Notes under the pieces: generated by a model
Database searches by the model: none
The model's input: the letters and a program-made list of their open reading frames with translations, nothing else
Told to the model about the DNA's origin: nothing
In this document: one piece after another, positions 1-64,000 of the stretch
Layout: each line of letters opens with the position of its first letter
Numbering within the stretch: the stretch's first letter is position 1
Source of the DNA: an uncultured Candidatus Saccharibacteria bacterium
GTDB lineage: Bacteria; Patescibacteriota; Doudnabacteria; UBA920
Length of the DNA stretch: 64,000 nucleotides
Reading direction: 5' to 3'
Assembly (NCBI GenBank): GCA_964612745.1
Contig: CAZTCH010000006.1
Location: forward strand, 5,477 to 69,476
Translations under genes and position numbers: made by a program

Positions 1-467
1 TTAATTAGAGATGCTATGTCCGCCAGTACTTCTTCTGCGTGCAGGGCGGGCTTTACGTTTTCGTATATCTTGGCAATTTTGCCAGTAGGGTCAATAAGGA
101 AGGAAGTGCGCAGCGTGCCCATGTACTTGCGTCCATACATGCTTTTTTCTGTCCACACACCGTAGCTCTCCACTACTTTTTTGTCTTCGTCTGCCAGTAG
201 CGTGAAGGGGAGTTCGTACTTGTTCGCGAACGTTTCATGCTTCTGGACTGAGTCCACCGAAATACCGAGTACAACTGCTTTTAGCTTTTTAAATTTTGGG
301 AAATTGTCTCGCAACGTGCAGGCTTCTGTGGTGCACCCTGGGGTATCATCTTTGGGGTAGAAGTATACCAGCACCCACTGGCCTACATAGTCTTTGAGTT
401 GGTGTACTGTCCCGTTCTGGTCGGCAAGTTTAATTCCTGGCGCTTTTTGTCCTATTTTTAAAGTCAT
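1..467 (-). CDS. bcp: Bcp-type peroxiredoxin (thiol peroxidase). Start codon at 467; the ORF runs off the window edge at base 1, so it is partial at the 3' end.
   Basis: Translating the reverse complement from 467 gives MTLKIGQKAPGIKLADQNGTVHQLKDYVGQWVLVYFYPKDDTPGCTTEACTLRDNF..., which contains the classic Bcp active-site motif FYPKDDTPGCTTEAC. A frame check shows there is no in-frame stop before position 1. Confidence 0.85.
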   Translation of the reverse strand, partial: MTLKIGQKAPGIKLADQNGTVHQLKDYVGQWVLVYFYPKDDTPGCTTEACTLRDNFPKFKKLKAVVLGISVDSVQKHETFANKYELPFTLLADEDKKVVESYGVWTEKSMYGRKYMGTLRTSFLIDPTGKIAKIYENVKPALHAEEVLADIASLI

Positions 468-1265
468 ACACTAGGGTTTTATATTAGGCTATTTTAACAC
501 ATATCCGTATCTTGGTGCCATACATGGCCGTGGGTGCATTATCCTTTGTGTAAGTAAACTAGGTTTGCGCAACTCTCTTGTTAATTTTATATGAAGGGAG
601 TAGAATGCGTAATGCACGCTAAATCGGCCTACTTATGGATGTTCCATTCTCAAAAAGTAGCGCATGTTTATAAATGCAGTTTCGTCAGAGGAGGACGAAT
701 GTTTACAACCTGGTTGGGTTATGCCTTGTTGGGCTTTATATCGGTGATTATGTGGCTTTTAATTAAAGGTCACGCTAATCACCTCCCCTTAGGTGAAACT
801 GGACACGCTGGTTGTCCAGATCGGAGAGTGAGAAAGTGTGTTGTAGTGCTTGGGGGATCGGCGGGGTTCACCTTCGGCTTACAGTATTTTTTGTTAGCCG
901 GACTTGCGAGCAATCACGGCCATGCTTTATTTCTCACTTATGGAAAACTCCAAGCCTTTCTGTCCGTGTTCAACACCGTGGTTTATTTTGTCCAGCTTAG
1001 AAAAACGGCTTTGTCTGTTGTGCCCCTGAAGGCTCACATGCAGGGCTGTGGTTTCACAACTGCTTGGAGTCCACTGTGGCCTGCATATTGGCTGGGGCAG
1101 GTGCCCGGTCTAAAATGGCTGCACTGGCTACGGGATGGACTTACTTTACTGGACTACTTATCGAGCTTTTTCCCACTTATGCTTATCAGTCTTTTTACCA
1201 AATGCTTGTTTGGTAAATGGACCATGCCAACTATCGCACATGTCGATGTTCGGTTTGACTGAAAA

Positions 1266-1324
1266 GAGCCGTCAGCCCTATCTTGCTGCTTGCAAGATAA
1301 TGCTGACGGCTCATTATTTTTTTT
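1266..1324 (+). terminator. Rho-independent terminator-like hairpin: an 11-bp perfect stem (GAGCCGTCAGC...GCTGACGGCTC) followed by a T-run.
   Basis: The inverted repeat and the downstream ATTATTTTTTTT are visible directly in the sequence. Confidence 0.6.
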
Positions 1325-1432
1325 ATGATTTTTTAAAAATCCTTACTTCCTAAATATAGTAGCGACCTGACTATGCTGCTTGTTCCAGAAAGGTAAAGAA
1401 TTTTACCCTGTCCATAATTGCTGTAGTTGTTA

Positions 1433-3067
1433 TTAGTGTCCTTTTATGTATAATAGCGCTTCTTCAGTTTTAGAAAACACTAGCCCAGCATCTTCAAGTT
1501 TTCGGAAGGACTTTACTTGTTCCAAGGCTTTTACTGTGAAAGCATTTACTCCTGAAATGGCAACTTTTCGGTTTTGCAGTTGTACAGTATCAATTATTTC
1601 TGCGAGTGCATCTACGCCGTCGCTGTCTATGAAATATAGTTCACGGAGACGGAGCACTACCCAGTTGTATCCATTGAGGCCTGTACGGAAACGGGAGAGG
1701 TGAGCTTGGCTGTTGATGTACGCGAGCTGTCCTTTTATTGAGTAAACTAATGCGTGTTCTGGGGATCCATTTTCAATACCATTCCAGTTTAGTTTTTCAC
1801 CCTGAATAAGCGAGGTGGATCCTTTTGCCTGATTATTTATGACCATTTCAAATTGACCACGGGAGAGCTTTTCCATGAACACTAAGAGTGAGGCGCCAAT
1901 GCCGACCAGGAGTCCCATGGTGGGGTCCTTATAGACAGAAGTCGCAGTAACAAGCATTGCCAAGGCAAAACCAACTTTGTCGTACTTAAAGTATCGAATG
2001 AAGTGTTCGGCTCCAACCATGCGTATGGAGGCGAACACCAAAATGGCCGCAATAACCGCCATAGGGAGGTAGGCAAACCAAGTAAATAGCACAAGCGAAA
2101 TAATTGCTACAGCTATAGCGTTTATACCAGCTGCCATTTTATGGGTGGCGCCAGCGCGTACGTTCAGTGCGGTGCGTACGAGCACCCCGGTCGCTGGTAA
2201 TCCGCCGGCTATGCCCGACGCGATATTGGCAAGACCAAGTCCGAACATTTCCTTGCGTTCGCTGTATAAGGTCTTGGTCATGCCATCTGCTATTTTTGCG
2301 GAGAGCATGGTCTCTAGTATTGCTACAAAAGCGACTGCAACAGCGGTGGATATAATAGACTGGTTAATAACAAAGTGAGGCAGGTCAAAGAGTGAGGCGC
2401 TGAGTCCTGGGTAGGTGCTACCAATAGTAGCTAAGCTCATGGGTACTACTTTGTGCGTGGCAAGATATCCCAACAGTATGCCTATTGGTGCGAGTACGAT
2501 AGCTCCTGGAATTTTTGGTAATAGCCTGAGTAAAATAAATAAGAGGGCGAGGCCAAGGGCGAATGTAAGAAACGTTGGGGCTGATACATGTCCAATATGT
2601 TTTAAAGATTCCCAGACATTTAGGATAAATTGTTCGTGTTTTGTGAGGCCTGTTAGTCCTAGCGCCGAATTGAGTTGGTTCAAAGCTATGATTATGGCAA
2701 CACTTAGCGTAAATCCGTGAATTGTGCTTCCCGGTACGAAAACAAGAAATCGTTCTAGTTTTAGAGCCCACGAAATGAGGATAAATATACCAGCAATGAG
2801 TGCTACTATGGCTAGTGTGTCGGCTCCATGCACTAGTGCGTAGGCTGCTAAGATACCTGAGAGTGCGCCTGCAGGGCCTACTACATTAAAATGGCTTCCC
2901 CCAAATAGTGCCGCTAGGAGGCCGGCCCAAACCGCGGTAATTATGCCACTCATGGGCGTGGCGCCTGATGCTATGGCAAGAGAGATGGAGAGGGGGACTG
3001 AGACGAGGGCCACGGTTACACCCGCTTTCCAGTTTTGACTAATTCTTTGAATCCATATTTTATTCAT
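1433..3067 (-). CDS. SulP-family anion (sulfate) permease with a C-terminal STAS domain.
   Basis: The polytopic N-terminal region carries the SulP signature GVTVALVSVPLSISLAIASGA...FGGS. The C-terminal approx. 120 aa look like a STAS domain. An alternative upstream ATG lies at 3139. Confidence 0.9.
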   Translation of the reverse strand: MNKIWIQRISQNWKAGVTVALVSVPLSISLAIASGATPMSGIITAVWAGLLAALFGGSHFNVVGPAGALSGILAAYALVHGADTLAIVALIAGIFILISWALKLERFLVFVPGSTIHGFTLSVAIIIALNQLNSALGLTGLTKHEQFILNVWESLKHIGHVSAPTFLTFALGLALLFILLRLLPKIPGAIVLAPIGILLGYLATHKVVPMSLATIGSTYPGLSASLFDLPHFVINQSIISTAVAVAFVAILETMLSAKIADGMTKTLYSERKEMFGLGLANIASGIAGGLPATGVLVRTALNVRAGATHKMAAGINAIAVAIISLVLFTWFAYLPMAVIAAILVFASIRMVGAEHFIRYFKYDKVGFALAMLVTATSVYKDPTMGLLVGIGASLLVFMEKLSRGQFEMVINNQAKGSTSLIQGEKLNWNGIENGSPEHALVYSIKGQLAYINSQAHLSRFRTGLNGYNWVVLRLRELYFIDSDGVDALAEIIDTVQLQNRKVAISGVNAFTVKALEQVKSFRKLEDAGLVFSKTEEALLYIKGH

Positions 3068-3264
3068 AATGATAGTGAGTATTTGTAGGATTACTTTTAC
3101 TGACCGATACAGGCCAGACTTCAAGGATACTCCTACCAAAAATTCTTTTCAAGTGGTATACTGTGAGTGTGATTTAAAGTTGTTATATGATTGAACGTTT
3201 TAGCAAAAAGTTTGAAGTTACTTTGAGCCGCTGGTTCTACAAAATAGCGAGCAGAATTGTGAAG

Positions 3265-3340
3265 TAGCTAATAGGAGCTAGCTGCTAGGAATTAGGTTGT
3301 CGTTCGACCCTGAGCTCACGGCCGAAGGGTAGGGAGTAGA
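3265..3340. repeat. Copy of a composite intergenic repeat (module ...AGGAATTAGGTTG...CCCTTCGGCCGTGAGCTCAGGGTCGAACGAC...). It is an inverted copy of 40752-40830.
   Basis: A near-identical reverse-complement match of about 50 nt with 40752-40830. Partial matches occur at 12490-12520 and 34835-34880. Confidence 0.55.
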
Positions 3341-3343
3341 AAT

Positions 3344-3378
3344 ACAAAAAAACCGCTGCGAATGCAGCGGTTTTTTTA
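3344..3378. terminator. Bidirectional rho-independent terminator (ACCGCTGCGAATGCAGCGGT with A-run and T-run flanks).
   Basis: A perfect 8-bp stem flanked by AAAAAAA and TTTTTTT, lying between convergent genes. Confidence 0.7.
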
Positions 3379-3422
3379 GTTTTTCTATTCTCTGATCTCT
3401 AGCCTCTAATCTCTTTGCGCCT

Positions 3423-4829
3423 CTACAGCTCAAAACTATCATTGTACTTTGGCACAGTTATGTGTGCAGTTGGCAGCTTCTCTTTGAGGAGTGGTGCAAA
3501 CGTCGTTGCTTGGTCTTCTTCAGTGTGCACCAGATATATCTGTTTGAGTGCATGCAGTGAAGTAATGTAGGAAAGCAACTGGTTTTGGTCGGCGTGGGCA
3601 GAGAATTCATTGAACTTTACTATATGGGCGTTTACCGAAAAGTATTGTCCAAAAATGCGCACAGGACTGACTCCTTCTATTATTTTCCGACCCAAAGTAC
3701 CTACCCCTTGGTATCCCGTGAACATAATAATTGCATTCGGGTCTTCTATGTTGTTTTTCAAGTGGTGCAGAACCCTTCCACCTTCGCACATACCAGATGC
3801 GGAAATTATCATGACGGGCCCTGGGAGGGAATTGAGCCGTTTTGAGTCTTCTATAGACTCGGTGTAGAGCAAGTTGCGAAATTCGAGTGGCTCTTCTCCG
3901 ACTTCAGAAAAGTCGCGCCAGCTTTCTGCATCGTATTCTTCGGTGTGCCTACCAAATACTCCAGTCATTTTGGTGGCAAGTGGGCTATCTATGTAAATAG
4001 GCAGTCGGGGGATACGGCGAGCATCGGTAAGCTGGTGGAGAATGTAGGTTAGCTCTTGTGTTCGACCGAGGGAAAATGCAGGTACAACAATTTTGCTCTT
4101 GTGCTCCACTGCTATTTTAACGACATGTTCCAGTTTGTCTTTTGCATCTTCTAGTGAACTGTGGGTGCGGTTGCCGTAGGTACACTCAGAAAGCAGAACG
4201 TCTACTGGTTCGCTAATTATTTCTGGGTCACGGAGTATGGGGGTGTTGGTGTGCCCAAGGTCACCGGTAAAGGCGACTGTTTTTGTAACCCCATCTTCGG
4301 TTATTTCGAGCAGGATAATACTGGAGCCAAGTATATGCCCAGCGTCATACAGTTTAAAACGCACGCGGTCAGACAACCGTGTCCATTCTTTGCTGTGCCA
4401 GAAATATGGTGTTGGGGCAAAGTGTTGAGCGACCGCTTCTGCGTCTTCTGTGGTATAGAGCGGTGCAATCGGGTCTTCCCCTAGGGGGAGGTGGTCATTA
4501 AAATAGTTGGCATCTTGTTCTTGAATCTTGGCGCTGTCTTGCAAGATATAGCTGGCGACTTCGCACGTTGCAGGAGTGGCATAGATATTGCCTCTAAAGC
4601 CTTGTTTAACTAAGACTGGCAGCATACCGCAGTGGTCTGCATGCCCGTGTGACAAAATAACCGCGTTCACATCTTGTGCTGCAAAAGCAAACTCTTTGTT
4701 GAGCGGTGCGACTTCTGCTCTTCTGCCTTGGTGGAGCCCACAATCAAGCAGTATTTTATATCCTTGGGTATCTATAAGATGTTTAGAACCGGTGACATTT
4801 TGCGCTGCACCGTAGAAGGTAATTTTCAT
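3423..4829 (-). CDS. MBL-fold metallo-hydrolase with a beta-CASP/RNA-metabolising domain (RNase J/CPSF-like).
   Basis: HGHADHCG metal-binding motif, an N-terminal MKITFYGAAQNVTGS, and a length typical of the beta-CASP RNase family. The start was chosen at the internal Met at 4829; the ORF itself extends to 4898. Confidence 0.8.
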   Translation of the reverse strand: MKITFYGAAQNVTGSKHLIDTQGYKILLDCGLHQGRRAEVAPLNKEFAFAAQDVNAVILSHGHADHCGMLPVLVKQGFRGNIYATPATCEVASYILQDSAKIQEQDANYFNDHLPLGEDPIAPLYTTEDAEAVAQHFAPTPYFWHSKEWTRLSDRVRFKLYDAGHILGSSIILLEITEDGVTKTVAFTGDLGHTNTPILRDPEIISEPVDVLLSECTYGNRTHSSLEDAKDKLEHVVKIAVEHKSKIVVPAFSLGRTQELTYILHQLTDARRIPRLPIYIDSPLATKMTGVFGRHTEEYDAESWRDFSEVGEEPLEFRNLLYTESIEDSKRLNSLPGPVMIISASGMCEGGRVLHHLKNNIEDPNAIIMFTGYQGVGTLGRKIIEGVSPVRIFGQYFSVNAHIVKFNEFSAHADQNQLLSYITSLHALKQIYLVHTEEDQATTFAPLLKEKLPTAHITVPKYNDSFEL

Positions 4830-4946
4830 AATCCACAAATCACTAATTTCACGAAAGCACGAACAGTCCGTACCTGTTAATAATACCATGGCAGCCAATA
4901 AAAAAAGAGCAGTCTATTGTTGCAATAGGTTGCTCTTTTTGGCGTA

Positions 4947-6302
4947 CTACAATGAGAATTTTTCGAAATAGATTTTGTTTTTGTCGATACCAATAGTAGG
5001 CAGGGACTTGAGTAAGCCGTTCATCATGACTGGCGGACCACAGAGGAATACTTCGCGGGTGGCTGCGTCAGGCACCAGTTGGGTAATGAGTTCGGGGGTG
5101 ATGAAGCCAGAGGAATAGGTTGTAGGTTGTAGGTTATAGGTATTAGGATCAGGAAGTACTTCTGCGTTGCTCAGGACATGGTGAATCTTAAATTTATACT
5201 TTACTGCTAACACTTCTAATTCTTTTCTTAAAGCGATGTCGGATTCGGTTTTGTTACCGTAGATAAGTTCTATGTCTTTTCCCGCTTTGCCTAAGTCTTC
5301 CAGTAGACCAACAAAAGGGGTAATACCAATACCACCAGCAAGGGCAAGGATTTTAGTACCTTGGGCGCGCTTGGCAGTAAAAATACCGTATGGCCCTTCT
5401 ACATATACTTTGGTGCCCACAGGAATTTGACTAATAGTTTTGGTAAAATCACCAATGCCTTTTATAGTTTGTCGGACAGTTCGTCCGTCGTAACTTTTCG
5501 AAATGGAGAAGGGGTGGGATTCGCGGAAAAATGGTTTGGCTAAAAACCGGACAAACAGGAATTGCCCTGCGGTAAAGTGAAATGCGTCTAACGATTTTCC
5601 GCCGATCTCTACGGAGTACACATCAGAGGTTTCTTCTGACACGCTCGTGACTTGGAATTGGTGTTTGTAATTTTTCCAGAGAGGGAGTGCGAATCGAAAC
5701 ACGCCAATAGTCAGAGCCACGGACGCATAGAGAGCAAACCAGTAGATGGTTGCAACAGGGGAATTGGTAAAGTCACCACCCAGTTCCAGCTGGTGCCCGA
5801 AAGATACTGCGACCGCAAGGTAGAGTGCAAGGTGTACGTAGTACCAGCGTTCAAAGTTCCAGCGCTTCCACACTTGTAATATGGAGTAGATAATAATGCC
5901 CAAGAACAACCAAAACCCGACCACTGCACCAAGCATGTCTTCGTATTGCAACATGGAGAGGTACTGCTTGAAAAATGGCAGTCCAGCATAGGTTGCATAT
6001 GCAGCAGTAATCAGTACGGGGTGGGCGACCAGTGGGAGGATAAAATATTTACCGAGTGTGTGGTGGACACGAGCCAGTTTATCCAGTCCAAAAGCTTGCT
6101 CAATCCACGGTGCGCGGCTCATGAGGAGGAGTTGCAGCAGTGTCATGGTGGTTAATAGTAACCCAGCCAGTCTTCCTGCTGCTAGGAGCTGCCCTGCTAT
6201 GTCTCCACTGCGTAAGTCTGTCCAAGACCCCGCATGCCACAAAACAGCAATAACCAAGAGGTGTCCGCCCAAAAGCGCGTATGATATATGTTTTTTATGC
6301 AT
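4947..6302 (-). CDS. Ferric-reductase/NOX-like membrane oxidoreductase (heme-binding transmembrane domain plus FAD- and NAD-binding domains).
   Basis: An N-terminal multi-TM region rich in His is followed by the HPFSISKS (HPFT-like FAD-binding) and GPYG motifs and a C-terminal NAD-binding-like segment. Confidence 0.8.
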   Translation of the reverse strand: MHKKHISYALLGGHLLVIAVLWHAGSWTDLRSGDIAGQLLAAGRLAGLLLTTMTLLQLLLMSRAPWIEQAFGLDKLARVHHTLGKYFILPLVAHPVLITAAYATYAGLPFFKQYLSMLQYEDMLGAVVGFWLFLGIIIYSILQVWKRWNFERWYYVHLALYLAVAVSFGHQLELGGDFTNSPVATIYWFALYASVALTIGVFRFALPLWKNYKHQFQVTSVSEETSDVYSVEIGGKSLDAFHFTAGQFLFVRFLAKPFFRESHPFSISKSYDGRTVRQTIKGIGDFTKTISQIPVGTKVYVEGPYGIFTAKRAQGTKILALAGGIGITPFVGLLEDLGKAGKDIELIYGNKTESDIALRKELEVLAVKYKFKIHHVLSNAEVLPDPNTYNLQPTTYSSGFITPELITQLVPDAATREVFLCGPPVMMNGLLKSLPTIGIDKNKIYFEKFSL

Positions 6303-6542
6303 GTAGGTAGTATAGCAAGGGGTATACCTATTAGAAAAACCTACTTTTTTGTACAATGCGGCTTCCCCGTTCACTAATTGAAAGTGCAATTTAAGCTACT
6401 GGTTGGTGCTTGTATCTGTCTCATATGCTAAGGAAAAAGTAGATGGGGTGTGCCGTGTTGTGTAAATGTATACTCTTTTACTAGTGCGCTGGTCCTTAGG
6501 GGTGTATACTAACTTTGTAAATTAATAACATGTGAACTGAAT

Positions 6543-6770
6543 ATGGATCGAAAAAATCTGTATGTAATTGGAGCAGCGTTAACGGTTATCGTATTGGTAG
6601 GTGCAATTGTATTTTTTGCTAACAGACCAAACCCAAATAGTTCGTCAGCAAGTTATGGGTATACCCAAGGGGGTGGCGATAGTACTGGCGGTTCTGGTGG
6701 TAGTGTGAAACCGTTTACGAAGCCTTTGCCGTGCTCATTTTGGCAGAAAGTTACTAGGCGTTGTAAGTAA
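6543..6770 (+). CDS. Small hypothetical protein with one TM helix and a Gly/Ser-rich tail.
   Basis: A 75-aa ORF with an N-terminal hydrophobic helix. It overlaps the 3' end of the next minus-strand gene, so confidence is low. Confidence 0.4.
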   Translation: MDRKNLYVIGAALTVIVLVGAIVFFANRPNPNSSSASYGYTQGGGDSTGGSGGSVKPFTKPLPCSFWQKVTRRCK

Positions 6771-8105
6771 AGCCTTGAAGTTCTGGGAAACATGAGCAGT
6801 CTCTAGTGGGGGGCGCCCAGTGTATGATTTGGTGTAAAGTAAGGTTGGGTTTTCGTTGTTAAACGTTAGAGAGTAAATGGGAGAGAAGTCGCCACGCCAG
6901 ACTTCCTCCCATTGTTTTTTTGTAAGCGTATCTTCAAAAAGACCAGGCGCAAGCAAACGGTTGTGGTATGTGAAGGCTAAGACCCAAGGGGCGTCTTCCG
7001 CAGATAAGGCTATAATGTTTGCATGTTCGTTCTGTTGCGAGACTGAGCGTATTTCTTGTGCTTCTTGCGTTGTGATGAGTGGGCTTAGTGTAATTGTCTG
7101 GTACAGGGCGGCAGAATAAAACAATAAAAATGCGATAAGCAGTAACACAAGCTGTTTTTTAGGCAAGCGATTTGAAATTGAGCTTACAATCTCTGCCGAA
7201 AGTAGAATGAGTGCAAAGTCTAAGAATATTGCAGTCCTTCTGTAAAACATGTTTTGCAGAAGTTGCCAAAATATAAGAGTAATAGAAGCCGAAATCAGTA
7301 CAAGTTGAGCATGAGAGTGTTTTTGCTTTGCTGCAATTAGTATGGGCACGCTCAGTGGCAAAAGGCCGTACACCACGATGAGGGGATATTGATTTAACAA
7401 GATTCCGTCAAAGACATACGTATTACTTACAGCGATACTTTCACTGATTACTTTTCCAACTATTGCAAGCGCAGCCCCACAAACAACGAACGCTGAGAAT
7501 AGAGATGGTTTAGTTGGGAAGACTTTTTTAAGTATCCACACCGCTGCTATATGCAAGAAGAATAGACAAGTTAAAAACAGCGTTGTTTTGTGAAAAACGC
7601 ATGCTAAAAAAAAGAGTGATAGTGATTGCCAGTATTTTTTTTGCTGGAATGTGAGAAAGCCTAACAAAAATAAAACTCCTCCAAATAGTTGCTTAAATAA
7701 AAATTCCGTATATAAAGCAAAAAGAGGAAGAGAAGAAGAGGCGATTAAAAGTGCCCATTTGCCAGAATATTTATTTGCTACTTCCGCATTTGCGTACAGA
7801 AGGTACAGCAAGAAGATAAAGCCGCCAACAAATATGCTTGTGAGTAACGGCTCCTTACCCCAGGAGCCTAGAAATGCAAGCAATGGGTTTGAATAACTTT
7901 GATATGCGCTTGTTAATTTGTGGAGCGCATCTGGGTAGCTGTGCGTATTGGCAGAAAATACATAAAAACCGTAGTCATATCCGTAATAGCCCAGCGGTGC
8001 CTTGATCCAAGGGAGTGCCATGCGTAAGGTTAACAAGCTTACGGCTATAAGAATGATTGTCGTGCTGCGATTGAGTTTCAGGCGGTCTCCAGTCATGGCA
8101 TGCAA
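6735..8105 (-). CDS. Polytopic membrane protein, possibly a PMT/ArnT-like glycosyltransferase, with a C-terminal soluble domain.
   Basis: At least 10 predicted TM helices followed by a soluble tail of about 120 aa. The functional family is not resolved. Confidence 0.65.
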   Translation of the reverse strand: MHAMTGDRLKLNRSTTIILIAVSLLTLRMALPWIKAPLGYYGYDYGFYVFSANTHSYPDALHKLTSAYQSYSNPLLAFLGSWGKEPLLTSIFVGGFIFLLYLLYANAEVANKYSGKWALLIASSSLPLFALYTEFLFKQLFGGVLFLLGFLTFQQKKYWQSLSLFFLACVFHKTTLFLTCLFFLHIAAVWILKKVFPTKPSLFSAFVVCGAALAIVGKVISESIAVSNTYVFDGILLNQYPLIVVYGLLPLSVPILIAAKQKHSHAQLVLISASITLIFWQLLQNMFYRRTAIFLDFALILLSAEIVSSISNRLPKKQLVLLLIAFLLFYSAALYQTITLSPLITTQEAQEIRSVSQQNEHANIIALSAEDAPWVLAFTYHNRLLAPGLFEDTLTKKQWEEVWRGDFSPIYSLTFNNENPTLLYTKSYTGRPPLETAHVSQNFKALLTTPSNFLPK

Positions 8106-8169
8106 AAAGGTGCTAGTGTTGGTTTGTATACGGGAAAAATGAAAAAAAGTTCTACTGTTTTAATCCGAC

Positions 8170-8568
8170 TCAGGTTCTTTTCAGCTCTAAGGCGCACGAG
8201 TTAATGCAAAATCGTTGGCCGGTCTCCGTGGGTCCATCTGGGAACACATGACCCAAGTGTGCACCGCATGTTTTGCACACCACTTCGGTGCGCTCCATAC
8301 CGTGCGACGTGTCTGGGATAAGGGTTATGTGTTCTTGGTTTGCGGGGCTCGTAAAACTGGGCCAACCGGTTCCCGAGTCAAACTTGGTTTCTGATGAAAA
8401 CAACGTTTGCCCACAGTTCGAACACGTGTACATGCCTTTTCTGTGTTCGTCCCAATATGCTCCAGTAAATGGTGCTTCGGTGCCTTTTTCTCTGGTGACG
8501 TGGTATGTATCGGGGTCGAGTTTTGCTTTCCATTCGTCGTTTGTTTTTGGCAGATCTGTTTGATTCAT
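8170..8568 (-). CDS. msrB: Peptide-methionine (R)-S-oxide reductase MsrB.
   Basis: The two CxxC pairs (CSNCGQ and CKTCGAHLGHVF) and the RFCINS motif are all present. Confidence 0.92.
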   Translation of the reverse strand: MNQTDLPKTNDEWKAKLDPDTYHVTREKGTEAPFTGAYWDEHRKGMYTCSNCGQTLFSSETKFDSGTGWPSFTSPANQEHITLIPDTSHGMERTEVVCKTCGAHLGHVFPDGPTETGQRFCINSCALELKRT

Positions 8569-8613
8569 GTGGTTTGTAATACTAATGTGTACTGTACACT
8601 GGGCGTAGCTGGT

Positions 8614-10257
8614 TTAGGTTCTTCTGAGGTGCTTTTCGTAGTACTGCATGTCGGCGTCAGTTTTTTTGTGGGGGTTAAAGATATTGAGCGGGTCAAAGAT
8701 ATGTTTGACTTGTCGGAAGAGCTCCATCATGTGTGGGCCGTACATAAGTTCGAGGTATGGACCGCGGACAATGCCGTCGTTGTGTTCTGCAGTAATAGAC
8801 CCTTTGTACTGCATGACGAGCCTGAACACTTCTTCTGACAAACGAGTGACCGCTTCTCGCTCCGAATCTTTTTGCAGGTCCATGAGTGGCATGATGTGGA
8901 AGTTCGCATCGCCTGCATGTCCGGCAATGGTGTAGACGAATGAAGGGTATCGCGAAAAGATTTCATTTAGTTTTGGTAAAAACTCTGGTAGTTGGTCAGG
9001 ATGCACAATGACGTCTTCTATGAAGCACGCAGTAATCCGGTTTTTAGTGTGTTGGCGAAGGAGGTTGTAACTTTCACGGCGAATAGTCCAGTATTTCTTT
9101 GCTTCTGTTTCAGTGCGGGTGACTCTACTTGCAACGCCATGTGTCTGCTGGAGTGCTTCGGTAACTTGTGTTGCTTTTTGCGTGGCTTCGGCGTCTGTTT
9201 CGCCAGAAAATTCTGCGAGCAGTACCAGTCGGGGAATGCCTCCGGTGTAAGACATCCATAGTTCTGGTAAGAACTGCCACAAAAGCTGTAACGATTTACC
9301 ACCCATTTTTTGCATGAGCTCTGGCAAGTAGGTCAGTGCCAGTTTGAGAGTGTGGTCGTCGAACAATTCAAAGCTCTCTGGGCGGAATTTTTTAATGAAC
9401 GTGACAATGTCACCCAGTTTTTCTAGTGTGGGCAAGAACACCACGACTGTTCGGTGGTGCGGCAAAATGGGGGTGAGCTGAAAAGTGATGTCGGTAATGA
9501 TCCCTAAAGTACCTTGCGAGCCCACCAGTAGTTTGGTAAGGTCGAACGTTTTCCCGTCCCAGATTTTCCACAAATAGTATCCCGCTGAATTTTTGGAAGT
9601 AGATGGTTCTGCGGCCGTAATCAGTTCGCTGTGGGTAGAAATCAGGTGCCAGAGTTGGCGGTAAAGCTGCCCTTCGAATGTTGGTTCTTTGACTTTGTTT
9701 GCGAGCTGGCTTTCGGTGAGTGGGCGAATGGTGTATTCTTTGCCATCGGCGAGTACTACCGTCAGTTCTTTTACCCAGTCCACGACTTGGCCGTACGAGA
9801 GAGATTTTTCTCCGCCCGCATTGTTCCCGACCATGCCCCCAATACCGCAAATTGCTTTCGAGGCAGGGTAGGCGGGCATGAGCAGGTTTTGCGCTACGGT
9901 TACTGGCTCAAAGTCTCGGTAGTAAGCCCCCGGTTGGACACGAATGGTTTGTTCGGGGGTGACTTCGCCAATGTGGTTGAGGTGTTTGGTAAAGTCGAGC
10001 AAAATGCTTTCGGTAATGCTGCCGCCAGTCATGTCTGTTCCACCTGCTCGGGGAGTGAGCGAGGTTGGTCTTCCTGCTTTTGTTTCGGCGGTGGCAAACT
10101 CTACGAGACGAGTAATATCGGCAGTCGAAGCTGGTTGAGCGACGAGTTCAGGGGTGGCTTCAAAAATACTTGCATCGCGGGAAAATGCTTTTTTTGTTTC
10201 TGCGTCTTGGAGTAATTCTCCAGAAAAGTTTGGTATCAAATTTTGTATGTCTTTCAT
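8614..10257 (-). CDS. FAD-linked oxidase (GlcD/D-lactate dehydrogenase family).
   Basis: An N-terminal PCMH-type FAD-binding region (GGGTDMTGG) and a C-terminal oxidase domain (HAGDANFH). Confidence 0.88.
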   Translation of the reverse strand: MKDIQNLIPNFSGELLQDAETKKAFSRDASIFEATPELVAQPASTADITRLVEFATAETKAGRPTSLTPRAGGTDMTGGSITESILLDFTKHLNHIGEVTPEQTIRVQPGAYYRDFEPVTVAQNLLMPAYPASKAICGIGGMVGNNAGGEKSLSYGQVVDWVKELTVVLADGKEYTIRPLTESQLANKVKEPTFEGQLYRQLWHLISTHSELITAAEPSTSKNSAGYYLWKIWDGKTFDLTKLLVGSQGTLGIITDITFQLTPILPHHRTVVVFLPTLEKLGDIVTFIKKFRPESFELFDDHTLKLALTYLPELMQKMGGKSLQLLWQFLPELWMSYTGGIPRLVLLAEFSGETDAEATQKATQVTEALQQTHGVASRVTRTETEAKKYWTIRRESYNLLRQHTKNRITACFIEDVIVHPDQLPEFLPKLNEIFSRYPSFVYTIAGHAGDANFHIMPLMDLQKDSEREAVTRLSEEVFRLVMQYKGSITAEHNDGIVRGPYLELMYGPHMMELFRQVKHIFDPLNIFNPHKKTDADMQYYEKHLRRT

Positions 10258-10373
10258 GTGTGTAGTATATCATTCGTGTCGCATTCACCCGAAACGAATG
10301 TGTGTGTAGCGCCTCTTGTGGTTTCTCTGGTTTCGGTAGTTTGGTATACTATGACTTGAAGTAACGTTGTTAT

Positions 10374-10874
10374 ATGCCAAAACAGAAAAAACAAGCTCCA
10401 GTAGTCATACAGCCAAAGCCATCACGGTATCGGTTGGTGGCAAAGCGTAGTAGTGCCGGACTCGGGTTGTATACACTTGATGCAATACCGAAGGGCAAGA
10501 AAATAATTCAGTACGGTGGGTACAAGATTACCAACGACGAAGCAGACCAAAAGGGCGGCAAGTATTTATTCGAAATTATAGAGAGTGAATTTACTATAGA
10601 CGGTACGCCACGGTGGAACTTGGCGCGGTATGCCAACCATTCGTGTAAGCCAAATGCAGAAGCAGTATGGTACGGGCACGATGTGTGGATTTGTTCCAAG
10701 CGAGGGATTAAGGCAGGAGAAGAGTTAACGTACAATTACGGGAAAACATATTTTAACGATATCATTGGTGGGGAAAAGCACTGCCAGTGTGTGGTGCACA
10801 AGCCACGCAAAGGCACACTCGGGGTGCTGACCGAAGCAGAGCAAGCAAAGTTTGCGCGTAAATTTGCCAAATAA
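10374..10874 (+). CDS. SET-domain protein (putative protein-lysine methyltransferase).
   Basis: NHSCKPNAEAV...GEELTYNYG followed by a Cys-containing post-SET motif CQCVVHK. Confidence 0.85.
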   Translation: MPKQKKQAPVVIQPKPSRYRLVAKRSSAGLGLYTLDAIPKGKKIIQYGGYKITNDEADQKGGKYLFEIIESEFTIDGTPRWNLARYANHSCKPNAEAVWYGHDVWICSKRGIKAGEELTYNYGKTYFNDIIGGEKHCQCVVHKPRKGTLGVLTEAEQAKFARKFAK

Positions 10875-10927
10875 TCGCAACTTCCGTACTATTTTAGATA
10901 TAAAGTAAGCAGTAAGACACAAGACAT

Positions 10928-11299
10928 ATGATGAAAGGTTTTCGAGATTTTATAATGCGAGGTAACGTAGTAGACCTTGCTGTTGGTGTAGTTATTGGTA
11001 GTGCATTTGGCACCGTAGTAGCGAGCTTGGTCAAAGACATTCTGACTCCACTGATTGGTGCAATTGCCAAAGTGCCAGATTTTTCTGGTTTAGCCTTTAC
11101 CATCAACGGTAGTCAGTTTATGTACGGTGTGTTCATTAACGCACTTATCGCATTTGTATTGGTCGCTGCTGCAATCTATTTCTTTGTGGTTGTTCCTATG
11201 AACAAGCTCATGGCACGAGTAAAGAAGGGTGAAGAAAAAGCAGAAGTTCCTGCAGACATCCAACTGCTCACCGAAATCCGCGACGCACTTCGCAAGTAG
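10928..11299 (+). CDS. mscL: Large-conductance mechanosensitive channel MscL.
   Basis: FRDFIMRGNVVDLAVGVVIGSAFGTVVASLVKDILTPLIG is the canonical MscL N-terminus. Confidence 0.9.
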   Translation: MMKGFRDFIMRGNVVDLAVGVVIGSAFGTVVASLVKDILTPLIGAIAKVPDFSGLAFTINGSQFMYGVFINALIAFVLVAAAIYFFVVVPMNKLMARVKKGEEKAEVPADIQLLTEIRDALRK

Positions 11300-11311
11300 T
11301 CTAGTATTTTA

Positions 11312-11344
11312 AAAACTCTACCGAAATTCGGTAGAGTTTTTTTA
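11312..11344. terminator. Bidirectional terminator hairpin (AAACTCTACCGAAATTCGGTAGAGTTT).
   Basis: An 11-bp stem plus a T-run between convergent mscL and rsgA. Confidence 0.7.
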
Positions 11345-12436
11345 TTGGGCGCGTTGCAAATTTTTCCCCCGTTTGTGCTGTACCGCTTTCCGTACGTCTT
11401 GGGCGCGCTTCTTTTCGCGCTTCTTTCTGGCAAGGCCGGTTTCATACGAATGCGTCGTGCTATGTTTCTCTAACTCTGTTTTTAGCTTCAGGAAGCTGGC
11501 GAGTCGCTCGGGGGCGAGTGTGCCGGTGGCTACTGCGTGTTGGAGTGCGCAACCGACGCTTTTCTGGTGATCACAGTTTTGGAATTTACACGTCAGGCTC
11601 AAATTTTCTAGATCATCAAACGCTGCGTTGAGTTCTGTAGTGTTGTCTGCCCAGAGTTGTAGTTCGCGCATCCCTGGGGTGTCTATGATGACGCCACCAG
11701 CAGCAAGGACAATCAGGTCTCGGGTGGTAGTCGTATGTCTGCCTTTTTGGTCACTACTGCGCACAGCTTGGGTTTTGATTTGGTTTTCCCCAATAAGTGC
11801 ATTAATCAAGCTGGATTTCCCAACCCCAGACGGGCCCAAAATGGCAGCGGTGCGCCCTGCGGAGAGCAGTGCTTGGATTGCGGCAATACCATCGCCAGTT
11901 ACGGTGCTGGCAGTTTTTACGTCGAGCTCCGGAAAGCGGGCAGTTGCAGCTGCAAGGAGTTCTGCTATCTGCTCTTTGGTACAGGTGTCACTTTTGGTAA
12001 AGATGAGTGTTGCAGGGAGGTGCGCAGATTCTGGTACTACTAAGAATCGTTCAATGCGGTTCGGGTCAAAGTCTCCTGCAGCACTTTCGGCAATAAACAC
12101 ATGGTCGACGTTCGTAGCAAGGATTTGTGCTTCGAGTCGTTTACCAGCGCGCTTGCGAGCGAGTTCGCTAAAGCGAGGGAGTACAGTAGTTATTTTAACT
12201 TTCTGTTCCCCTTGGAGTGCTTCCAGTGTGACCCAGTCTCCGGTCTTTGGCCTGTCGGCGCTATTGCTTCCTGCGATAAGCGTTTTGGGAGCAACGGCTT
12301 CATGGGGTCCTGACTCGGTGAGTACGGTGTAGCGTGTGCCAAACTCAGTCACAATACGACCAATACCAGCAGGGTCAATACTGCTGTCGGTTTGGGAAAG
12401 GTAGTGAGAAAGCCCAGCTTGTTCTAGAATGTTCAT
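11342..12436 (-). CDS. rsgA: Ribosome small-subunit-dependent GTPase A (circularly permuted GTPase).
   Basis: GPSGVGKSSLINAL P-loop, a C-terminal zinc-ribbon motif CKFQNCDHQ...GCAL, and a basic tail. Confidence 0.9.
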   Translation of the reverse strand: MNILEQAGLSHYLSQTDSSIDPAGIGRIVTEFGTRYTVLTESGPHEAVAPKTLIAGSNSADRPKTGDWVTLEALQGEQKVKITTVLPRFSELARKRAGKRLEAQILATNVDHVFIAESAAGDFDPNRIERFLVVPESAHLPATLIFTKSDTCTKEQIAELLAAATARFPELDVKTASTVTGDGIAAIQALLSAGRTAAILGPSGVGKSSLINALIGENQIKTQAVRSSDQKGRHTTTTRDLIVLAAGGVIIDTPGMRELQLWADNTTELNAAFDDLENLSLTCKFQNCDHQKSVGCALQHAVATGTLAPERLASFLKLKTELEKHSTTHSYETGLARKKREKKRAQDVRKAVQHKRGKNLQRAQ

Positions 12437-12479
12437 TATTGGTATAGTACCAGAAGAAAGTGGACAGTGTATAGGGAGT

Positions 12480-12765
12480 AGAGATAGTGAATAGTAAGTA
12501 GGAATTAGGTTGAAGGGGACTTCACGTCGTCACGTCTTACAGTCTTCACGTCGTCACGTCATAAAGTCGTAAAGTCTTAACGTTGAGAGGTAAATGCAGT
12601 ACTGAGGAAGAAGTAAAAATTAAAAATTATACTCTTTCTTAGCCCTTAGCGCTCTACATTCTCTCTACCCTCCCTCCTTCGCTAAAGCTTCGGCGGGCCC
12701 CGCTTTTCAAAGCTCCGCTCTAATTCTTCTAATTCTTCTATTTCTTCTAACTCTTCTATTATTCC
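12480..12765. repeat. Repeat-rich intergenic region. It contains tandem CTTCACGTCGTCACGTC units and hexamer tracts of the TTCTTCT/TTCTAAC type, and shares modules with 3265-3340 and 40560-40830.
   Basis: The tandem repeats are visible directly. Shared words include AGGAATTAGGTTG and TTCTAACTCTTCT. Confidence 0.55.
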
Positions 12766-13074
12766 ATGTTCAAACAAACCGTGTTACAAATTATTTCAGC
12801 CATTCCTGCGGGGAAGGTCATGTCCTACGGGCAGGTGGCAGCAGCAGCGGGGAGTCCACGTGCAGCTAGACAAGTGGGGAGTATTTTAATGCGAGCGGAT
12901 TTTGGTGTGGTGCCGTGGTGGCGGGTGCTCAATAACGCAGGGTTTATTTCGATTAAAGGGAACTTCGAAGCAACACCAACGAGGCAGAAAGAATTACTCC
13001 AAAGCGAAGGGGTCGTGGTGAGCTTGGATATGCAAGTAGATATGGCGCAGTATCGCTATATTCCTCGTAGCTAA
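12766..13074 (+). CDS. Alkyltransferase-like protein (MGMT DNA-binding-domain family lacking the acceptor Cys).
   Basis: An MGMT-type helix-turn-helix (SYGQVAAAAGSPRAARQVGS) is present. The active-site PCHRV is replaced by VPWWRVL, as in ATL proteins. Confidence 0.75.
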   Translation: MFKQTVLQIISAIPAGKVMSYGQVAAAAGSPRAARQVGSILMRADFGVVPWWRVLNNAGFISIKGNFEATPTRQKELLQSEGVVVSLDMQVDMAQYRYIPRS

Positions 13075-13414
13075 GCAGGAATACCGCCGTCACAGCTATT
13101 TACAGCCACTAGTTTTTGTGATATAATAACAACAAGTTACATTCTTGTGCGCCGTGTGCAAGTGCCATGTTTGGCGCTTTTTTATACACCGCGCTGCCGA
13201 CAAACGTTGTTTGTGGGAAATTGTTGCAGGACATACTTTAGGACTCCTAAGGTCTACAATCTTGGACGGTAGAAATTTTTTATTATTTATGTGCCGCTTT
13301 GTGGCATACATATATTTCTTGCCGTCATTCGCAGTGCTTACAGGCACCAGTATTTTGTTTGGTTTTTGTGAATGCGAATAGCTATTGGTGTAACCAAAGA
13401 AGGCAAGACTATAT

Positions 13415-14740
13415 ATGACAAAATCACAAGACGCTGCTCCAGAAGAGCAGGTAGATGGTGCAGAAGAAACATTTAACGATTTGGGGATTCACCCTTCGTT
13501 TTTAGCTATGTTGAATCGTGCTGGGTTTACGACTCCAACACCAATTCAGCAGCAATCAATCCCTATTAGCGTAAAAGGGGAAGACGTATTGGGTATCGCG
13601 CAAACTGGTACTGGTAAGACGTTGGCGTTTGGTATTCCAATGATCCAACGACTGGTGACCGAAGGTGGTACCGGTTTGGTAGTGTTACCAACCCGCGAAC
13701 TGGCAGTGCAGGTAGATAGCTCACTCATGCGCATTGGTAAAGAGTTGGGTTTGAAGACTGCGCTCTTAATTGGTGGTGAACCAATTAGCAAACAGTTGCG
13801 CGCGCTTCGTGCCAAGCCACATATTTTTATTGTGACCCCAGGACGCTTAATTGACCACATGGAGCAGAAGACACTACAGCTTTCCGAAGTGAAGGTGTTA
13901 GTGTTGGACGAAGCTGACCGCATGCTCGACATGGGTTTTGCTCCACAGCTCAAGCGCATTATGCAAGAAGTGCCAACAGAACGACAGACTTTGTTGTTCT
14001 CCGCTACTATGCCAGAAGACATTATCCAAATTGCAAAAAACTTTATGCATATTCCTGTGCGTGTAGAAGTCGCCCGTCCAGGGACTGCTGCAAGTACGAT
14101 TACGCAAGAAGTTGTGTTTGTGCACCGCTCCGAAAAGTTGGCTGCACTGCGCATGTTGTTAAAAGAAGAAATAGGTAAAATTTTAGTGTTTACCCGTACC
14201 AAATTTGGTGCAAAGAAAGTAGCAAAAGCAATTCGCGATTGGGGATTGAGTTCTGTAGAAATTCACTCCAACCGTAGCTTGAGCCAAAGACTTGCAGCGC
14301 TGCAAGGGTTCAAAATGGGCAAATTCAAAGTACTTGTTGCCACAGACATTGCTGCTCGCGGTATAGACGCTTCGGGGATTGCGCTGGTTATTAACTATGA
14401 CTTGCCAACCCAAGCAGAAGACTATGTACACCGTATTGGTCGTACTGGACGCGCAGGTAAATCTGGAAAAGCGATTGCACTTGCAACGCTCGAAGAAAAG
14501 CGTGACGTGCGCGATATCGAACGTTTGCTTGGGCAAATGTTACCTGTGCGCCGCATGGATAGCATTGAACGGTTACCAAAACTGACTCCAGAACAACAAG
14601 CAGAAGACGAACGTTCCGAACGCCTTGAACGCGCACCTCGTGGTGGCGGTCGCGGTGGGTTCGGTGGTCGCTCTGGTGGGGGACGTGGTGGTGCACCTCG
14701 TGGAGGCTTCGCTTCCCGTGGTCGTGGCCGTAGATTCTAG
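13415..14740 (+). CDS. DEAD-box ATP-dependent RNA helicase with a C-terminal RGG/Gly-Arg-rich tail.
   Basis: Motifs AQTGTGKT, PTRELA, DEAD (VLDEADRML), SAT, HRIGRTGRAG, plus a GGRGGFGGRSGGGRGG tail. Confidence 0.92.
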   Translation: MTKSQDAAPEEQVDGAEETFNDLGIHPSFLAMLNRAGFTTPTPIQQQSIPISVKGEDVLGIAQTGTGKTLAFGIPMIQRLVTEGGTGLVVLPTRELAVQVDSSLMRIGKELGLKTALLIGGEPISKQLRALRAKPHIFIVTPGRLIDHMEQKTLQLSEVKVLVLDEADRMLDMGFAPQLKRIMQEVPTERQTLLFSATMPEDIIQIAKNFMHIPVRVEVARPGTAASTITQEVVFVHRSEKLAALRMLLKEEIGKILVFTRTKFGAKKVAKAIRDWGLSSVEIHSNRSLSQRLAALQGFKMGKFKVLVATDIAARGIDASGIALVINYDLPTQAEDYVHRIGRTGRAGKSGKAIALATLEEKRDVRDIERLLGQMLPVRRMDSIERLPKLTPEQQAEDERSERLERAPRGGGRGGFGGRSGGGRGGAPRGGFASRGRGRRF

Positions 14741-15152
14741 TTTTTATACAAGCTTGGGGCACTGTCCCAAGCTTGTTTTCTTGCTCAGGGAAGCAGATAC
14801 TATATATGGAGGCTGTACTTTCTAAATCGACCCAAAACGCATATGTCCGAACTAGATGACGAAGCGGAAGCGGCTGCAGAACTAGCGAAACAAGCAGAGC
14901 AAACTGCTGCAGATGCTGCACAAGCAGCAGCAGACGAGCATAGGGCTAAAGCGACAGGCGAGGATACTGGTTCCACTAATAAGGACGAGTCGTATATCCC
15001 AATCATAAGTGATTTGCTACCTTAAAGTGTAGAAAGCACAACACCGCACGCTGAACAGCTTGCGGTGTTGCCTTTTTCTAGCCGAATTTGCTATAATAGG
15101 GAAGCAATAATTTGTCCTGATTTGGCCAGTATATTGCACTATGTGAACATAT

Positions 15153-15227
15153 TCGGGAGTAGCTCAGCGGTAGAGCGGCACGCTGTTAACGTGATGGTCC
15201 TGGGTTCGATCCCCAGCTCCCGAGCCA
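15153..15227 (+). tRNA. tRNA-Asn (anticodon GTT), with an encoded CCA end.
   Basis: Manual cloverleaf folding: acceptor TCGGGAG/CTCCCGA, D-arm GCTC/GAGC, anticodon loop CTGTTAA, T-arm CTGGG-TTCGATC-CCCAG, and a CCA 3' end. Confidence 0.85.
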
Positions 15228-15786
15228 AGTAAGACGACTAGTAGAAATGCTAGTCGTTTTGCTTTGAATGGTTGCGAGATTAAATACTAAATCAAAAGGT
15301 TTTTTGAGTGTAAAGCTCAGTTCTTTACCGTTCAAAGTAGGGTTCTGAAGTAGGTAGTTTAAGAATGCTCGTTTTCCTGCAACTTCAGAACTAGTGTCAA
15401 AGATTGCCTTTGCCCGTTTAGCCACTGAAAGTACTGTAGTTACTGTTGTTTTGTAATCATAATCGGCCCTACTATGTTCTGACATCTCAATTTCCAGCGT
15501 TTGGATCTGGTCGTGTAGCTTCTGATGTTTTATGTCATATTCATCCTTAGTAATTCCCATTCACCAGAATTGTCCAACCATTCTGTACATCTCTAGTAGC
15601 ACACGCAGAAATGGAATTAGTTATTTCAGGCTCATGAGTTGTAAATATAGTTGTATCGGGAACATACAATTGGACTACTTTTGTAATTGGTATTGGGAGC
15701 GTAATTGGTAGTGACTCATGCGCTTCATCCAATATCTGTTTTGCTTTATAAGCACACTTATTAATCCAGTCTTTTGTTGGGTACAT
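15186..15786 (-). pseudogene. Two overlapping out-of-frame ORFs (79 aa and 124 aa), possibly a disrupted recombinase remnant. The downstream ORF runs 42 nt into the tRNA-Asn 3' end.
   Basis: The ORFs overlap by 14 nt in different frames. The C-terminal ...KRAFLNYLLQNPTLNGKELSFTLKKPFDLVF resembles the C-terminal tail of large serine recombinases, but the resemblance is weak. Overlap with a tRNA 3' end is typical of integration sites. Confidence 0.3.
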
Positions 15787-15807
15787 GACAGTTCTTCGGC
15801 AAGTATT

Positions 15808-16149
15808 CTACTTGTTGATGGTATTCTTAATGGATAAAATGTATTGTTCAACTTTTTTTACCTGTGCTTCACTTAAGTCGTATTTTGCCCGTAAAACAAT
15901 CGCTACGTTCGAGTTATCTTTAATGTAGTCTTCTTTGGTGATGCCAGCTCTATTTAAAATCAGTTCTAAAGGTAAAGATAGGCCCTCAGCTATTTTCTGT
16001 AATGTTTTTATGGTAGGGGAGCCCTCTGTATAATCGCCAGCTTCAAGTCTGGAGATGTACCCACGTGTAAGACCAGCCTTTTGGGCCAAAACTTCTTGGG
16101 TTAAATCTTTTTCTTCGCGAAGAGATTTTATGACTTGATGTAGTTTCAT
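15808..16149 (-). CDS. XRE-family helix-turn-helix transcriptional regulator.
   Basis: LTQEVLAQKAGLTRGYISRLEAG is an HTH_XRE signature. The gene is divergent from the downstream plus-strand cluster. Confidence 0.8.
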   Translation of the reverse strand: MKLHQVIKSLREEKDLTQEVLAQKAGLTRGYISRLEAGDYTEGSPTIKTLQKIAEGLSLPLELILNRAGITKEDYIKDNSNVAIVLRAKYDLSEAQVKKVEQYILSIKNTINK

Positions 16150-16313
16150 AGTACAAATAATATATTGCGTTACTATAGTAAGGTTACCACAGTAACTATT
16201 TCTTTGCAAGTCATTAAGTGATGGGCTGCTATTCGTCTAATTTCTTGCTATAATTGGTGCTAATAAAATTAACTACAATTGTACGACTACCATTCCCGTA
16301 CAGGTTAAATTAT

Positions 16314-17045
16314 ATGATTACACTCATTGAACCATTTGGCTACCACATTTCTACCAACACCATAGGCGAAGCGTGGCATGAACTATTCTCCACTGTTTTG
16401 GAGCATGGGGCCGTTGAATTTGACGAAGGACGAGAAAGGTTGGCTCTACAAATGGTTAGGATTCATTCTAAGTCTCAAAACTTCCCGGACGCAATTATAC
16501 AAAAATTTGGTAACGAGAAGAATCTTCAGTCGATAATTGAGCTCACATTTGGCGATCGCACTATGTACGATGTAGACGTAGTGAAAAGCTTCACAGTAGG
16601 CGCTAAAAGCTATTTCGCACGTTTAGAAGAAGGTAGGATGGTGGAGTTTGTCGTAGACCGCTTAAGCATTATCCCAGAGAGCAAAAAAGCAGTTATCGTA
16701 TTTCCAACGTACGAAGACTATCGTGCAATACTTACGAACCACACCAATGACTACCTCCCTTGTATTGTTTCTATACAATACAGAATGCGGCCTAATAATG
16801 GCGGTTGGTTGCTGAATACAATATTCAACATGCGCTCGCTCGATGCCTACCAGAAAGCGCACGGTAATTTAGCTGCGATGGCCATCTTAACAAGTAATAT
16901 CGCAGAACAAATAAGCAAAAGGCTAGGGGTGGAAGTAGTACCTGGTACCATAGACGGTTTGATAGTGGACGCCCATATATATAACGAAACAGTAAGCGAG
17001 GCAAAAGATAAAGTACAATTAATCAAAAGTGAATTACATGATTAA
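16314..17045 (+). CDS. Divergent thymidylate-synthase-fold enzyme (ThyA/dUMP hydroxymethylase family).
   Basis: ...LPCIVSIQYR...MRSLDAYQKAHGN...DAHIY aligns to the ThyA segments PCH-FQF, RSxD, GxPxN and DTHLY. The catalytic Cys and the pyrimidine-binding Asn are retained. The rest of the protein is far from canonical ThyA. Confidence 0.8.
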   Translation: MITLIEPFGYHISTNTIGEAWHELFSTVLEHGAVEFDEGRERLALQMVRIHSKSQNFPDAIIQKFGNEKNLQSIIELTFGDRTMYDVDVVKSFTVGAKSYFARLEEGRMVEFVVDRLSIIPESKKAVIVFPTYEDYRAILTNHTNDYLPCIVSIQYRMRPNNGGWLLNTIFNMRSLDAYQKAHGNLAAMAILTSNIAEQISKRLGVEVVPGTIDGLIVDAHIYNETVSEAKDKVQLIKSELHD

Positions 17046-17892
17046 TCCTAAGAGTCGGGATGAGATTACTCGCAGCCTAGAGAAAAGAACCAAGGAAAAC
17101 TTAGACTCACTACAGATTATCGAAGATGCTCTATTAGTATTGAGAAGCTCCATCTTCCAGATGCCAGAACCAGGTACTCGCGTAGTTACTTCTCTTTCCG
17201 GAGGGGTGGATTCCGTAGCTTGTTGTGCTATATTGCTGGAAGCCTTTCAGTTAGAAGTGTTTCCATTTTTTATCAATCGGGGTCATCGCGCAAAGGATAG
17301 AGAAATGGAAAGTATTCAATTTTTCGCCGATTTATTTTCTAAAAGATATCCTAACTCTTTCCATGCGCCCGTTGTAATGAATGTGGATATTCCGCCAAAG
17401 TCTATCAAGCCACTTTTGGATGGGAATAAGAACCATGACGTAGGAATACCTATGAGGAATTCCATAATAAATGAATACGGTGTGCAGTATGCCTTTGCTT
17501 TGAGCAGTAAAGCATCCCCGGTAAGAAATGTCTTCTGTGCTTTAGTTGCGTCAGATGGGGACTTTATGTTCCACTCTACTCTAACGGCGTTGCGTTCACA
17601 GATGCTCCATACTTGTATAGATATGTCTGACTCCTCGTGGCAGGTCAGTTCTGTTGCTATCGAACGAGAAATCGGACATTACTTAGACAAGGCAGATTTA
17701 ATTCAAATAGCTGCTGGTATGGACATGCCACTTGAACGCTCTAGAACCTGCTATAGCGCTGACATACTTCACTGCGGCGCTTGTGAGGCATGTTATGACA
17801 GAAAGTCCGCATTCGAAAAAGCAGGGATTCAGGATAAAACAGAATACACTGATACACGTTCAGCCGCGTTAATTAAACCAAGCTATTTATAA
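17029..17892 (+). CDS. QueC-like PP-loop ATPase (7-cyano-7-deazaguanine synthase family).
   Basis: SGGVDS PP-loop, an IPMRN motif, and a C-terminal zinc-binding CYSADILHCGACEACYDR typical of QueC. Confidence 0.8.
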   Translation: MNYMINPKSRDEITRSLEKRTKENLDSLQIIEDALLVLRSSIFQMPEPGTRVVTSLSGGVDSVACCAILLEAFQLEVFPFFINRGHRAKDREMESIQFFADLFSKRYPNSFHAPVVMNVDIPPKSIKPLLDGNKNHDVGIPMRNSIINEYGVQYAFALSSKASPVRNVFCALVASDGDFMFHSTLTALRSQMLHTCIDMSDSSWQVSSVAIEREIGHYLDKADLIQIAAGMDMPLERSRTCYSADILHCGACEACYDRKSAFEKAGIQDKTEYTDTRSAALIKPSYL

Positions 17893-17907
17893 AAAAGACT
17901 AACTTGT

Positions 17908-18480
17908 ATGACTCGATCTATCACACTGGTAACAAAGAATCCTTTGAAAATAGAAGCCATGGAAAGAGCGCTCGTACCCTACAAGATTGCTCTGAACGTT
18001 GAAAATTTTTACGTTCCTGAAATACAGTCGGACACTTGTGAAGAGGTGGCTAAATTTAGCGCTCAGTATGCTGCAAATTATTCTGGAAAAGCAGTGGTAA
18101 AAGCAGACACTGGTTTTTATATTGATTCACTTGGCGGGTTGCCTGGAGTGTATACGAGCGAGTTTGAGAGAAAACTAAGCCCACAGAAACTCTTGAAGCT
18201 CATGCAAGACGAAACTACTAGGAGCGCCTCAGTTGTCTACGCTGTTGCATTCTGCCTACCTCAAGGTGAACCAGTGGTTTTTAGTAGCGGGTCAAGAGGA
18301 ATTATCGCTGAAGATGTTCAAGGCCAAGATGGAATGTTAATCGACTCAATATTTATTCCAGAAGGATTTACTAGAACCTTGGGTGAAATAAAATTGGAAA
18401 GCCAGGCTCAAGCAGATGCAGTGTGGGGAGACGCCGAAGAACAGTTTATAAAATGGTATATACAGACACAGCCAATCTAG
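17908..18480 (+). CDS. Ham1/ITPase-family non-canonical NTP pyrophosphatase.
   Basis: ITLVTKNPLKIEA (TGNxxK-like), KADTGFYIDSLGGLPGVYTSEF, and a C-terminal FIPEGF...GE segment match the Maf/Ham1 fold. Confidence 0.75.
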   Translation: MTRSITLVTKNPLKIEAMERALVPYKIALNVENFYVPEIQSDTCEEVAKFSAQYAANYSGKAVVKADTGFYIDSLGGLPGVYTSEFERKLSPQKLLKLMQDETTRSASVVYAVAFCLPQGEPVVFSSGSRGIIAEDVQGQDGMLIDSIFIPEGFTRTLGEIKLESQAQADAVWGDAEEQFIKWYIQTQPI

Positions 18481-18556
18481 TACCGCATCGGTATCGCCTT
18501 GTACTGACAATTATATTAAATTGAAAGGAGGGCAAGAGATACATCTCTATGCCCTC

Positions 18557-18928
18557 CTACTTCGGGAAGAAAAGTGCAATTTCTCTTTTCGCTTCCTCAA
18601 AGTTATCTGGTGAATGCATCACGTTGTGCGTAACGGATGCGCTATATTGTGTCCGCATAGCCTTTTTAACCGCCAACCCGGTGGCAACGGCGTTTGGACC
18701 TTGCCATACTTGAGCAATAATTGGTGCCGAAGTCTCGAAGGCTACATGCACCCAGAATTGCTCGTCATAGTACGGAAAATCTCGCCACCGAAGCATGAAG
18801 GCTTTGTCTAGCTGCATGCTTTTTTCGTATACAAGCGTTAGACCCGCTTGTCGCATGGCGGCCCCTATAACGGGTGTCAGCTCTAGGGTTATGGCATCGG
18901 GCTTAAGGAGCACAAGTGTTTGCTCCAT
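18557..18928 (-). CDS. ndk: Nucleoside diphosphate kinase.
   Basis: TLVLLKPDA and NVMHSPDNFEEAKREIALFF (catalytic His present), 123 aa. Confidence 0.88.
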   Translation of the reverse strand: MEQTLVLLKPDAITLELTPVIGAAMRQAGLTLVYEKSMQLDKAFMLRWRDFPYYDEQFWVHVAFETSAPIIAQVWQGPNAVATGLAVKKAMRTQYSASVTHNVMHSPDNFEEAKREIALFFPK

Positions 18929-19043
18929 CTTTTGCCTCCGTTTTTGTGTGGAAGTGAACTTTATATGCAGCCGTTACTGCATCTTGCCTGTGAGGGCAGA
19001 AAAGACTAATGGTCTGGCATATAAAGCCTGTAACTTATTTTAA

Positions 19044-19089
19044 GTTGCAGGAGCTATTGGTAAGTAATCTTCTAAACAGCTCCTGCAAC
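19044..19089. terminator. Long hairpin (12-bp stem GTTGCAGGAGCT/AGCTCCTGCAAC) downstream of ndk.
   Basis: The inverted repeat is visible. The loop is about 22 nt, so terminator function is uncertain. Confidence 0.45.
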
Positions 19090-19278
19090 TCAAAATATTT
19101 GCCATCTGTTGTTTATGTTGCCTGTTTCTGAGTTTTTGGTATTTTGACTACTATATCATAGAAACGACGAAAAACAAGGGTCGCATGAAAAATGCCGTAA
19201 AATGGCTCTAATTTGATTGTAAAATAGAAGAGTTCATCATATACTAAGACCAAGCTGTATTAGCTATATAAGTGACTT

Positions 19279-19866
19279 ATGACTATCGTTTTTGAAGGTC
19301 TTCCCGGGTCAGGCAAGACAACACTCGTAAATCATTTTGCGAGAATTTTTGAAGCCGAAGTAGTTCCGGAAATTATTGACTTGGGTGAATCTTGGAAGCG
19401 TGCGTGTGCCACGAATGACCAGAGCTTCTTTTGGCAAAATGATTTGCAAAAATCACTAATCGCTGCACAAGCCCCAAAACATGCTTTTCTAGATCGTGGA
19501 TACGTTACCACTCTCGCTTATAATTACTCAGGCTGGATTTTTAACCAGGAATCTGATTTTCCAAAATTACTTAATAACTATTTTACGGATATTGTTCCAA
19601 AAAATCTCCAACCAGACGCATATCTACTATTTTCAATGTCTACTAAGTTAAGCAATGAAAGAAAGAAGCGGGAAACCATTAAAGGCCACCCCATGCAGGA
19701 TGAGGATTTTCTTAAGAAGATACATTTTTTCTACCAATCTTTCCTATCAACATTTGAGCCGGATATACCTGTGTATCACGTAGACGCGAATGCTTCCCTT
19801 GAGACAGTCCAGGAAAATGTTAAGCACATTTTAACCAGAATCTTACAAGCGCATGGCAATAGCTAA
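19279..19866 (+). CDS. P-loop nucleoside/nucleotide kinase, thymidylate-kinase-like.
   Basis: A GLPGSGKTT P-loop and FLDRGYVTTLAYNYS, which resembles the Tmk DRYxxSxxAYQ motif. Confidence 0.7.
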   Translation: MTIVFEGLPGSGKTTLVNHFARIFEAEVVPEIIDLGESWKRACATNDQSFFWQNDLQKSLIAAQAPKHAFLDRGYVTTLAYNYSGWIFNQESDFPKLLNNYFTDIVPKNLQPDAYLLFSMSTKLSNERKKRETIKGHPMQDEDFLKKIHFFYQSFLSTFEPDIPVYHVDANASLETVQENVKHILTRILQAHGNS

Positions 19867-21190
19867 AAAAATGAAAACCGTTGCAGTGGTATACTTGTCT
19901 CACGATGGACTTGCGAGCCTGTACACAGGAGTCGGAACTTCTGGTCGAGATTTTTGTTTGGCATTTGAAACTATTCAGAAGAAATATAAAAAGAAAGGAT
20001 TGGCACTTACTCTATTCCCTGGAACAATTAGATACAAAAGCAGCTTTCACGGATATAGGGTAGACATTGAAAATGAGGTGTCCGCTATTTGTAAGCGCAG
20101 CGGCGGCAAAATGATTTGGATCGACAATGGTACGCACGGAACTGTTTCGTACGGAGGTCTGGCACAGTGGAAGAAGTGCTCTGCTAGTGCAGCAAAATAT
20201 ATACGAACCCTTTCAGAAAAGTATGACCATGTTATTGCGTTTGCCAATGACACCCCCTTCGCAGGGGTGGGCAGATTAGTTCAGTCACCAAATGTAAGCA
20301 CCGTCTGGGTACCCCATAGCACCGTTATGGTACATAAAGACTTTCGCCTTACCAAAAAAGATGGCAAGACTCAAGCATTTACGCAGAAGCGTTTTATGTG
20401 GGAGCGAGCAGCAATCCAGTGGGCCAATGAGAGCCGCAATAACTGGACTGGCTACACAAGTTTATTCATGAAGCGCCATCTTGTTTCAGCGTATCGAGCA
20501 GACCTATTAAAACTCATGGATACGCAAGTAGGTATATATTTCCCTAGACTTGCGAGTTATAGAACATCACAAACAGAAATAAAAAATAGGCTAACAAGCT
20601 TGGGAATCCCTACAAACAAAGAACTTATTACTACCTTTGCGAGGGCTGAAATGTACAAAGGAGTAGATCTAACACTGGCATTGGGTAAATACACCCATGA
20701 CAAGTATGGAACAACAACCGTGATATTAGTAATACCATACTCAAACAGAGACCCTTATATAAAAGAGATGCAGCAACTACGGGATCGAGTGGATAAAACT
20801 GCAATCCTGCTGTTCGGCCATGATTTCCTCACGCCTCACCTGCTGATGCAGTGGAAACACACCAAAATGGTAGCTGTGCTATCAAGGCAAGAGCCAGCCG
20901 GGCACGTCCCTAATGAATTCAGATACTACAGTAATCCAAACGCGCGACTACTAGTTTCTGACCGTGACGGCCTACCAGAAAGAGTTGCAGACGGTGCAGA
21001 CGGATTTATTACTAGCGTCAACAGCTTAGGGGACATTAAGAGGAAAGCTGACACTATTTTTGCTCTATCTTCTGTAAAATCAAAGTTAATTGCAAAACGT
21101 GGACGCCAGAGAGTCCTGCACGATTACTCCATAGTATCCAATATAGATCGGACACTTAAAAAGATTATGAGTTTATATAATTTAACCTAA
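19853..21190 (+). CDS. 445-aa protein, tentatively a GT-B-fold glycosyltransferase-like enzyme.
   Basis: The N-terminal VVYLSHDGLASLYTGVGTSG and the C-terminal ARLLVSDRDGLPERVADGADGFI resemble the GT4/GT-B donor-binding region. The match is weak. Confidence 0.5.
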   Translation: MAIAKKMKTVAVVYLSHDGLASLYTGVGTSGRDFCLAFETIQKKYKKKGLALTLFPGTIRYKSSFHGYRVDIENEVSAICKRSGGKMIWIDNGTHGTVSYGGLAQWKKCSASAAKYIRTLSEKYDHVIAFANDTPFAGVGRLVQSPNVSTVWVPHSTVMVHKDFRLTKKDGKTQAFTQKRFMWERAAIQWANESRNNWTGYTSLFMKRHLVSAYRADLLKLMDTQVGIYFPRLASYRTSQTEIKNRLTSLGIPTNKELITTFARAEMYKGVDLTLALGKYTHDKYGTTTVILVIPYSNRDPYIKEMQQLRDRVDKTAILLFGHDFLTPHLLMQWKHTKMVAVLSRQEPAGHVPNEFRYYSNPNARLLVSDRDGLPERVADGADGFITSVNSLGDIKRKADTIFALSSVKSKLIAKRGRQRVLHDYSIVSNIDRTLKKIMSLYNLT

Positions 21191-21196
21191 CAAACT

Positions 21197-21868
21197 ATGC
21201 CCATTATCGATTCCTTCACAAAAGAAATAGCCATTATAGAAACGCTCTTCGGAAAATCCTATGAAGATGCAGGTGGTGCCGGGTATCGGTACTATCATAG
21301 TATGAGAGTGGCGAAAACTTGCGAAAGTCTTGCTCAATACGAACAGGTAGAAAATCCAAGGCTCTTAGTATTGGCGGGGTTGTTCCATGACATTGGTAAA
21401 TCTGAGCGTATAGAACAAAATGGCTTCTTGGATGGCCGTCAGGAGGCCGACGTTCTGAAGGGAAATCACGAAGACTACACACTGGTGAAAGAACTGCTCC
21501 AGCGGTATTTAGTTGACCTTCAGCCTGATCAAGACTTAGACATTGTTGCTTCGTATATTGCCAAGAATGATACCAAGGAATCTAAGCTGCTTAAAGACGC
21601 AGATAACCTTGATGAAGTAGGCCTTGTAAACGTTTGGAAAATGTTTACATATGGAGGACTAAAGAAAATATCAATTAAAGATACGCTTGACTATTATTTT
21701 AAGGAAGATAAACCACGTTTACTTAAAAAAATTGATGCTCTCATGAATTTTGATATTTCAAAACAGATGGCGAGCGAGCGTGTGCAAAAAGTTGACGAGT
21801 TCTTGCGTAACTTGGACAAAGAATGTAAAGCAGAAGACATTTCCGTATTGAGGAATTCTTCTTTTTAG
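21197..21868 (+). CDS. HD-domain phosphohydrolase.
   Basis: H...HD metal-binding motifs (YHSMRVAKT and LFHDIGK). Confidence 0.8.
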   Translation: MPIIDSFTKEIAIIETLFGKSYEDAGGAGYRYYHSMRVAKTCESLAQYEQVENPRLLVLAGLFHDIGKSERIEQNGFLDGRQEADVLKGNHEDYTLVKELLQRYLVDLQPDQDLDIVASYIAKNDTKESKLLKDADNLDEVGLVNVWKMFTYGGLKKISIKDTLDYYFKEDKPRLLKKIDALMNFDISKQMASERVQKVDEFLRNLDKECKAEDISVLRNSSF

Positions 21869-21879
21869 TGTAACCACTT

Positions 21880-22653
21880 ATGCAGTATTCAAAGACAGTT
21901 ATCCCAATAGTCAGAGAGGTGCGAAAGTTACTTTTGCCATACTGGGGCACTGTAGACATTATTGCGCAAAAAGATGCATCGTCTCCTGTTAGTGTAGTAA
22001 CAAAGCTGGATTTTGCAGTAGAAAAACAGGTGGCGGAAAGACTTGCCCAAGTTTACCCTCATATCCCATTTATCGGTGAGGAGTACGGGGGAGATAGAGA
22101 AGCCTCAAGATTCTGGCTTATGGACCCCATAGACGGAACGAACCATTTTGTTCGAGGTTTACCATTTTGCACTTCCATGGTCGCCCTTGTTGAGGAAGGA
22201 CAAGTTATCTTTTCTGCTATTTATGATTTTGTAAATGATCACATGTACTGGGCAGAGCGAGGGTTCGGGGCATATTGCGAAACTGAACGCCTGAGTGTTA
22301 GCAAACGCCCTCTTTCTGAAGCCTACATTTGTTGGGAAAGTCGCATAGAGAATCCAGATAATTTAGCACTGTTTCTAAAATTATACGAGAAAGCTATTCT
22401 GCTCAAAACAGTTGCCTCCGGCTGGGAATACGCCATGATAGCCTCCGGTAAGCTTGATGCCCGCATTTGTTTCGACCCGTATAGTAAAGACTACGATTTT
22501 GCCGCTGGGTCACTTATGGTGTCTGAGGCGGGAGGGGTTGTGGCGAATATTGGGTCAAAGGAGTATGACCATAAAAATTTAAATTTTATTGCTGCAAATC
22601 CTATTATATATTCAGAGCTGACAGAAAAGGCTGACTCGTTGTTTCATAAATAA
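21880..22653 (+). CDS. Inositol-monophosphatase-family phosphatase (IMPase/CysQ-like).
   Basis: WLMDPIDGTNHF and WEYAMIASGKLDA motifs. Confidence 0.85.
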   Translation: MQYSKTVIPIVREVRKLLLPYWGTVDIIAQKDASSPVSVVTKLDFAVEKQVAERLAQVYPHIPFIGEEYGGDREASRFWLMDPIDGTNHFVRGLPFCTSMVALVEEGQVIFSAIYDFVNDHMYWAERGFGAYCETERLSVSKRPLSEAYICWESRIENPDNLALFLKLYEKAILLKTVASGWEYAMIASGKLDARICFDPYSKDYDFAAGSLMVSEAGGVVANIGSKEYDHKNLNFIAANPIIYSELTEKADSLFHK

Positions 22654-22750
22654 GATAAATTTACATAGCGATATTAAGAATTTGAGCCGATAAATTTAAT
22701 TCAAGGCTAATTTTCTTCCAATCTAGAGTTCTGAACTCGTCCACGATACG

Positions 22751-22796
22751 GAGCCAACAAAAAAGTAGTACTTCGGTACTACTTTTTTGTTGGCTC
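22751..22796. terminator. Strong hairpin (21-bp stem GAGCCAACAAAAAAGTAGTAC/GTACTACTTTTTTGTTGGCTC) after the IMPase gene.
   Basis: A perfect inverted repeat with a 4-nt loop. Confidence 0.7.
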
Positions 22797-22925
22797 TAGA
22801 AAGGGCTGGGGATCGAAGGGAGCGGTTCGCTACCAGCGAAATTTCATGCGAATGCTTGGAGTATGAAATAGTGGCGGGCCAGCGTTAGGTGTTTAAATAG
22901 AGGCGCCTGAAACCTTTTCTTTTTA
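22776..22925. repeat. Copy 1 of a tandemly duplicated intergenic element of about 110-130 bp (TTGGCTCTAGAA...GCGTTAGG...).
   Basis: About 85% identity to 23040-23150. Confidence 0.6.
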
Positions 22926-23039
22926 GCTTGAGCGGAGGAGGGCACCCAAGCAAAATAAATAGCACCACTCATGCGTGGTGCTATTTTATTTGATTAATAT
23001 TTCGTTTGAGGATTCAAATAAAGGTACCTGACACCTTTT

Positions 23040-23216
23040 TTCTTGGCTCTAGAAGGAGCTCAGGGATCGAAAAGAGCGTTCTGCTACCAGCAGAATTTCA
23101 TGCGAATACGTGGAGCATGAAATAGCGGCGGGGTCGCGTTAGGCGTTATTCGAAACGACCATGAGCCTGTCGAATGGGAGTTGAGAATAGCCGTGGGTGA
23201 CCGATCCTCAGCTCCC
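23040..23216. repeat. Copy 2 of the same intergenic element. It ends in a 16-nt near-copy of the tRNA-Asn 3' end.
   Basis: CGATCCTCAGCTCCC at 23202-23216 versus CGATCCCCAGCTCCC in the tRNA. The distal part (...TTCGAAACGACCATGAG...GAGAATAGCCGTGGG) recurs at 54715-54790. Confidence 0.6.
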
Positions 23217-23221
23217 ATAAT

Positions 23222-23557
23222 TTATTCTCCTAAAATATCTTTTAAGACATTGTCAAATCCGAAAAGTTTTGAACGGGCAATGGCAAATACTTCTTGTAGT
23301 TTATCTCCGTGAGTTATACTGAATCCTTCCTCGCCAATACGCATGAATTCACTATGGTCATCTCTATTAGGATAATAGTACAGCCAATGTGCTCCTTCTG
23401 AGTCTTTCAGAACAGACCAGAGGTATTTATCGTCGGGGTAAGTAAAGTAAAACTCTTCACTTCCGCTCGGGGCATCGTCTGATTTTCGTACTGATTGAAT
23501 TTTTTCTTGGTCTGAAACTATTTTTTCGACGAGTTGTTGAATTTTTAGATTATTCAT
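23222..23557 (-). CDS. Hypothetical protein (111 aa, acidic, soluble).
   Basis: An ORF with a 1-bp gap to the upstream ORF. No recognisable motif. Confidence 0.55.
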   Translation of the reverse strand: MNNLKIQQLVEKIVSDQEKIQSVRKSDDAPSGSEEFYFTYPDDKYLWSVLKDSEGAHWLYYYPNRDDHSEFMRIGEEGFSITHGDKLQEVFAIARSKLFGFDNVLKDILGE

Positions 23558-23558
23558 A

Positions 23559-24002
23559 TTACTTGCCTTTAGAATTATGGTTTTCTACCTCTAAGGTGGT
23601 TATGCTCTCCTTAATCTCGCTATATAAACTAATTTTGTCTGTTTCGTTAACCTGTTTACCTTCATCAATATCGGTCATCATGACGCGAACTCTTTTCATC
23701 ATATTGTCCCCGAAGTGTTTGCTTAAAGTGGGATTGCCTTTAATTTTTCCCAGGATATGAGCTAAAGCAGAACGAAATTTTTTTGATTTATCTTTATCGT
23801 CCTGACTGCTTTCATGTAGGGTTTCTATCCAATGTCTTAGGTCCGCCAAGGATGCTTGGAGAGAGTAACTTAGAAGAACTGCAAGTGCAGCCGATATTTT
23901 CTTACGTTGCGTAATGGCTACGATAATGGCTGCTACCCCCACCGTTATCTCTGTAATATTCGCTATAAATGAGATGCCTGCTTGAATAGTTTGGAAGGTC
24001 AT
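23559..24002 (-). CDS. Hypothetical membrane-anchored protein (147 aa, N-terminal TM helix).
   Basis: An ORF with a hydrophobic N-terminus, paired with 23222-23557. Confidence 0.55.
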   Translation of the reverse strand: MTFQTIQAGISFIANITEITVGVAAIIVAITQRKKISAALAVLLSYSLQASLADLRHWIETLHESSQDDKDKSKKFRSALAHILGKIKGNPTLSKHFGDNMMKRVRVMMTDIDEGKQVNETDKISLYSEIKESITTLEVENHNSKGK

Positions 24003-24329
24003 AATGGTCCACCCGGGCTGGATTGTTCAATCTAGCACCGTTAATCATGCAATACTTGTTATTTTACTCCCTAGTCTACTCATTTTAATCCTCCGTTGGT
24101 TTTCTGTCTATAAGTATGTTTTTGTGCATTAAAGGATTAATGGGAAGAAAGAGTTAGAAAAGGTCTTGGAGGATTATTTTAAACAGCACCCTTGGGGTAA
24201 GTAGATTTAAATAAGGGTGCCTGACACCTTTTCTTTCTATTTCATGTCTAGTTAAAATTGCCGAATTTAGCTTACGAGAAAATGAAAATGGTGGTAAAAT
24301 TATGATAAATCATCAGACCCTTTTTTGTT

Positions 24330-27300
24330 ATGACCCCTACGACAGCGCAATTTGATAGCAAAGTGCTCCGACGCTCCAAGAGCGAAAGCGACTTTAACTT
24401 GTATAGAGCTGCCTTAGAGTGGGGACTTATTGACCCTATTGTGATAGAAAGTTCGGAAGATTTAAAGTCGAAGTATAGGTGGGAAGATCGTGTAAGTCCA
24501 TACAAGCATCAGGTAACTAACCTGATTACTTTCTGTCGGAGGCTTCCTGTGAGTTTATTGGCAGATGATGTGGGCTTGGGTAAAACCATAAGTGCAGGGC
24601 TAATTGCAAGTGAACTTATTTCCCGAGGTCGTCTTACAAAGATATTAATAGTTTGTCCAAAAATCCTACGGGACCAGTGGCAAGAAGAGCTGCGTGTAAA
24701 ATTTGATATTCAATCCGTCATTGTCACAGGCCAAGAGTTAGTTAAAGTAAAGCCACCTGAAGAAGGTGGCGCAGTTATTACTACTTATAATACCGCCCGC
24801 TTGTATCTTGATAAGATAGAGAAGGTTGGGTACGAAATGTTAATCCTGGACGAAGCGCATAAGCTAAGGAATCTGTATGGGACTGACGCGGCACCAAAAG
24901 TCGCATTGAAATTTAAGAAAGCGTTAGCTGATAGATTATTTCAATATGTATTAATGTTAACCGCAACACCTATCCATAATAGGTTGTGGGATATTTATTC
25001 TTTGATAGATTTGTTGGCTGTCGCTCGAGGCCACGAAAACCCCTTTGGTCAGGAGGGGATATTTGCTCGTAAATATATAGAGGGAGATAAAATTCAGGCT
25101 CGCCGACTACGGCTAGAGGCTAAGGAGGAATTCCGAGACAATGTATACAGGTATATGTCTCGAATTAGACGCGGAGATACAGACTTAAGTTTTCCAGAAA
25201 GAGTTATTCAACTGCACCCAGTTGAACCATCAGCAGAAGAAGTAGAATTGCTGAATTTAATCCGAGAACCAATCAAGGAAGTTAATTTTCTTTCTCAAAT
25301 AACTATATTACAAACTTTTGTTAGCAGTCCTGAGGCTCTGTTGAGAGTCCTAGAAAATATGGCGCTAAACAAAACGTTGCCCAAATCCTTACAACTACAG
25401 GATGTCAAAGCAATTGTTTCAAGAATCAAAATTACAGCTAAGTTGAAAGGGCTGGGTATTTTGATAGAAAAACTTAGCCAAGAGAAACCGGAAGATTGGC
25501 GTGCAGTAATATTTACAACTCGAAGAGAAACTCAGACTACAATACAACACTTTCTTCAACAGAAGGGTATTTCTTGCGGTCTGATTAATGGTGACTCTGG
25601 ATCTAGAAACCAGGATACTATAGCGAATTTCACTGCTGATGTCCCCAAGATTCATGTAATAGTTTCTACAGAGGCAGGTTCTGAAGGTGTTAACTTACAA
25701 AAAGCCAACGTGCTGGTTAATTACGACTTACCGTGGAATCCCATGATCGTAGAGCAGCGTATTGGTCGCATTCAACGTCTTAGTTCTAAATTCGCTAAAG
25801 TATCAATCTTTAATATTATTTTAAAAGGTACTTTTGAAGAATACATTGTGGCAAGGTTGGTCGAAAAGTTGCAGATGGCTTCTAATGCAATAGGAGATAT
25901 TGAAGCATTATTGGAAGCATCTGGGATTGACGATGATGATAATGACTCCGATGGGTTTGCAGATAAAATAGGTAAATTAGTGCTAGCCTCATTGGCTGGT
26001 ATGGATGTCCAAGAGTCTACTTTACGAATAGAAAAAAGTATAGAAGACGCTAAGTTTAAGCTTGAACAAGAAAAACAGACTATAAATACTCTTTTGGGCA
26101 GTATGAATGGCGCCGAGGATATGGGCCCAAAGTGCCCTAAGCTACCTACCCAAGTTAGGTCTATTAATGTCCAATCTTTTGTGATGCAGGCACTTGAAAG
26201 CCTTGGAGTGCGTATAGAAGAGAAATCTGGTCAGCGTGTTGCTGTGTCGGAAAACCAACAAGAGGTAATTCGTTTCTCGGACGAAAAAGTCGATCCTGAT
26301 TTAATAAGTACTCTATACGCTCCTGGTACACCTGCATTTGAACGTTTAGTTTCTCGGGTTGCTGCCAGAGATTTACACTTAACTGAAGATGTAGATACAG
26401 ATATAATAAACTCCTTAAAGGAGATATCTTGTCAGTGGGCAGAAGGTTTCGAGGGAGAGATACAAGACTCCAGAATTACAGAAACTTGGCGGTGCTTTCA
26501 AGGCAGCGCGTTGGTGCGTGTCAGAGCAACAGTTGCATGCGATAGTTATGAAAGACTAATAGATATAGACTGTAGTCCGGAAGACCACTGTATGGAGACA
26601 GGGAAATATGGTCTAGACACGATTGGTGAAATAATCGACCAGCCCAGCAGTGTGGGTGTGGTAACCAAACACCTATATGAGAAGGCTCTTATGGATGAAG
26701 GTATATCAGAATTCAGTAGGTTCTATACAGAACGCCGTGCCCAAGAAATTAGCGCATCGGGTAGTGACGAAAGAAAACGAAAAAAAGTAGAAGATGACTT
26801 CACGCCTCGTCTAGATATAGTTCTCGTTGGGTTAAAAGGGACCGTTTATCGTAAGATAAAGACACTAGCTTCTTATAAATTAAGTGCTGACTTTGAATAC
26901 CAAAGTTCTCTCTTAATAACGCCTTACACAAATACGATAAATCAATCTCCGGATTTAGTGAGGTGCGATAAAACTGGCAGGATGGCACCACAAGACTGTA
27001 TTGCTAAATGTGAGATTAGTGGGTCTCGCGTATTGAGGCACCTCTTAGTGGCGTCTGAGTTAAGCGGTCGATTAGCTCTGCCAGAACATATCTTAATATG
27101 CAGTCTAAGTACTAAGCGTGTGCTAATTGACGAAGCCGACAAATCTTCAATTACAGGGAAGATGATAACAAAGAACTTACTCTATACATCAGCAGTAAGT
27201 GGTAAGACTGCGGAGCCAGAATTTTTTAGCAAGTGTGAATTTACTGACACGCATGCTTTGGAAGCTGAGTTGGAAATAAGTCAGGTTTCTGGAAAGAAGT

Positions 27301-28031
27301 TTAGAGTGGATGAGCAGCTACGCTCTCATATTTCTGGGAAGATTGGTCACAAACAAGAATTTATTTTTTGTGCAGAGACTAATGTGCCGCTTTTACCAAC
27401 TGAAGCCGAGACATGCGAGGTAACAGGTAAAGTAGTTGTGCCAGGTTTGCTAGAGAAGTGTGAGGTGACAGGGAAAATGGTATTGCCAGATTTGCTCGAA
27501 AAGAGTGCGCTGAGTAGTAAGAAGGCATTAAAGAAATATTTTGTCGCCAGTAACCTTTCTAATGCTAATATTTTGGAGCAGGAAGCAATTAGATCAGCTA
27601 TTGGTAATTTCTGCACACCTCAAGAGGCCAGGCTGTGCTCTTGGAGTGGCAAACTTTGTCATCCTGATGATTTGAGAATCTGCGACCTAACCGGACTAGA
27701 GATTGAGTTTGAGTACGCTACTAGTAACGGAGGTACTCGACTGGGCCCTCTCGTGCTTATGCTTGATGGTGTGTCGCGAAAGGGAGACTTCTCTGAGCAC
27801 TGGCGAGCTCTGGCAGATAATTTGACTAAAGCTTTGGGTGGTGGGCGAGCTAATATTGAGGCTGCAACGCTTTCGCCAAATAAACAAAATATTGCAGTGT
27901 GCGCTGAGGTGCGTACATGGGTTGGTCTGCAAACCCGTCATACTGGATTCGTGTTTTCTGTATCAGACAATAGTATTATAGGCAGAGTTGTTCAGGGGAA
28001 GAGGGTTACTGGTGGCTGGTCCATTCGTTGA
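24330..28031 (+). CDS. SNF2-family ATPase/helicase (1233 aa) with a large C-terminal repeat domain of unknown function.
   Basis: The N-terminal roughly 530 aa carry DVGLGKT (motif I), DEAHKLRN (II), TATP (III) and QRIGRIQR (VI). The C-terminus carries about 14 degenerate 15-residue repeats with a C-x-x-T/S-G-K motif, including an exact tandem 45-bp DNA repeat at 27412-27501. Confidence 0.9.
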   Translation: MTPTTAQFDSKVLRRSKSESDFNLYRAALEWGLIDPIVIESSEDLKSKYRWEDRVSPYKHQVTNLITFCRRLPVSLLADDVGLGKTISAGLIASELISRGRLTKILIVCPKILRDQWQEELRVKFDIQSVIVTGQELVKVKPPEEGGAVITTYNTARLYLDKIEKVGYEMLILDEAHKLRNLYGTDAAPKVALKFKKALADRLFQYVLMLTATPIHNRLWDIYSLIDLLAVARGHENPFGQEGIFARKYIEGDKIQARRLRLEAKEEFRDNVYRYMSRIRRGDTDLSFPERVIQLHPVEPSAEEVELLNLIREPIKEVNFLSQITILQTFVSSPEALLRVLENMALNKTLPKSLQLQDVKAIVSRIKITAKLKGLGILIEKLSQEKPEDWRAVIFTTRRETQTTIQHFLQQKGISCGLINGDSGSRNQDTIANFTADVPKIHVIVSTEAGSEGVNLQKANVLVNYDLPWNPMIVEQRIGRIQRLSSKFAKVSIFNIILKGTFEEYIVARLVEKLQMASNAIGDIEALLEASGIDDDDNDSDGFADKIGKLVLASLAGMDVQESTLRIEKSIEDAKFKLEQEKQTINTLLGSMNGAEDMGPKCPKLPTQVRSINVQSFVMQALESLGVRIEEKSGQRVAVSENQQEVIRFSDEKVDPDLISTLYAPGTPAFERLVSRVAARDLHLTEDVDTDIINSLKEISCQWAEGFEGEIQDSRITETWRCFQGSALVRVRATVACDSYERLIDIDCSPEDHCMETGKYGLDTIGEIIDQPSSVGVVTKHLYEKALMDEGISEFSRFYTERRAQEISASGSDERKRKKVEDDFTPRLDIVLVGLKGTVYRKIKTLASYKLSADFEYQSSLLITPYTNTINQSPDLVRCDKTGRMAPQDCIAKCEISGSRVLRHLLVASELSGRLALPEHILICSLSTKRVLIDEADKSSITGKMITKNLLYTSAVSGKTAEPEFFSKCEFTDTHALEAELEISQVSGKKFRVDEQLRSHISGKIGHKQEFIFCAETNVPLLPTEAETCEVTGKVVVPGLLEKCEVTGKMVLPDLLEKSALSSKKALKKYFVASNLSNANILEQEAIRSAIGNFCTPQEARLCSWSGKLCHPDDLRICDLTGLEIEFEYATSNGGTRLGPLVLMLDGVSRKGDFSEHWRALADNLTKALGGGRANIEAATLSPNKQNIAVCAEVRTWVGLQTRHTGFVFSVSDNSIIGRVVQGKRVTGGWSIR

Positions 28032-28119
28032 TTATTCTTGTTCTGCCAGATTAAGAAAAGGTACCATAAAGAAAAGGTGTCAGGTACCTTTTGTAGTTAC
28101 TTTTTGGTATTATGTCTGT

Positions 28120-28379
28120 ATGGATAAAAAAGTTTTGCGAGGGCTTGCGCTTAAAAAAGAGGAGAACGATAAGGTAGTAAAGCGCATTATTACTTTTTCC
28201 AGTCGGAAAGAGACGAAGAAATTGGTGTTATTGCCGCACAGGAGGTGCTCGATTTTTTTCTTGAGGAGGTTGGGGCTGTTATTTACAACCAAGGGGTGGA
28301 CGATGCGCAGTCTGCTTTGAAAGAGCAGCTAGAAGAACTAGAGTATGCGCTGGGAATGTTAAAAAAAGACACAAAGTAA
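28120..28379 (+). pseudogene. Small conserved-looking protein (tentatively DUF2164-like) interrupted by a -1 frameshift in a T5 homopolymer at 28194-28198.
   Basis: Frame 1 reads MDKKVLRGLALKKEENDKVVKRIITF. It then continues in another frame as QSERDEEIGVIAAQEVLDFFLEEVGAVIYNQGVDDAQ...KDTK*, which has no start codon of its own. One extra T would restore a single 86-aa ORF. Confidence 0.5.
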
Positions 28380-28394
28380 TTTTATTGAAAATAT

Positions 28395-28820
28395 ATGGCA
28401 AGCGTAAATCCTTGGATTAACTTTAACGGCAATGCGGAAGAAGCATTTACGTTTTACAAGTCAGTGTTTGGCGGAGAGTTCGGCAAAGTTGTACGGTTCA
28501 AAGATCTTGCCAGTGCAGAATTTCCTGTCCCAGAAAACGAGCAAGAAAAAATCATGCTTATTACCTTGCCAATTGGGCAGGGAAGCGAGCTCATGGCGAA
28601 CGACGTGCCAGCAGTTATGGGCAAAGTAAACGAGCGGGAAAACAGAAGCAAAATTTCCGTGCGCGCAGAAAGCAAAGAAGAAGCAGAAAAGTTGTTTGCT
28701 GGTTTGTCTGCTGGGGGAGAGGTAGAAGGTCCAATGGGCGACGGTCCGTGGGGTTCTTATGCTGGCATGTTCCGCGACAAGTACGGCATTGAGTGGATAA
28801 TCGAGTTTTACACAAAATAA
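28395..28820 (+). CDS. VOC-superfamily protein, PhnB-like.
   Basis: NPWINFNGNAEEAFTFYKSVFGGEF is a PhnB/3-demethylubiquinone-like N-terminus. Confidence 0.8.
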   Translation: MASVNPWINFNGNAEEAFTFYKSVFGGEFGKVVRFKDLASAEFPVPENEQEKIMLITLPIGQGSELMANDVPAVMGKVNERENRSKISVRAESKEEAEKLFAGLSAGGEVEGPMGDGPWGSYAGMFRDKYGIEWIIEFYTK

Positions 28821-28827
28821 CATATTT

Positions 28828-29214
28828 ATGAATAGTACCCAACATTCGCAAAGAATAAGTGTAGTGAAAGAGTTGTATATACCGTTTGTGGTTTTGATTG
28901 CTTTTTTTCTTGTGCAGGCACTTGGTATTATTGGCGAGGTCGGACTTACACTTGGGATTATAGGTGTGACGCTTTTCACGTTCGCCATGCGTTGCCACGT
29001 AGGGGAGGTAAAATTGTTGTTGATTGGTACAGCCTTGGGCGCGTTTTTAGAAATTGGTTTACGAGTGTTTGGTTTCCAACAAGTTTGGACTCGCGCGTCT
29101 TTGTTTGGCGTTCCGTATTGGTTACCACTCATATGGGGTTTAGGTTTTGTATTAATTACTCGGCTTGGTATATATATTAGAAAAATGCAAGACACAGTGG
29201 ATGTGCACGCATAA
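28828..29214 (+). CDS. Hypothetical integral membrane protein (128 aa).
   Basis: Three to four hydrophobic helices. The start overlaps the stop region of the upstream gene. Confidence 0.6.
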   Translation: MNSTQHSQRISVVKELYIPFVVLIAFFLVQALGIIGEVGLTLGIIGVTLFTFAMRCHVGEVKLLLIGTALGAFLEIGLRVFGFQQVWTRASLFGVPYWLPLIWGLGFVLITRLGIYIRKMQDTVDVHA

Positions 29215-29338
29215 GTCTGTAGTAAAAAGGCCACCTTCGCACTGCGCGAAGGTGACCTTTGTTTATTGAGTTTTTATTGTTTCTTTTGATAAAGCGCACG
29301 CAGTGTGTTACCGTAGTTGCAATAGGTAAACTTGCTCT

Positions 29339-30019
29339 ATGAACCAAAACTTTGTTGTTGTATTTTCCCACGGCATGGGTGTACGGAAAGATAATCTCGG
29401 CTTGTTCACAGACATAGCACAGCTGTTGTCGACCCACGGAGTTGAGAGTGTGCAGTTTGACTACAATGTAATAGATGACGAAAAAAACGAAGTCTTTGTA
29501 CCGCCATTTAGCCAGCAAGCAGAAAAACTGCAATCGGTTTTGGCAGAGACTGCACAGCGGTATCCTGCGAAAGATATTATCATAATTGCTCAGTCACAAG
29601 GGTGCGTCATTCCCACCTTGTGTACTTTGTCTTTCGTTCGACAAGTGATTGGCATTGCTCCATTTTTCCATACGAACATGGCGGAAGTTGTGAAGCGTTT
29701 TGAATCGAAGCCAGAAAACAAATTAGATTTCACGTCTGTGTCCCGAAGACATCGGACCGATGGTAGCACAACACTGTTCCCACCGGAATACTGGCAGGAG
29801 CGATTTAAAATGGACATTGTGCAGCGCTACAACAGTCTTGCGCAACAGGTGCAATTGAGTTTGATTTATGGGCACGACGATAAGATTATCGACTTTAACA
29901 ACTTGCGTGACATAAAGTACGCCAGAATTATTAACGCCGACGGTAACCACGATTTTTCGGCACAGTACCGAGCCGGTTTGCTAAAGATTGTTGCGCAAGA
30001 GTTACAGCTGCAGTCTTAG
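29339..30019 (+). CDS. Alpha/beta-hydrolase-fold protein.
   Basis: VVVFSHGMG, a nucleophile-elbow-like IIIAQSQGC, and a C-terminal His region. Confidence 0.7.
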   Translation: MNQNFVVVFSHGMGVRKDNLGLFTDIAQLLSTHGVESVQFDYNVIDDEKNEVFVPPFSQQAEKLQSVLAETAQRYPAKDIIIIAQSQGCVIPTLCTLSFVRQVIGIAPFFHTNMAEVVKRFESKPENKLDFTSVSRRHRTDGSTTLFPPEYWQERFKMDIVQRYNSLAQQVQLSLIYGHDDKIIDFNNLRDIKYARIINADGNHDFSAQYRAGLLKIVAQELQLQS

Positions 30020-30050
30020 TATGCTGGCGCATGACCCACCGCAGGAGACC

Positions 30051-30428
30051 ATGACCGTTATGTCTATATCTAGAAAAAAATTTGTGCTCCTGTTTTTACT
30101 CTCTGGGTTTGCCTTTATGGCAATTACTACTTCTTTGTTGGGAAGTACAGGACCGCGTGGGTTTCCGAAACAGCCGGACTCTGTGTTACGTACGGGGAGT
30201 GACTCACCAGTAGCGTGGAAGCGCGTGCTGGCTGCGGGGCTTTATCCGATTAAAGTTGTATTGCTCTGGCCGTTAGCATTGCCAAACAGTACTTTTTTAC
30301 AAGATGATCCACCACCACCGTTTGTGGGTGCGTACATTGCGGCGTATTGGAGTTTACTCGCACTCGGTTTACACGCTGTACTGAAAGTGATGGCCCGAAC
30401 GCGACGAGTGTCAGTTTCTAAGGTGTAA
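30051..30428 (+). CDS. Hypothetical membrane protein.
   Basis: An ORF with several TM helices. An alternative start lies at 29988. Confidence 0.5.
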   Translation: MTVMSISRKKFVLLFLLSGFAFMAITTSLLGSTGPRGFPKQPDSVLRTGSDSPVAWKRVLAAGLYPIKVVLLWPLALPNSTFLQDDPPPPFVGAYIAAYWSLLALGLHAVLKVMARTRRVSVSKV

Positions 30429-30670
30429 TAAAACAACCGCCGGTGGCGGTTGTTTTATTTATATTCCAGTTCTGCAAGGTCTATGTGTACGTTGTTCTTT
30501 TCTGCGATTTTAGCAATCCAGCTTACTATGACATCTTGGCGGTGTTTGAGCTCCAAGTAGCGCTCGTCGGAAAGGTGGTTAAGAAAAGGTATCTGGTATC
30601 TTTTCTTAATACCTTTTCTTAAATTCGTATACAAATTTGTAAAAATTGTCTGGCTGTTATTACTGCTATA

Positions 30671-30850
30671 ATGATTTATATGGAACCAGAAAATATAAAA
30701 AAACAGCAACAGAGACTGGAGCAAATATACAAGAATTATTTACAAGAACTTGAATCTTTATTGAATGAAAGAAAACATATAATTACGGATTTTGTGCATG
30801 CGTTAGATGCAAAAAAGATTCAAGCCATTAAAAAGGTGCTAGGTTTATGA
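30671..30850 (+). CDS. Small 59-aa ORF, predicted coiled-coil, translationally coupled (ATGA overlap) to the downstream kinase-like gene.
   Basis: MIYMEPENIKKQQQRLEQIYKNYLQELESLLNERKHIITDFVHALDAKKIQAIKKVLGL. Its stop overlaps the ATG at 30847. An extended -10 TGCTATAAT sits immediately upstream. The ORF is below the 60-aa cutoff of the ORF track. Confidence 0.4.
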   Translation: MIYMEPENIKKQQQRLEQIYKNYLQELESLLNERKHIITDFVHALDAKKIQAIKKVLGL

Positions 30851-31968
30851 GTATTCCAAATCAGGCCTATGAAAAACCAAACATGGAAGATATCGGGCCA
30901 GCCAATGAGCTTGCAGAGCAAGTAATAACTTCTCGACAAAGTTCCGAAAAAGGAGTTTCTAGAGAACAATTAAGACACCTTGCGAGTGAGGTGGCCCAAC
31001 ACGTCGAAGCCCAAGCAGCTCGAGTCGCGAGTGCTGATCTTGGCCTAGATACAGCTCTCGCAGATCCGCATGTGTCTCCTGAGCTTCTTGCAGAAACGAA
31101 GCTAGAAGCAAATGTTGAAAATCGCCTAACTCTAAATAGTGTTAGTTTGGAGGCGCTTGCAAAAGACACACTTTCGCAAGTTAGAGACGTAGAAACAGAA
31201 GTAGTCATGGCAGAGAAAGAGGAGCTAATGGCTAACGCGCCTGTGTTGGGTCCTGGAAAGTTTTTGGGTGGCCATGAAGGGAACGCACATCTGGTGGAGT
31301 TAGGGGGTTTTGGATATGCGGTACAAAAGACTTATGACATGGAGAGTAATCCTCTTGCAGAAGAAGTGCGAGAACGGCGGATTCATCAAGAAAGAGCAGT
31401 TTATGTTCTTGATAGAGCAATAAGGCTTGGAGTAGTCCCTGTAACTATAGAAAGAGTTATCAACGAAAGACTTGCAAGTATGCAAGAGTTTATAGAGGGT
31501 GCTCAAACAAGCAATAAGGTGAAACCTGAACAAGTACCAGTTTCGGAGATGCAAAAAATCGTACTGTTAGATTTAATAACAACAAACTGGGACCGTAGGA
31601 CGAATCCTGAAAACTTACTCGTCCGTCTTTCCGAAGATGGTTCAGGGCAAGATCAGGTGTTCGCTCCAGATAGTGGAGCTTCTGCTTTTAACCCCCGCAC
31701 TGCTTTTGCCTCGGAAATTCCACAAGAATTAACTGAGCAACCACTAGATGCAAACATTGTTAAATTATTGCACAACTTTAATAATAATCCGGGAAAGGTC
31801 ACGCAACTTCAAGCAGATCTAACCTCTTTGCTTGGAGAGAGAACTGCGACATTGTACATTTTACGGATTGACGGATTAAGCCGTTCAATAGATGCTAATG
31901 GGAAGGTGGATTCAGAAAAGCTACGGATGAATATGCAGAGCAACTTTGAAATATCGGAGTTAATGTGA
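30847..31968 (+). CDS. PI3/PI4-kinase-like protein (type II PI4K-like catalytic segment) with an acidic, low-complexity N-terminal region.
   Basis: LLDLITTNWDRRTNPENLLV followed by VFAPDSGASAFNP resembles the catalytic loop (DRxxxN) and the DxG activation segment of PI3/4-kinase-fold enzymes. Confidence 0.55.
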   Translation: MSIPNQAYEKPNMEDIGPANELAEQVITSRQSSEKGVSREQLRHLASEVAQHVEAQAARVASADLGLDTALADPHVSPELLAETKLEANVENRLTLNSVSLEALAKDTLSQVRDVETEVVMAEKEELMANAPVLGPGKFLGGHEGNAHLVELGGFGYAVQKTYDMESNPLAEEVRERRIHQERAVYVLDRAIRLGVVPVTIERVINERLASMQEFIEGAQTSNKVKPEQVPVSEMQKIVLLDLITTNWDRRTNPENLLVRLSEDGSGQDQVFAPDSGASAFNPRTAFASEIPQELTEQPLDANIVKLLHNFNNNPGKVTQLQADLTSLLGERTATLYILRIDGLSRSIDANGKVDSEKLRMNMQSNFEISELM

Positions 31969-32144
31969 GGTATGTTGAGTTAAGAAAAGGTACCAGGTAC
32001 CTTTTCTTAACACATACTCGCACTCGGTTTACACGCTGTACTCGGAGCGGTATTTCGCAAGTAGCGGCTATAGGGTTGTGCGTAGTGGCGTGTAGCTACA
32101 GTTCGCTCTTGAACAATACCCTGTTTTCAGGGCATACTACGTGC

Positions 32145-32597
32145 ATGAGAACTATATACAGAGACATTGTGGGTGGGTTCATTTTTTCGCGTGACGGCAA
32201 ACTGCTTTTAGGTAAAAATCGGAAAGGCGGGGTGTACGAAGGGTGCTACGTTGTCCCGAGTGGTGGAGTCGAGTCTGGAGAAATAAGTGAACAAACTCTC
32301 GCTCAAACTCTAAAAGAAGAAACAGGTATTGTAATCGATAACGCAAAAATCACCGCCATGGGCACCTCCACAGGGGAGCACCAAAAAACACTTGCAGATA
32401 CCGGAGAAGTGGTAAATGTTAAAATGACCTTTCACGATTTCCGCATTGACCTAGACCAAGACGCTGCAGCAGTCACGCTGACCACAGAAGATGACTGGCA
32501 CGAAGCAGAATGGTTCCTAGTTTCTGATCTCGACGAACTGAAGCTGAGTCAGCCTACCTGTAAGCGACTAATTGCTATGGGTTTGGTAAACTTGTAA
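32145..32597 (+). CDS. NUDIX hydrolase.
   Basis: Nudix box GGVESGEISEQTLAQTLKEETGI. The start was chosen at the Met downstream of the palindromic motif; the ORF itself extends to 31965. Confidence 0.8.
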   Translation: MRTIYRDIVGGFIFSRDGKLLLGKNRKGGVYEGCYVVPSGGVESGEISEQTLAQTLKEETGIVIDNAKITAMGTSTGEHQKTLADTGEVVNVKMTFHDFRIDLDQDAAAVTLTTEDDWHEAEWFLVSDLDELKLSQPTCKRLIAMGLVNL

Positions 32598-32637
32598 TAC
32601 ACGTCGCTCGGATACTATTTTATGTAACAGTGCTCTT

Positions 32638-32889
32638 ATGCCAAAAGATGTAGCAGAAAAAATGCCACACAGTACCCCGCAAGACCTTAAACAGGCGCTT
32701 GCAGCAATTCCAAAAGTGCAACAACTTTGGGAAGACATTTCGCCACTGGCCCGCAATGAGTGGGTGTGTTGGGTCACGTCTGGCAAGAAAGCAGAAACGC
32801 GTGGTATTCGCATTGCCAAAGCTATTTCTAAAATGAAAGGCGGCATGCGTCGCCCTTGCTGCTGGATGGGCTGCCCCCACCGTGCATAA
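32638..32889 (+). CDS. Small YdeI/OmpD-associated-family-like protein.
   Basis: An 83-aa protein with the conserved-looking ...WVCWVTSGKKAETRGIRIAKAI... segment. The family assignment is tentative. Confidence 0.55.
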   Translation: MPKDVAEKMPHSTPQDLKQALAAIPKVQQLWEDISPLARNEWVCWVTSGKKAETRGIRIAKAISKMKGGMRRPCCWMGCPHRA

Positions 32890-32950
32890 TCTCTTTTCAA
32901 AAAACACACTCAGTATTTTGTACTGGGTGTGTTTTTTTGTTGGCGTGAAA

Positions 32951-33313
32951 TTAGTTTGCTCGCACAGGCTGCCACAGTTCTATGGGGTTGCCTTCGGGGT
33001 CATAAACGCGAGCAAATGTGCCAATCTCCGGCATGCTGTTCCACTCTGCTTTTTGCTCGACGGCGACACCATTACTTTGCAAGTCTTGGATAAGCGCTGC
33101 AAGGTCGGTGACTCGCAGGTTTAGCATCCATTGTTTGTCTTGCGCAAAGTAGTCTGTAGTGTGCGCAAAAGGTTCAAAGACTGTGGGGCCGGCTTGCTGC
33201 TGCCATACCATGTCTTGAATGTCTATGCCAAGTGTTGTCGTGTACCACTCTTTGAGTGCTTTGGGGTCTGTTGCGCGGAAGAAAAATCCGCCAATGCCAG
33301 TAATGTTGTTCAT
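32951..33313 (-). CDS. VOC/glyoxalase-family protein.
   Basis: MNNITGIGGFFFRATDPKALKEWYTTTLGI...YDPEGNPIELWQP, typical of glyoxalase/bleomycin-resistance-fold proteins. The start was set at the internal Met. Confidence 0.75.
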   Translation of the reverse strand: MNNITGIGGFFFRATDPKALKEWYTTTLGIDIQDMVWQQQAGPTVFEPFAHTTDYFAQDKQWMLNLRVTDLAALIQDLQSNGVAVEQKAEWNSMPEIGTFARVYDPEGNPIELWQPVRAN

Positions 33314-33468
33314 GGGTTGTAGTATAACCCAAAAGGCAGACACATTCCACGCTCTTTTTGCAAAACCTTTAGGTTTGCGTGGTTTTCTGCTTGTCTGTAC
33401 ACTGTGTGTAGCGTTTACGGGCTTGTTTTGCAAGCCTACAACCAAACAACCAGCACAGAGGAGGAATC

Positions 33469-33795
33469 GTGGCAGAAACTATGCAGGCAGAAGTCCGCAC
33501 ATGGCAAAAGCGTAAGGCAGATGGTACCGTGGGGGAAACTGTGTATAAGGGTATTTTTATACCCGTAGGAGAGCATGGGATTCTTGTGCCCCAACTTTCC
33601 CATGGGTGGCGAGTGCTACAGGTTGACCCGGATACGTTTGTGTTCTCGTCAGACGTTCGGCCAGTAAAGGTGCTACTTGCAGATGTCATGCTGGCATTAC
33701 AAATGCTAGCCATAGACAAACTACTGCAATCCACATTAGGCCCGCGGTTTCAGGAGCTCATGGATCCATCGGAAAATGAGGAGGGGCTAGCATGA
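33469..33795 (+). CDS. Hypothetical protein (108 aa).
   Basis: An ORF with a 4-nt overlap with the next ORF. Confidence 0.5.
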   Translation: MAETMQAEVRTWQKRKADGTVGETVYKGIFIPVGEHGILVPQLSHGWRVLQVDPDTFVFSSDVRPVKVLLADVMLALQMLAIDKLLQSTLGPRFQELMDPSENEEGLA

Positions 33796-34016
33796 ATAAA
33801 GCTGAAGCAAAAGCACGAAGGCAGCGTCCCTCGTGCATGGAACTACAACAGTCGAATGCTAAAGCCGCACCGGCTTTATCTGCGACCGAGTCCGAGACAG
33901 AAACTGCTATGCCAATAAAAGATGCTTTTATGGCGCAGCTAAATCAGATTGGCGCTGGTGCAAGGCGCATACAAATAATCACGGGCGAAACTTTAAAAAG
34001 ACGTGTCAATACATAG
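33792..34016 (+). CDS. Hypothetical protein (74 aa).
   Basis: An ORF followed by a terminator hairpin. Confidence 0.45.
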   Translation: MNKAEAKARRQRPSCMELQQSNAKAAPALSATESETETAMPIKDAFMAQLNQIGAGARRIQIITGETLKRRVNT

Positions 34017-34039
34017 CGGCTCACGGGCCGCTACTTCAC

Positions 34040-34066
34040 GCGGGGGATATGTTCTCCCGCTTTTTC
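34040..34066 (+). terminator. Rho-independent terminator (GCGGGGGATATGTTCTCCCGC followed by TTTTT).
   Basis: Hairpin plus T-run. Confidence 0.65.
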
Positions 34067-34140
34067 TATGCTTGGGTATTTAGTTGCGAGTGTGTGCGTT
34101 TGCCGGTATGCTAGAGATAAGTAAATAGAGAGTATAGTTT

Positions 34141-34320
34141 ATGTCACATCATGGGAACAAAGGCGGGGGAGATGCCGTATATGGGTTAGGGCTTATTGGC
34201 GCTGCAGTGTATTTTATTGGGCAAGCAAATGGTTTTTGGATGGGTGTTCTGGGATTGCTAAAAGCTCTCGTGTGGCCAGCGTTTGTCGTGTACGAAGTTC
34301 TCAAATCTTTGTATTCGTAA
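34141..34320 (+). CDS. Small 59-aa membrane protein (Gly-rich, two hydrophobic helices).
   Basis: MSHHGNKGGGDAVYGLGLIGAAVYFIGQANGFWMGVLGLLKALVWPAFVVYEVLKSLYS. The ORF is below the track cutoff. Confidence 0.45.
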   Translation: MSHHGNKGGGDAVYGLGLIGAAVYFIGQANGFWMGVLGLLKALVWPAFVVYEVLKSLYS

Positions 34321-34338
34321 GCTTTATTTTAATTCTCT

Positions 34339-34734
34339 ATGGCACAAGCACAAAATAAGACACAAGAAACAAAGCAGGATCCATTCGAGTTTATAGACTC
34401 TCTGGCAGACGCAACCCAAAAAGCAGACAGTTTCGCATTGGTGAAGCTGTTTCAGAAGGGCACAAAAGCAAAGCCTAAAATGTGGGGGAGTGCGATAATT
34501 GGTTTTGGTTCAAAGAAGTTAGTGTATGCTTCTGGCCGAGAACTGGACTGGATGATTGCAGGGTTTTCCCCTCGAAAAGGTAAACTCGTCTTATACGGTT
34601 TGCCAGTTGCAAAAGAGGCTACGCTTCTTAAAAAGCTAGGTAAACACAAAGTTGGTGGTGGGTGTCTCTATATTACAAAACTGTCTGACGTGGATACTAC
34701 TGTTCTTACGCAACTCATCGCTAAAGCAACATAA
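34339..34734 (+). CDS. DUF1801-like (YdhG-like) protein.
   Basis: MWGSAIIGFG...YASGRELDWMIAGFSPRKGKLVLY matches my recollection of the DUF1801 family pattern. Confidence 0.65.
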   Translation: MAQAQNKTQETKQDPFEFIDSLADATQKADSFALVKLFQKGTKAKPKMWGSAIIGFGSKKLVYASGRELDWMIAGFSPRKGKLVLYGLPVAKEATLLKKLGKHKVGGGCLYITKLSDVDTTVLTQLIAKAT

Positions 34735-34779
34735 ACAGTGTTGGTAGCAATTAGTACTACATTCTAATTTTATTCACAT

Positions 34780-34880
34780 TTGTGAGTAAAATTAGAATTT
34801 TTTTAACGAATTAACGAATTACGAATTAACGTATTCGCTGTCCACCCTTCGAGGGTCTGAGGACCCCTCAGGGTCTCGAA
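34780..34880. repeat. Intergenic repeat: tandem ACGAATT/AACGAATT heptamer-like units plus the hairpin module CCCTTCGAGGGTCTGAGGACCCCTCAGGGTCTCGAACGAC.
   Basis: The same theme occurs at 40605-40660 and 40760-40790. Confidence 0.5.
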
Positions 34881-34922
34881 CGACTCTCCACTAACTTACT
34901 CTTTGCTATACTACAGAAACGT

Positions 34923-35753
34923 ATGAAGCAAAATTTGTTTAAAATCTCTGTCCGAAATTGTGTGCGTGGGCTGTTGCTCGTGCGTTACCCGCAGATTAGG
35001 ACTGCAGCCAGAGACATCGTTCGGAATTTTTGGAACGGGTATTACACGCAAGAGTTCGCGTCGGTAGCAGTGCTCTACGACGTTACGTTGCCAATAGATG
35101 CTCGGATTCCATTTCGACCGCGGATGGTTTGGGTGTATATGGGGTTTTTATTTCCGCTGTTAGCGGTCTGTGGGCATGCGTTTGCGAAACGGGGACGACA
35201 CGCACTGCCATATATAGAAAAGCTGTTGCGAGGATTCGGGTCACTCTACGCCGATGCAGGATATGTCTACGGGAAAGCACAGACTACGTTTGTGCGTACG
35301 GGCGGGGATCGGGTTGTGTCAGTGCTGCGCTTGATCGATAAAGAGCGTAATTCTGCACCAAGTCTGCATGTTGCCGTGGCGCTCTATACCTACAGCGCCG
35401 GACTCGCGTTGTTCCAAGCGCTTGAACTGACCGATGTGGCGCACGCGCGGGGAGTGTTGGAGCGTGTTGCGGTGCGGATTATTGAATCTACTTTGCTCAT
35501 TAAACAACATTGTGTGCAAGACGTGGGTACTGCATGGGCGTTGGTGGAGTTGCAGCAGGTGTCCGCTCCAGAAGATATGGCGCACATTGTACAAAGTTTG
35601 TTTCTGCAAAAAAGGCACGGAGTACCCGTGGGCGATGTACCCAAAGTACACGCAGAGATACTGCGCGTGCATAGATTGGTTCATGCTTCACCTGCGCGTT
35701 CACTCGAAAGTATTGTTTCGTATATTTTGACGTTACCTCGCAAGAATATGTAG
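34923..35753 (+). CDS. Hypothetical protein (276 aa), possibly membrane-associated, with weak PAP2-like hints.
   Basis: No convincing motif. NSAPSLHVAVA resembles the PAP2 SGH motif only loosely. Confidence 0.55.
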   Translation: MKQNLFKISVRNCVRGLLLVRYPQIRTAARDIVRNFWNGYYTQEFASVAVLYDVTLPIDARIPFRPRMVWVYMGFLFPLLAVCGHAFAKRGRHALPYIEKLLRGFGSLYADAGYVYGKAQTTFVRTGGDRVVSVLRLIDKERNSAPSLHVAVALYTYSAGLALFQALELTDVAHARGVLERVAVRIIESTLLIKQHCVQDVGTAWALVELQQVSAPEDMAHIVQSLFLQKRHGVPVGDVPKVHAEILRVHRLVHASPARSLESIVSYILTLPRKNM

Positions 35754-35847
35754 TAGAAAATAAGTGCGGAGAGTAAATTTCCTTTCATAAAATAGTTCAG
35801 AACAGCTTTTCTGTCTGTGTAAACACCAGAGGACTTGATTACCCAGA

Positions 35848-36420
35848 TAAACCCCCAGCTTTAGCTGGGGTGTGCATTTAAAAGCGTAGCTCTTGTCATA
35901 TACTAAAATCACCCACCTTTGGGTAGAAAGGGGGTGATTTTCGCAATGGTCCAAAGTCGTAAATTGTACCAACTTGAACATTGCACGTACCGATGTTTTT
36001 ACCACGTGGTGTAGACGCCGCGCCACCGCAGGCCCCGGTACTGCAAGACAAGTATATCAAAGCAGAGCTAAAAAGGATATTTAGAGCAATCTGCAAGTGG
36101 AAAGGGTGGGAAATATCTGCGTGGCACATTGGAGATGAACATATCCATCTGTACATTGGTATTCCACCAAAGTTTTCCATCAGTTACAGTCTTGCAGTTC
36201 TGAAAGGTAAGTCTTCTGCATGGATTAAGAAAAAGACGAAACAGTTTCCCGCTGGTCCTTTGTGGGCAAGGGGATACTTTGTGTCTACAGTTGGTATTGA
36301 TGAGGTAATCGTAAAACGATATGTCCAAAATCAACAGCACTATCAAGTAGAACCGCATAAGCTGTTTTAGTCTGCGTAGCAGGTACAGACAAAAGCCACC
36401 AGCATACGCTGGTGGCTAGT
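35848..36420. mobile_element. IS200/IS605-family element (tnpA only) with subterminal hairpins.
   Basis: A Y1/HuH transposase ORF flanked by hairpins (ACCCCCAGCTTTAGCTGGGGTG at the left, GCCACCAGCATACGCTGGTGGC at the right). Confidence 0.6.
35945..36370 (+). pseudogene. tnpA: IS200-family transposase TnpA, frameshifted near codon 17.
   Basis: The N-terminal MVQSRKLYQLEHCTYRCFYHVV* lies in one frame. The HuH motif HIHLYIGIPPKFSISYSLAVLKGKSSAWI...RGYFVSTVGIDE lies in another frame. Confidence 0.7.
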
Positions 36421-36479
36421 TTACTTTTTATGCAGCTGGTCGTCGCCCATATCCGTGGCTTGTGTGGTATAGTTAGCCA

Positions 36480-36815
36480 ATGAATACTCGAAAAAAGTTT
36501 GGCTTGCTGAGTGGTCTTGTGGTTGGTATTTTCGTTTTTTCGGTGCTCACCGTACAGGTGTACGCGAGATGGTCCAAGCAGTACACGTTTGGTCGTGTGA
36601 CAAAGACGCATGACTCTGAGTTGGTACTGGAAATACCAACAGTCGGGTATGTACCTGTTCGTATTTCAGAGCGGACAGCTATGCGCCGTGGTGGGGCAGA
36701 GGTTCCACTCGCTGAACTCATGCACGAGACTGTAATGGTAGCAGGGGTTACAGGAGTAGATGGGGTACTAGAAGCAAAAGTGGTGCGCGTGGTGAAGCCA
36801 AAGGCGCTACGATAA
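36480..36815 (+). CDS. Hypothetical protein with a signal peptide or TM anchor (111 aa).
   Basis: An ORF with an N-terminal hydrophobic helix. Confidence 0.55.
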   Translation: MNTRKKFGLLSGLVVGIFVFSVLTVQVYARWSKQYTFGRVTKTHDSELVLEIPTVGYVPVRISERTAMRRGGAEVPLAELMHETVMVAGVTGVDGVLEAKVVRVVKPKALR

Positions 36816-37390
36816 TGAAGCACTTTCTCATTCGCTATGCTCCCCGTACGGTATTTGTACTGTTTTTACTTGGGTTTGCTTCACTGTTTTATTTTTCTTC
36901 TCCCGACAGTATTATTGCGTACTTAGGAGTCGAAAATGCATATGTCGTTATTTTTATTCTGGCGGTAATTGGTGGGTTGTCTACCTTTAGTGGAGTGCCG
37001 TACCATCTGGTACTGGTGACTTTGGCTACTGGTGGTGCAAGCCCCGTTTGGCTTGGGCTCTGTGCGGCGGTGGGGGTAATGCTGGGTGATGCGACATCGT
37101 ATTTCATTGGGTATTCGGGCAGAGAAATAATCCCAGTGAAAATTCAAAAGTGGTTGAACTCATTTTATGCGTACGGTGCTCGGTATCCGAGATTGATGCC
37201 GCTCGCATTTTTTGTGTACGGGTCAGTGTCGCCATTTTCGAATGATTTTATTGTGATATCTGCAGGGCTTGCTAAGTATCCCTTTTGGAAGGTAATGCTC
37301 CCTCTTGCGCTCGGAAATGTCGTATTTAATATTGGGCTTGCGTACTTCGCAGGCTCGGTCTATGGTGTGCTCCAAGGTTGGATTTTGTAA
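36815..37390 (+). CDS. DedA/TVP38-family membrane protein.
   Basis: The VTT-domain motif MLGDATSYFIGYSGRE. Confidence 0.85.
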   Translation: MKHFLIRYAPRTVFVLFLLGFASLFYFSSPDSIIAYLGVENAYVVIFILAVIGGLSTFSGVPYHLVLVTLATGGASPVWLGLCAAVGVMLGDATSYFIGYSGREIIPVKIQKWLNSFYAYGARYPRLMPLAFFVYGSVSPFSNDFIVISAGLAKYPFWKVMLPLALGNVVFNIGLAYFAGSVYGVLQGWIL

Positions 37391-37438
37391 GCCGGTGTAG
37401 TATAGTGGACAGGAGGGATGTTCTGTTTGTAACAACGA

Positions 37439-37822
37439 GTGAGAATGCCAAAGAAAAATAATGTTATTGCTGCCTATATAGAACAGTTTCCGCTGCCCAT
37501 ACAAAGCAAGTTACAAGAAATGTACGAGCTCATTGCGCGAGTTGCACCCCAGACAGAAGAAAAGCTGGCGTACGGCATGCCAACGTTTACCCTACAGGGG
37601 AAAAACCTTGTACACTTTGCAGCTGCGAAAAAGCATGTAGGTTTTTATCCTGCGCCTTCGGGGATTCGTGCGTTTGAGTCCGAGCTGGCCGCTTATGTTA
37701 CCTCGAAAGGTGCGGTGCAGTTTCCGTACACGGCAAAGCTTCCTCGGACATTGCTTGCAAAGATTGTTCGATTTCGGATTGCAGAAGAGCAGGCACGCGC
37801 AAAGCAGATTTCAAAAAAATAG
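37439..37822 (+). CDS. DUF1801 (YdhG-like) domain protein.
   Basis: IAAYIEQFPLPIQSKL...LAYGMPTFTLQGKNLVHFAAAKKHVGFY. Confidence 0.7.
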   Translation: MRMPKKNNVIAAYIEQFPLPIQSKLQEMYELIARVAPQTEEKLAYGMPTFTLQGKNLVHFAAAKKHVGFYPAPSGIRAFESELAAYVTSKGAVQFPYTAKLPRTLLAKIVRFRIAEEQARAKQISKK

Positions 37823-37834
37823 TAAGCAGACACT

Positions 37835-38122
37835 ATGAAACAATGTATTATAGATGTGCGTGAACCAGCAGAGTTTGCGCTTGACCATGTAGCAGGAGCA
37901 CTCAATATTCCATCGAGTAGTTTACTCGTTGGAGCGCCAGAGCTGTCGACTGTGCCGAAGGATGCTGAGCTGGTAGTGTACTGTAAAACTGGTACTCGTT
38001 CTGCTTTGGCTATTGCGTTGTTTCGTGCGCTCGGGTACGAAAACGTTGTGAATGGCATAAACAAAGAGCAAGTACGGGCGCGGTTGGCTTCTGGTGAAAA
38101 AACGGGAAATACGGTAGACTAG
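37835..38122 (+). CDS. Single-domain rhodanese-like sulfurtransferase.
   Basis: IDVREPAEF...VVYCKTGTRSA, including the active-site Cys loop. Confidence 0.85.
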   Translation: MKQCIIDVREPAEFALDHVAGALNIPSSSLLVGAPELSTVPKDAELVVYCKTGTRSALAIALFRALGYENVVNGINKEQVRARLASGEKTGNTVD

Positions 38123-38146
38123 GAGCACAAGTAAGTCTTTTACAAT

Positions 38147-38482
38147 ATGGAAGCAGAACAAAGCGTACAAAAGGAAGTGCTGAGGCCGGGGACAGGAGAA
38201 GTAGCGAAAGCGGGTGATACCGTATTTGTGCATTACACAGGAAAACTAGAAGATGGGAGCGTATTTGACTCGAGCGTGACTCGGGGTGCACCATTTTCCT
38301 TCGTGCTTGGCTCGGGCATGGTCATTCAGGGTTGGGACATGGGCGTTGCAGGTATGCAGGTTGGTGAAAAAGTATTGCTCACTATTCCGCCAGAGCTCGG
38401 ATATGGCCCTATGGGTTACCCGCCGGTCATTCCACCAAGCGCCACGTTGGTATTCGAAATAGAACTGCTCCGCATTGGGTAG
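38147..38482 (+). CDS. FKBP-type peptidyl-prolyl cis-trans isomerase.
   Basis: [16 protein letters not shown]...[16 protein letters not shown]...[10 protein letters not shown]. Confidence 0.9.
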
Positions 38483-38529
38483 CATGGTTCGTATGTATAC
38501 AAAAACACTTTCATGCGTGAAAGTGTTTT

Positions 38530-39243
38530 TTATCTCGCCAGTTTGTACCACCGCGCGAGTGTGTGGGGTGAGGTGCCTAACATGTACAGGGTTTGGAGTA
38601 GCATCCACAGCGCGAGGGTTTTGAGGAATGCCTGCTCGAACCGTCTGCTCGCTGTGTACGCAATATCATGTAGACGCACTCGCGTGCCGTAGTGCTTGAG
38701 TCGTTGGTAAAATTCGAGGTCTTCGAACAAAGGGGTTTCAGTAAAGCCATGCATGGCGTGAAATGTATCAGCTCGCACAAAAAAAGCTGAGTCACCGTAG
38801 GCAATGCCGAGGTAATGGAGGAGTGCGTATAGGTGTGTTACTATGCGCGCAGCCACCGATGTACCCAAAAAGCGTAACCGAAAGTTGCCGCCACACATGT
38901 CATTTATTTTGCATGCTTCAACAATGCTCTCATATGCGTGTGGGGGAAGAATAGTGTCGGCGTGTAGAAATAAAAAAACATCACCACTTGCTCGTGCTGC
39001 GCCAAGATTGAGTTGTACGCCTCTGCTGCGCGGACCGTGCAGTACTATGCAGCCTGCCTGTTTTGCCATGGCGACAGTAGTGTCTGTGCTTCCTGCGTCT
39101 ACTACGATAATCTCGCATGGAGTGTGCAGTGCTTGGAGTGAGGCAAGCGTTTGGGGGAGTACTGTGGCTTCCTGCAGTGTGGGAATAATCACCGAGAGTT
39201 TAACCTTGGCTTTTGAGCTGGGCATAGACTTGGATGAGCACAT
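38530..39243 (-). CDS. Family-2 glycosyltransferase.
   Basis: LSVIIPTLQEA...IIVVDAGSTDTT...LFLHADTIL (GT-A DxD region). Confidence 0.85.
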   Translation of the reverse strand: MCSSKSMPSSKAKVKLSVIIPTLQEATVLPQTLASLQALHTPCEIIVVDAGSTDTTVAMAKQAGCIVLHGPRSRGVQLNLGAARASGDVFLFLHADTILPPHAYESIVEACKINDMCGGNFRLRFLGTSVAARIVTHLYALLHYLGIAYGDSAFFVRADTFHAMHGFTETPLFEDLEFYQRLKHYGTRVRLHDIAYTASRRFEQAFLKTLALWMLLQTLYMLGTSPHTLARWYKLAR

Positions 39244-39604
39244 CTAAAAACTTTTCGCTGGTTGGAGATCCTGGGGTGGTGCTTGCGAATGCGTGCAATG
39301 CGGAACTAAACTCTGTGAGTAATGGTTCTGTCTGTATAGAGGTGAAGTCCATTGGCGTTTGGGCTGGGTTTTGGCTGGCGAGTGATGTGACCAGTGAGTT
39401 CCACAAGAGTCCAGAGCCTGCAAGAGTGCCAAATGCTTCTGTAATTGTGTGTGCTGCATTGACCCAAATTGGGCTGGGGTTATTTTGTGCGAGAGCTTCT
39501 GCGGCAGTCTGGCACAGAATGGCTTCTGCTTTGGCTTTGGCGTAGAGTTCTAGTCTTTCTGCTTGGGTGTGAGGCGAAGCGGGTGTGGTTATGTGTGTAT
39601 TCAT
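39200..39604 (-). CDS. Hypothetical protein (134 aa).
   Basis: ORF only. It overlaps the GT2 start by about 40 nt. Confidence 0.4.
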   Translation of the reverse strand: MNTHITTPASPHTQAERLELYAKAKAEAILCQTAAEALAQNNPSPIWVNAAHTITEAFGTLAGSGLLWNSLVTSLASQNPAQTPMDFTSIQTEPLLTEFSSALHAFASTTPGSPTSEKFLDVLIQVYAQLKSQG

Positions 39605-39658
39605 AGAGCGGTGGTACTACATAAAAACCCCTGCGACATTGCAGGGGTGTGGAAAGAG

Positions 39659-40486
39659 TTATTCTCCAAGTATTACTACAATGTCTGTACTCGGCAGGCT
39701 TTCGTCTTTGGGTAAGCTGCCAACAACTTCACCACCGAGTAGTTGGGCAAGGGTTTCGGCGAGCGGAGCAGCTTCGGGGTGCAGTGAGAAAACAATTGTT
39801 TTGGAATATTCTTGGTTTGCTGCGTTGCCTATGCCTTCTACGCGGAATGATTTATTTTTGGTGATGATGTCAGAAGTTTTTTTGGCAAGCCCAGCTACTG
39901 CGGTGCCGTTGCGGATTTCTACACTTGCGGTGACCGCTTCTGTTTCGGTTGGGGTAGGGGCTGTGGCAGTAAGAGAAATAGAGCTGTTGGTAGTAGTTAA
40001 TTCTGCTGAGTTAACCAGTAGTTCTCTGGTAGGACTATAGAGAAATACTTTGTTCGCAGCACTGTAGACCAGTAGCTTGTCGCCCTCGAGTGCGCCCAAA
40101 AAGAACGCGTCTTTCACTGCGAGCGCTGCAGGGTTGGTTATGGTTTCTATGGTAGGGGTTCCGGAAGGGAGGGCTGCCGTTTTGGCCACTGCTTCAATGA
40201 GCAGCTCCTCTGTGGTCTTTTCAATAACAGTATTAGTAGCGGTTGGTGTATTTTCCAGAGGGTTCTTCTGCATGCCCCAGAAGTAATAAGCCCCACCACC
40301 CAAGGCTATGAGCAAGAGCAAGGTAATAAAAATCTTACCTGTTGGTTTGCTGCCGCCCTTGTATCGTGCCGGCATGTCTGACAAAATACCACCTTCGCTT
40401 CTGAGACTGTCCATGTCGTCAGTCTTTCGCGCAGAGACGGTAGTACGCCGTTTTGGCAGTTTAGTTGTTTGTTCGTTTTGTTCCAT
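39659..40486 (-). CDS. Membrane-anchored protein with a LytR_C-like C-terminal domain.
   Basis: An N-terminal TM helix and a C-terminal ...EIRNGTAVAGLA...DIVVILGE characteristic of the LytR/CpsA/Psr C-terminal domain. Confidence 0.65.
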   Translation of the reverse strand: MEQNEQTTKLPKRRTTVSARKTDDMDSLRSEGGILSDMPARYKGGSKPTGKIFITLLLLIALGGGAYYFWGMQKNPLENTPTATNTVIEKTTEELLIEAVAKTAALPSGTPTIETITNPAALAVKDAFFLGALEGDKLLVYSAANKVFLYSPTRELLVNSAELTTTNSSISLTATAPTPTETEAVTASVEIRNGTAVAGLAKKTSDIITKNKSFRVEGIGNAANQEYSKTIVFSLHPEAAPLAETLAQLLGGEVVGSLPKDESLPSTDIVVILGE

Positions 40487-40559
40487 AAGATATAGTAAAT
40501 AGTTGCTTCTATATTATTGCACACTGAGTAAAAACTGCAATCATTTTTTCTATTTTTGC

Positions 40560-40980
40560 GCAGTTTTAAAAAGATAAGCTTATTTAAGATAAATATTTAT
40601 ATTGCAAATTACGCATTACGAATTGCGAATTACGAATTACGCATTACGAATTACGAATTACGCATTTGTATTGCTAATTCTTCTTATTCTTCTAACTCTT
40701 CTCTCTCTTCTATCTCTTCTGCTTCTTCTTCTTCTGATTTTTGATTTGTTTTGCTACTCCCTACCCTTCGGCCGTGAGCTCAGGGTCGAACGACACCCTA
40801 ACTCCTAGCTCCTACAACCTAATTCCTAACCCGCTACAATACAGACACACAATGGCCATACAAACATACGAGCATATAAACATCTAAACAATAAGGCGCT
40901 TTGTTGCTTATATGTTTAAATGATTAAATGTTTACATGTTTAGATGTTTTCATGTTTAAATGCTTACATGCTTTACTGAT
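40560..40980. repeat. Large repeat-rich intergenic region with four parts: tandem ACGAATT/ACGCATT heptamers (40605-40665), TTCTTCT-type hexamer tracts (40678-40745), the conserved hairpin module (40752-40830, an inverted copy of 3265-3340), and tandem 11-mers ATGTTTAAATG (40905-40975).
   Basis: All four parts are visible directly in the sequence. Confidence 0.6.
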
Positions 40981-41090
40981 TCCTAATTCCTTCTTACTAC
41001 CCTCTACCCTCTACTCTCCCCGCACTGTGCGGGGTCCCGATGCTGCATCGGGGCTACCCTCTTCTCTCCCCATTTGCTACTATAGTAGTA

Positions 41091-41381
41091 ATGAAACGAC
41101 TTATACAATTGCTCGAGGATACAGATTTAGCAGGCTTGGCGTCTCGCAGTCACCTGCGATTAGGAAAGGAAATGGCAGATGCAGGGGCGATAGAGCAGGT
41201 GCAGTCTGGCCCATTTATTGCCCAAGCGGTGGTAGCTTTCCGTAACGCTCAGAACCGGACAGTTCGGTTCGATGCAACGCCGAAAGGATTACGCTTTAAG
41301 TGCAGTTGTTCTGCGAGGAAAAATAATTTTTGCAGTCATTTAGTTGCAGTAGCTTTGGTTTTGCGTACACGCGCAGAGTAA
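41091..41381 (+). CDS. SWIM zinc-finger protein.
   Basis: FKCSCSARKNNFCSHLVAV is a CxCx(n)CxH SWIM motif. Confidence 0.7.
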   Translation: MKRLIQLLEDTDLAGLASRSHLRLGKEMADAGAIEQVQSGPFIAQAVVAFRNAQNRTVRFDATPKGLRFKCSCSARKNNFCSHLVAVALVLRTRAE

Positions 41382-41397
41382 AGTACTGCAGAGTGAG

Positions 41398-42138
41398 GTG
41401 TGTATGAACACGCAAAAAAGTGAGCAGGTACGTACAGTGACCGGTGTGGTGCAACAACTGGTCTATAGTAGGATTTTGCTGCGGTTAACTTCTGGCCAAA
41501 TTGTAGATGTTGATACTGCCCAAGCAGTCTTGTATCGCAAAAATGGTTTACCCATGGTGTTTACCGATATTGCAGTGGGTAACCGAGTGCAAGTCGGTGG
41601 GCAAGTCTGGTCAGATGGCAGTATGACTGCGCACAAGGTGCGAAACTTGAGTCTGTATCCACATGCAGGTACATTTGCTGGAAAAGTAGTTGCGGTGGAT
41701 GTGGCTGGTCGGATGTGCACGATACGTAGTGCGCTCTATGGAGAACAGCGTATTTTGTTCACCGCAGATACCGCACTAACGGTAAAAGGGCGTGAATCTG
41801 TGTTGGGAGTGGTAGAAGTAGGGATGAGCGCTGTGGTGCGAGGCGTGTGGGAACAAACCCGTGCGCAGGTAATCGCTCGAAGCGTACGAATTACGTATCG
41901 ACTGTTGAACATCGACATTACTGGCGAAGTCGTCAGTCAGGTGGAATCTGACTGTACGGTTGTGGTTGGTACGGCGATATATGCGGTGCACACTGCTGGG
42001 ACAGTGTTTCGGGGGTTGGCCGAAGGGGTAACCGCGGCACAATTAGTAGGGCGAATGGTGCGGGTGGTGGGCAAGCATATTGCAGAGTCATTGTCTGTCA
42101 CTGCGGTGCGGGTGACTGTGTTGTCCGCGCGTCTATAA
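41398..42138 (+). CDS. Hypothetical protein built from about three repeated beta-rich modules (tentatively DUF5666-like).
   Basis: An internal periodicity: VTGVVQQL..., FAGKVVAVDV... and ITGEVVSQVE.... Confidence 0.55.
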   Translation: MCMNTQKSEQVRTVTGVVQQLVYSRILLRLTSGQIVDVDTAQAVLYRKNGLPMVFTDIAVGNRVQVGGQVWSDGSMTAHKVRNLSLYPHAGTFAGKVVAVDVAGRMCTIRSALYGEQRILFTADTALTVKGRESVLGVVEVGMSAVVRGVWEQTRAQVIARSVRITYRLLNIDITGEVVSQVESDCTVVVGTAIYAVHTAGTVFRGLAEGVTAAQLVGRMVRVVGKHIAESLSVTAVRVTVLSARL

Positions 42139-42177
42139 CAACCCAAGCATGGTACACTTATAGAAGAGAGTTGTGGC

Positions 42178-43980
42178 ATGAAAAAACAAAACAAACTACA
42201 ATATTCTGCTGGGTTTAGCTTAATCGAGATTTTAGTCAGCGTCACTATTTTTACCATCTTAACCGTTGGTGTTTTTGGTGCAGTTTCTGTGTTGCAGAAA
42301 AGTGTGAAGGCGGCTCGAGAAAAAACAATTTTGTCTAGTTTGGTTTCTTCTGATTTAGAGATTGTGAGAAACCTACCGTATGTAGAAGTGGGGACGGTAC
42401 AAGGAAACCCGAGTGGGGCGTTGCCAGACGCAGCAAACCCTCGCACGGCAACTGTAGAGGGTAGAACGTTTTCAATATATTACGAAGTAACCTATCGGGA
42501 TGACCCTGCTGATGGAACCTTGCTTGCGGGCACCGACGCGAGCGCTGCTGATTACAAGCAGGTCAAAATGTTCATTCGCAATGAGCAAACGAGTCAAGTG
42601 ACGACTATTTTAACTACTGTTGCTCCAAAAGGATTAGAGGGTACTCAAAGCGCTGGAGCATTATCTATTCGCGTGCTTAATGCACAAGGTCAGGCGGTTT
42701 CGGGGGCTCGGGTGCAGATAACCAATTCGGTTTTGAATCCAACAATTTCTTTGGATAGAACGACGGATAGCACGGGAAATTGGATTGAGGTGGGGCTGCC
42801 AGCGAGCGTGAATGGGTATCATGTAGTAGTGAGTAAGAATGGGTACTCTACTGACGAAACTTACCCTGTTACTCTGCAAAGGCCGAATCCCCTAAAACCA
42901 GATGCTACCGTGCTGGTCGGGCAAGTAACGCAAATTACTTTTGGAATAGATTTACTAGCGAACTTAACTATTCGCACGTTGGATCAAAAGTGCCAAAATT
43001 TGAACGCAATCAACGTTAACGTTTCTGGCGCGAAACTTTTAAGCACTAATCGAGGTGATTTTAAGTTTAATCAAGACCTTACTTCTGTCGCTGGCCAGAT
43101 TATTCTGACTGACATTGAATGGGATACATATACTCCGGTATTGTTGACTGGTCAAAGTGTTATGGTCTATGGTACATCTCCAATTCAACAAATTGATGTA
43201 CTCCCGGGGACATCGCAAACTTTCACAATAATTTTGGGGACTGAAAGCGCGCACAGTTTATTGGTTATTGTAAAAGATGCGGCAACCGGAGCGGCGTTAG
43301 AAGGAGCGCAGGTGCATTTGCAAAAAGGGGGTAGTACTCCGCAGGATTACTACGGAATTACAGGCGGTAGCGTGCTCGTCCAGTCAGATTGGACCGGTGG
43401 TGCGGGACAAATAGATTTTACGGATAGCACACAATATTTTACTGATAATGGTTCGGTGGACTCAGTGAGCAACCCAACTGGGTTAAAGCTTCGGAAAACT
43501 GCTGGTGACTACGCATTGTCTGGGTGGGTGGAGTCTTCCACGTTTGATACGGGGAGTGATGAAACGGACTTTACCACCATAACGTTTGCACCGGCTTCTC
43601 AAGACCCTTCAACAACACTGCAGTTTCAACTTGCAGCCAATAACGACAACGCAACATGGGACTATGTTGGGCCAGATGGAACAAGTGCGACCTACTACAC
43701 TATTTCTGGGAGTAACATCAGTAGTGTGCTAGATGGGAATCGGTACGCACGGTATAAGGTATTTCTCAACACAACAGATACCAAGCAAACCCCCGTGCTC
43801 ACTTCGGTGAGTCTGAACTATGTTTCTGGCTGCTTTAGCCCGGGGCAAAGCGTTTTCACTTCCCTCACACAGGGGAATAACTATTCACTGGAAGTGACGC
43901 TGGTTGGGTACCAAACGTATACTGCTTCGAGTATGGATATAAATGGTAACCAAACTTTAGAAGTATTGCTCAGTCAATAA
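42178..43980 (+). CDS. Large protein (600 aa) with a prepilin-type N-terminal cleavage/methylation domain (type IV pilin/pseudopilin-like).
   Basis: N-terminal ...KLQYSAGFSLIEILVSVTIFTIL (class III signal followed by a hydrophobic helix). A CarboxypepD_reg-like beta segment lies in the middle. Confidence 0.8.
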   Translation: MKKQNKLQYSAGFSLIEILVSVTIFTILTVGVFGAVSVLQKSVKAAREKTILSSLVSSDLEIVRNLPYVEVGTVQGNPSGALPDAANPRTATVEGRTFSIYYEVTYRDDPADGTLLAGTDASAADYKQVKMFIRNEQTSQVTTILTTVAPKGLEGTQSAGALSIRVLNAQGQAVSGARVQITNSVLNPTISLDRTTDSTGNWIEVGLPASVNGYHVVVSKNGYSTDETYPVTLQRPNPLKPDATVLVGQVTQITFGIDLLANLTIRTLDQKCQNLNAINVNVSGAKLLSTNRGDFKFNQDLTSVAGQIILTDIEWDTYTPVLLTGQSVMVYGTSPIQQIDVLPGTSQTFTIILGTESAHSLLVIVKDAATGAALEGAQVHLQKGGSTPQDYYGITGGSVLVQSDWTGGAGQIDFTDSTQYFTDNGSVDSVSNPTGLKLRKTAGDYALSGWVESSTFDTGSDETDFTTITFAPASQDPSTTLQFQLAANNDNATWDYVGPDGTSATYYTISGSNISSVLDGNRYARYKVFLNTTDTKQTPVLTSVSLNYVSGCFSPGQSVFTSLTQGNNYSLEVTLVGYQTYTASSMDINGNQTLEVLLSQ

Positions 43981-43992
43981 AGAGCTACGCAG

Positions 43993-45444
43993 ATGACTAT
44001 ACAAACATCAAAATCACACAGTGCTGCATTTACGTTAATCGAACTAATAGTTTCGGTGTCAATTTTTAGTGTGATTATGTTCGGCATTATGGCGCTCTTG
44101 AGTAATACCTTTACGCTGAATAGGCAACAGTCAGGCTTGCTGGATGATCAAGACCAAGCGCGTAAGCTTAGTTTTGCTTTGATGAATGAATTGCGCAATG
44201 CAACAACTGCAAACACAGGGGCGTATCCGCTAGAAACGGTATCTGCCCAAACGCTCACCTTTTATGCAAACATAGATGGGGGCACAGATATAGAACGGGT
44301 ACGCTACTATTTCCAAAACGGTGCGTTGTACAAAGGAGTGAAAAAGCCAACAGGGAATCCACTGAGTTATACTGCAGCGACAGAAACGAGTACTCGAGTG
44401 CAAGGGAGTATTTCTGGGAACCCAACTATTTTTACGTATTATGATGACTCATATAATGGCGTGACAGGGGCAGCACTGGCGCAACCAGTCAGTGTGGTAG
44501 CGGTGCGATTTGTAAAAGTAGATTTACCAATTCTAAAACGAGCAGGGGTAACCAACACCAACACGTACACCGTAACGGCCCAAGCAGCTGTGCGGAGTCT
44601 GAAAACAAATTTGGGCGATATTCCTGCTCCAACACCCACGCCACCGACGGTGACGTTACAAGCAAACGGTTCGAATGGGCCGGTGGCGGTGGCGTACAAT
44701 GCTGCTGCGTCTTTGGTTTGGACCAGTACAGATACTTCGAGTTGTACGGCGAGCGGCTCGTGGTTGGGTAATGTTGGTGTGAGCGGTACGCAATCTACCG
44801 GTGCTCTGACTATGGGTCAGACGTATACACTAGGATGTACCGGTCCTGGAGGAACTGCCACAGACTCCGTGCAAGTAACGGTAAACCCACCTCCAGCTCC
44901 AACGATGGACCTGTTGGCAAACGGTTCTGCAGGGCCAATTACGTTGGCGTATAACTCAACAGTGACCCTGACATGGTCGAGCACTACAACGACGAGTTGT
45001 ACTGCTACTGGTGGGTGGAGTGGGAGTAAGACCGTGAGTGGTTCGTGGACTTCTGCATCTCTGACCGCGACACAAACATACACTTTACAGTGTACGGGTC
45101 CGGGGGGTGACACGACTGATTCTGTAGTGGTCAATGTGAGCGCTCCACCACCAGTGCAACCGAGCTGTGTGTCTGCAGCGCCACAGTCGACTAACGCCAA
45201 TGGTAACGGAACATTTTACGTGTATGCGTACGGAGTGCAAGATACAACGAGTTTGACGTTCTTTGTGTACAAGGGTGCCAGTCAGTTGCTTATTTCAGGA
45301 GTAGACCAAGGTGGTGGGACATGGCGTGGCTCAGTTAATTTATCACTTATCCCGAGTAAGGGTTGGTATACCGTAGAGACGCTCGTTACGAATAACTCAT
45401 TTAGCGATGTGCTGTGTGCAAGTACACAGTTTAGGAGAAGATAA
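43993..45444 (+). CDS. Prepilin-type N-terminal domain protein (483 aa) with a tandemly duplicated Ig-like domain of about 85 aa.
   Basis: N-terminal SAAFTLIELIVSVSIF. Two near-identical Thr/Ser-rich modules (...ANGSNGPVAVAYNAAASLVWTSTDTSSCTASG... and ...ANGSAGPITLAYNSTVTLTWSSTTTTSCTATG...) are encoded by a DNA tandem repeat at about 44640-45150. Confidence 0.8.
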   Translation: MTIQTSKSHSAAFTLIELIVSVSIFSVIMFGIMALLSNTFTLNRQQSGLLDDQDQARKLSFALMNELRNATTANTGAYPLETVSAQTLTFYANIDGGTDIERVRYYFQNGALYKGVKKPTGNPLSYTAATETSTRVQGSISGNPTIFTYYDDSYNGVTGAALAQPVSVVAVRFVKVDLPILKRAGVTNTNTYTVTAQAAVRSLKTNLGDIPAPTPTPPTVTLQANGSNGPVAVAYNAAASLVWTSTDTSSCTASGSWLGNVGVSGTQSTGALTMGQTYTLGCTGPGGTATDSVQVTVNPPPAPTMDLLANGSAGPITLAYNSTVTLTWSSTTTTSCTATGGWSGSKTVSGSWTSASLTATQTYTLQCTGPGGDTTDSVVVNVSAPPPVQPSCVSAAPQSTNANGNGTFYVYAYGVQDTTSLTFFVYKGASQLLISGVDQGGGTWRGSVNLSLIPSKGWYTVETLVTNNSFSDVLCASTQFRRR

Positions 45445-45451
45445 GAACGCT

Positions 45452-46954
45452 ATGCAATTATATTCTTGGTTTGTCGCTTACCACTATTGGATCGTGTCCC
45501 AATTCAGAACTACTCTGCGGGAAAAGAGCACGTTGCGTGAACGCTCTCGCATTCGGAGCTCTGAAGGGTCTGTTTTGGTCATGGTGACGCTTTTAATTTT
45601 TGTTATATCTTTAGTATTGCTGGCTATCTTAGGGACAGCGACTATGCAGTTACGGCTTGTCCGGAAAACGCAAGACAAAGAATTGGCGTTTCATATTGCA
45701 GAAGCGGGTGCGAATTATTACCAATGGCATTTGGCGCATTTTCCTACTGACTACGCAGATGGAACCGGACAAACGGGGTGTAACCCATGTGGGCCGTATG
45801 TGCATGATTACACTGACTTTGACACGGGGCAGGTGGTTGGCCAGTTTAGCTTAACAATTACACCACCACCAAATGGTACAACTGTGGTAACTATTGCTTC
45901 GACAGGGAGTACCAGTGCAAACCCTTCTGTAGAACGGCGGGTGACCGTAAAGTACGGAGTACCGAGTCTTGCACGGTATGCGTTTTTAACGAATTCAGAT
46001 GTGTGGATTGGGGATTCCGAATCGGTGAGTGGTGAAATGAGTTCGAATGGTGGAATACGATTCGATGGCACGGCGAATGCGCCAATTCAGTCTGCCAAAA
46101 CAACGTACACCTGTCCGAGTTGGTCTGGGAGCCCGTGCCCTGCGACAAAAGCGGGAATTTGGGGGTCAGCATCAACGGCGACGCAAGGGTACTGGCAATA
46201 TCCCGTGCCAAATGTTGATTTTTCTAGCATGACTGCTGACTTGGCGTCCATGAAAACGGCGGCGCAGAGTGCTGGTTTGTACCTGTCACCTTCAAACGCG
46301 CTTGGGTATTCTTTGGTATTTAATGCAAATGGGACTATCAGTGTGTACAAAGTAACGAGCTTTCGTAGTATGACGGGAATATTGGCATCGGATGTGAATG
46401 GTACTGCAGTAACCCCTACGATTGATTACCAAAACCGGACGCTCCAATTTACCCAAGCAATTCCTACCAACGGTGTTATTTTTGTAGAAGATCATGTGTG
46501 GGTCGAAGGTACGGTCAATGGACGCGCCCAAGTGACTGCGGCAAAATTGCCGTATAATCCGACAACTGCTCCGAATATTTATATTCCGAATAACATCTTG
46601 TACACGGCAAAAGATGGGGCGCATGTGCTTGGGCTCATTGCGCAGAAGAATATTGTCGCAACGTACTATGTTCCCACAACGCTCGAAGTAAATGCTGCGC
46701 TTATTGCGCAAAATGGTAGTGTGCAACGGTATCAGTTTGGCGGGGGTAGTTCCAATGTGCGGACAAGCATTACGGTCTATGGTTCTTTAGCCACATTTGG
46801 CCCGTGGACGTGGAGCTATGTTTCGGGTAGTACTGTAGTCTCTGGGTTTACGAACACGTATACTAACTATGATGCGAATTTATTGTACGGTCCACCTCCC
46901 AGTTTTCCATTGACGAGTGATGGATATGTGCAAATGAGTTGGCAAGCAGATTAA
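45452..46954 (+). CDS. PilX-like minor pilin/pilus-assembly protein (large secreted beta-rich protein).
   Basis: A hydrophobic helix VMVTLLIFVISLVLLAILGTATMQLRL resembles the PilX N-terminal domain. The start is uncertain (45407, 45452 or 45578). Confidence 0.6.
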   Translation: MQLYSWFVAYHYWIVSQFRTTLREKSTLRERSRIRSSEGSVLVMVTLLIFVISLVLLAILGTATMQLRLVRKTQDKELAFHIAEAGANYYQWHLAHFPTDYADGTGQTGCNPCGPYVHDYTDFDTGQVVGQFSLTITPPPNGTTVVTIASTGSTSANPSVERRVTVKYGVPSLARYAFLTNSDVWIGDSESVSGEMSSNGGIRFDGTANAPIQSAKTTYTCPSWSGSPCPATKAGIWGSASTATQGYWQYPVPNVDFSSMTADLASMKTAAQSAGLYLSPSNALGYSLVFNANGTISVYKVTSFRSMTGILASDVNGTAVTPTIDYQNRTLQFTQAIPTNGVIFVEDHVWVEGTVNGRAQVTAAKLPYNPTTAPNIYIPNNILYTAKDGAHVLGLIAQKNIVATYYVPTTLEVNAALIAQNGSVQRYQFGGGSSNVRTSITVYGSLATFGPWTWSYVSGSTVVSGFTNTYTNYDANLLYGPPPSFPLTSDGYVQMSWQAD

Positions 46955-46964
46955 CTTTCTTTTT

Positions 46965-47330
46965 ATGAAAATACTTGTATGGCTTTGCGTGTGTGTGGTG
47001 AGTGTTTTGATGGCAGCCGACGTGCACGCTGCACGTGGGGTGGTGCCGAGCATTGCTCCCTTATTTCCGACTCCAGAAAATACGAAGCCAAACTTGGGGA
47101 GGAATATAAATTTTGAAGGGGAGTCAGTGTTTTCAGAACCCACCGCAGCAGAGTTGGCGGAAGGGGAAGCACCTGAAAGTGCAGCGACAAATGCGAAAGC
47201 TGACGGTATTGCTGGAGCGACTGCGCAACAGACGCAGACGTATTGGTGGTGGTTGTTAGGTATCCTTGTAGGTGTGGGGATAATTGGAGCTGGTGGGTAT
47301 TGGTGGTTTGGTATGCGCAAACCAGTATGA
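46965..47330 (+). CDS. Small secreted protein with a signal peptide and a C-terminal TM anchor with a basic tail.
   Basis: MKILVWLCVCVVSVLMAADVHA signal peptide and a C-terminal WWWLLGILVGVGIIGAGGYWWFGMRKPV anchor. Confidence 0.6.
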   Translation: MKILVWLCVCVVSVLMAADVHAARGVVPSIAPLFPTPENTKPNLGRNINFEGESVFSEPTAAELAEGEAPESAATNAKADGIAGATAQQTQTYWWWLLGILVGVGIIGAGGYWWFGMRKPV

Positions 47331-48607
47331 TAATACAAAATTTTTCACAATTAGCGAGTACGGCATTGCGAAAAAAGGCACTGCTTATTGCAGAGGCGGG
47401 GTTAGAAGCAATTGCCACAACACCGCGGGTGCGCGCTGCAGTACGATATAACAAACAGCGTGACGAATTGGTTGTGGAGGGGCACATCTACAAACTCAAA
47501 TCGGTGCGCCGGTTGGTTGTGGTTGGATTTGGGAAAGCTGCGTATGAAGCAGTAACCACGTTGTATAGTATTTTAGGCGACCGGATTTCCGAAGGGTTAG
47601 TAGTAGATCTGAAAGGTGATAGTGTGGGAACTCTGACCACAACTGTTGGGTCGCATCCGTACCCAAGTGCAACCAATGTGACTGCTACGAAACATATTTT
47701 AGAAGTGGTTACTGGAATGACCGCAGAAGATATGGTGTTGTGTGTGGTGAGTGGTGGGGGGAGCAGTTTGTTGTGTTATCCGTACAAGCAGACGTGTGAG
47801 TTGCAGTCGAGCATAGTGCAGGCCCTCATGCATTCGGGGGCAACAATTCAAGAGCTCAATACCGTTCGCAAGCACATGAGTTTGGTAAAGGGTGGGCAAC
47901 TTGCCGCAGCCGCGTACCCCGCAACAGTAGTAAATTTGGTTTTTTCTGATGTCCCAGGGGATGATCCTGCGCTGGTGGCGAGTGGTCCAACATTGTACGA
48001 TCCTTCTACTATTGCTGAAGCAGAAGCCGTATTGCAAAAGTATGCAATTTTAGATAAATGTGGACTTTCCAAATGTGATTTGCACGAAACGCCAAAAGAA
48101 GAAAAATATTTTGCCTCTGTGCATACGCACGTGTTAGTCTCTGGCAAGCTTGCGTTACGGGCTATGGCGGAGAAGGCGGCGAACTTAGGATTTGTAACCA
48201 AAATTTCTTCTGCAGCATATGCAGGAATTGCAAAAGACTTGGCTGTGGAATTTGCCGGTATGCCCAAAAAACGTGAGTGTGTGTTGGCGGCGGGGGAAAG
48301 TACCGTGGTAGTAAAACATGCAGGGAAAGGTGGGCGTAATTTAGAGATGGCGTTAGCGGCACTACCTATACTGGGCCAAGACCAAGTGTTCTTAGCGTTA
48401 GATACTGATGGGTACGACAACACGCCTTTTGCAGGAGCGATAGTAGATGCCCACACAAGAGACGCGGCACAGCGGGTAGGAATGTCACCTGTGGTCGCTC
48501 TGGAGCAGAACGGCAGTTACCAGTTTTTTGAAGCGGTTGGCGACTATATTGCGACGGGGTTAACGGGGGCAAACGTAGCGGATTTCGTGATAAGCATACG
48601 GGATTGA
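47327..48607 (+). CDS. Glycerate kinase, MOFRL family.
   Basis: VVVGFGKAA, VVSGGGSSLL and GKGGRNLE motifs. The ATG overlaps the upstream stop (ATGA). Confidence 0.85.
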   Translation: MIIQNFSQLASTALRKKALLIAEAGLEAIATTPRVRAAVRYNKQRDELVVEGHIYKLKSVRRLVVVGFGKAAYEAVTTLYSILGDRISEGLVVDLKGDSVGTLTTTVGSHPYPSATNVTATKHILEVVTGMTAEDMVLCVVSGGGSSLLCYPYKQTCELQSSIVQALMHSGATIQELNTVRKHMSLVKGGQLAAAAYPATVVNLVFSDVPGDDPALVASGPTLYDPSTIAEAEAVLQKYAILDKCGLSKCDLHETPKEEKYFASVHTHVLVSGKLALRAMAEKAANLGFVTKISSAAYAGIAKDLAVEFAGMPKKRECVLAAGESTVVVKHAGKGGRNLEMALAALPILGQDQVFLALDTDGYDNTPFAGAIVDAHTRDAAQRVGMSPVVALEQNGSYQFFEAVGDYIATGLTGANVADFVISIRD

Positions 48608-48628
48608 GTCATGGTACAATAGTACAGT

Positions 48629-49624
48629 ATGAAAATATGTTTTTGTGAGTCAGACGCTTGGACCGAAAGTCGAGTCCGAGCAACCGTGGGTGACCACGTT
48701 CTTGTTTTTAGCGAGTCGGTCGCAGAAAACGCAGATATTCCTACCGACACCGAAGTGTTATCCGTCTTTGTAAATTCGCGCGTAACCGGTGCGGTCATGG
48801 ATCGGTTGCCAAATTTAAAACTTATTGTGACGCGAAGCACCGGTTACGACCATATAGATAACCAAGCTGCTATTGCACGAGGGATTGTAGTGTGTAATGT
48901 TCCCAGCTATGGCGAACGAACAGTTGCCGAGTACACATTCGCATTACTCCTTGCTGTATCCAGACGGCTCTATCCAGCACTACTTCGAGTGCATACAGAG
49001 AGTTCCTTCCACACTGAAGGACTCACTGGATTCGATTTGGCTGGAAAAACGCTTGGTGTAATTGGGACAGGGAGAATAGGTTGTCATGTGATTGAAATGG
49101 CAAAAGGGTTTGCTATGCACGTGGTTGCCTACGATCCATTTCCTCGCGAAGGGTTGGAAGAGCAGATGGGTATGCGCTACGTATCTCTCGAAGAGCTCTT
49201 GAAAACTTCAGACGTCATAACTTTGCACGCGCCGTATATGGCTAGCACGCACCATTTATTGCACAGTGGGAATATGCCCCACATAAAACGTGGTGCGGTA
49301 CTTATTAACACGGCCCGCGGTTCACTCGTCGAAACAACGGCTCTTGTCGCAGCGCTCGATTCCGGACTGCTTGCGGGGGCGGGGCTGGATGTGTTAGAAG
49401 AAGAGCAATTTTTGGGGGCGGAGAGCGCACTCCTTTCAGGAAAATCTGAAACTGCAAAAATGGAAACAGTGTTGGCGGATCATCAGCTGTTACACTATCC
49501 GAATGTGTTGGTTAGTCCACACAATGCTTTCAATACCATAGAAGCACGCGAACGTATTTTGGATACAACAGTACAAAATATTCACGCATTTGTTTCTGGT
49601 GCGGTGCAACATATTGTGCGGTAA
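48629..49624 (+). CDS. D-isomer-specific 2-hydroxyacid dehydrogenase (hydroxypyruvate reductase/D-lactate dehydrogenase family).
   Basis: NAD-binding GVIGTGRIGCHV and a catalytic region with LHAPYMASTHHL...ARG...H. Confidence 0.9.
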   Translation: MKICFCESDAWTESRVRATVGDHVLVFSESVAENADIPTDTEVLSVFVNSRVTGAVMDRLPNLKLIVTRSTGYDHIDNQAAIARGIVVCNVPSYGERTVAEYTFALLLAVSRRLYPALLRVHTESSFHTEGLTGFDLAGKTLGVIGTGRIGCHVIEMAKGFAMHVVAYDPFPREGLEEQMGMRYVSLEELLKTSDVITLHAPYMASTHHLLHSGNMPHIKRGAVLINTARGSLVETTALVAALDSGLLAGAGLDVLEEEQFLGAESALLSGKSETAKMETVLADHQLLHYPNVLVSPHNAFNTIEARERILDTTVQNIHAFVSGAVQHIVR

Positions 49625-49711
49625 AACAGATGTGGATATCTCACAAGAGAGTAGTGTATGTGGTATACTAAATATACAAATGTAAATGTGTAACTGAAAT
49701 AAAACAGACAT

Positions 49712-50278
49712 ATGGATCAACAAAATTTTTCTCACCCAATAACGAGTCATCCTCAAGCTCCAAAGGCTTCTAAATTGCCTTGGGTGATTTTGGCAGTTAT
49801 CGTAGTAGCTCTTGCAGTATTTGCTATAGTCTTTAGAGACAAGCTCATGTCGGGTGACGACAAGATGCAAGGCGAAGCAAAAGCCAGTGGGTACCAAGCA
49901 GTATTTTTGACCAACGGCCAAGTATACTTTGGGAAATTGTCCGAAGGGCGCAAGGGTCAATACATGCTCCGCGATATTTTCTACTTACAAGTACAGAACC
50001 CATCTATCCAAGGTTCTCAAGAGCAGTCACAACAGCAAGAGCCAAAATTGTCTCTTATAAAACTTGGTGAAGAGCTGCACGGTCCAGTAGACGAAATGGT
50101 GTTGAACAAAGACCACGTACTCTTCTACGAAGACATGAAGACAGACGCAAAAGTAGTACAAAAGATGTTAGAGTATAAAGCAAACCCAACAGCTGCAAAC
50201 CAACAAGGTGCACAGCAGCAGGGCACGCAGCAAGCTCCAGCAGCTACTCCAGTTCCAAGCGCTACTCCAGCGAACTAG
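49712..50278 (+). CDS. Hypothetical membrane-anchored protein with a Gln-rich C-terminus.
   Basis: An ORF with a single TM helix (WVILAVIVVALAVFAIVF). Confidence 0.55.
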   Translation: MDQQNFSHPITSHPQAPKASKLPWVILAVIVVALAVFAIVFRDKLMSGDDKMQGEAKASGYQAVFLTNGQVYFGKLSEGRKGQYMLRDIFYLQVQNPSIQGSQEQSQQQEPKLSLIKLGEELHGPVDEMVLNKDHVLFYEDMKTDAKVVQKMLEYKANPTAANQQGAQQQGTQQAPAATPVPSATPAN

Positions 50279-50330
50279 CTTTCTAGCTTTCTAGCTTTCT
50301 AGCTTTCTAGCTTTCTAGCTTTCTAGAGAA
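50277..50330. repeat. Tandem octamer repeat: about 6.5 copies of AGCTTTCT.
   Basis: Visible directly. The repeat begins at the stop codon of the upstream ORF. Confidence 0.85.
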
Positions 50331-50340
50331 AAACATACGA

Positions 50341-50360
50341 GCCGCCGCAAGGCGGCTTTT
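50341..50360 (+). terminator. Rho-independent terminator (GCCGCCGCAAGGCGGC followed by TTTT).
   Basis: A GC-rich hairpin plus a T-run. Confidence 0.7.
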
Positions 50361-50388
50361 ATGTAGGTAAATGGCATATGTATAAAAA

Positions 50389-50417
50389 CAAAAAACTCCC
50401 GTTAGGGAGTTTTTTTA
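50389..50417. terminator. Bidirectional terminator (AAAAAACTCCCGTTAGGGAGTTTTTTT).
   Basis: A hairpin flanked by A-runs and T-runs. It lies downstream of the rplT stop on the minus strand. Confidence 0.7.
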
Positions 50418-50474
50418 AACTAAGCACCCGCCTCTTCGGCGGGTCACCGAGGAGGTGACTAAGTACTGACTCAG

Positions 50475-50822
50475 TTATTTTGCCAAAGCTTTTGCGAAAG
50501 CATCAAAGCTTTCTGGGGCTTGTACTGCAAGTTCGGAAAGCATTTTGCGGTTAATCAAAATATTTTCCTTTTTCAAGATGCTTGCAAACTTGCTCCAAGT
50601 GGTACCGTTTTCGCGAAGAGCAGCGTTAGCTCGTTGGAGCCACAATGCACGTTGGTCACGCTTGCGGTTGCGACGGTCGCGGTATGCATAGGTGTCAGCA
50701 TGCAGCAACGCTTCACGGGCAAGGGCAAAGTTGGTAGAGCGACGGTTGTCGAAACCTTTTGCGCGCTTGAGTAGGTTCTTTCTTCGTTTGTTGGCGGCGA
50801 CGCCTCGTTTGATACGTGTCAT
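50475..50822 (-). CDS. rplT: 50S ribosomal protein L20.
   Basis: MTRIKRGVAANKRRKNLLKRAKGF... Confidence 0.95.
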   Translation of the reverse strand: MTRIKRGVAANKRRKNLLKRAKGFDNRRSTNFALAREALLHADTYAYRDRRNRKRDQRALWLQRANAALRENGTTWSKFASILKKENILINRKMLSELAVQAPESFDAFAKALAK

Positions 50823-50901
50823 AAAAGTAGCTTCTAGCTACTAGGTATTAGGGGCTAGGCTAGGAAATTTCCTAGCAGCTAGCAGCTGTGACCTAGAAGC
50901 T

Positions 50902-51096
50902 CTATTTATAAGGGATTAAACTCTTGAGCTTGTTGTTGGACTCAGACAGAACTTGGTCACGGCGTTTGTTCTTGGTAACCTTGCCAGTTTCGCGAGAGTT
51001 GTAGTGATCTTGCCCCATAGTGCGGTGCATGATTTTTCCGTTTGGAGTTAAGCGAATCCGTTTGGATGCACCTTTGTGAGTTTTAACTTTAGGCAT
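50902..51096 (-). CDS. rpmI: 50S ribosomal protein L35.
   Basis: MPKVKTHKGASKRIRLTPNGKIMHR... Confidence 0.95.
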   Translation of the reverse strand: MPKVKTHKGASKRIRLTPNGKIMHRTMGQDHYNSRETGKVTKNKRRDQVLSESNNKLKSLIPYK

Positions 51097-51205
51097 AAAA
51101 GTAATTGTTCAAAATTATATGTGATTGTTCAGAATTGTCCAGAATTGAAAATCGCCTGAGAATAGTATTGTTCAATTTTGAACAATCTTGGCCAATTATG
51201 GTCAA

Positions 51206-51835
51206 TTATTTGTTTGGAGCAAGAGTCATGGACATAGTGTTACCCATGCGACGCAAGGGGACTTCTATCCGGTGTGGAGTAGTGAGCTTGCCTTGGAAGT
51301 TGCGCATTTGCTTTTCTGGTAAATCCAAGAAAGCTTGTTCTCTTCCACGCATACGCAGCTCTACTTTTACCAGATCACCATCTTGTAAAAATTCATCTGC
51401 TTGCTTTGCTTTTGTTGCTACATCATGGTCAGAAATTCGGACAGATAAGCGAACAGTTTTGACTTCTACTTTCTTAGCTTTCTTCTTTTGCAGTTGTTCC
51501 GCTTTTTGCTGTTGATAGCGGTACTTGGCAAAGTCTATGACTTTTGCCACTGGCGGTTTTGCGTTAGGGGAGACCTCTACTAAGTCGAGGCCGTGCTCCG
51601 CTGCCAGTTTTAAGGCGTCAGAAAGTGTATATAAGCCAATTTGCTCGCCGTCTTCGTTTACTAAGCGAAGCTCTCGAGCTTGAATTTGATGATTTATCCT
51701 GGTTTTTTCCAATGTTTTTGTACTTAAAGTTTCAAAAACTTCGTGGTAATTATACGGTTTTCCTCTGAATCTGTCAAAAAACCTGAAGACCCTCGAATCC
51801 CGCCCTGTTATGGCTCTTTTTCGCCTATTTCCCAT
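51206..51835 (-). CDS. infC: Translation initiation factor IF-3. The start is uncertain; non-AUG starts are common for infC.
   Basis: INHQIQARELRLVNEDGEQIGLYTLSDALKLAAEHGLDLVEVSPNAKPPVAKVIDFAKYRY... The upstream ORF extension to 51940 contains a palindromic repeat and is unlikely to be coding. Confidence 0.85.
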   Translation of the reverse strand: MGNRRKRAITGRDSRVFRFFDRFRGKPYNYHEVFETLSTKTLEKTRINHQIQARELRLVNEDGEQIGLYTLSDALKLAAEHGLDLVEVSPNAKPPVAKVIDFAKYRYQQQKAEQLQKKKAKKVEVKTVRLSVRISDHDVATKAKQADEFLQDGDLVKVELRMRGREQAFLDLPEKQMRNFQGKLTTPHRIEVPLRRMGNTMSMTLAPNK

Positions 51836-51841
51836 ATAAAC

Positions 51842-51889
51842 CGTTACGAAGGTGACCATGGTAACCGTTACAAGGGTCATCTTCGTAAC
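51842..51889. repeat. Palindromic repeat ACGAAGGTGACCATGGTAACCGTTACAAGGGTCATCTTCGT. This is copy 1; the stem is imperfect.
   Basis: Near-identical to 53085-53135. Confidence 0.6.
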
Positions 51890-52164
51890 CAAGTGCGAGA
51901 AGCTATTGCTTTTTTCACTAGTTTTTGGTATAGTATGCATCGTTGCCCATGTGGCAGTACTTTTATATTTTCTAGGGGGATTTAGTAAAGAGAGAGTTTA
52001 GAGTTAGTGCTTGCGTTGTAGAACACAGGAACCTACTACAAAAATTTTGGTAGCAGATTCCTGTGTTCATATGACAAGAGCTTCATCGCGAAGCAACGTG
52101 AATACGGGGTTAGACCGACAATTGGGCATTTTGCCCCCAGTTGAGGACGTGGAGGCCTCACAAA

Positions 52165-53010
52165 ATGAAGTTTCTCAATTTTTCCCTTCGTATTATGTTT
52201 TTGGCCGCGGTCGTTTTGGCAAGCGCTAACGCGCAAACGTTAATCGTTGTGCATGCATCAGGTCAAAAACAAAAGAGCCTTTCGCCAGGCTGTATCGCTA
52301 CAATTTACGATTCCAGTGTGAATGGCGATACTCCTTACATTGCCAGTCAGCTTCCCTTGAAGACTGAGGCTAACGGAATTCGCGTGCTCGTAAATAAAGA
52401 GCCCTCTGCGCTTTTTTATGTCGGGACCAAGGAAAACGGACAAGTTAACCTTTTGGTCCCAACTCGGCCTGAGTGGGCGGATACCTTGGCGCAAATTGAG
52501 TTGCAAAAAATGATCAACGGTCAGTGGCAAACGACAAATTGGAACTATTTTTCTTTGGCTAAATCTGATCTTGGTCTGTTTACAGCTAATGGGGCTGGAG
52601 GCGGCGTTCCATCTGGGGTGTTCTTAAATATCACTCAAAGCAACGATTCCGCGTATTATCCAATGGTTGGCTTTTCATCCAATGGTTCACCGATCCCGAC
52701 TGTGCATGAGTTGTATCCCTCAGGGTTTACCCGTCAGTATGCTGTGCTGTATCTGACCGGAGGTATGTATTTCACAAATCGTGCTTCTGACGTTGCTGTC
52801 AAGATTGGTGGGCGGTCAGACGTTGCCGAGGTTGTGTATATTGGTCCATCGCAGTTCATCGGCGTCCAGCAGGCTAACATCGAATTAAAATCTGGAGCCT
52901 TGGTAAACAACGGCCTTGCACGCGGGCAAGATCTGGTTTTGGAATTTGCGGGATTTGGTGTGTTACGTTTCCGAAATTCTGCCAACGTCTCCGAACCTGT
53001 TCAAAATTAA
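52165..53010 (+). CDS. Secreted hypothetical protein (signal peptide). Its C-terminus recalls the TIGR03437-type domain (...GGRSDVAEVVYIGPSQFIGVQQANIEL).
   Basis: Signal peptide MKFLNFSLRIMFLAAVVLASANA. The family assignment is tentative. Confidence 0.55.
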   Translation: MKFLNFSLRIMFLAAVVLASANAQTLIVVHASGQKQKSLSPGCIATIYDSSVNGDTPYIASQLPLKTEANGIRVLVNKEPSALFYVGTKENGQVNLLVPTRPEWADTLAQIELQKMINGQWQTTNWNYFSLAKSDLGLFTANGAGGGVPSGVFLNITQSNDSAYYPMVGFSSNGSPIPTVHELYPSGFTRQYAVLYLTGGMYFTNRASDVAVKIGGRSDVAEVVYIGPSQFIGVQQANIELKSGALVNNGLARGQDLVLEFAGFGVLRFRNSANVSEPVQN

Positions 53011-53084
53011 TTACTTTAAACTCTCTTAACCCAAAAAGGCGGTGCGCATTCGTGCTCACCGTCTTTTTGCTTTTTATACCCATG

Positions 53085-53135
53085 CTGTTACGAAGGTGAC
53101 CATGGTAACCGTTGCAATGGTCACCTTCGTGCTAC
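53085..53135. repeat. Palindromic repeat, copy 2 (ACGAAGGTGACC...GGTCACCTTCGT, a perfect 12-bp stem).
   Basis: A direct repeat of 51842-51889. It abuts the IS30 end. Confidence 0.6.
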
Positions 53136-54190
53136 ATTCAACATTCTAGTGCAACACTCCATTAAATATCTGATGGGGTGTTTTCCATCCTAGACGTTTC
53201 CGTGGTCTGTTGTTGAGCTTCTTCTGGATAGCTCTGATGGTATTTACGTGTACTGTAGCAAAGTCTGTTCCTTTGGGTAAGTAGTGACGGATTAAACCAT
53301 TAGTATTTTCATTTGTCCCTCGTTCCCAAGAGTGGTAGGGGTTGGCGAAGTAGACAGCCATACCAGTACTGTCTTCAATATCTTTGTGTCCTGCATTTTC
53401 TTTGCCATTGTCCACAGTCAGTGTATGTCGTTTTGTTCTCGGTATCTGTCCAAGTTGCTTTGTTACTGCGTGTGTTGTTTCTTGTTTACTAACTCGTTTG
53501 AGCTTGCTTACCAATACATATCCACTCTTTCGCTCCACTAAGGTATTGAGTCCTGCCAAACTCTTCTTTGAAACCATTGAATCTCCCTCCCAATCACCGA
53601 ATCTACTCCTGCTTTCTACCACAGAAGGCCTTTCTGATATCCGTTTAATCCCGTGTAATTGCCCCCATTCGCTTGGGTAGGGGGCAATCTTTCTTCTCCG
53701 GTATCGGTGTTTTCGTTTGAGATACATTCGAAGGTCGATACCGTGGCAGTCTCCATATCCTCCGCGGTAATATTGTGCGTAGATGAACTGGTAGATTGCT
53801 TCAGGGCTAATGGAGCATCCGAGGTGTTGAGTAGGGAGTGTTCCTGATATCTGCTCAGGGGAGTAATCAGCTTTTAACTTCTCTACCACATATCTGACAA
53901 TGCGAGGATCTTTCAGTCGTGCTCGTGTTCCTCTTTCTGTGATGGTTTTTGTAGCCCTTTCTTGAGCAAGTCTTGGGGTGTATTTCCAAACCAGCGCTGG
54001 GTAGTTCCGTGTAAGTTCTCGGCTAATACTGGAAGGACTCCGTCCGAGCCCAGCAGCTATGCTCCTGATTGATTTCTTCTCCCAGAGACCTGCTTGTATC
54101 TGTTCTCGCTCTGTAATGCTTAATTGTGCGTATTTCTTCATGGGGTAAGTGTACCTGAGGAGTGTTGCACTTACTTGTTGAACTTAGGCG
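53128..54190. mobile_element. IS30-family insertion sequence with terminal inverted repeats of about 25 bp.
   Basis: The terminal repeats are TTCAACATTCTAGTGCAACACTCC at 53128 and the reverse complement of TTCAACAAGTAAGTGCAACACTCC at about 54165-54190. Together they bracket the transposase gene. Confidence 0.75.
53146..54141 (-). CDS. IS30-family transposase.
   Basis: An N-terminal HTH and a DDE domain with GDWEGDSM, TLTVDNGKENAGH and YFANPYHSWERGTNENTNGLIR. Confidence 0.9.
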   Translation of the reverse strand: MKKYAQLSITEREQIQAGLWEKKSIRSIAAGLGRSPSSISRELTRNYPALVWKYTPRLAQERATKTITERGTRARLKDPRIVRYVVEKLKADYSPEQISGTLPTQHLGCSISPEAIYQFIYAQYYRGGYGDCHGIDLRMYLKRKHRYRRRKIAPYPSEWGQLHGIKRISERPSVVESRSRFGDWEGDSMVSKKSLAGLNTLVERKSGYVLVSKLKRVSKQETTHAVTKQLGQIPRTKRHTLTVDNGKENAGHKDIEDSTGMAVYFANPYHSWERGTNENTNGLIRHYLPKGTDFATVHVNTIRAIQKKLNNRPRKRLGWKTPHQIFNGVLH

Positions 54191-54974
54191 TAACCAGTTT
54201 GACAGGGGAGAGATTTTACAGCATAATAAATATATGGGGATGACGGATTTCGACAGTTCTTTCAGATGTACGTAATATGCAAGACGAGCACGCCTATTGG
54301 TCTCGATAATCCCGTGGGCATCCAACAAATGCAGCAAAAACTGCTTGGTCTAAAGTAGAAGCCGCGTTCAACGCAGCTACTTTGGTACCAGTGTATGCCT
54401 AAACTTTAGGTGTATGCCTAGCACTTGTGACTTCCCGCCACAAGGTTCGCTAGTTCATTAGGGAATATATATTCAGTGGTTGGTTTACCTGCTGAATACG
54501 AACTTTGTAAGCCGACTGTTGTGGCTTGTCGTCAGCTACGATACGCAACAGAACTATTAGCTGACTAATCTTGTGAATAATTGCTACGTCAACAAGTCCT
54601 GGACGGGGGTTTAACTCCCCCCATCTCCACCAAAAAATAATGCGCCTTTAGGCGCTTTTATTTTTTGGTATAGCGGGGAGTTAAAAATAGCTTGCAAGTT
54701 GCCTTGAATGGCAAGTTGCAAGCGTCTGGGCCCGCCGAAGCGTCATTCGAACCGACCATAGGGAGGCGAGAATAGCGTGAGGTGGGGAACTCCCCCCGTC
54801 TCCATTTTTAATGTAACTATGAAGTTTTGGGAAGGTTTTGATATTTTTGCGACCCAGACAAACTTTTTCATAGTGGGTGAGTAACGCGTAAGCCTTGACT
54901 TATCAAGGCTTTTAATGCATAATAAATATCCAGAATAAGCTGGATAGTATTTTTACAACCGCAGGAGGAATAAC

Positions 54975-55481
54975 GTGGAACCGATTGCCAAGCAAATCGC
55001 CGATCGTCGGCTTGAAATTGCTCAGGCTGATGCGCTCTTAATGCAGGCAGTGTTTCTGATTTTTGCCCTGTGTATTGTCAGTTACATTGTTGCAGTTGCA
55101 ACCAACAAACCTGAGCTACATAAGCTCACACTGGTACTTGTTGTAGCCTTACCGTTCTTCGTGGCACGACAAGAGTACATGATCCATCGCCCCGCGGCGT
55201 GGATCAAAACAGTGCAACACATAACCTCGCCGCCGGATGTTTCGACGGCTAACCAAGGTAGTAGTGTCAAGAACTGGGAAGAGAGGAAAGACTCGCTTCT
55301 CAGTACCAAGACACTGTTACCGCTACTCGATATTCTCGCCGGACTTGCGGCTTTGTACGTTCTGTTCTGTTCAAGTACCGTGCTGTGGGCAACGGATCGA
55401 ACATTCGTCGTCTGGTCAATCGTTGGTCTCGTTGTCAGTATTCTCACCTGCATTGCGGGTGCGAAGCTGTCTGGCAAATAA
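54975..55481 (+). CDS. Hypothetical membrane protein (168 aa), in a locally GC-richer segment.
   Basis: An ORF with four TM helices. Confidence 0.55.
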   Translation: MEPIAKQIADRRLEIAQADALLMQAVFLIFALCIVSYIVAVATNKPELHKLTLVLVVALPFFVARQEYMIHRPAAWIKTVQHITSPPDVSTANQGSSVKNWEERKDSLLSTKTLLPLLDILAGLAALYVLFCSSTVLWATDRTFVVWSIVGLVVSILTCIAGAKLSGK

Positions 55482-55498
55482 CATCAGGAGTGTAAACC

Positions 55499-55819
55499 AT
55501 GAATAATACCGTCCCGATTGAGTTTCAGTTTCTCTTGGCTGGCCTGGTCTTAAGCACGGTCGCCATGTTCTGCGCCGGAAAACCCCGCAAACGTCCGGGG
55601 GTTGCAAAGGCCCGTTTCGGTCTTGCTTGCGCAACACTTGGAGCAATGTTCTGTCTGCCCGTCATGAAGGCCCTCTACGACGGTTATCAAACGGGTGATC
55701 AACAGAAACAATTTGCTGCGATTTGGCTGGGTACCCGTGTTGGGTTGATTGTCGTCCTGACGAGCGTTATTGCGACTTGGATCTTGTGGAAGTTCGCATT
55801 CCCACCTAAGCAGGAATAA
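55499..55819 (+). CDS. Hypothetical membrane protein (106 aa).
   Basis: An ORF with three TM helices, 18 nt downstream of the previous gene. Confidence 0.55.
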   Translation: MNNTVPIEFQFLLAGLVLSTVAMFCAGKPRKRPGVAKARFGLACATLGAMFCLPVMKALYDGYQTGDQQKQFAAIWLGTRVGLIVVLTSVIATWILWKFAFPPKQE

Positions 55820-56068
55820 GCCAGTCAGTCCCACGCAGTAAATCCCTCACAGCCGTCTTTCTTTCGATCGACGGCTTTCTTTATTGCATAAGTTCTATCT
55901 GCGTATACACTTGTTTACTTACTTGTGCCAGTAAGGTTTGCCAGGCACCCCGACTTTTTCCACCAAAAAAATAATGCGCCCTTAGGCGCTTTTATTTTTA
56001 TAGATGGCTAATTCGCACGAATAAGCCTCGGTCGAGATTGTTTGGGTTTGTGGGTATATACTATATTC

Positions 56069-56599
56069 ATGAATGACCAGTCACAAAAACCAGTGCAGTG
56101 TACGTTGGCTTTTCCATTTCGTGAAGGAAAGATACTGTTGGGCATGGGCACACGTGGGGTTAACAAAAATCGGTGGAATGGTTTTGGGGGAAAGATGGAT
56201 GCGGAAGATGTGAGTCTTACAGACTGTGCAGTACGTGAGTTGGGAGAAGAAGTTGGGCTTACTGCAGACGAGAAAGATTTGCGGTATCATGGCTCCGTCA
56301 CTTTCCACTGGGGCATAGACGTCCCTGGGTTGGGCGTGCAATCTGCAAAGTCAGTGCAGGTGCACATGTTCACGCTGGAGCAGTGGCAGGGTGATCCTGT
56401 TGAAACAGAATCCACTACAACACCAACATGGTTTCCAACTACTGGGTTGCCCTATGCGGACATGGCTCCAGACAATCCGCATTGGTTACCGCTGTTGCTT
56501 GAACGGAAATATTTTGTTGGTGATATTTGGTATTCGACTAGTGGTGGAATAGATAAAGTATTGGTCAGAGAACTCAGCACTCCGCCAGTTTTGGCATAA
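56069..56599 (+). CDS. NUDIX hydrolase (MutT-like).
   Basis: Nudix box GGKMDAEDVSLTDCAVRELGEEVGL. Confidence 0.8.
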   Translation: MNDQSQKPVQCTLAFPFREGKILLGMGTRGVNKNRWNGFGGKMDAEDVSLTDCAVRELGEEVGLTADEKDLRYHGSVTFHWGIDVPGLGVQSAKSVQVHMFTLEQWQGDPVETESTTTPTWFPTTGLPYADMAPDNPHWLPLLLERKYFVGDIWYSTSGGIDKVLVRELSTPPVLA

Positions 56600-56728
56600 T
56601 TTTATTTGTTTTTGTATTACAACGGCTAATTCGTGCGAATAAGCCGTTGTAATTTTTTTTGGTTGGGGGAGCCGTGTGCTTGGGAAAAAGAAATACTGAC
56701 TGTTGGTGAGGGCAACAGTCAGTATGTG

Positions 56729-56992
56729 TTATGCGTGTGCTACAGCGCGCCTTAAGAGCTTTCTCGCTTCGGCTACACCTGCCTTGGTCAAACCATACTT
56801 TGGGTGCAGTGGTTTGGTATCTTTCGGTGGAGCACATGGAATGATTAGCTGTTTTGTGCAAAGTTCTTCAAGCCAAGGCCGGGTAATGTATTTTGCAATT
56901 TGCCCATCTGAAGCATCCACTATTTCGAATGCTCTAAGAGAGGTTCTGCTTTTGTAGAGCACAAGTAGTGCTGCGTTGGACGTGGCTAGCAT
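56729..56992 (-). CDS. Hypothetical protein (87 aa).
   Basis: ORF only. An alternative overlapping ORF at 56574-56861 looks less protein-like. Confidence 0.35.
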   Translation of the reverse strand: MLATSNAALLVLYKSRTSLRAFEIVDASDGQIAKYITRPWLEELCTKQLIIPCAPPKDTKPLHPKYGLTKAGVAEARKLLRRAVAHA

Positions 56993-57061
56993 GGCAGTTT
57001 CCTCCTTTTTGAAAGTGCCTTTTTGAGTGCGTTTGGGTATGAAAAAACCAGCAGTGCTGGT

Positions 57062-57604
57062 TTAGTTTTTGGAATATTTAGGAAATATATTTTCCGCTTG
57101 GTTTGGAATAGCTTTTTGGAAAGTGCCAAAGATTCTATCCATTCCCATAAATACAATGCCATAGTTTGCACGAGCAAAATGGTGTACGTCGTGGTATGTA
57201 ACGAGTCGCCCAAACCATTTGTACTGTTGTAGTTTGCTATGCGGTATGTGGAATTGCATATGCATTAAACTTACCACATATTTTGCGTAGAGAATAGCGC
57301 CGACTGCAACACTTGTCCCCGCTGCCCAACTAATGGTATTGCTCGCCATGAGCAAAAGCAAAATAGTCAGGATAACTGCGCCAATCACGTGCCAGAGTGG
57401 GTCCGCAGCGCTTTTGTACGTCGTGCCGGGGAGTGGGCGCAGGTTTGCGGCGGGGTAGTCTTGCAAGTGGTGCTGCACATGTGGTTTGCGCAGCTTGCTC
57501 CCAAAGATGCCATGGTGGAACACCAACCGGTGCACCCAGTAGCCTATGAATTCTACAAATGGAATGGCTAACAAAAACCAAAGGACAATGCGCAGTAGCT
57601 GCAT
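57062..57604 (-). CDS. Fatty-acid-hydroxylase-superfamily membrane protein (sterol desaturase/carotene hydroxylase-like His boxes).
   Basis: His boxes HRLVFHH, HVQHH and HDVHH, within TM helices. Confidence 0.75.
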   Translation of the reverse strand: MQLLRIVLWFLLAIPFVEFIGYWVHRLVFHHGIFGSKLRKPHVQHHLQDYPAANLRPLPGTTYKSAADPLWHVIGAVILTILLLLMASNTISWAAGTSVAVGAILYAKYVVSLMHMQFHIPHSKLQQYKWFGRLVTYHDVHHFARANYGIVFMGMDRIFGTFQKAIPNQAENIFPKYSKN

Positions 57605-57672
57605 AAGTAGGCGAGGAGTAATAAATCTTTACTTAATAGTAACGTTAGTGGTACACTTGTGCAAGAAGTGGC

Positions 57673-58188
57673 ATGCGCCATTTTTTGTTCGTTATTATGC
57701 TGTTTTTGCGTTTTAGTGTGGGAGGCACAAAAACTCAGAGTATGTATACAATTAAACGAAAAAACGACAATAGGAATTTTATTGTTAGCGCACGTTTACA
57801 CACAGGTGAAGCTGTAGATGCATTTAGTTATGATGACATGGTGGGACTTGTCAGGGGTGTTTTCAGTGGTACCGATTTGAGCCCTACAACGGTCGCATAT
57901 GCTTTGTCTCTATCAGACTTCGAGCTTTTTAGAGATGGCACTAAAGTGGAGTGTGGTGCTCTTAGCGCAGACTCCGGTGTGCTTGATAGCTGGGCGCCAA
58001 ACAATTTTGTTAGCCTTGTTAATTTTTCGCCAGCTCTTAAGGCTGTTCTTACTCATCAAAAGTTTCGAACTCTTATCGACTTCAGAGGTGTTAGTCGAAT
58101 AGAGTTGATGCAGAATTATGGACTAAATCAAGATCAGTGTGATGAACTTGAAATTCGATTGGCTTTATATCGAATGCAGCTAAAGTAG
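57673..58188 (+). CDS. Hypothetical protein (171 aa).
   Basis: ORF only, with an alternative start at 57739. The C-terminal segment is a possible helix-hairpin-helix-like region. Confidence 0.45.
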   Translation: MRHFLFVIMLFLRFSVGGTKTQSMYTIKRKNDNRNFIVSARLHTGEAVDAFSYDDMVGLVRGVFSGTDLSPTTVAYALSLSDFELFRDGTKVECGALSADSGVLDSWAPNNFVSLVNFSPALKAVLTHQKFRTLIDFRGVSRIELMQNYGLNQDQCDELEIRLALYRMQLK

Positions 58189-58397
58189 GGCTGAAAAAAA
58201 GCGCAAAGGAGGAAAACATATCGATTAGCGCAAGCACAGAAGGCAGCCAGCAAGGGAAACTGGCTGCCTTTTTCATTTGCCTATTTTTGTAGTTTTGGGT
58301 ATGCTGTGACTAACTTTAACGGGGGAATACATATGCGCACTGGCGCCTTTTTGTTTCTCTATAGAATTTAGAAGCATCAAAAAAGTGGAGGTTTTCG

Positions 58398-58892
58398 ATG
58401 CAATTATTGTTTGCTCTTTTAACCCTTTTGGGTTACTGTCTCGTGGCTTTTTTCCTGTTTGTGCTTACTCTAATTCAGTCATTGTTTTGGCAGATTAAAG
58501 TTGCTGCAGCATGCTTTCTTTCAATTGTTGGCGTGATGACGCTTGTGCGCGAGAACATTCTTCTGGATGTTCTTTGCCCCTTGCGTCCCAAAACGGTTGA
58601 AGATGTTGCTTGTGAGTACGCACGAAAATCAAATAACTTCGAGTGGCGAGTGTCGCATCTTTTGGTGTGGCGCAAGCTTGAGCAACTAAGAGCTCGCGGT
58701 TTGGTAGAGTCCGAGTATAGCCTTGTTCTTATCCGAGTTGGCAATTCATTTGTTTGTTTTGCTGCTCAAACATATAGACTCAAAGCTGCACCATCACATA
58801 AAGGCGCTCCAGAGAGCGCTACCGACTCAGTGAGTTTACTTTCCCAGCCCCAGACAGCGATGTCTCGGGGCTTTTTCTATGCACGTTTATAG
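58398..58892 (+). CDS. Hypothetical protein with an N-terminal TM region and a possible BlaI/CopY-like winged-helix segment.
   Basis: ...EDVACEYARKSNNFEWRVSHLLVWRKLEQLRARGLVESE resembles penicillinase-repressor-type winged HTH. The match is weak. Confidence 0.45.
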   Translation: MQLLFALLTLLGYCLVAFFLFVLTLIQSLFWQIKVAAACFLSIVGVMTLVRENILLDVLCPLRPKTVEDVACEYARKSNNFEWRVSHLLVWRKLEQLRARGLVESEYSLVLIRVGNSFVCFAAQTYRLKAAPSHKGAPESATDSVSLLSQPQTAMSRGFFYARL

Positions 58893-59504
58893 CGCCTCAA
58901 AAAAGTCTTGTGCAAAAGTAATAGACGGAAGACCTTCGGGGAACGCCTCTTTAGCCCCTAGTATGAGCGATACAAGTTCTGAGCTTGTAAAGCCAGAAAA
59001 ATCCAGCTCTGCTGCAAGTTTTGTTAGCTCTGTGCGTGTTCGCTCTTCTGTTTCGCTTGCTGCTAAAAAATCTGTGGCGATATCTGTGCGTTGCTCCGGA
59101 CGGTACTTTGCAATGGGCGTCTCCAGGTCTTCTAATCGTATTCGGTTGTCTGCTTTTGGTGTCAGCTCAAGGCGAATGGTTTTGATGATGTGAAAGAGTT
59201 GTTCGTTTAGTTTTTGTATATCTGCTTGTATTTCAGGACGGTCAAATTTTGTTTTAGAAATAATGGGCGCGGTTCTCATCCGCTTTAAATACCTTGTGTC
59301 TGCTGGCAAGGTAGCGTTGCCGGTAAGGTTTTGTCGAATTTTTTCAAAACTAGTTATTAATTCATCTGCATGTTTATAGCCGCAGTAGTTTTTGAGCAGT
59401 TCTTGTAGTTGGTAGGCGAGCGGCTCTTCTTCTCTGTGTTCGGGACTTTGCGCCAGTGCTTTTTGGATTTCTTGTGGTAGGTGCTCGCTTGTGGTTTCTG
59501 ACAT
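58887..59504 (-). CDS. Hypothetical acidic protein (205 aa).
   Basis: ORF only. Confidence 0.5.
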   Translation of the reverse strand: MSETTSEHLPQEIQKALAQSPEHREEEPLAYQLQELLKNYCGYKHADELITSFEKIRQNLTGNATLPADTRYLKRMRTAPIISKTKFDRPEIQADIQKLNEQLFHIIKTIRLELTPKADNRIRLEDLETPIAKYRPEQRTDIATDFLAASETEERTRTELTKLAAELDFSGFTSSELVSLILGAKEAFPEGLPSITFAQDFFEAL

Positions 59505-59698
59505 TGCTTTTGGTGCTTATTGTATATTTTAGTGTACCACACCCTTTTTCCTAATTTGGCGTGGGTGCGGTGATATGTATACATCTCTTAACTATGCCCA
59601 AATGGCTAATTCGTGCGAATAAGCCTATAGAGAGTGGGGGGGTGAAATAAAACGGGGAAAAGAGTGTACTATATAGTAAGGACAGGTAAGAGGAACTT

Positions 59699-60265
59699 AT
59701 GGAAGCACTTTCAGACGAAGAAATAGCACTGCGGGTACAGCACAACGACGTGGAGGCGTTTGGGCAGCTTTTGCTTCGCTATGAAACAAAAATGTTGCGC
59801 TATGCTAGCAAGTTCTTGATTAACGGAGAAGACGCGGCGGATATAGTCCAGACTGTGTTTTTGAAGGCATATACGAACATTCAGAGCTTTGATGCAGGGC
59901 GTAAGTTTTCTTCGTGGTTGTACCGAATTGCCCACAATGAATTTGTGAATGTCGTAGCGAAACGAAGTCGGCAGCCTTTTAGCTTCCTGAGTTTAGACGA
60001 AGTGTTACCGCATCCATTTGCCAGCGAAAAGACAGATGCAGAAGTAGATAGGCGAGAGCTTACAGAAAGCATGGAAGCAGTCTTGTCCAAGCTCGATGCA
60101 AAGTATCGTGAAGTGCTCATTTTATACTATTACCAAGAACTGAGTTACACAGAAATTGCAGATATTTTACACATTCCTGTATCTACCGTTGGGGTTCGGT
60201 TGACCCGAGCCAAGAAAGCGATTACCAAATTATATTTAGCAGAATCACATGCCCGAACAAGTTAA
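59699..60265 (+). CDS. ECF-type RNA polymerase sigma-70 factor.
   Basis: Region 2 (DIVQTVFLKAYTNIQSFDAGRKFSSWLYRIAHNEFVN) and region 4 (LSYTEIADILHIPVSTVGVRLTRAKKAI). Confidence 0.9.
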   Translation: MEALSDEEIALRVQHNDVEAFGQLLLRYETKMLRYASKFLINGEDAADIVQTVFLKAYTNIQSFDAGRKFSSWLYRIAHNEFVNVVAKRSRQPFSFLSLDEVLPHPFASEKTDAEVDRRELTESMEAVLSKLDAKYREVLILYYYQELSYTEIADILHIPVSTVGVRLTRAKKAITKLYLAESHARTS

Positions 60266-60986
60266 CAACACAATTACCAATTCTGTGATGGAGCAAATTA
60301 CAGAAAAAAAGATTCCGCAAACCACGCGGGGGTATTTTCTGTTGCGCAAGGTTGTTGCTATTGTCGGGCTTTCCGTAAGTTTGCTGGTGCTGGTTTTTTG
60401 TATCAGCTTGGTAGTGTTTCGCTTAAAAGTTTCGGGGGCATGGTTTTTGTTTATTGATGGTAGAGAAAGGTTTTTGATTGGTCTGGGCATGGTGCCGTGG
60501 TTGCTTGTGGTGAGTATTGTTTTAGTAGCATTGTGTGCAGAACTAATCTTGCGCCGGTTTGGGTTTGGGTATCGTCGTCCAGTGTTGTACACTGGCGCAG
60601 CACTGCTTGTTGTTGTAATGGGAGTTGGATATGTGGTGACACAAACTCCATTACACAGGTCAATGTATAACAAGGTGAATGGACCGGTACCTGCTCCATG
60701 GTTTGGGACACTCTACCCTAAAGCGCACATGATTGCGCCAAAGTATGTATTTTTAGGCTTGGTGCACGACTTAGATGCGGATGGTTTCTTTTTGAGAACT
60801 CGAGGAGCAGCTGATGTGCGGGTGGTTGTTACTGCAGACACACAGTTGCCAGTGGAGCGGCCTGTAGGAGAAGAAGATTTTGTGCTCGTTGTTGGGAGCC
60901 AGGAAAACACGGTTGTGGTAGCCCGTGGTATTCGTTTTGTACCAGACGAGTTACGTGGAGCAGGTAGGCTATTGCAGCGTCGGTAA
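60249..60986 (+). CDS. Putative membrane-bound anti-sigma factor. It overlaps the ECF sigma gene by 17 nt.
   Basis: Its position immediately downstream of an ECF sigma, with a cytoplasmic N-terminus, TM helices and an extracytoplasmic C-terminus. Confidence 0.55.
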   Translation: MPEQVNNTITNSVMEQITEKKIPQTTRGYFLLRKVVAIVGLSVSLLVLVFCISLVVFRLKVSGAWFLFIDGRERFLIGLGMVPWLLVVSIVLVALCAELILRRFGFGYRRPVLYTGAALLVVVMGVGYVVTQTPLHRSMYNKVNGPVPAPWFGTLYPKAHMIAPKYVFLGLVHDLDADGFFLRTRGAADVRVVVTADTQLPVERPVGEEDFVLVVGSQENTVVVARGIRFVPDELRGAGRLLQRR

Positions 60987-61045
60987 TTGTGTGAAATAAA
61001 AGAAATGGACCGAGTAGCGGAAAAGCTACTCGGTCCATTTGAAGT

Positions 61046-61642
61046 TTAGGCTTGGCGTTTGCCCATTGGTGTGAATGTTCGCACAAAGTGCTTATGTCGG
61101 TTTCGCGTGGAAAGTGAATACCCCCACGTCGCGATTTTGAAAATTGGCCTGCAAATGCACCAGCGCCAGATGGTGGCAGTGCATTGATACAAGAATTTTT
61201 CTTGCCAACTTACAGCGGGTACATTTTGTACTGCAGTGGAGGTTACTCGAATACACTGAGCGAGTTCGGGGAATTCATACTGCAGTACACGCTTGTACAG
61301 CCAGAGCTGGTGCGCTTCTACTTCTGGGTTGTAGCACACGAGTACGAGCTGGTGTTCACCATGTTTGTTGGCGAACCATGCAAACGTTGCGCGCGCGTCG
61401 GTCAGTGCATCATGAGAAGGCGTTTTGAGTTTTTCTACTACTAACCCACTAGATATAGCAAAAGCGTACATGGCGTCGCCTAAGGTTGTGTCACCATTGC
61501 GCGCTTGTTCGTTATGAACGAGTACTACGTCGGCTGAGGTAACGAGATTGTGTGTTGCCTGAACACAGGCTTTACTGAAAGCGCTGAGTTCTGGGGTGAT
61601 TGCTGAGGCAAACCCTTCGGCAATGATTATGTGTATTTGCAT
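61046..61642 (-). CDS. Hypothetical protein (198 aa; possibly DUF218/YdcF-like).
   Basis: ORF. The family guess is weak. Confidence 0.45.
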   Translation of the reverse strand: MQIHIIIAEGFASAITPELSAFSKACVQATHNLVTSADVVLVHNEQARNGDTTLGDAMYAFAISSGLVVEKLKTPSHDALTDARATFAWFANKHGEHQLVLVCYNPEVEAHQLWLYKRVLQYEFPELAQCIRVTSTAVQNVPAVSWQEKFLYQCTATIWRWCICRPIFKIATWGYSLSTRNRHKHFVRTFTPMGKRQA

Positions 61643-61887
61643 ACTAGCTATATGAGTGGTGACGTCTATGTCTCGTTACCACACAATACATTCTTTGCTT
61701 TTCACAGTCAATTATACGCTATGCTTAAAAACACCGTTTCTTTTGTCCTTAGATTAAGCGAGAAAATACATGTATCACTGTGAAATAATGCGTAGATACC
61801 TGTTGTAGTAGTTAGTGCTAGCAACAAGACCGCTGGGGCTGAATAGTCTGAGCGGCACATACGTAATTAATAGAACAAGAAATATCT

Positions 61888-62400
61888 ATGAAATTAAACA
61901 AAAAATTAGCTTACGGTGGTGCAACTGCGGCTCTCGCAGTTGCGCTCCTTGCGGGTGGTGGAGCGGTGGCTGTACAGGCTGCAGCCAATACAACAGCTAC
62001 TGGTCCTTCTACACTCATTACGAAACTCGCTCAAAAGTTTGGCCTGAAAGAGGCAGATGTGAAAGCGGTGTTCGATGAAGAGCATGCTGTGCATATGCAA
62101 GAGATGCAATCGAAAGCGCAAGCTCGGCTCAGCCAACTGGTAACAGATGGTAAAATTACCGAAGCACAAAAGCAACTCATCGTAACTAAAATGTCCGAAC
62201 TTGCGGCGGCTCGAGCCCAAGAGATGGGCACACTCAAAGATAAAACTATGGCAGAGCGCAAAGCACTCATGGATCAAAAACGGACCGAGCTTGAAGCATG
62301 GGCGAAAGCAAATGGGATAGATGTGCAATACCTTATGCCATTTGGCGAAGGTCGTGGACATGGTGGGCTCGGCATGGGAATGATGCGTGGCGGTAAGTAG
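61888..62400 (+). CDS. Periplasmic Spy/CpxP/ZraP-like protein (signal peptide, LTxxQ-type motifs, Gly/Met-rich tail).
   Basis: A signal peptide, ITEAQKQ and GRGHGGLGMGMMRGGK. Confidence 0.55.
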   Translation: MKLNKKLAYGGATAALAVALLAGGGAVAVQAAANTTATGPSTLITKLAQKFGLKEADVKAVFDEEHAVHMQEMQSKAQARLSQLVTDGKITEAQKQLIVTKMSELAAARAQEMGTLKDKTMAERKALMDQKRTELEAWAKANGIDVQYLMPFGEGRGHGGLGMGMMRGGK

Positions 62401-62453
62401 TGCTTTTACAGCACCAGTATTCACACTGAGTATATACAAAACACTTTTGCGTT

Positions 62454-62870
62454 ATGAGAGCAGAAGTGTTTTTGTTTGTGTGGTACACTGAAAGTACAAG
62501 AGTAATACATATACGCATGCGTTTTGCTTTTTTTGCTACGTGTTTGCTGGTGGGAGTATTTTTTGCCACCTCTAATTCCGTGATGAGTCTTGGCGCGCGT
62601 CTTGCAGAACAAGTGTTCCGCCCTGCGTATTTTTGTATAGAAAAGAACTGGGGCGAGCCGAATTGTATTTCTCGGGAAAGTGCGTTTCATTTGGGGCAGG
62701 GGAATGTATACGAACGCATATATGGCGTCGCTGGGCACAAGTTGCCTGTATTGGTCTATGCTGGTTTACAAATCTTTGGTGTCGCCTTGGTGGTATATGG
62801 GAGCCTTGGCATGGTAAATATTTTTCTTGAGTGGCGTCGGGGTAGGAAAAATCTTTATTGGTACTTATAA
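62454..62870 (+). CDS. Hypothetical membrane protein (138 aa).
   Basis: An ORF with TM helices. Confidence 0.45.
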   Translation: MRAEVFLFVWYTESTRVIHIRMRFAFFATCLLVGVFFATSNSVMSLGARLAEQVFRPAYFCIEKNWGEPNCISRESAFHLGQGNVYERIYGVAGHKLPVLVYAGLQIFGVALVVYGSLGMVNIFLEWRRGRKNLYWYL

Positions 62871-62880
62871 CAGTGTGATT

Positions 62881-63843
62881 ATGAAATCTTGGCGTTTGCA
62901 ACTCGGTCTATTTTTGCTTGTCTGTGCCATTTTTGTTGTGGCAATTCCGCTGTACTATTACCGCGCTCGTGGCGCAGCTACAGCGCTCCAGGAGCAGGGT
63001 GTAGATGACGGCGCGATACGACGTGCTGTTCCAGCTGTACAGCTCACTACAACTGGTTTGGACGCATCGCTCGTGAGACAGGTGCGTAGCCCAAAATTTG
63101 TGAGTGTTGGGCAGGGGAGCAGTGGTCTTGACCACGCTGGTAGTGGGATTGTAGTGCGGCAGGGTACGTTGGTAAGGTTTTATCCATACCAAATAATGCG
63201 CTTACACGAAGTAGTGGAAGACACTGTGGGTGCTACTGCCTTAGCGGTTACCTTTTGTGAGTTGTGCAACGTGGGGGCGGTATACGAAAGGACGATAGAA
63301 GGACAACAACTCCATTTCCGTGTTTCAAACAAGCTAGATGGCTACGATTTGCTGTTGGAAGATGAGCAAACAGGTACAGTGTGGTCGCAAGTGACTGGTC
63401 AAGCGTTGCAGGGGCGTTTGGCGGGGGCGCAACTTCGTGCGAAAGAACATGAAGTAATTTCTCTGGCAGACTTTGCCACGCGGTATCCATACGGTCAGGT
63501 AATGCAACCGCCGGTAGGTTTGAACTACGAAGTGCTTTCGTATGGGGACGCAGCGGCATTGCCCAATGCAGAACAATATATAGCAACGAATAGATTAGTA
63601 CACCCCAAAACAACAGTGTTGGGTGTGGTACTGGCTGGCGTGCCCTATGCAGTTGTTTTAGAAAATGAGGTCAAAAAGCCATTTGTCGTACGGCTAGGTG
63701 GTGTCCGTGCTACGGTATTTACGGGAGCCGATGGCACGATAGGGGTGCGAAATCAGTCCGGTGTAGATTTGCCATTCACACAAACGTATTGGTTTTTATG
63801 GGAGCTGCATTTTCCCCAGACGGAAATTGCGATTGGCGTATAA
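62881..63843 (+). CDS. Secreted or membrane-anchored hypothetical protein (tentatively DUF3179-like).
   Basis: An N-terminal signal anchor and a conserved-looking FCELCNVGAVYER. The family assignment is tentative. Confidence 0.5.
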   Translation: MKSWRLQLGLFLLVCAIFVVAIPLYYYRARGAATALQEQGVDDGAIRRAVPAVQLTTTGLDASLVRQVRSPKFVSVGQGSSGLDHAGSGIVVRQGTLVRFYPYQIMRLHEVVEDTVGATALAVTFCELCNVGAVYERTIEGQQLHFRVSNKLDGYDLLLEDEQTGTVWSQVTGQALQGRLAGAQLRAKEHEVISLADFATRYPYGQVMQPPVGLNYEVLSYGDAAALPNAEQYIATNRLVHPKTTVLGVVLAGVPYAVVLENEVKKPFVVRLGGVRATVFTGADGTIGVRNQSGVDLPFTQTYWFLWELHFPQTEIAIGV

Positions 63844-63847
63844 AAAA

Positions 63848-63866
63848 CTCCTGAGTGAATCAGGAG
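63848..63866. terminator. Bidirectional terminator hairpin (CTCCTGAGTGAATCAGGAG) between convergent genes.
   Basis: A 7-bp stem with A-runs and T-runs on either side. Confidence 0.6.
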
Positions 63867-63875
63867 TGAAAAATC

Positions 63876-64000
63876 TTATTTCTTTTTTGCTACTTTTTTT
63901 ACAGTAGCTTTTTTTGTAACGGTCTTCTTTGGAGTAACTTTCTTTACCACTTTTTTTACCATTGGGGCAACTTTTTTGGTGGCCTTTTCTACTTCTCCAG
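63876..64000 (-). CDS. Partial (5'-truncated by the window edge) ORF encoding a lysine-rich C-terminal tail (...KATKKVAPMVKKVVKKVTPKKTVTKKATVKKVAKKK*), resembling histone-H1-like or HU-extension DNA-binding tails.
   Basis: Reverse-complement translation. The stop lies at 63876-63878. Confidence 0.45.
   Translation of the reverse strand, partial: GEVEKATKKVAPMVKKVVKKVTPKKTVTKKATVKKVAKKK

Follow-up and report, generated by a model that had tools for sequence, protein, structure and literature searches.

A predicted PI3/PI4-kinase-fold phosphotransferase and a coupled microprotein on an apparently strain-shared 1660-bp segment in Patescibacteria

Patescibacteria (CPR) have tiny genomes in which a large share of the genes has no assigned function. 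In the window, the whole 64-kb stretch of DNA analyzed here, a small ORF and a 373-aa ORF lie together between two copies of a palindrome, and the locus raises the question of what the larger protein is, what role its small neighbor plays, and how the pair came to be there. The reading we favor, and consider reasonably probable as a whole, is an active phosphotransferase with a PI4K fold that forms a unit with a microprotein on a 1660-bp segment recently shared between strains.

ORF59 (30671..30850) and ORF373 (30847..31968) lie where the original prediction had placed them, and they overlap at ATGA, the ATG at 30847–30849 sharing nucleotides with the TGA at 30848–30850. Both motif strings quoted in that prediction were found in ORF373, namely the catalytic-loop string LLDLITTNWDRRTNPENLLV at aa 240–259 (nt 31564–31623) and the metal-binding string VFAPDSGASAFNP at aa 271–283 (nt 31657–31695). 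The coding features are as follows.

30671..30850, + strand: small ORF (ORF59), 59 aa from 30671 or 56 aa from 30680, conserved 5' of related kinases
30847..31236, + strand: N-terminal extension of ORF373 (aa 1–130), acidic, with three long predicted helices
31237..31968, + strand: predicted PI3/PI4-kinase-fold catalytic domain of ORF373 (aa 131–373), assigned from profiles, invariant columns, the structural model, and Foldseek

Searches of ORF373 against Pfam, NCBIfam, and PDB sequences returned nothing at E ≤ 1 beyond weak noise, and a direct match to PF00454 was absent even at E ≤ 1; therefore, the family link is transitive. A word-indexed homologue search found only one strain copy (99% identical), and an exhaustive HMMER search collected 146 distant relatives at E ≤ 1e-3. 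Among 50 aligned relatives, PF00454 was matched by 45 (best E = 2.9e-12), HipA_2 by 27, and Fam20C by 7. The family profile recovered PI4K2B (4wtv, E = 5e-18) and PI4K2A (4hnd, E = 6e-17) from PDB, followed by FAM20A (E = 1e-13; range for FAM20A/C, 1e-10 to 1e-13), and also the FAM20B glycosaminoglycan xylosylkinase 5xom. AF2 gave a pLDDT of 41 from the single sequence alone, and an alignment of 68 sequences was used instead. The resulting model had a bilobal kinase fold (pLDDT 86.6, pTM 0.82), with pLDDT >90 over most of the kinase domain. Its top Foldseek match was PI4K2B (9hhm/4wtv; E ~1e-6, probability 1.0), all significant matches were kinases, and Fam20A ranked fifth. TM-scores reached a modest 0.35, a value explained by the N-terminal helices and by the large PI4K2 insertions. 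The type II PI4K-like fold proposed for this protein was thus borne out by profile (PF00454, PI4K2A/B) and by AlphaFold with Foldseek (PI4K IIbeta), and assignment of ORF373 to the PI3/PI4-kinase variant of the protein-kinase-like fold is supported by sequence profiles and a predicted structure.

The alignment also upheld the claimed motif resemblance, with a catalytic loop N247-x-D249-R250...N256 and a metal-binding D275-S-G. Other key residues were G141-G142 of the G-loop, K161, E182, Q213 in the hinge, and D242. K161, E182, Q213, and D275 occupied invariant columns, D242, N247, D249, and R250 nearly invariant ones, and the GG of the G-loop was invariant inside the CPR subfamily described below. 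Because the G-loop, K161, E182, D249-R250...N256, and D275 are conserved, ORF373 is probably a catalytically active phosphotransferase.

The N-terminal third had been described as acidic and low-complexity, and only the first part of this description held. The N-terminal 130 aa have a pI of 4.5 and a net charge of −13; their 30-aa entropy (3.1–3.3 bits vs ~3.6 in the rest) reflects a mild bias, and the AF2 model places three long helices there (aa 13–31, 39–66, and 78–130; pLDDT 66–88). In relatives, the corresponding extensions did not resemble it in sequence. The whole protein has a pI of 4.8, a maximum KD19 of 1.1 without a hydrophobic segment, no cysteine, and no signal peptide or TM segment, and it is predicted to be soluble and cytoplasmic. 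Type II PI 4-kinases proper are anchored to the membrane by a Cys-rich palmitoylation motif. We regard it as very unlikely that ORF373 is a true phosphoinositide kinase, possibly acting on phosphatidylinositol in the membrane of a host bacterium during episymbiotic CPR life. Type II PI 4-kinases are its nearest characterized relatives by both profile and structure, and an inositol-monophosphatase-family gene lies ~9 kb upstream, a weak link because this family is ubiquitous. Against this stand the lack of Cys and therefore of a palmitoylation motif, the strongly acidic composition without a signal peptide or TM segment, the missing long PI4K2 insertions, and the lack of adjacent secretion genes. 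The phosphoacceptor is more likely to be a protein or a small soluble molecule than a membrane phosphoinositide.

The relatives belonged to Saccharibacteria, Minisyncoccia, Azam-, Davies-, Harrison-, and Magasanikbacteria, and Paceibacterota. The CPR subfamily is defined by a C-terminal signature, a YI-RI...SID-G-S-EKF helix, with which the ORF373 counterpart LYILRIDGLSRSIDANGKVDSEKL aligned, and the alignment of one relative (P0002) spanned query residues 15–247 of 249 (E = 3e-25). By these sequence criteria, ORF373 is a divergent copy within an uncharacterized subfamily that is widespread in Patescibacteria. Most relatives were located among housekeeping genes (RelA/SpoT, RNase III, NusB, EF-Tu, S7, and RpoC), and a PADLOC search gave only weak catalytic-loop matches (PDC-M66A and PDC-M03A), none significant. 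The earlier suggestion of frequent effector, toxin, or defence roles for such proteins found no support here, given the PADLOC result, the housekeeping neighbors, and the lack of a signal peptide or TM segment. A literature search on SCO1664-like, PI4K-II-like, or CPR kinases found no paper beyond one Legionella kinome survey, in which PI3_PI4_kinase is treated as an ancient family common to bacteria and eukaryotes (PMC9758233). The family represents a new subfamily within a known fold.

The ORF59 product is basic (pI 9), with a 3–4 hydrophobic spacing and a helix-favoring composition. Its homologues were found directly 5' of the kinase at loci L002–L005, with spacings of −8 to +10 nt, and BLASTP of ORF59 gave E = 1e-8 against the L005 homologue and 8e-5 against the L003 homologue. 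A search for the two-gene pair in other genomes thus found it at four other independent loci, and the conserved synteny and tight spacing support the proposed coupling of the small ORF to the kinase. From this conservation, the small ORF is taken to be a real gene. The locus search pattern (VPPT...) misses the window's own subclade, and the count of ORF59-family loci is therefore a limited one. ORF59 had no relatives in Pfam, NCBIfam, or PDB, and no HTH or RHH was found in it.

Most relatives had a different companion. An 85-aa orphan ORF with a mean column identity of 60% adjoined the kinase in ~40 loci, directly downstream in most and upstream in Magasanikbacteria, and the kinase and 85-aa pair was duplicated in tandem in L044. 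No 85-aa homologue was found in the 64-kb window (best tblastn E = 0.14); L001 and L005 had no such partner either, and in L004 it was down to a remnant. The partner type varies among relatives, with the ORF59 family in five loci and the 85-aa family in most. The partner families had no significant match in PDB or NCBIfam, nor did single members in Pfam, PHROGs, or PADLOC. At L011, an ORF59-like gene is followed by a gene for a 533-aa protein. The N-terminal extension of ORF373 was considered as a docking site for the microprotein and rejected, since neither the relatives' extensions nor the L011 533-aa protein resembled it.

With the 85-aa partner, near-universal otherwise, lost from this locus, an alternative is that ORF373 is a paralogue in decay or without catalytic function, left behind as a pseudokinase or scaffold. 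Several near-invariant positions of the subfamily are indeed changed in ORF373 (VPPT to VPVT, GS-Q to AS-Q, and AIDHG to APDSG), and the ~10 substitutions between strains, too few to demonstrate purifying selection, comprise 5 synonymous and 5 non-synonymous ones. We nevertheless judge decay highly improbable. All catalytic residues are kept, an undisrupted ORF is present in three or more strains or samples, the AF2 model is confident and well packed, and L004 (remnant) and L005 (none) have the same architecture without an intact 85-aa partner, which suggests a stable variant. In the preferred reading of an active kinase, this copy would have lost the usual 85-aa follower and would be preceded instead by the helical microprotein of 56–59 aa.

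The expression signals around the pair are as follows.

30427..30459: hairpin AATAAAACAACCGCC-GGT-GGCGGTTGTTTTATT, flanked by A and T runs; terminator-like, closes the upstream ORF
30455..30577, − strand: reading frame ending in SDERYLELKHRQDVIVSWIAKIAEKNNVHIDLAELEYK and a stop; possibly a small gene or a 3' gene remnant ending at palindrome copy 1
30579..30609: palindrome copy 1, TTAAGAAAAGGTATCTGGTATCTTTTCTTAA; energy −21 kcal/mol, z = −5.9; the promoter follows after ~60 nt
30664..30672, + strand: putative extended −10 promoter TGcTATAAT, by direct sequence reading; overlaps the first ATG of ORF59
30833..30838, + strand: Shine-Dalgarno-like AAGGTG, by direct sequence reading; within the small ORF, 8 nt 5' of the kinase ATG
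31980..32010: palindrome copy 2, TTAAGAAAAGGTACCAGGTACCTTTTCTTAA, with extended arms at 31976–32014; energy −24.6 kcal/mol, z = −7.4

The hairpin at 30427..30459 has 15-nt arms with 100% complementarity and a folding energy of −22.4 kcal/mol (z = −5.4). The minus-strand frame at 30455..30577 had no match in a Pfam search, and its strain differences were synonymous in 5/6; this frame may be a small gene, or else what is left of the 3' part of one truncated at palindrome copy 1. That palindrome copy is built like a hairpin that could serve as a terminator in both directions or as an insulator. The TGcTATAAT element was not listed by a consensus promoter scan, which demands a −35. A transcript starting at ~30680, as this element predicts, would be a leaderless mRNA for the small ORF. 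The true start of the small ORF is probably the second ATG (30680), giving 56 aa instead of 59, because the −10 element covers the first ATG, and alignments with the homologues begin at the second. No known RNA families were found in 27900–32300. We infer that hairpin, extended −10, a probably leaderless small ORF, an internal SD with ATGA, the kinase, and a final hairpin make up one expression unit. The microprotein would thereby be produced in step with the kinase and may bind it as a regulator, adaptor, or substrate.

Three further features concern the edges of the unit.

28051..28094: palindrome copy 3, degenerate and partly tandem, with one half-site and one imperfect full site
30355..30382: direct repeat copy 1, TACTCGCACTCGGTTTACACGCTGTACT, where the 1660-bp unit begins
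32015..32042: direct repeat copy 2, running on in frame

The 31-nt palindrome TTAAGAAAAGGTAYCWGGTAYCTTTTCTTAA was present on both sides of the gene pair, as had been claimed, at 30579–30609 and 31980–32010, with none expected from 100 shuffles. Copy 2 lies 12 nt past the kinase stop and forms the right edge of the unit; copy 3 lies 20 nt past the stop of a 1233-aa SNF2 helicase gene. A neighboring helicase has 82% identity to Candidatus Doudnabacteria proteins, which places the window in an ultra-small, Doudnabacteria-like CPR bacterium. No further copies were found elsewhere in the 64 kb, and metagenome and viral contigs contained no exact matches, which leaves the boundary role of the palindrome circumstantial. 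Integron attC sites have R''/L''-L'/R' arms with a GTTRRRY core, and known attC sites are longer than 33 nt. The palindrome (31–33 nt) starts with GTTAAGA and ends with TCTTAAC, a close but, by eye, not exact fit to GTTRRRY/RYYYAAC, and no integrase was found among ~30 scanned ORFs of the window. The integron-cassette reading was provisionally set aside since the element appears too short, its core mismatches by eye, and no integrase was seen among those ORFs.

The direct repeat is perfect over 28 nt with a spacing of 1660. Copy 1 lies within the 3' end of an upstream membrane-protein ORF (29988..30428), the last 46 nt of which (30383–30428) fall inside the unit, and copy 2 appears to continue into the original 3' end of this ORF, which would end in LALGLHAVLGAVFRK and a stop. 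In strains L001 and L098, copy 2 was reduced to its last 12 nt. Strain divergence was 1.0% between the palindromes and 7.4% outside (Fisher p = 5e-19); relative to L001, it fell from 7.8% upstream to ~1% from direct repeat copy 1 onward and jumped to 12% directly past palindrome copy 2. The flanking 28-nt repeat and this sharp drop inside the unit agree with the motif-bounded cassette that had been proposed. An exact look-up of the neighboring OmdA protein found no empty insertion site, all strains with enough flank carrying the cassette. The divergence profile argues that the 1660-bp segment (30355–32014) was recently exchanged between strains. Its transfer may have taken the form of an insertion into the 3' end of the membrane-protein gene or of a recombination at that site.

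Around the unit, the strains differ by gene-sized indels, and the neighbors include glyoxalase/bleomycin-resistance, alpha/beta-hydrolase, NUDIX, OmdA, and DUF1801 genes, each with its own hairpin. ORF373 could accordingly be viewed as a small-molecule kinase (for a metabolite, sugar, or antibiotic) encoded, like several other accessory genes of detoxification type, in a variable region. The related FAM20B (5xom) is a sugar kinase, and the stretch past D275-S-G is not basic, which would suit such a role. Yet no APH, choline-kinase, or similar family was matched in Pfam, NCBIfam, or PDB, such enzymes rarely have a dedicated protein partner that is conserved, and the family has no detoxification context in other CPR genomes; we consider this role quite unlikely.

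A HipA-like toxin-antitoxin or conflict module, with the kinase as toxin, the microprotein as antitoxin, and the palindromes as operators or addiction-cassette boundaries, would account for the overlap of a small gene with a larger kinase gene, the HipA_2 matches in 27/50 relatives, and the weak matches to PADLOC candidates PDC-M66A and PDC-M03A. It also suits an accessory, recently transferred unit in a strain-variable region, the tandem duplication of kinase and 85-aa pairs in L044, and the occurrence of the same fold in phage polyvalent proteins. We still find it unlikely, since the kinase has no HipA_C/HipA_N and the small protein no HTH/RHH, palindrome copy 1 is ~60 nt upstream of the −10 rather than over the promoter, the partner is not constant (ORF59 family in five loci, 85-aa family in most), and the relatives are mostly in housekeeping surroundings instead of defence or mobile islands. 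A bolder version, speculative and likewise unlikely, sees in the 1.66-kb unit between its hairpins a CPR conflict module that is mobile and self-insulated and represents a novel type of toxin-antitoxin or defence system. There, the 56-aa helical protein would restrain the PI4K-II-like kinase and the palindromes would mediate recombination between strains; more broadly, the kinase and the 85-aa protein would form an unrecognized CPR-wide signaling pair.

The analysis delineates a kinase subfamily with the predicted fold of eukaryotic type II PI 4-kinases across many CPR lineages. In nearly all cases the kinase has a partner, the highly conserved 85-aa orphan or, within one clade, the 56-aa helical microprotein. 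None of the kinase, 85-aa, and microprotein families exists as such in Pfam, NCBIfam, or PDB, and no paper on them was found. Provided that the kinase is active, this enzyme and its partners would offer a tractable way into the regulation of hard-to-culture organisms, and a minimal bacterial PI4K-II/FAM20 fold would be useful for questions on the evolution of that fold. The cassette would also be a concrete case of gene-sized exchange between CPR strains, with a 28-nt repeat, hairpin edges, and divergence seven-fold below that of the flanks.

Type II PI4Ks (PI4K2A/PI4K2B; PF00454) gave the best profile and the best structural match to ORF373; FAM20 and HipA_2/SCO1664-like proteins would come next among its closest relatives. 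The ORF373 family and PI4K2 have in common the G-loop, an AVFKP-type lysine, the RE-AAY glutamate, a GS-Q-F hinge, an N-x-DR...N catalytic loop, and an I-D-x-G metal-binding motif. Unlike PI4K2, the ORF373 domain is minimal (~240 aa) and without the long insertions, and the protein is acidic, soluble, bacterial, and paired with orphan microproteins. With zero Cys, it also does not have the Cys-rich palmitoylation motif of PI4K2, and lipid kinase activity appears unlikely.

The SCO1664 family of Actinobacteria (TIGR03843) likewise consists of small bacterial proteins (~235–280 aa) with a PI3/PI4-kinase fold. It was recovered by the ORF373 family profile at E = 1e-18 to 1e-28, and ORF373 itself remained below membership (E = 0.03; 13.7 bits against a cut-off of 172.4 bits). 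Its C-terminal signature is KLRTV-W...PWPLV, without the YI-RI...SID-G helix, and it has no microprotein partners. HipA/HipA_2 proteins (PF20613) belong to the same broad fold group and also have a small overlapping gene directly upstream; in contrast, Pfam finds no HipA_N or HipA_C in ORF373, its partner is no HTH antitoxin, and its family has a housekeeping context. The FAM20/CotH secretory-pathway and spore-coat kinases are linked to the ORF373 family by profile, Fam20C, and structural matches, whereas ORF373 is much smaller, has no signal peptide, and does not have their insertions. Phage polyvalent virion proteins (phrog_3162) carry PI3K/PI4K-like domains, with structural matches in BFVD at E ~1e-5. 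The relatives P0002 and P0012 matched phrog_3162 at ~1e-9, ORF373 itself gave E = 0.08 against PHROGs, below significance, and viral contigs contained only distant relatives of it. Unlike ORF373, the phage domains sit in multidomain proteins of 500–1300 aa.

The two-gene unit predicted earlier was confirmed in the ORF list and in the sequence, including the ATGA at which the stop of the small upstream ORF (ORF59) is overlapped by the start of the kinase-like gene (ORF373).

Features of the 1660-bp segment (30355-32014) and its flanks.
28051-28094: degenerate third palindrome copy, after the SNF2 helicase gene
30355-30382 and 32015-32042: perfect 28-nt direct repeat bracketing the segment (left copy, DR1)
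30427-30459: canonical terminator-like hairpin
30455-30577, minus strand: reading frame ending ...SWIAKIAEKNNVHIDLAELEYK (stop)
30579-30609 and 31980-32010: 31-nt palindrome TTAAGAAAAGGTAYCWGGTAYCTTTTCTTAA (palindromes 1 and 2)
30664-30672: putative extended -10 element TGcTATAAT, read from the sequence
30671-30850: ORF59, 59 aa
30847-31968: ORF373, 373 aa
8 nt before the ORF373 ATG: AAGGTG, a candidate signal read from the sequence

Direct searches of Pfam and the PDB with ORF373 gave no match, the direct Pfam threshold for the PI3/PI4-kinase superfamily was not reached, and the sole direct lead, a faint one, was TIGR03843/SCO1664 (E = 0.03). A word-indexed homologue search returned only a 99%-identical copy from an aquatic metagenome. 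An exhaustive phmmer search of 1.84 billion representatives with residues 125-373 yielded 146 relatives at E <= 1e-3 (16 at E <= 1e-10), the top one being P0002 (E = 3e-25, 34% identity). When the query was aligned with 49 of the 146, 45 members of the alignment matched PF00454 (PI3_PI4_kinase), 27 HipA_2, and 7 Fam20C, and the resulting profile matched PI4K IIbeta (4wtv, 5e-18), PI4K IIalpha (4hnd, 6e-17), and FAM20A/C (1e-10 to 1e-13) in the PDB. Both peptide motifs quoted in the original prediction were found in ORF373 (aa 240-259 and 271-283). Invariant or near-invariant columns hold K161 (the 'AVFKP' lysine), E182 ('RE-AAY'), Q213, D242, N247, D249, R250, and D275 (D-S-G), and the alignments place G141-G142 in the glycine-rich loop. 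Since their residues align with conserved columns, the two motifs represent the catalytic loop and the metal-binding/activation segment. With these residues retained, the catalytic apparatus is intact, which argues against the rival reading of ORF373 as a decaying pseudokinase.

AlphaFold gave an uninformative model from the single sequence (pLDDT 41), and a 68-sequence alignment raised the pLDDT to 86.6 (pTM 0.82). In the latter model, a helical extension at the N terminus precedes a bilobal kinase domain. PI4K IIbeta was its top Foldseek match in the PDB (E about 1e-6, probability 1.0), followed by Fam20A, Rio2, CtkA, and PRPK; among viral models, it resembles the PI3K/PI4K-like domains of phage polyvalent proteins. 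Profile, catalytic residues, and structure search agree, and the proposed kinase fold withstood this comparison: ORF373 adopts a PI4K-II-type kinase fold. The first 130 residues, described earlier as acidic and low-complexity, are indeed acidic (pI 4.5, net charge -13), but their composition bias is only mild and they form three long helices in the model. ORF373 is a soluble, acidic, Cys-free protein.

From its fold and residues, ORF373 would be an active ATP-dependent phosphotransferase. The phosphoacceptor is more likely to be a protein or a soluble small molecule than a membrane phosphoinositide, because membrane-binding features are absent and no basic segment follows D-S-G. Less likely rival readings are a small-molecule kinase belonging to an accessory region of the detoxification type and a true PI kinase that acts on a host membrane.

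HMMs of the small neighboring ORFs were scanned over 98 sequences (the window and 97 loci). ORF59 homologues lie directly 5' of the kinase gene in the window, its strain variants, and four independent loci (L002-L005), so the predicted pair does recur elsewhere, at spacings of -4, -4, -8, +10, and +1 nt to the kinase start. In pairwise BLASTP, ORF59 matched the proteins of L005 (1e-8) and L003 (8e-5). HMM, synteny, and BLASTP together indicate that ORF59 is a genuine gene, conserved and, within this clade, tightly coupled to that of the kinase. Since the extended -10 element overlaps its first ATG, the product is likely a leaderless 56-aa protein starting at 30680, the position at which its homologues begin. 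At L011:267-2038, a family member (E = 2e-6) precedes an unrelated 533-aa protein without known domains, and the kinase gene lies 3.5 kb farther on, so the tie between microprotein and kinase is not exclusive.

A second orphan protein of ~85 aa adjoins the kinase in about 40 CPR loci, including nearly all those with a close kinase (e.g., L003:1658-1915, L002:1958-2215, L006:5104-5358, L011:5954-6211, and L012:3728-3982). Its gene is directly downstream of the kinase gene in most loci and upstream in Magasanikbacteria. With 60% mean column identity (consensus M--VEIYKLQNDG-Q-V-A-C-L--G-V-CEGD...LFPKDG--FLEQL--NFKSGYLNAS-VKE), it surpasses the kinase in conservation. The window and L005 lack it, and L004 keeps only a remnant. 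A metagenome contig (L044:2402-4574) carries two kinase and 85-aa gene pairs in tandem. Neither small family has a relative in Pfam, NCBIfam, or the PDB. We infer that the microprotein, made in step with ORF373, would bind the kinase as a regulator, adaptor, or substrate, and it may replace the role played by the 85-aa protein in most relatives.

Palindromes were confirmed on both sides of the ORF pair (folding energies of -21 and -24.6 kcal/mol for palindromes 1 and 2). One hundred dinucleotide-preserving shuffles yielded no match, no copy beyond the three was found within the 64 kb, and the motif was absent from the metagenome and viral collections searched. Hairpins frame the unit, and with the predicted signals the two genes would form one insulated transcription unit, borne on exchanged DNA. 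Compared with strain L001 (about 95% identical overall), mismatches amounted to 15/1432 nt (1.0%) between the palindromes versus 106/1427 nt (7.4%) outside (Fisher p = 5e-19), with change-points at DR1 (7.8% leftward) and palindrome 2 (about 12% rightward). The direct repeat and these change-points bear out the proposed motif-bounded cassette. Around the unit, strains also differ by indels the size of a gene, which end at hairpins: an alpha/beta-hydrolase gene (29339-30019) is missing from L001, and a 436-bp piece (32938-33373) containing most of a minus-strand glyoxalase gene is missing from five contigs (L001, L098, and L100-L102). Low divergence inside, sharp edges, and the indel pattern indicate that the 1660-bp segment is a discrete unit recently shared between strains.

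The right end of the segment is exactly the extended arm of palindrome 2. The second direct-repeat copy, read in frame, runs on as ...LALGLHAVLGAVFRK (stop), apparently the place where the upstream membrane-protein gene once ended; L001 and L098 retain only 12 nt of this copy. The segment may have arisen by insertion with duplication, or homology may have facilitated an illegitimate recombination at the palindrome. The unit itself contains no recombinase, and none of the strains examined showed an empty site. Independently assembled contigs L098 and L099 start at window positions 30377 (inside DR1) and 30598 (inside palindrome 1), which fits breaks at repeated or strain-variable junctions. The minus-strand frame at 30455-30577 stops at the bidirectional hairpin, has no family match, and shows five synonymous strain differences versus one non-synonymous; it is possibly a microgene or a gene remnant cut at palindrome 1. 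The adjoining NUDIX gene (32085-32597) is 11.7% diverged from L001 (40 non-synonymous, 20 synonymous differences), whereas OmdA, the gene beside it, differs by 2% through synonymous changes alone, pointing to an exchanged or fast-evolving NUDIX allele.

A neighboring DEAD-box helicase shares 82% identity with proteins labeled Candidatus Doudnabacteria, so the window derives from a CPR/Patescibacteria genome. Kinase relatives occur in Saccharibacteria, Minisyncoccia, Azam-, Davies-, Harrison-, and Magasanikbacteria, and Paceibacterota, more distantly in Acidobacteriota and a few other groups, and at 62 further metagenomic loci. A C-terminal helix (YI-RI-AF--SID--G-IS-EKF; LYILRIDGLSRSIDANGKVDSEKL in ORF373) is common to the close subfamily. 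A Pfam census of 61 neighboring genes at 25 distinct loci gave housekeeping genes [RelA/SpoT (3 loci), RNase III, NusB, RNase R, EF-Tu, S7, RpoC, and MraW/MraZ] and neither a recurring third gene nor a defense context. This housekeeping context, together with a partner that does not bind DNA and the lack of HipA domains in ORF373, argues against a HipA-like toxin-antitoxin or conflict module, with which the architecture, the mobility, and the HipA_2 resemblance would fit.

Other genes in the window are as follows.
3423-4898, minus strand: beta-CASP/MBL ribonuclease
15153-15227: tRNA-Asn gene
16254-28031: run of nucleotide-metabolism and modification-type genes
54236-54632: tmRNA gene with an unusual tag peptide, AAKTAWSKVEAAFNAATLVPVYA

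The best NCBIfam match of the ribonuclease was the 'type VII CRISPR-associated Cas14' model (E = 8e-123); since its score of 411 bits falls far short of the 800 bits required, an aCPSF1/RNase J-like enzyme is its probable identity. The run upstream of the cassette comprises thymidylate-synthase-like, QueC-like, Ham1/ITPase, dNK/thymidylate-kinase-like, glycosyltransferase, HD, and inositol-monophosphatase family genes and ends in a 1233-aa SNF2 helicase with a repetitive, Cys-containing C-terminal half. It may be a DNA-modification or conflict system.

The CPR kinase subfamily, both families of orphan partners, and the cassette bounded by hairpins are undescribed as far as the libraries and literature searches show. 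A PI3/PI4-kinase-fold protein in a bacterium is not surprising in itself. Among known families, SCO1664 (13.7 vs 172.4 bits), FAM20, and HipA (domains absent, no HTH partner) were rejected as assignments. ORF373 can be filed in the PI3/PI4-kinase superfamily by profile homology, catalytic residues, and fold. Type II PI4K proper was also rejected: those enzymes have a Cys motif and PI4K insertions, whereas ORF373 has neither.
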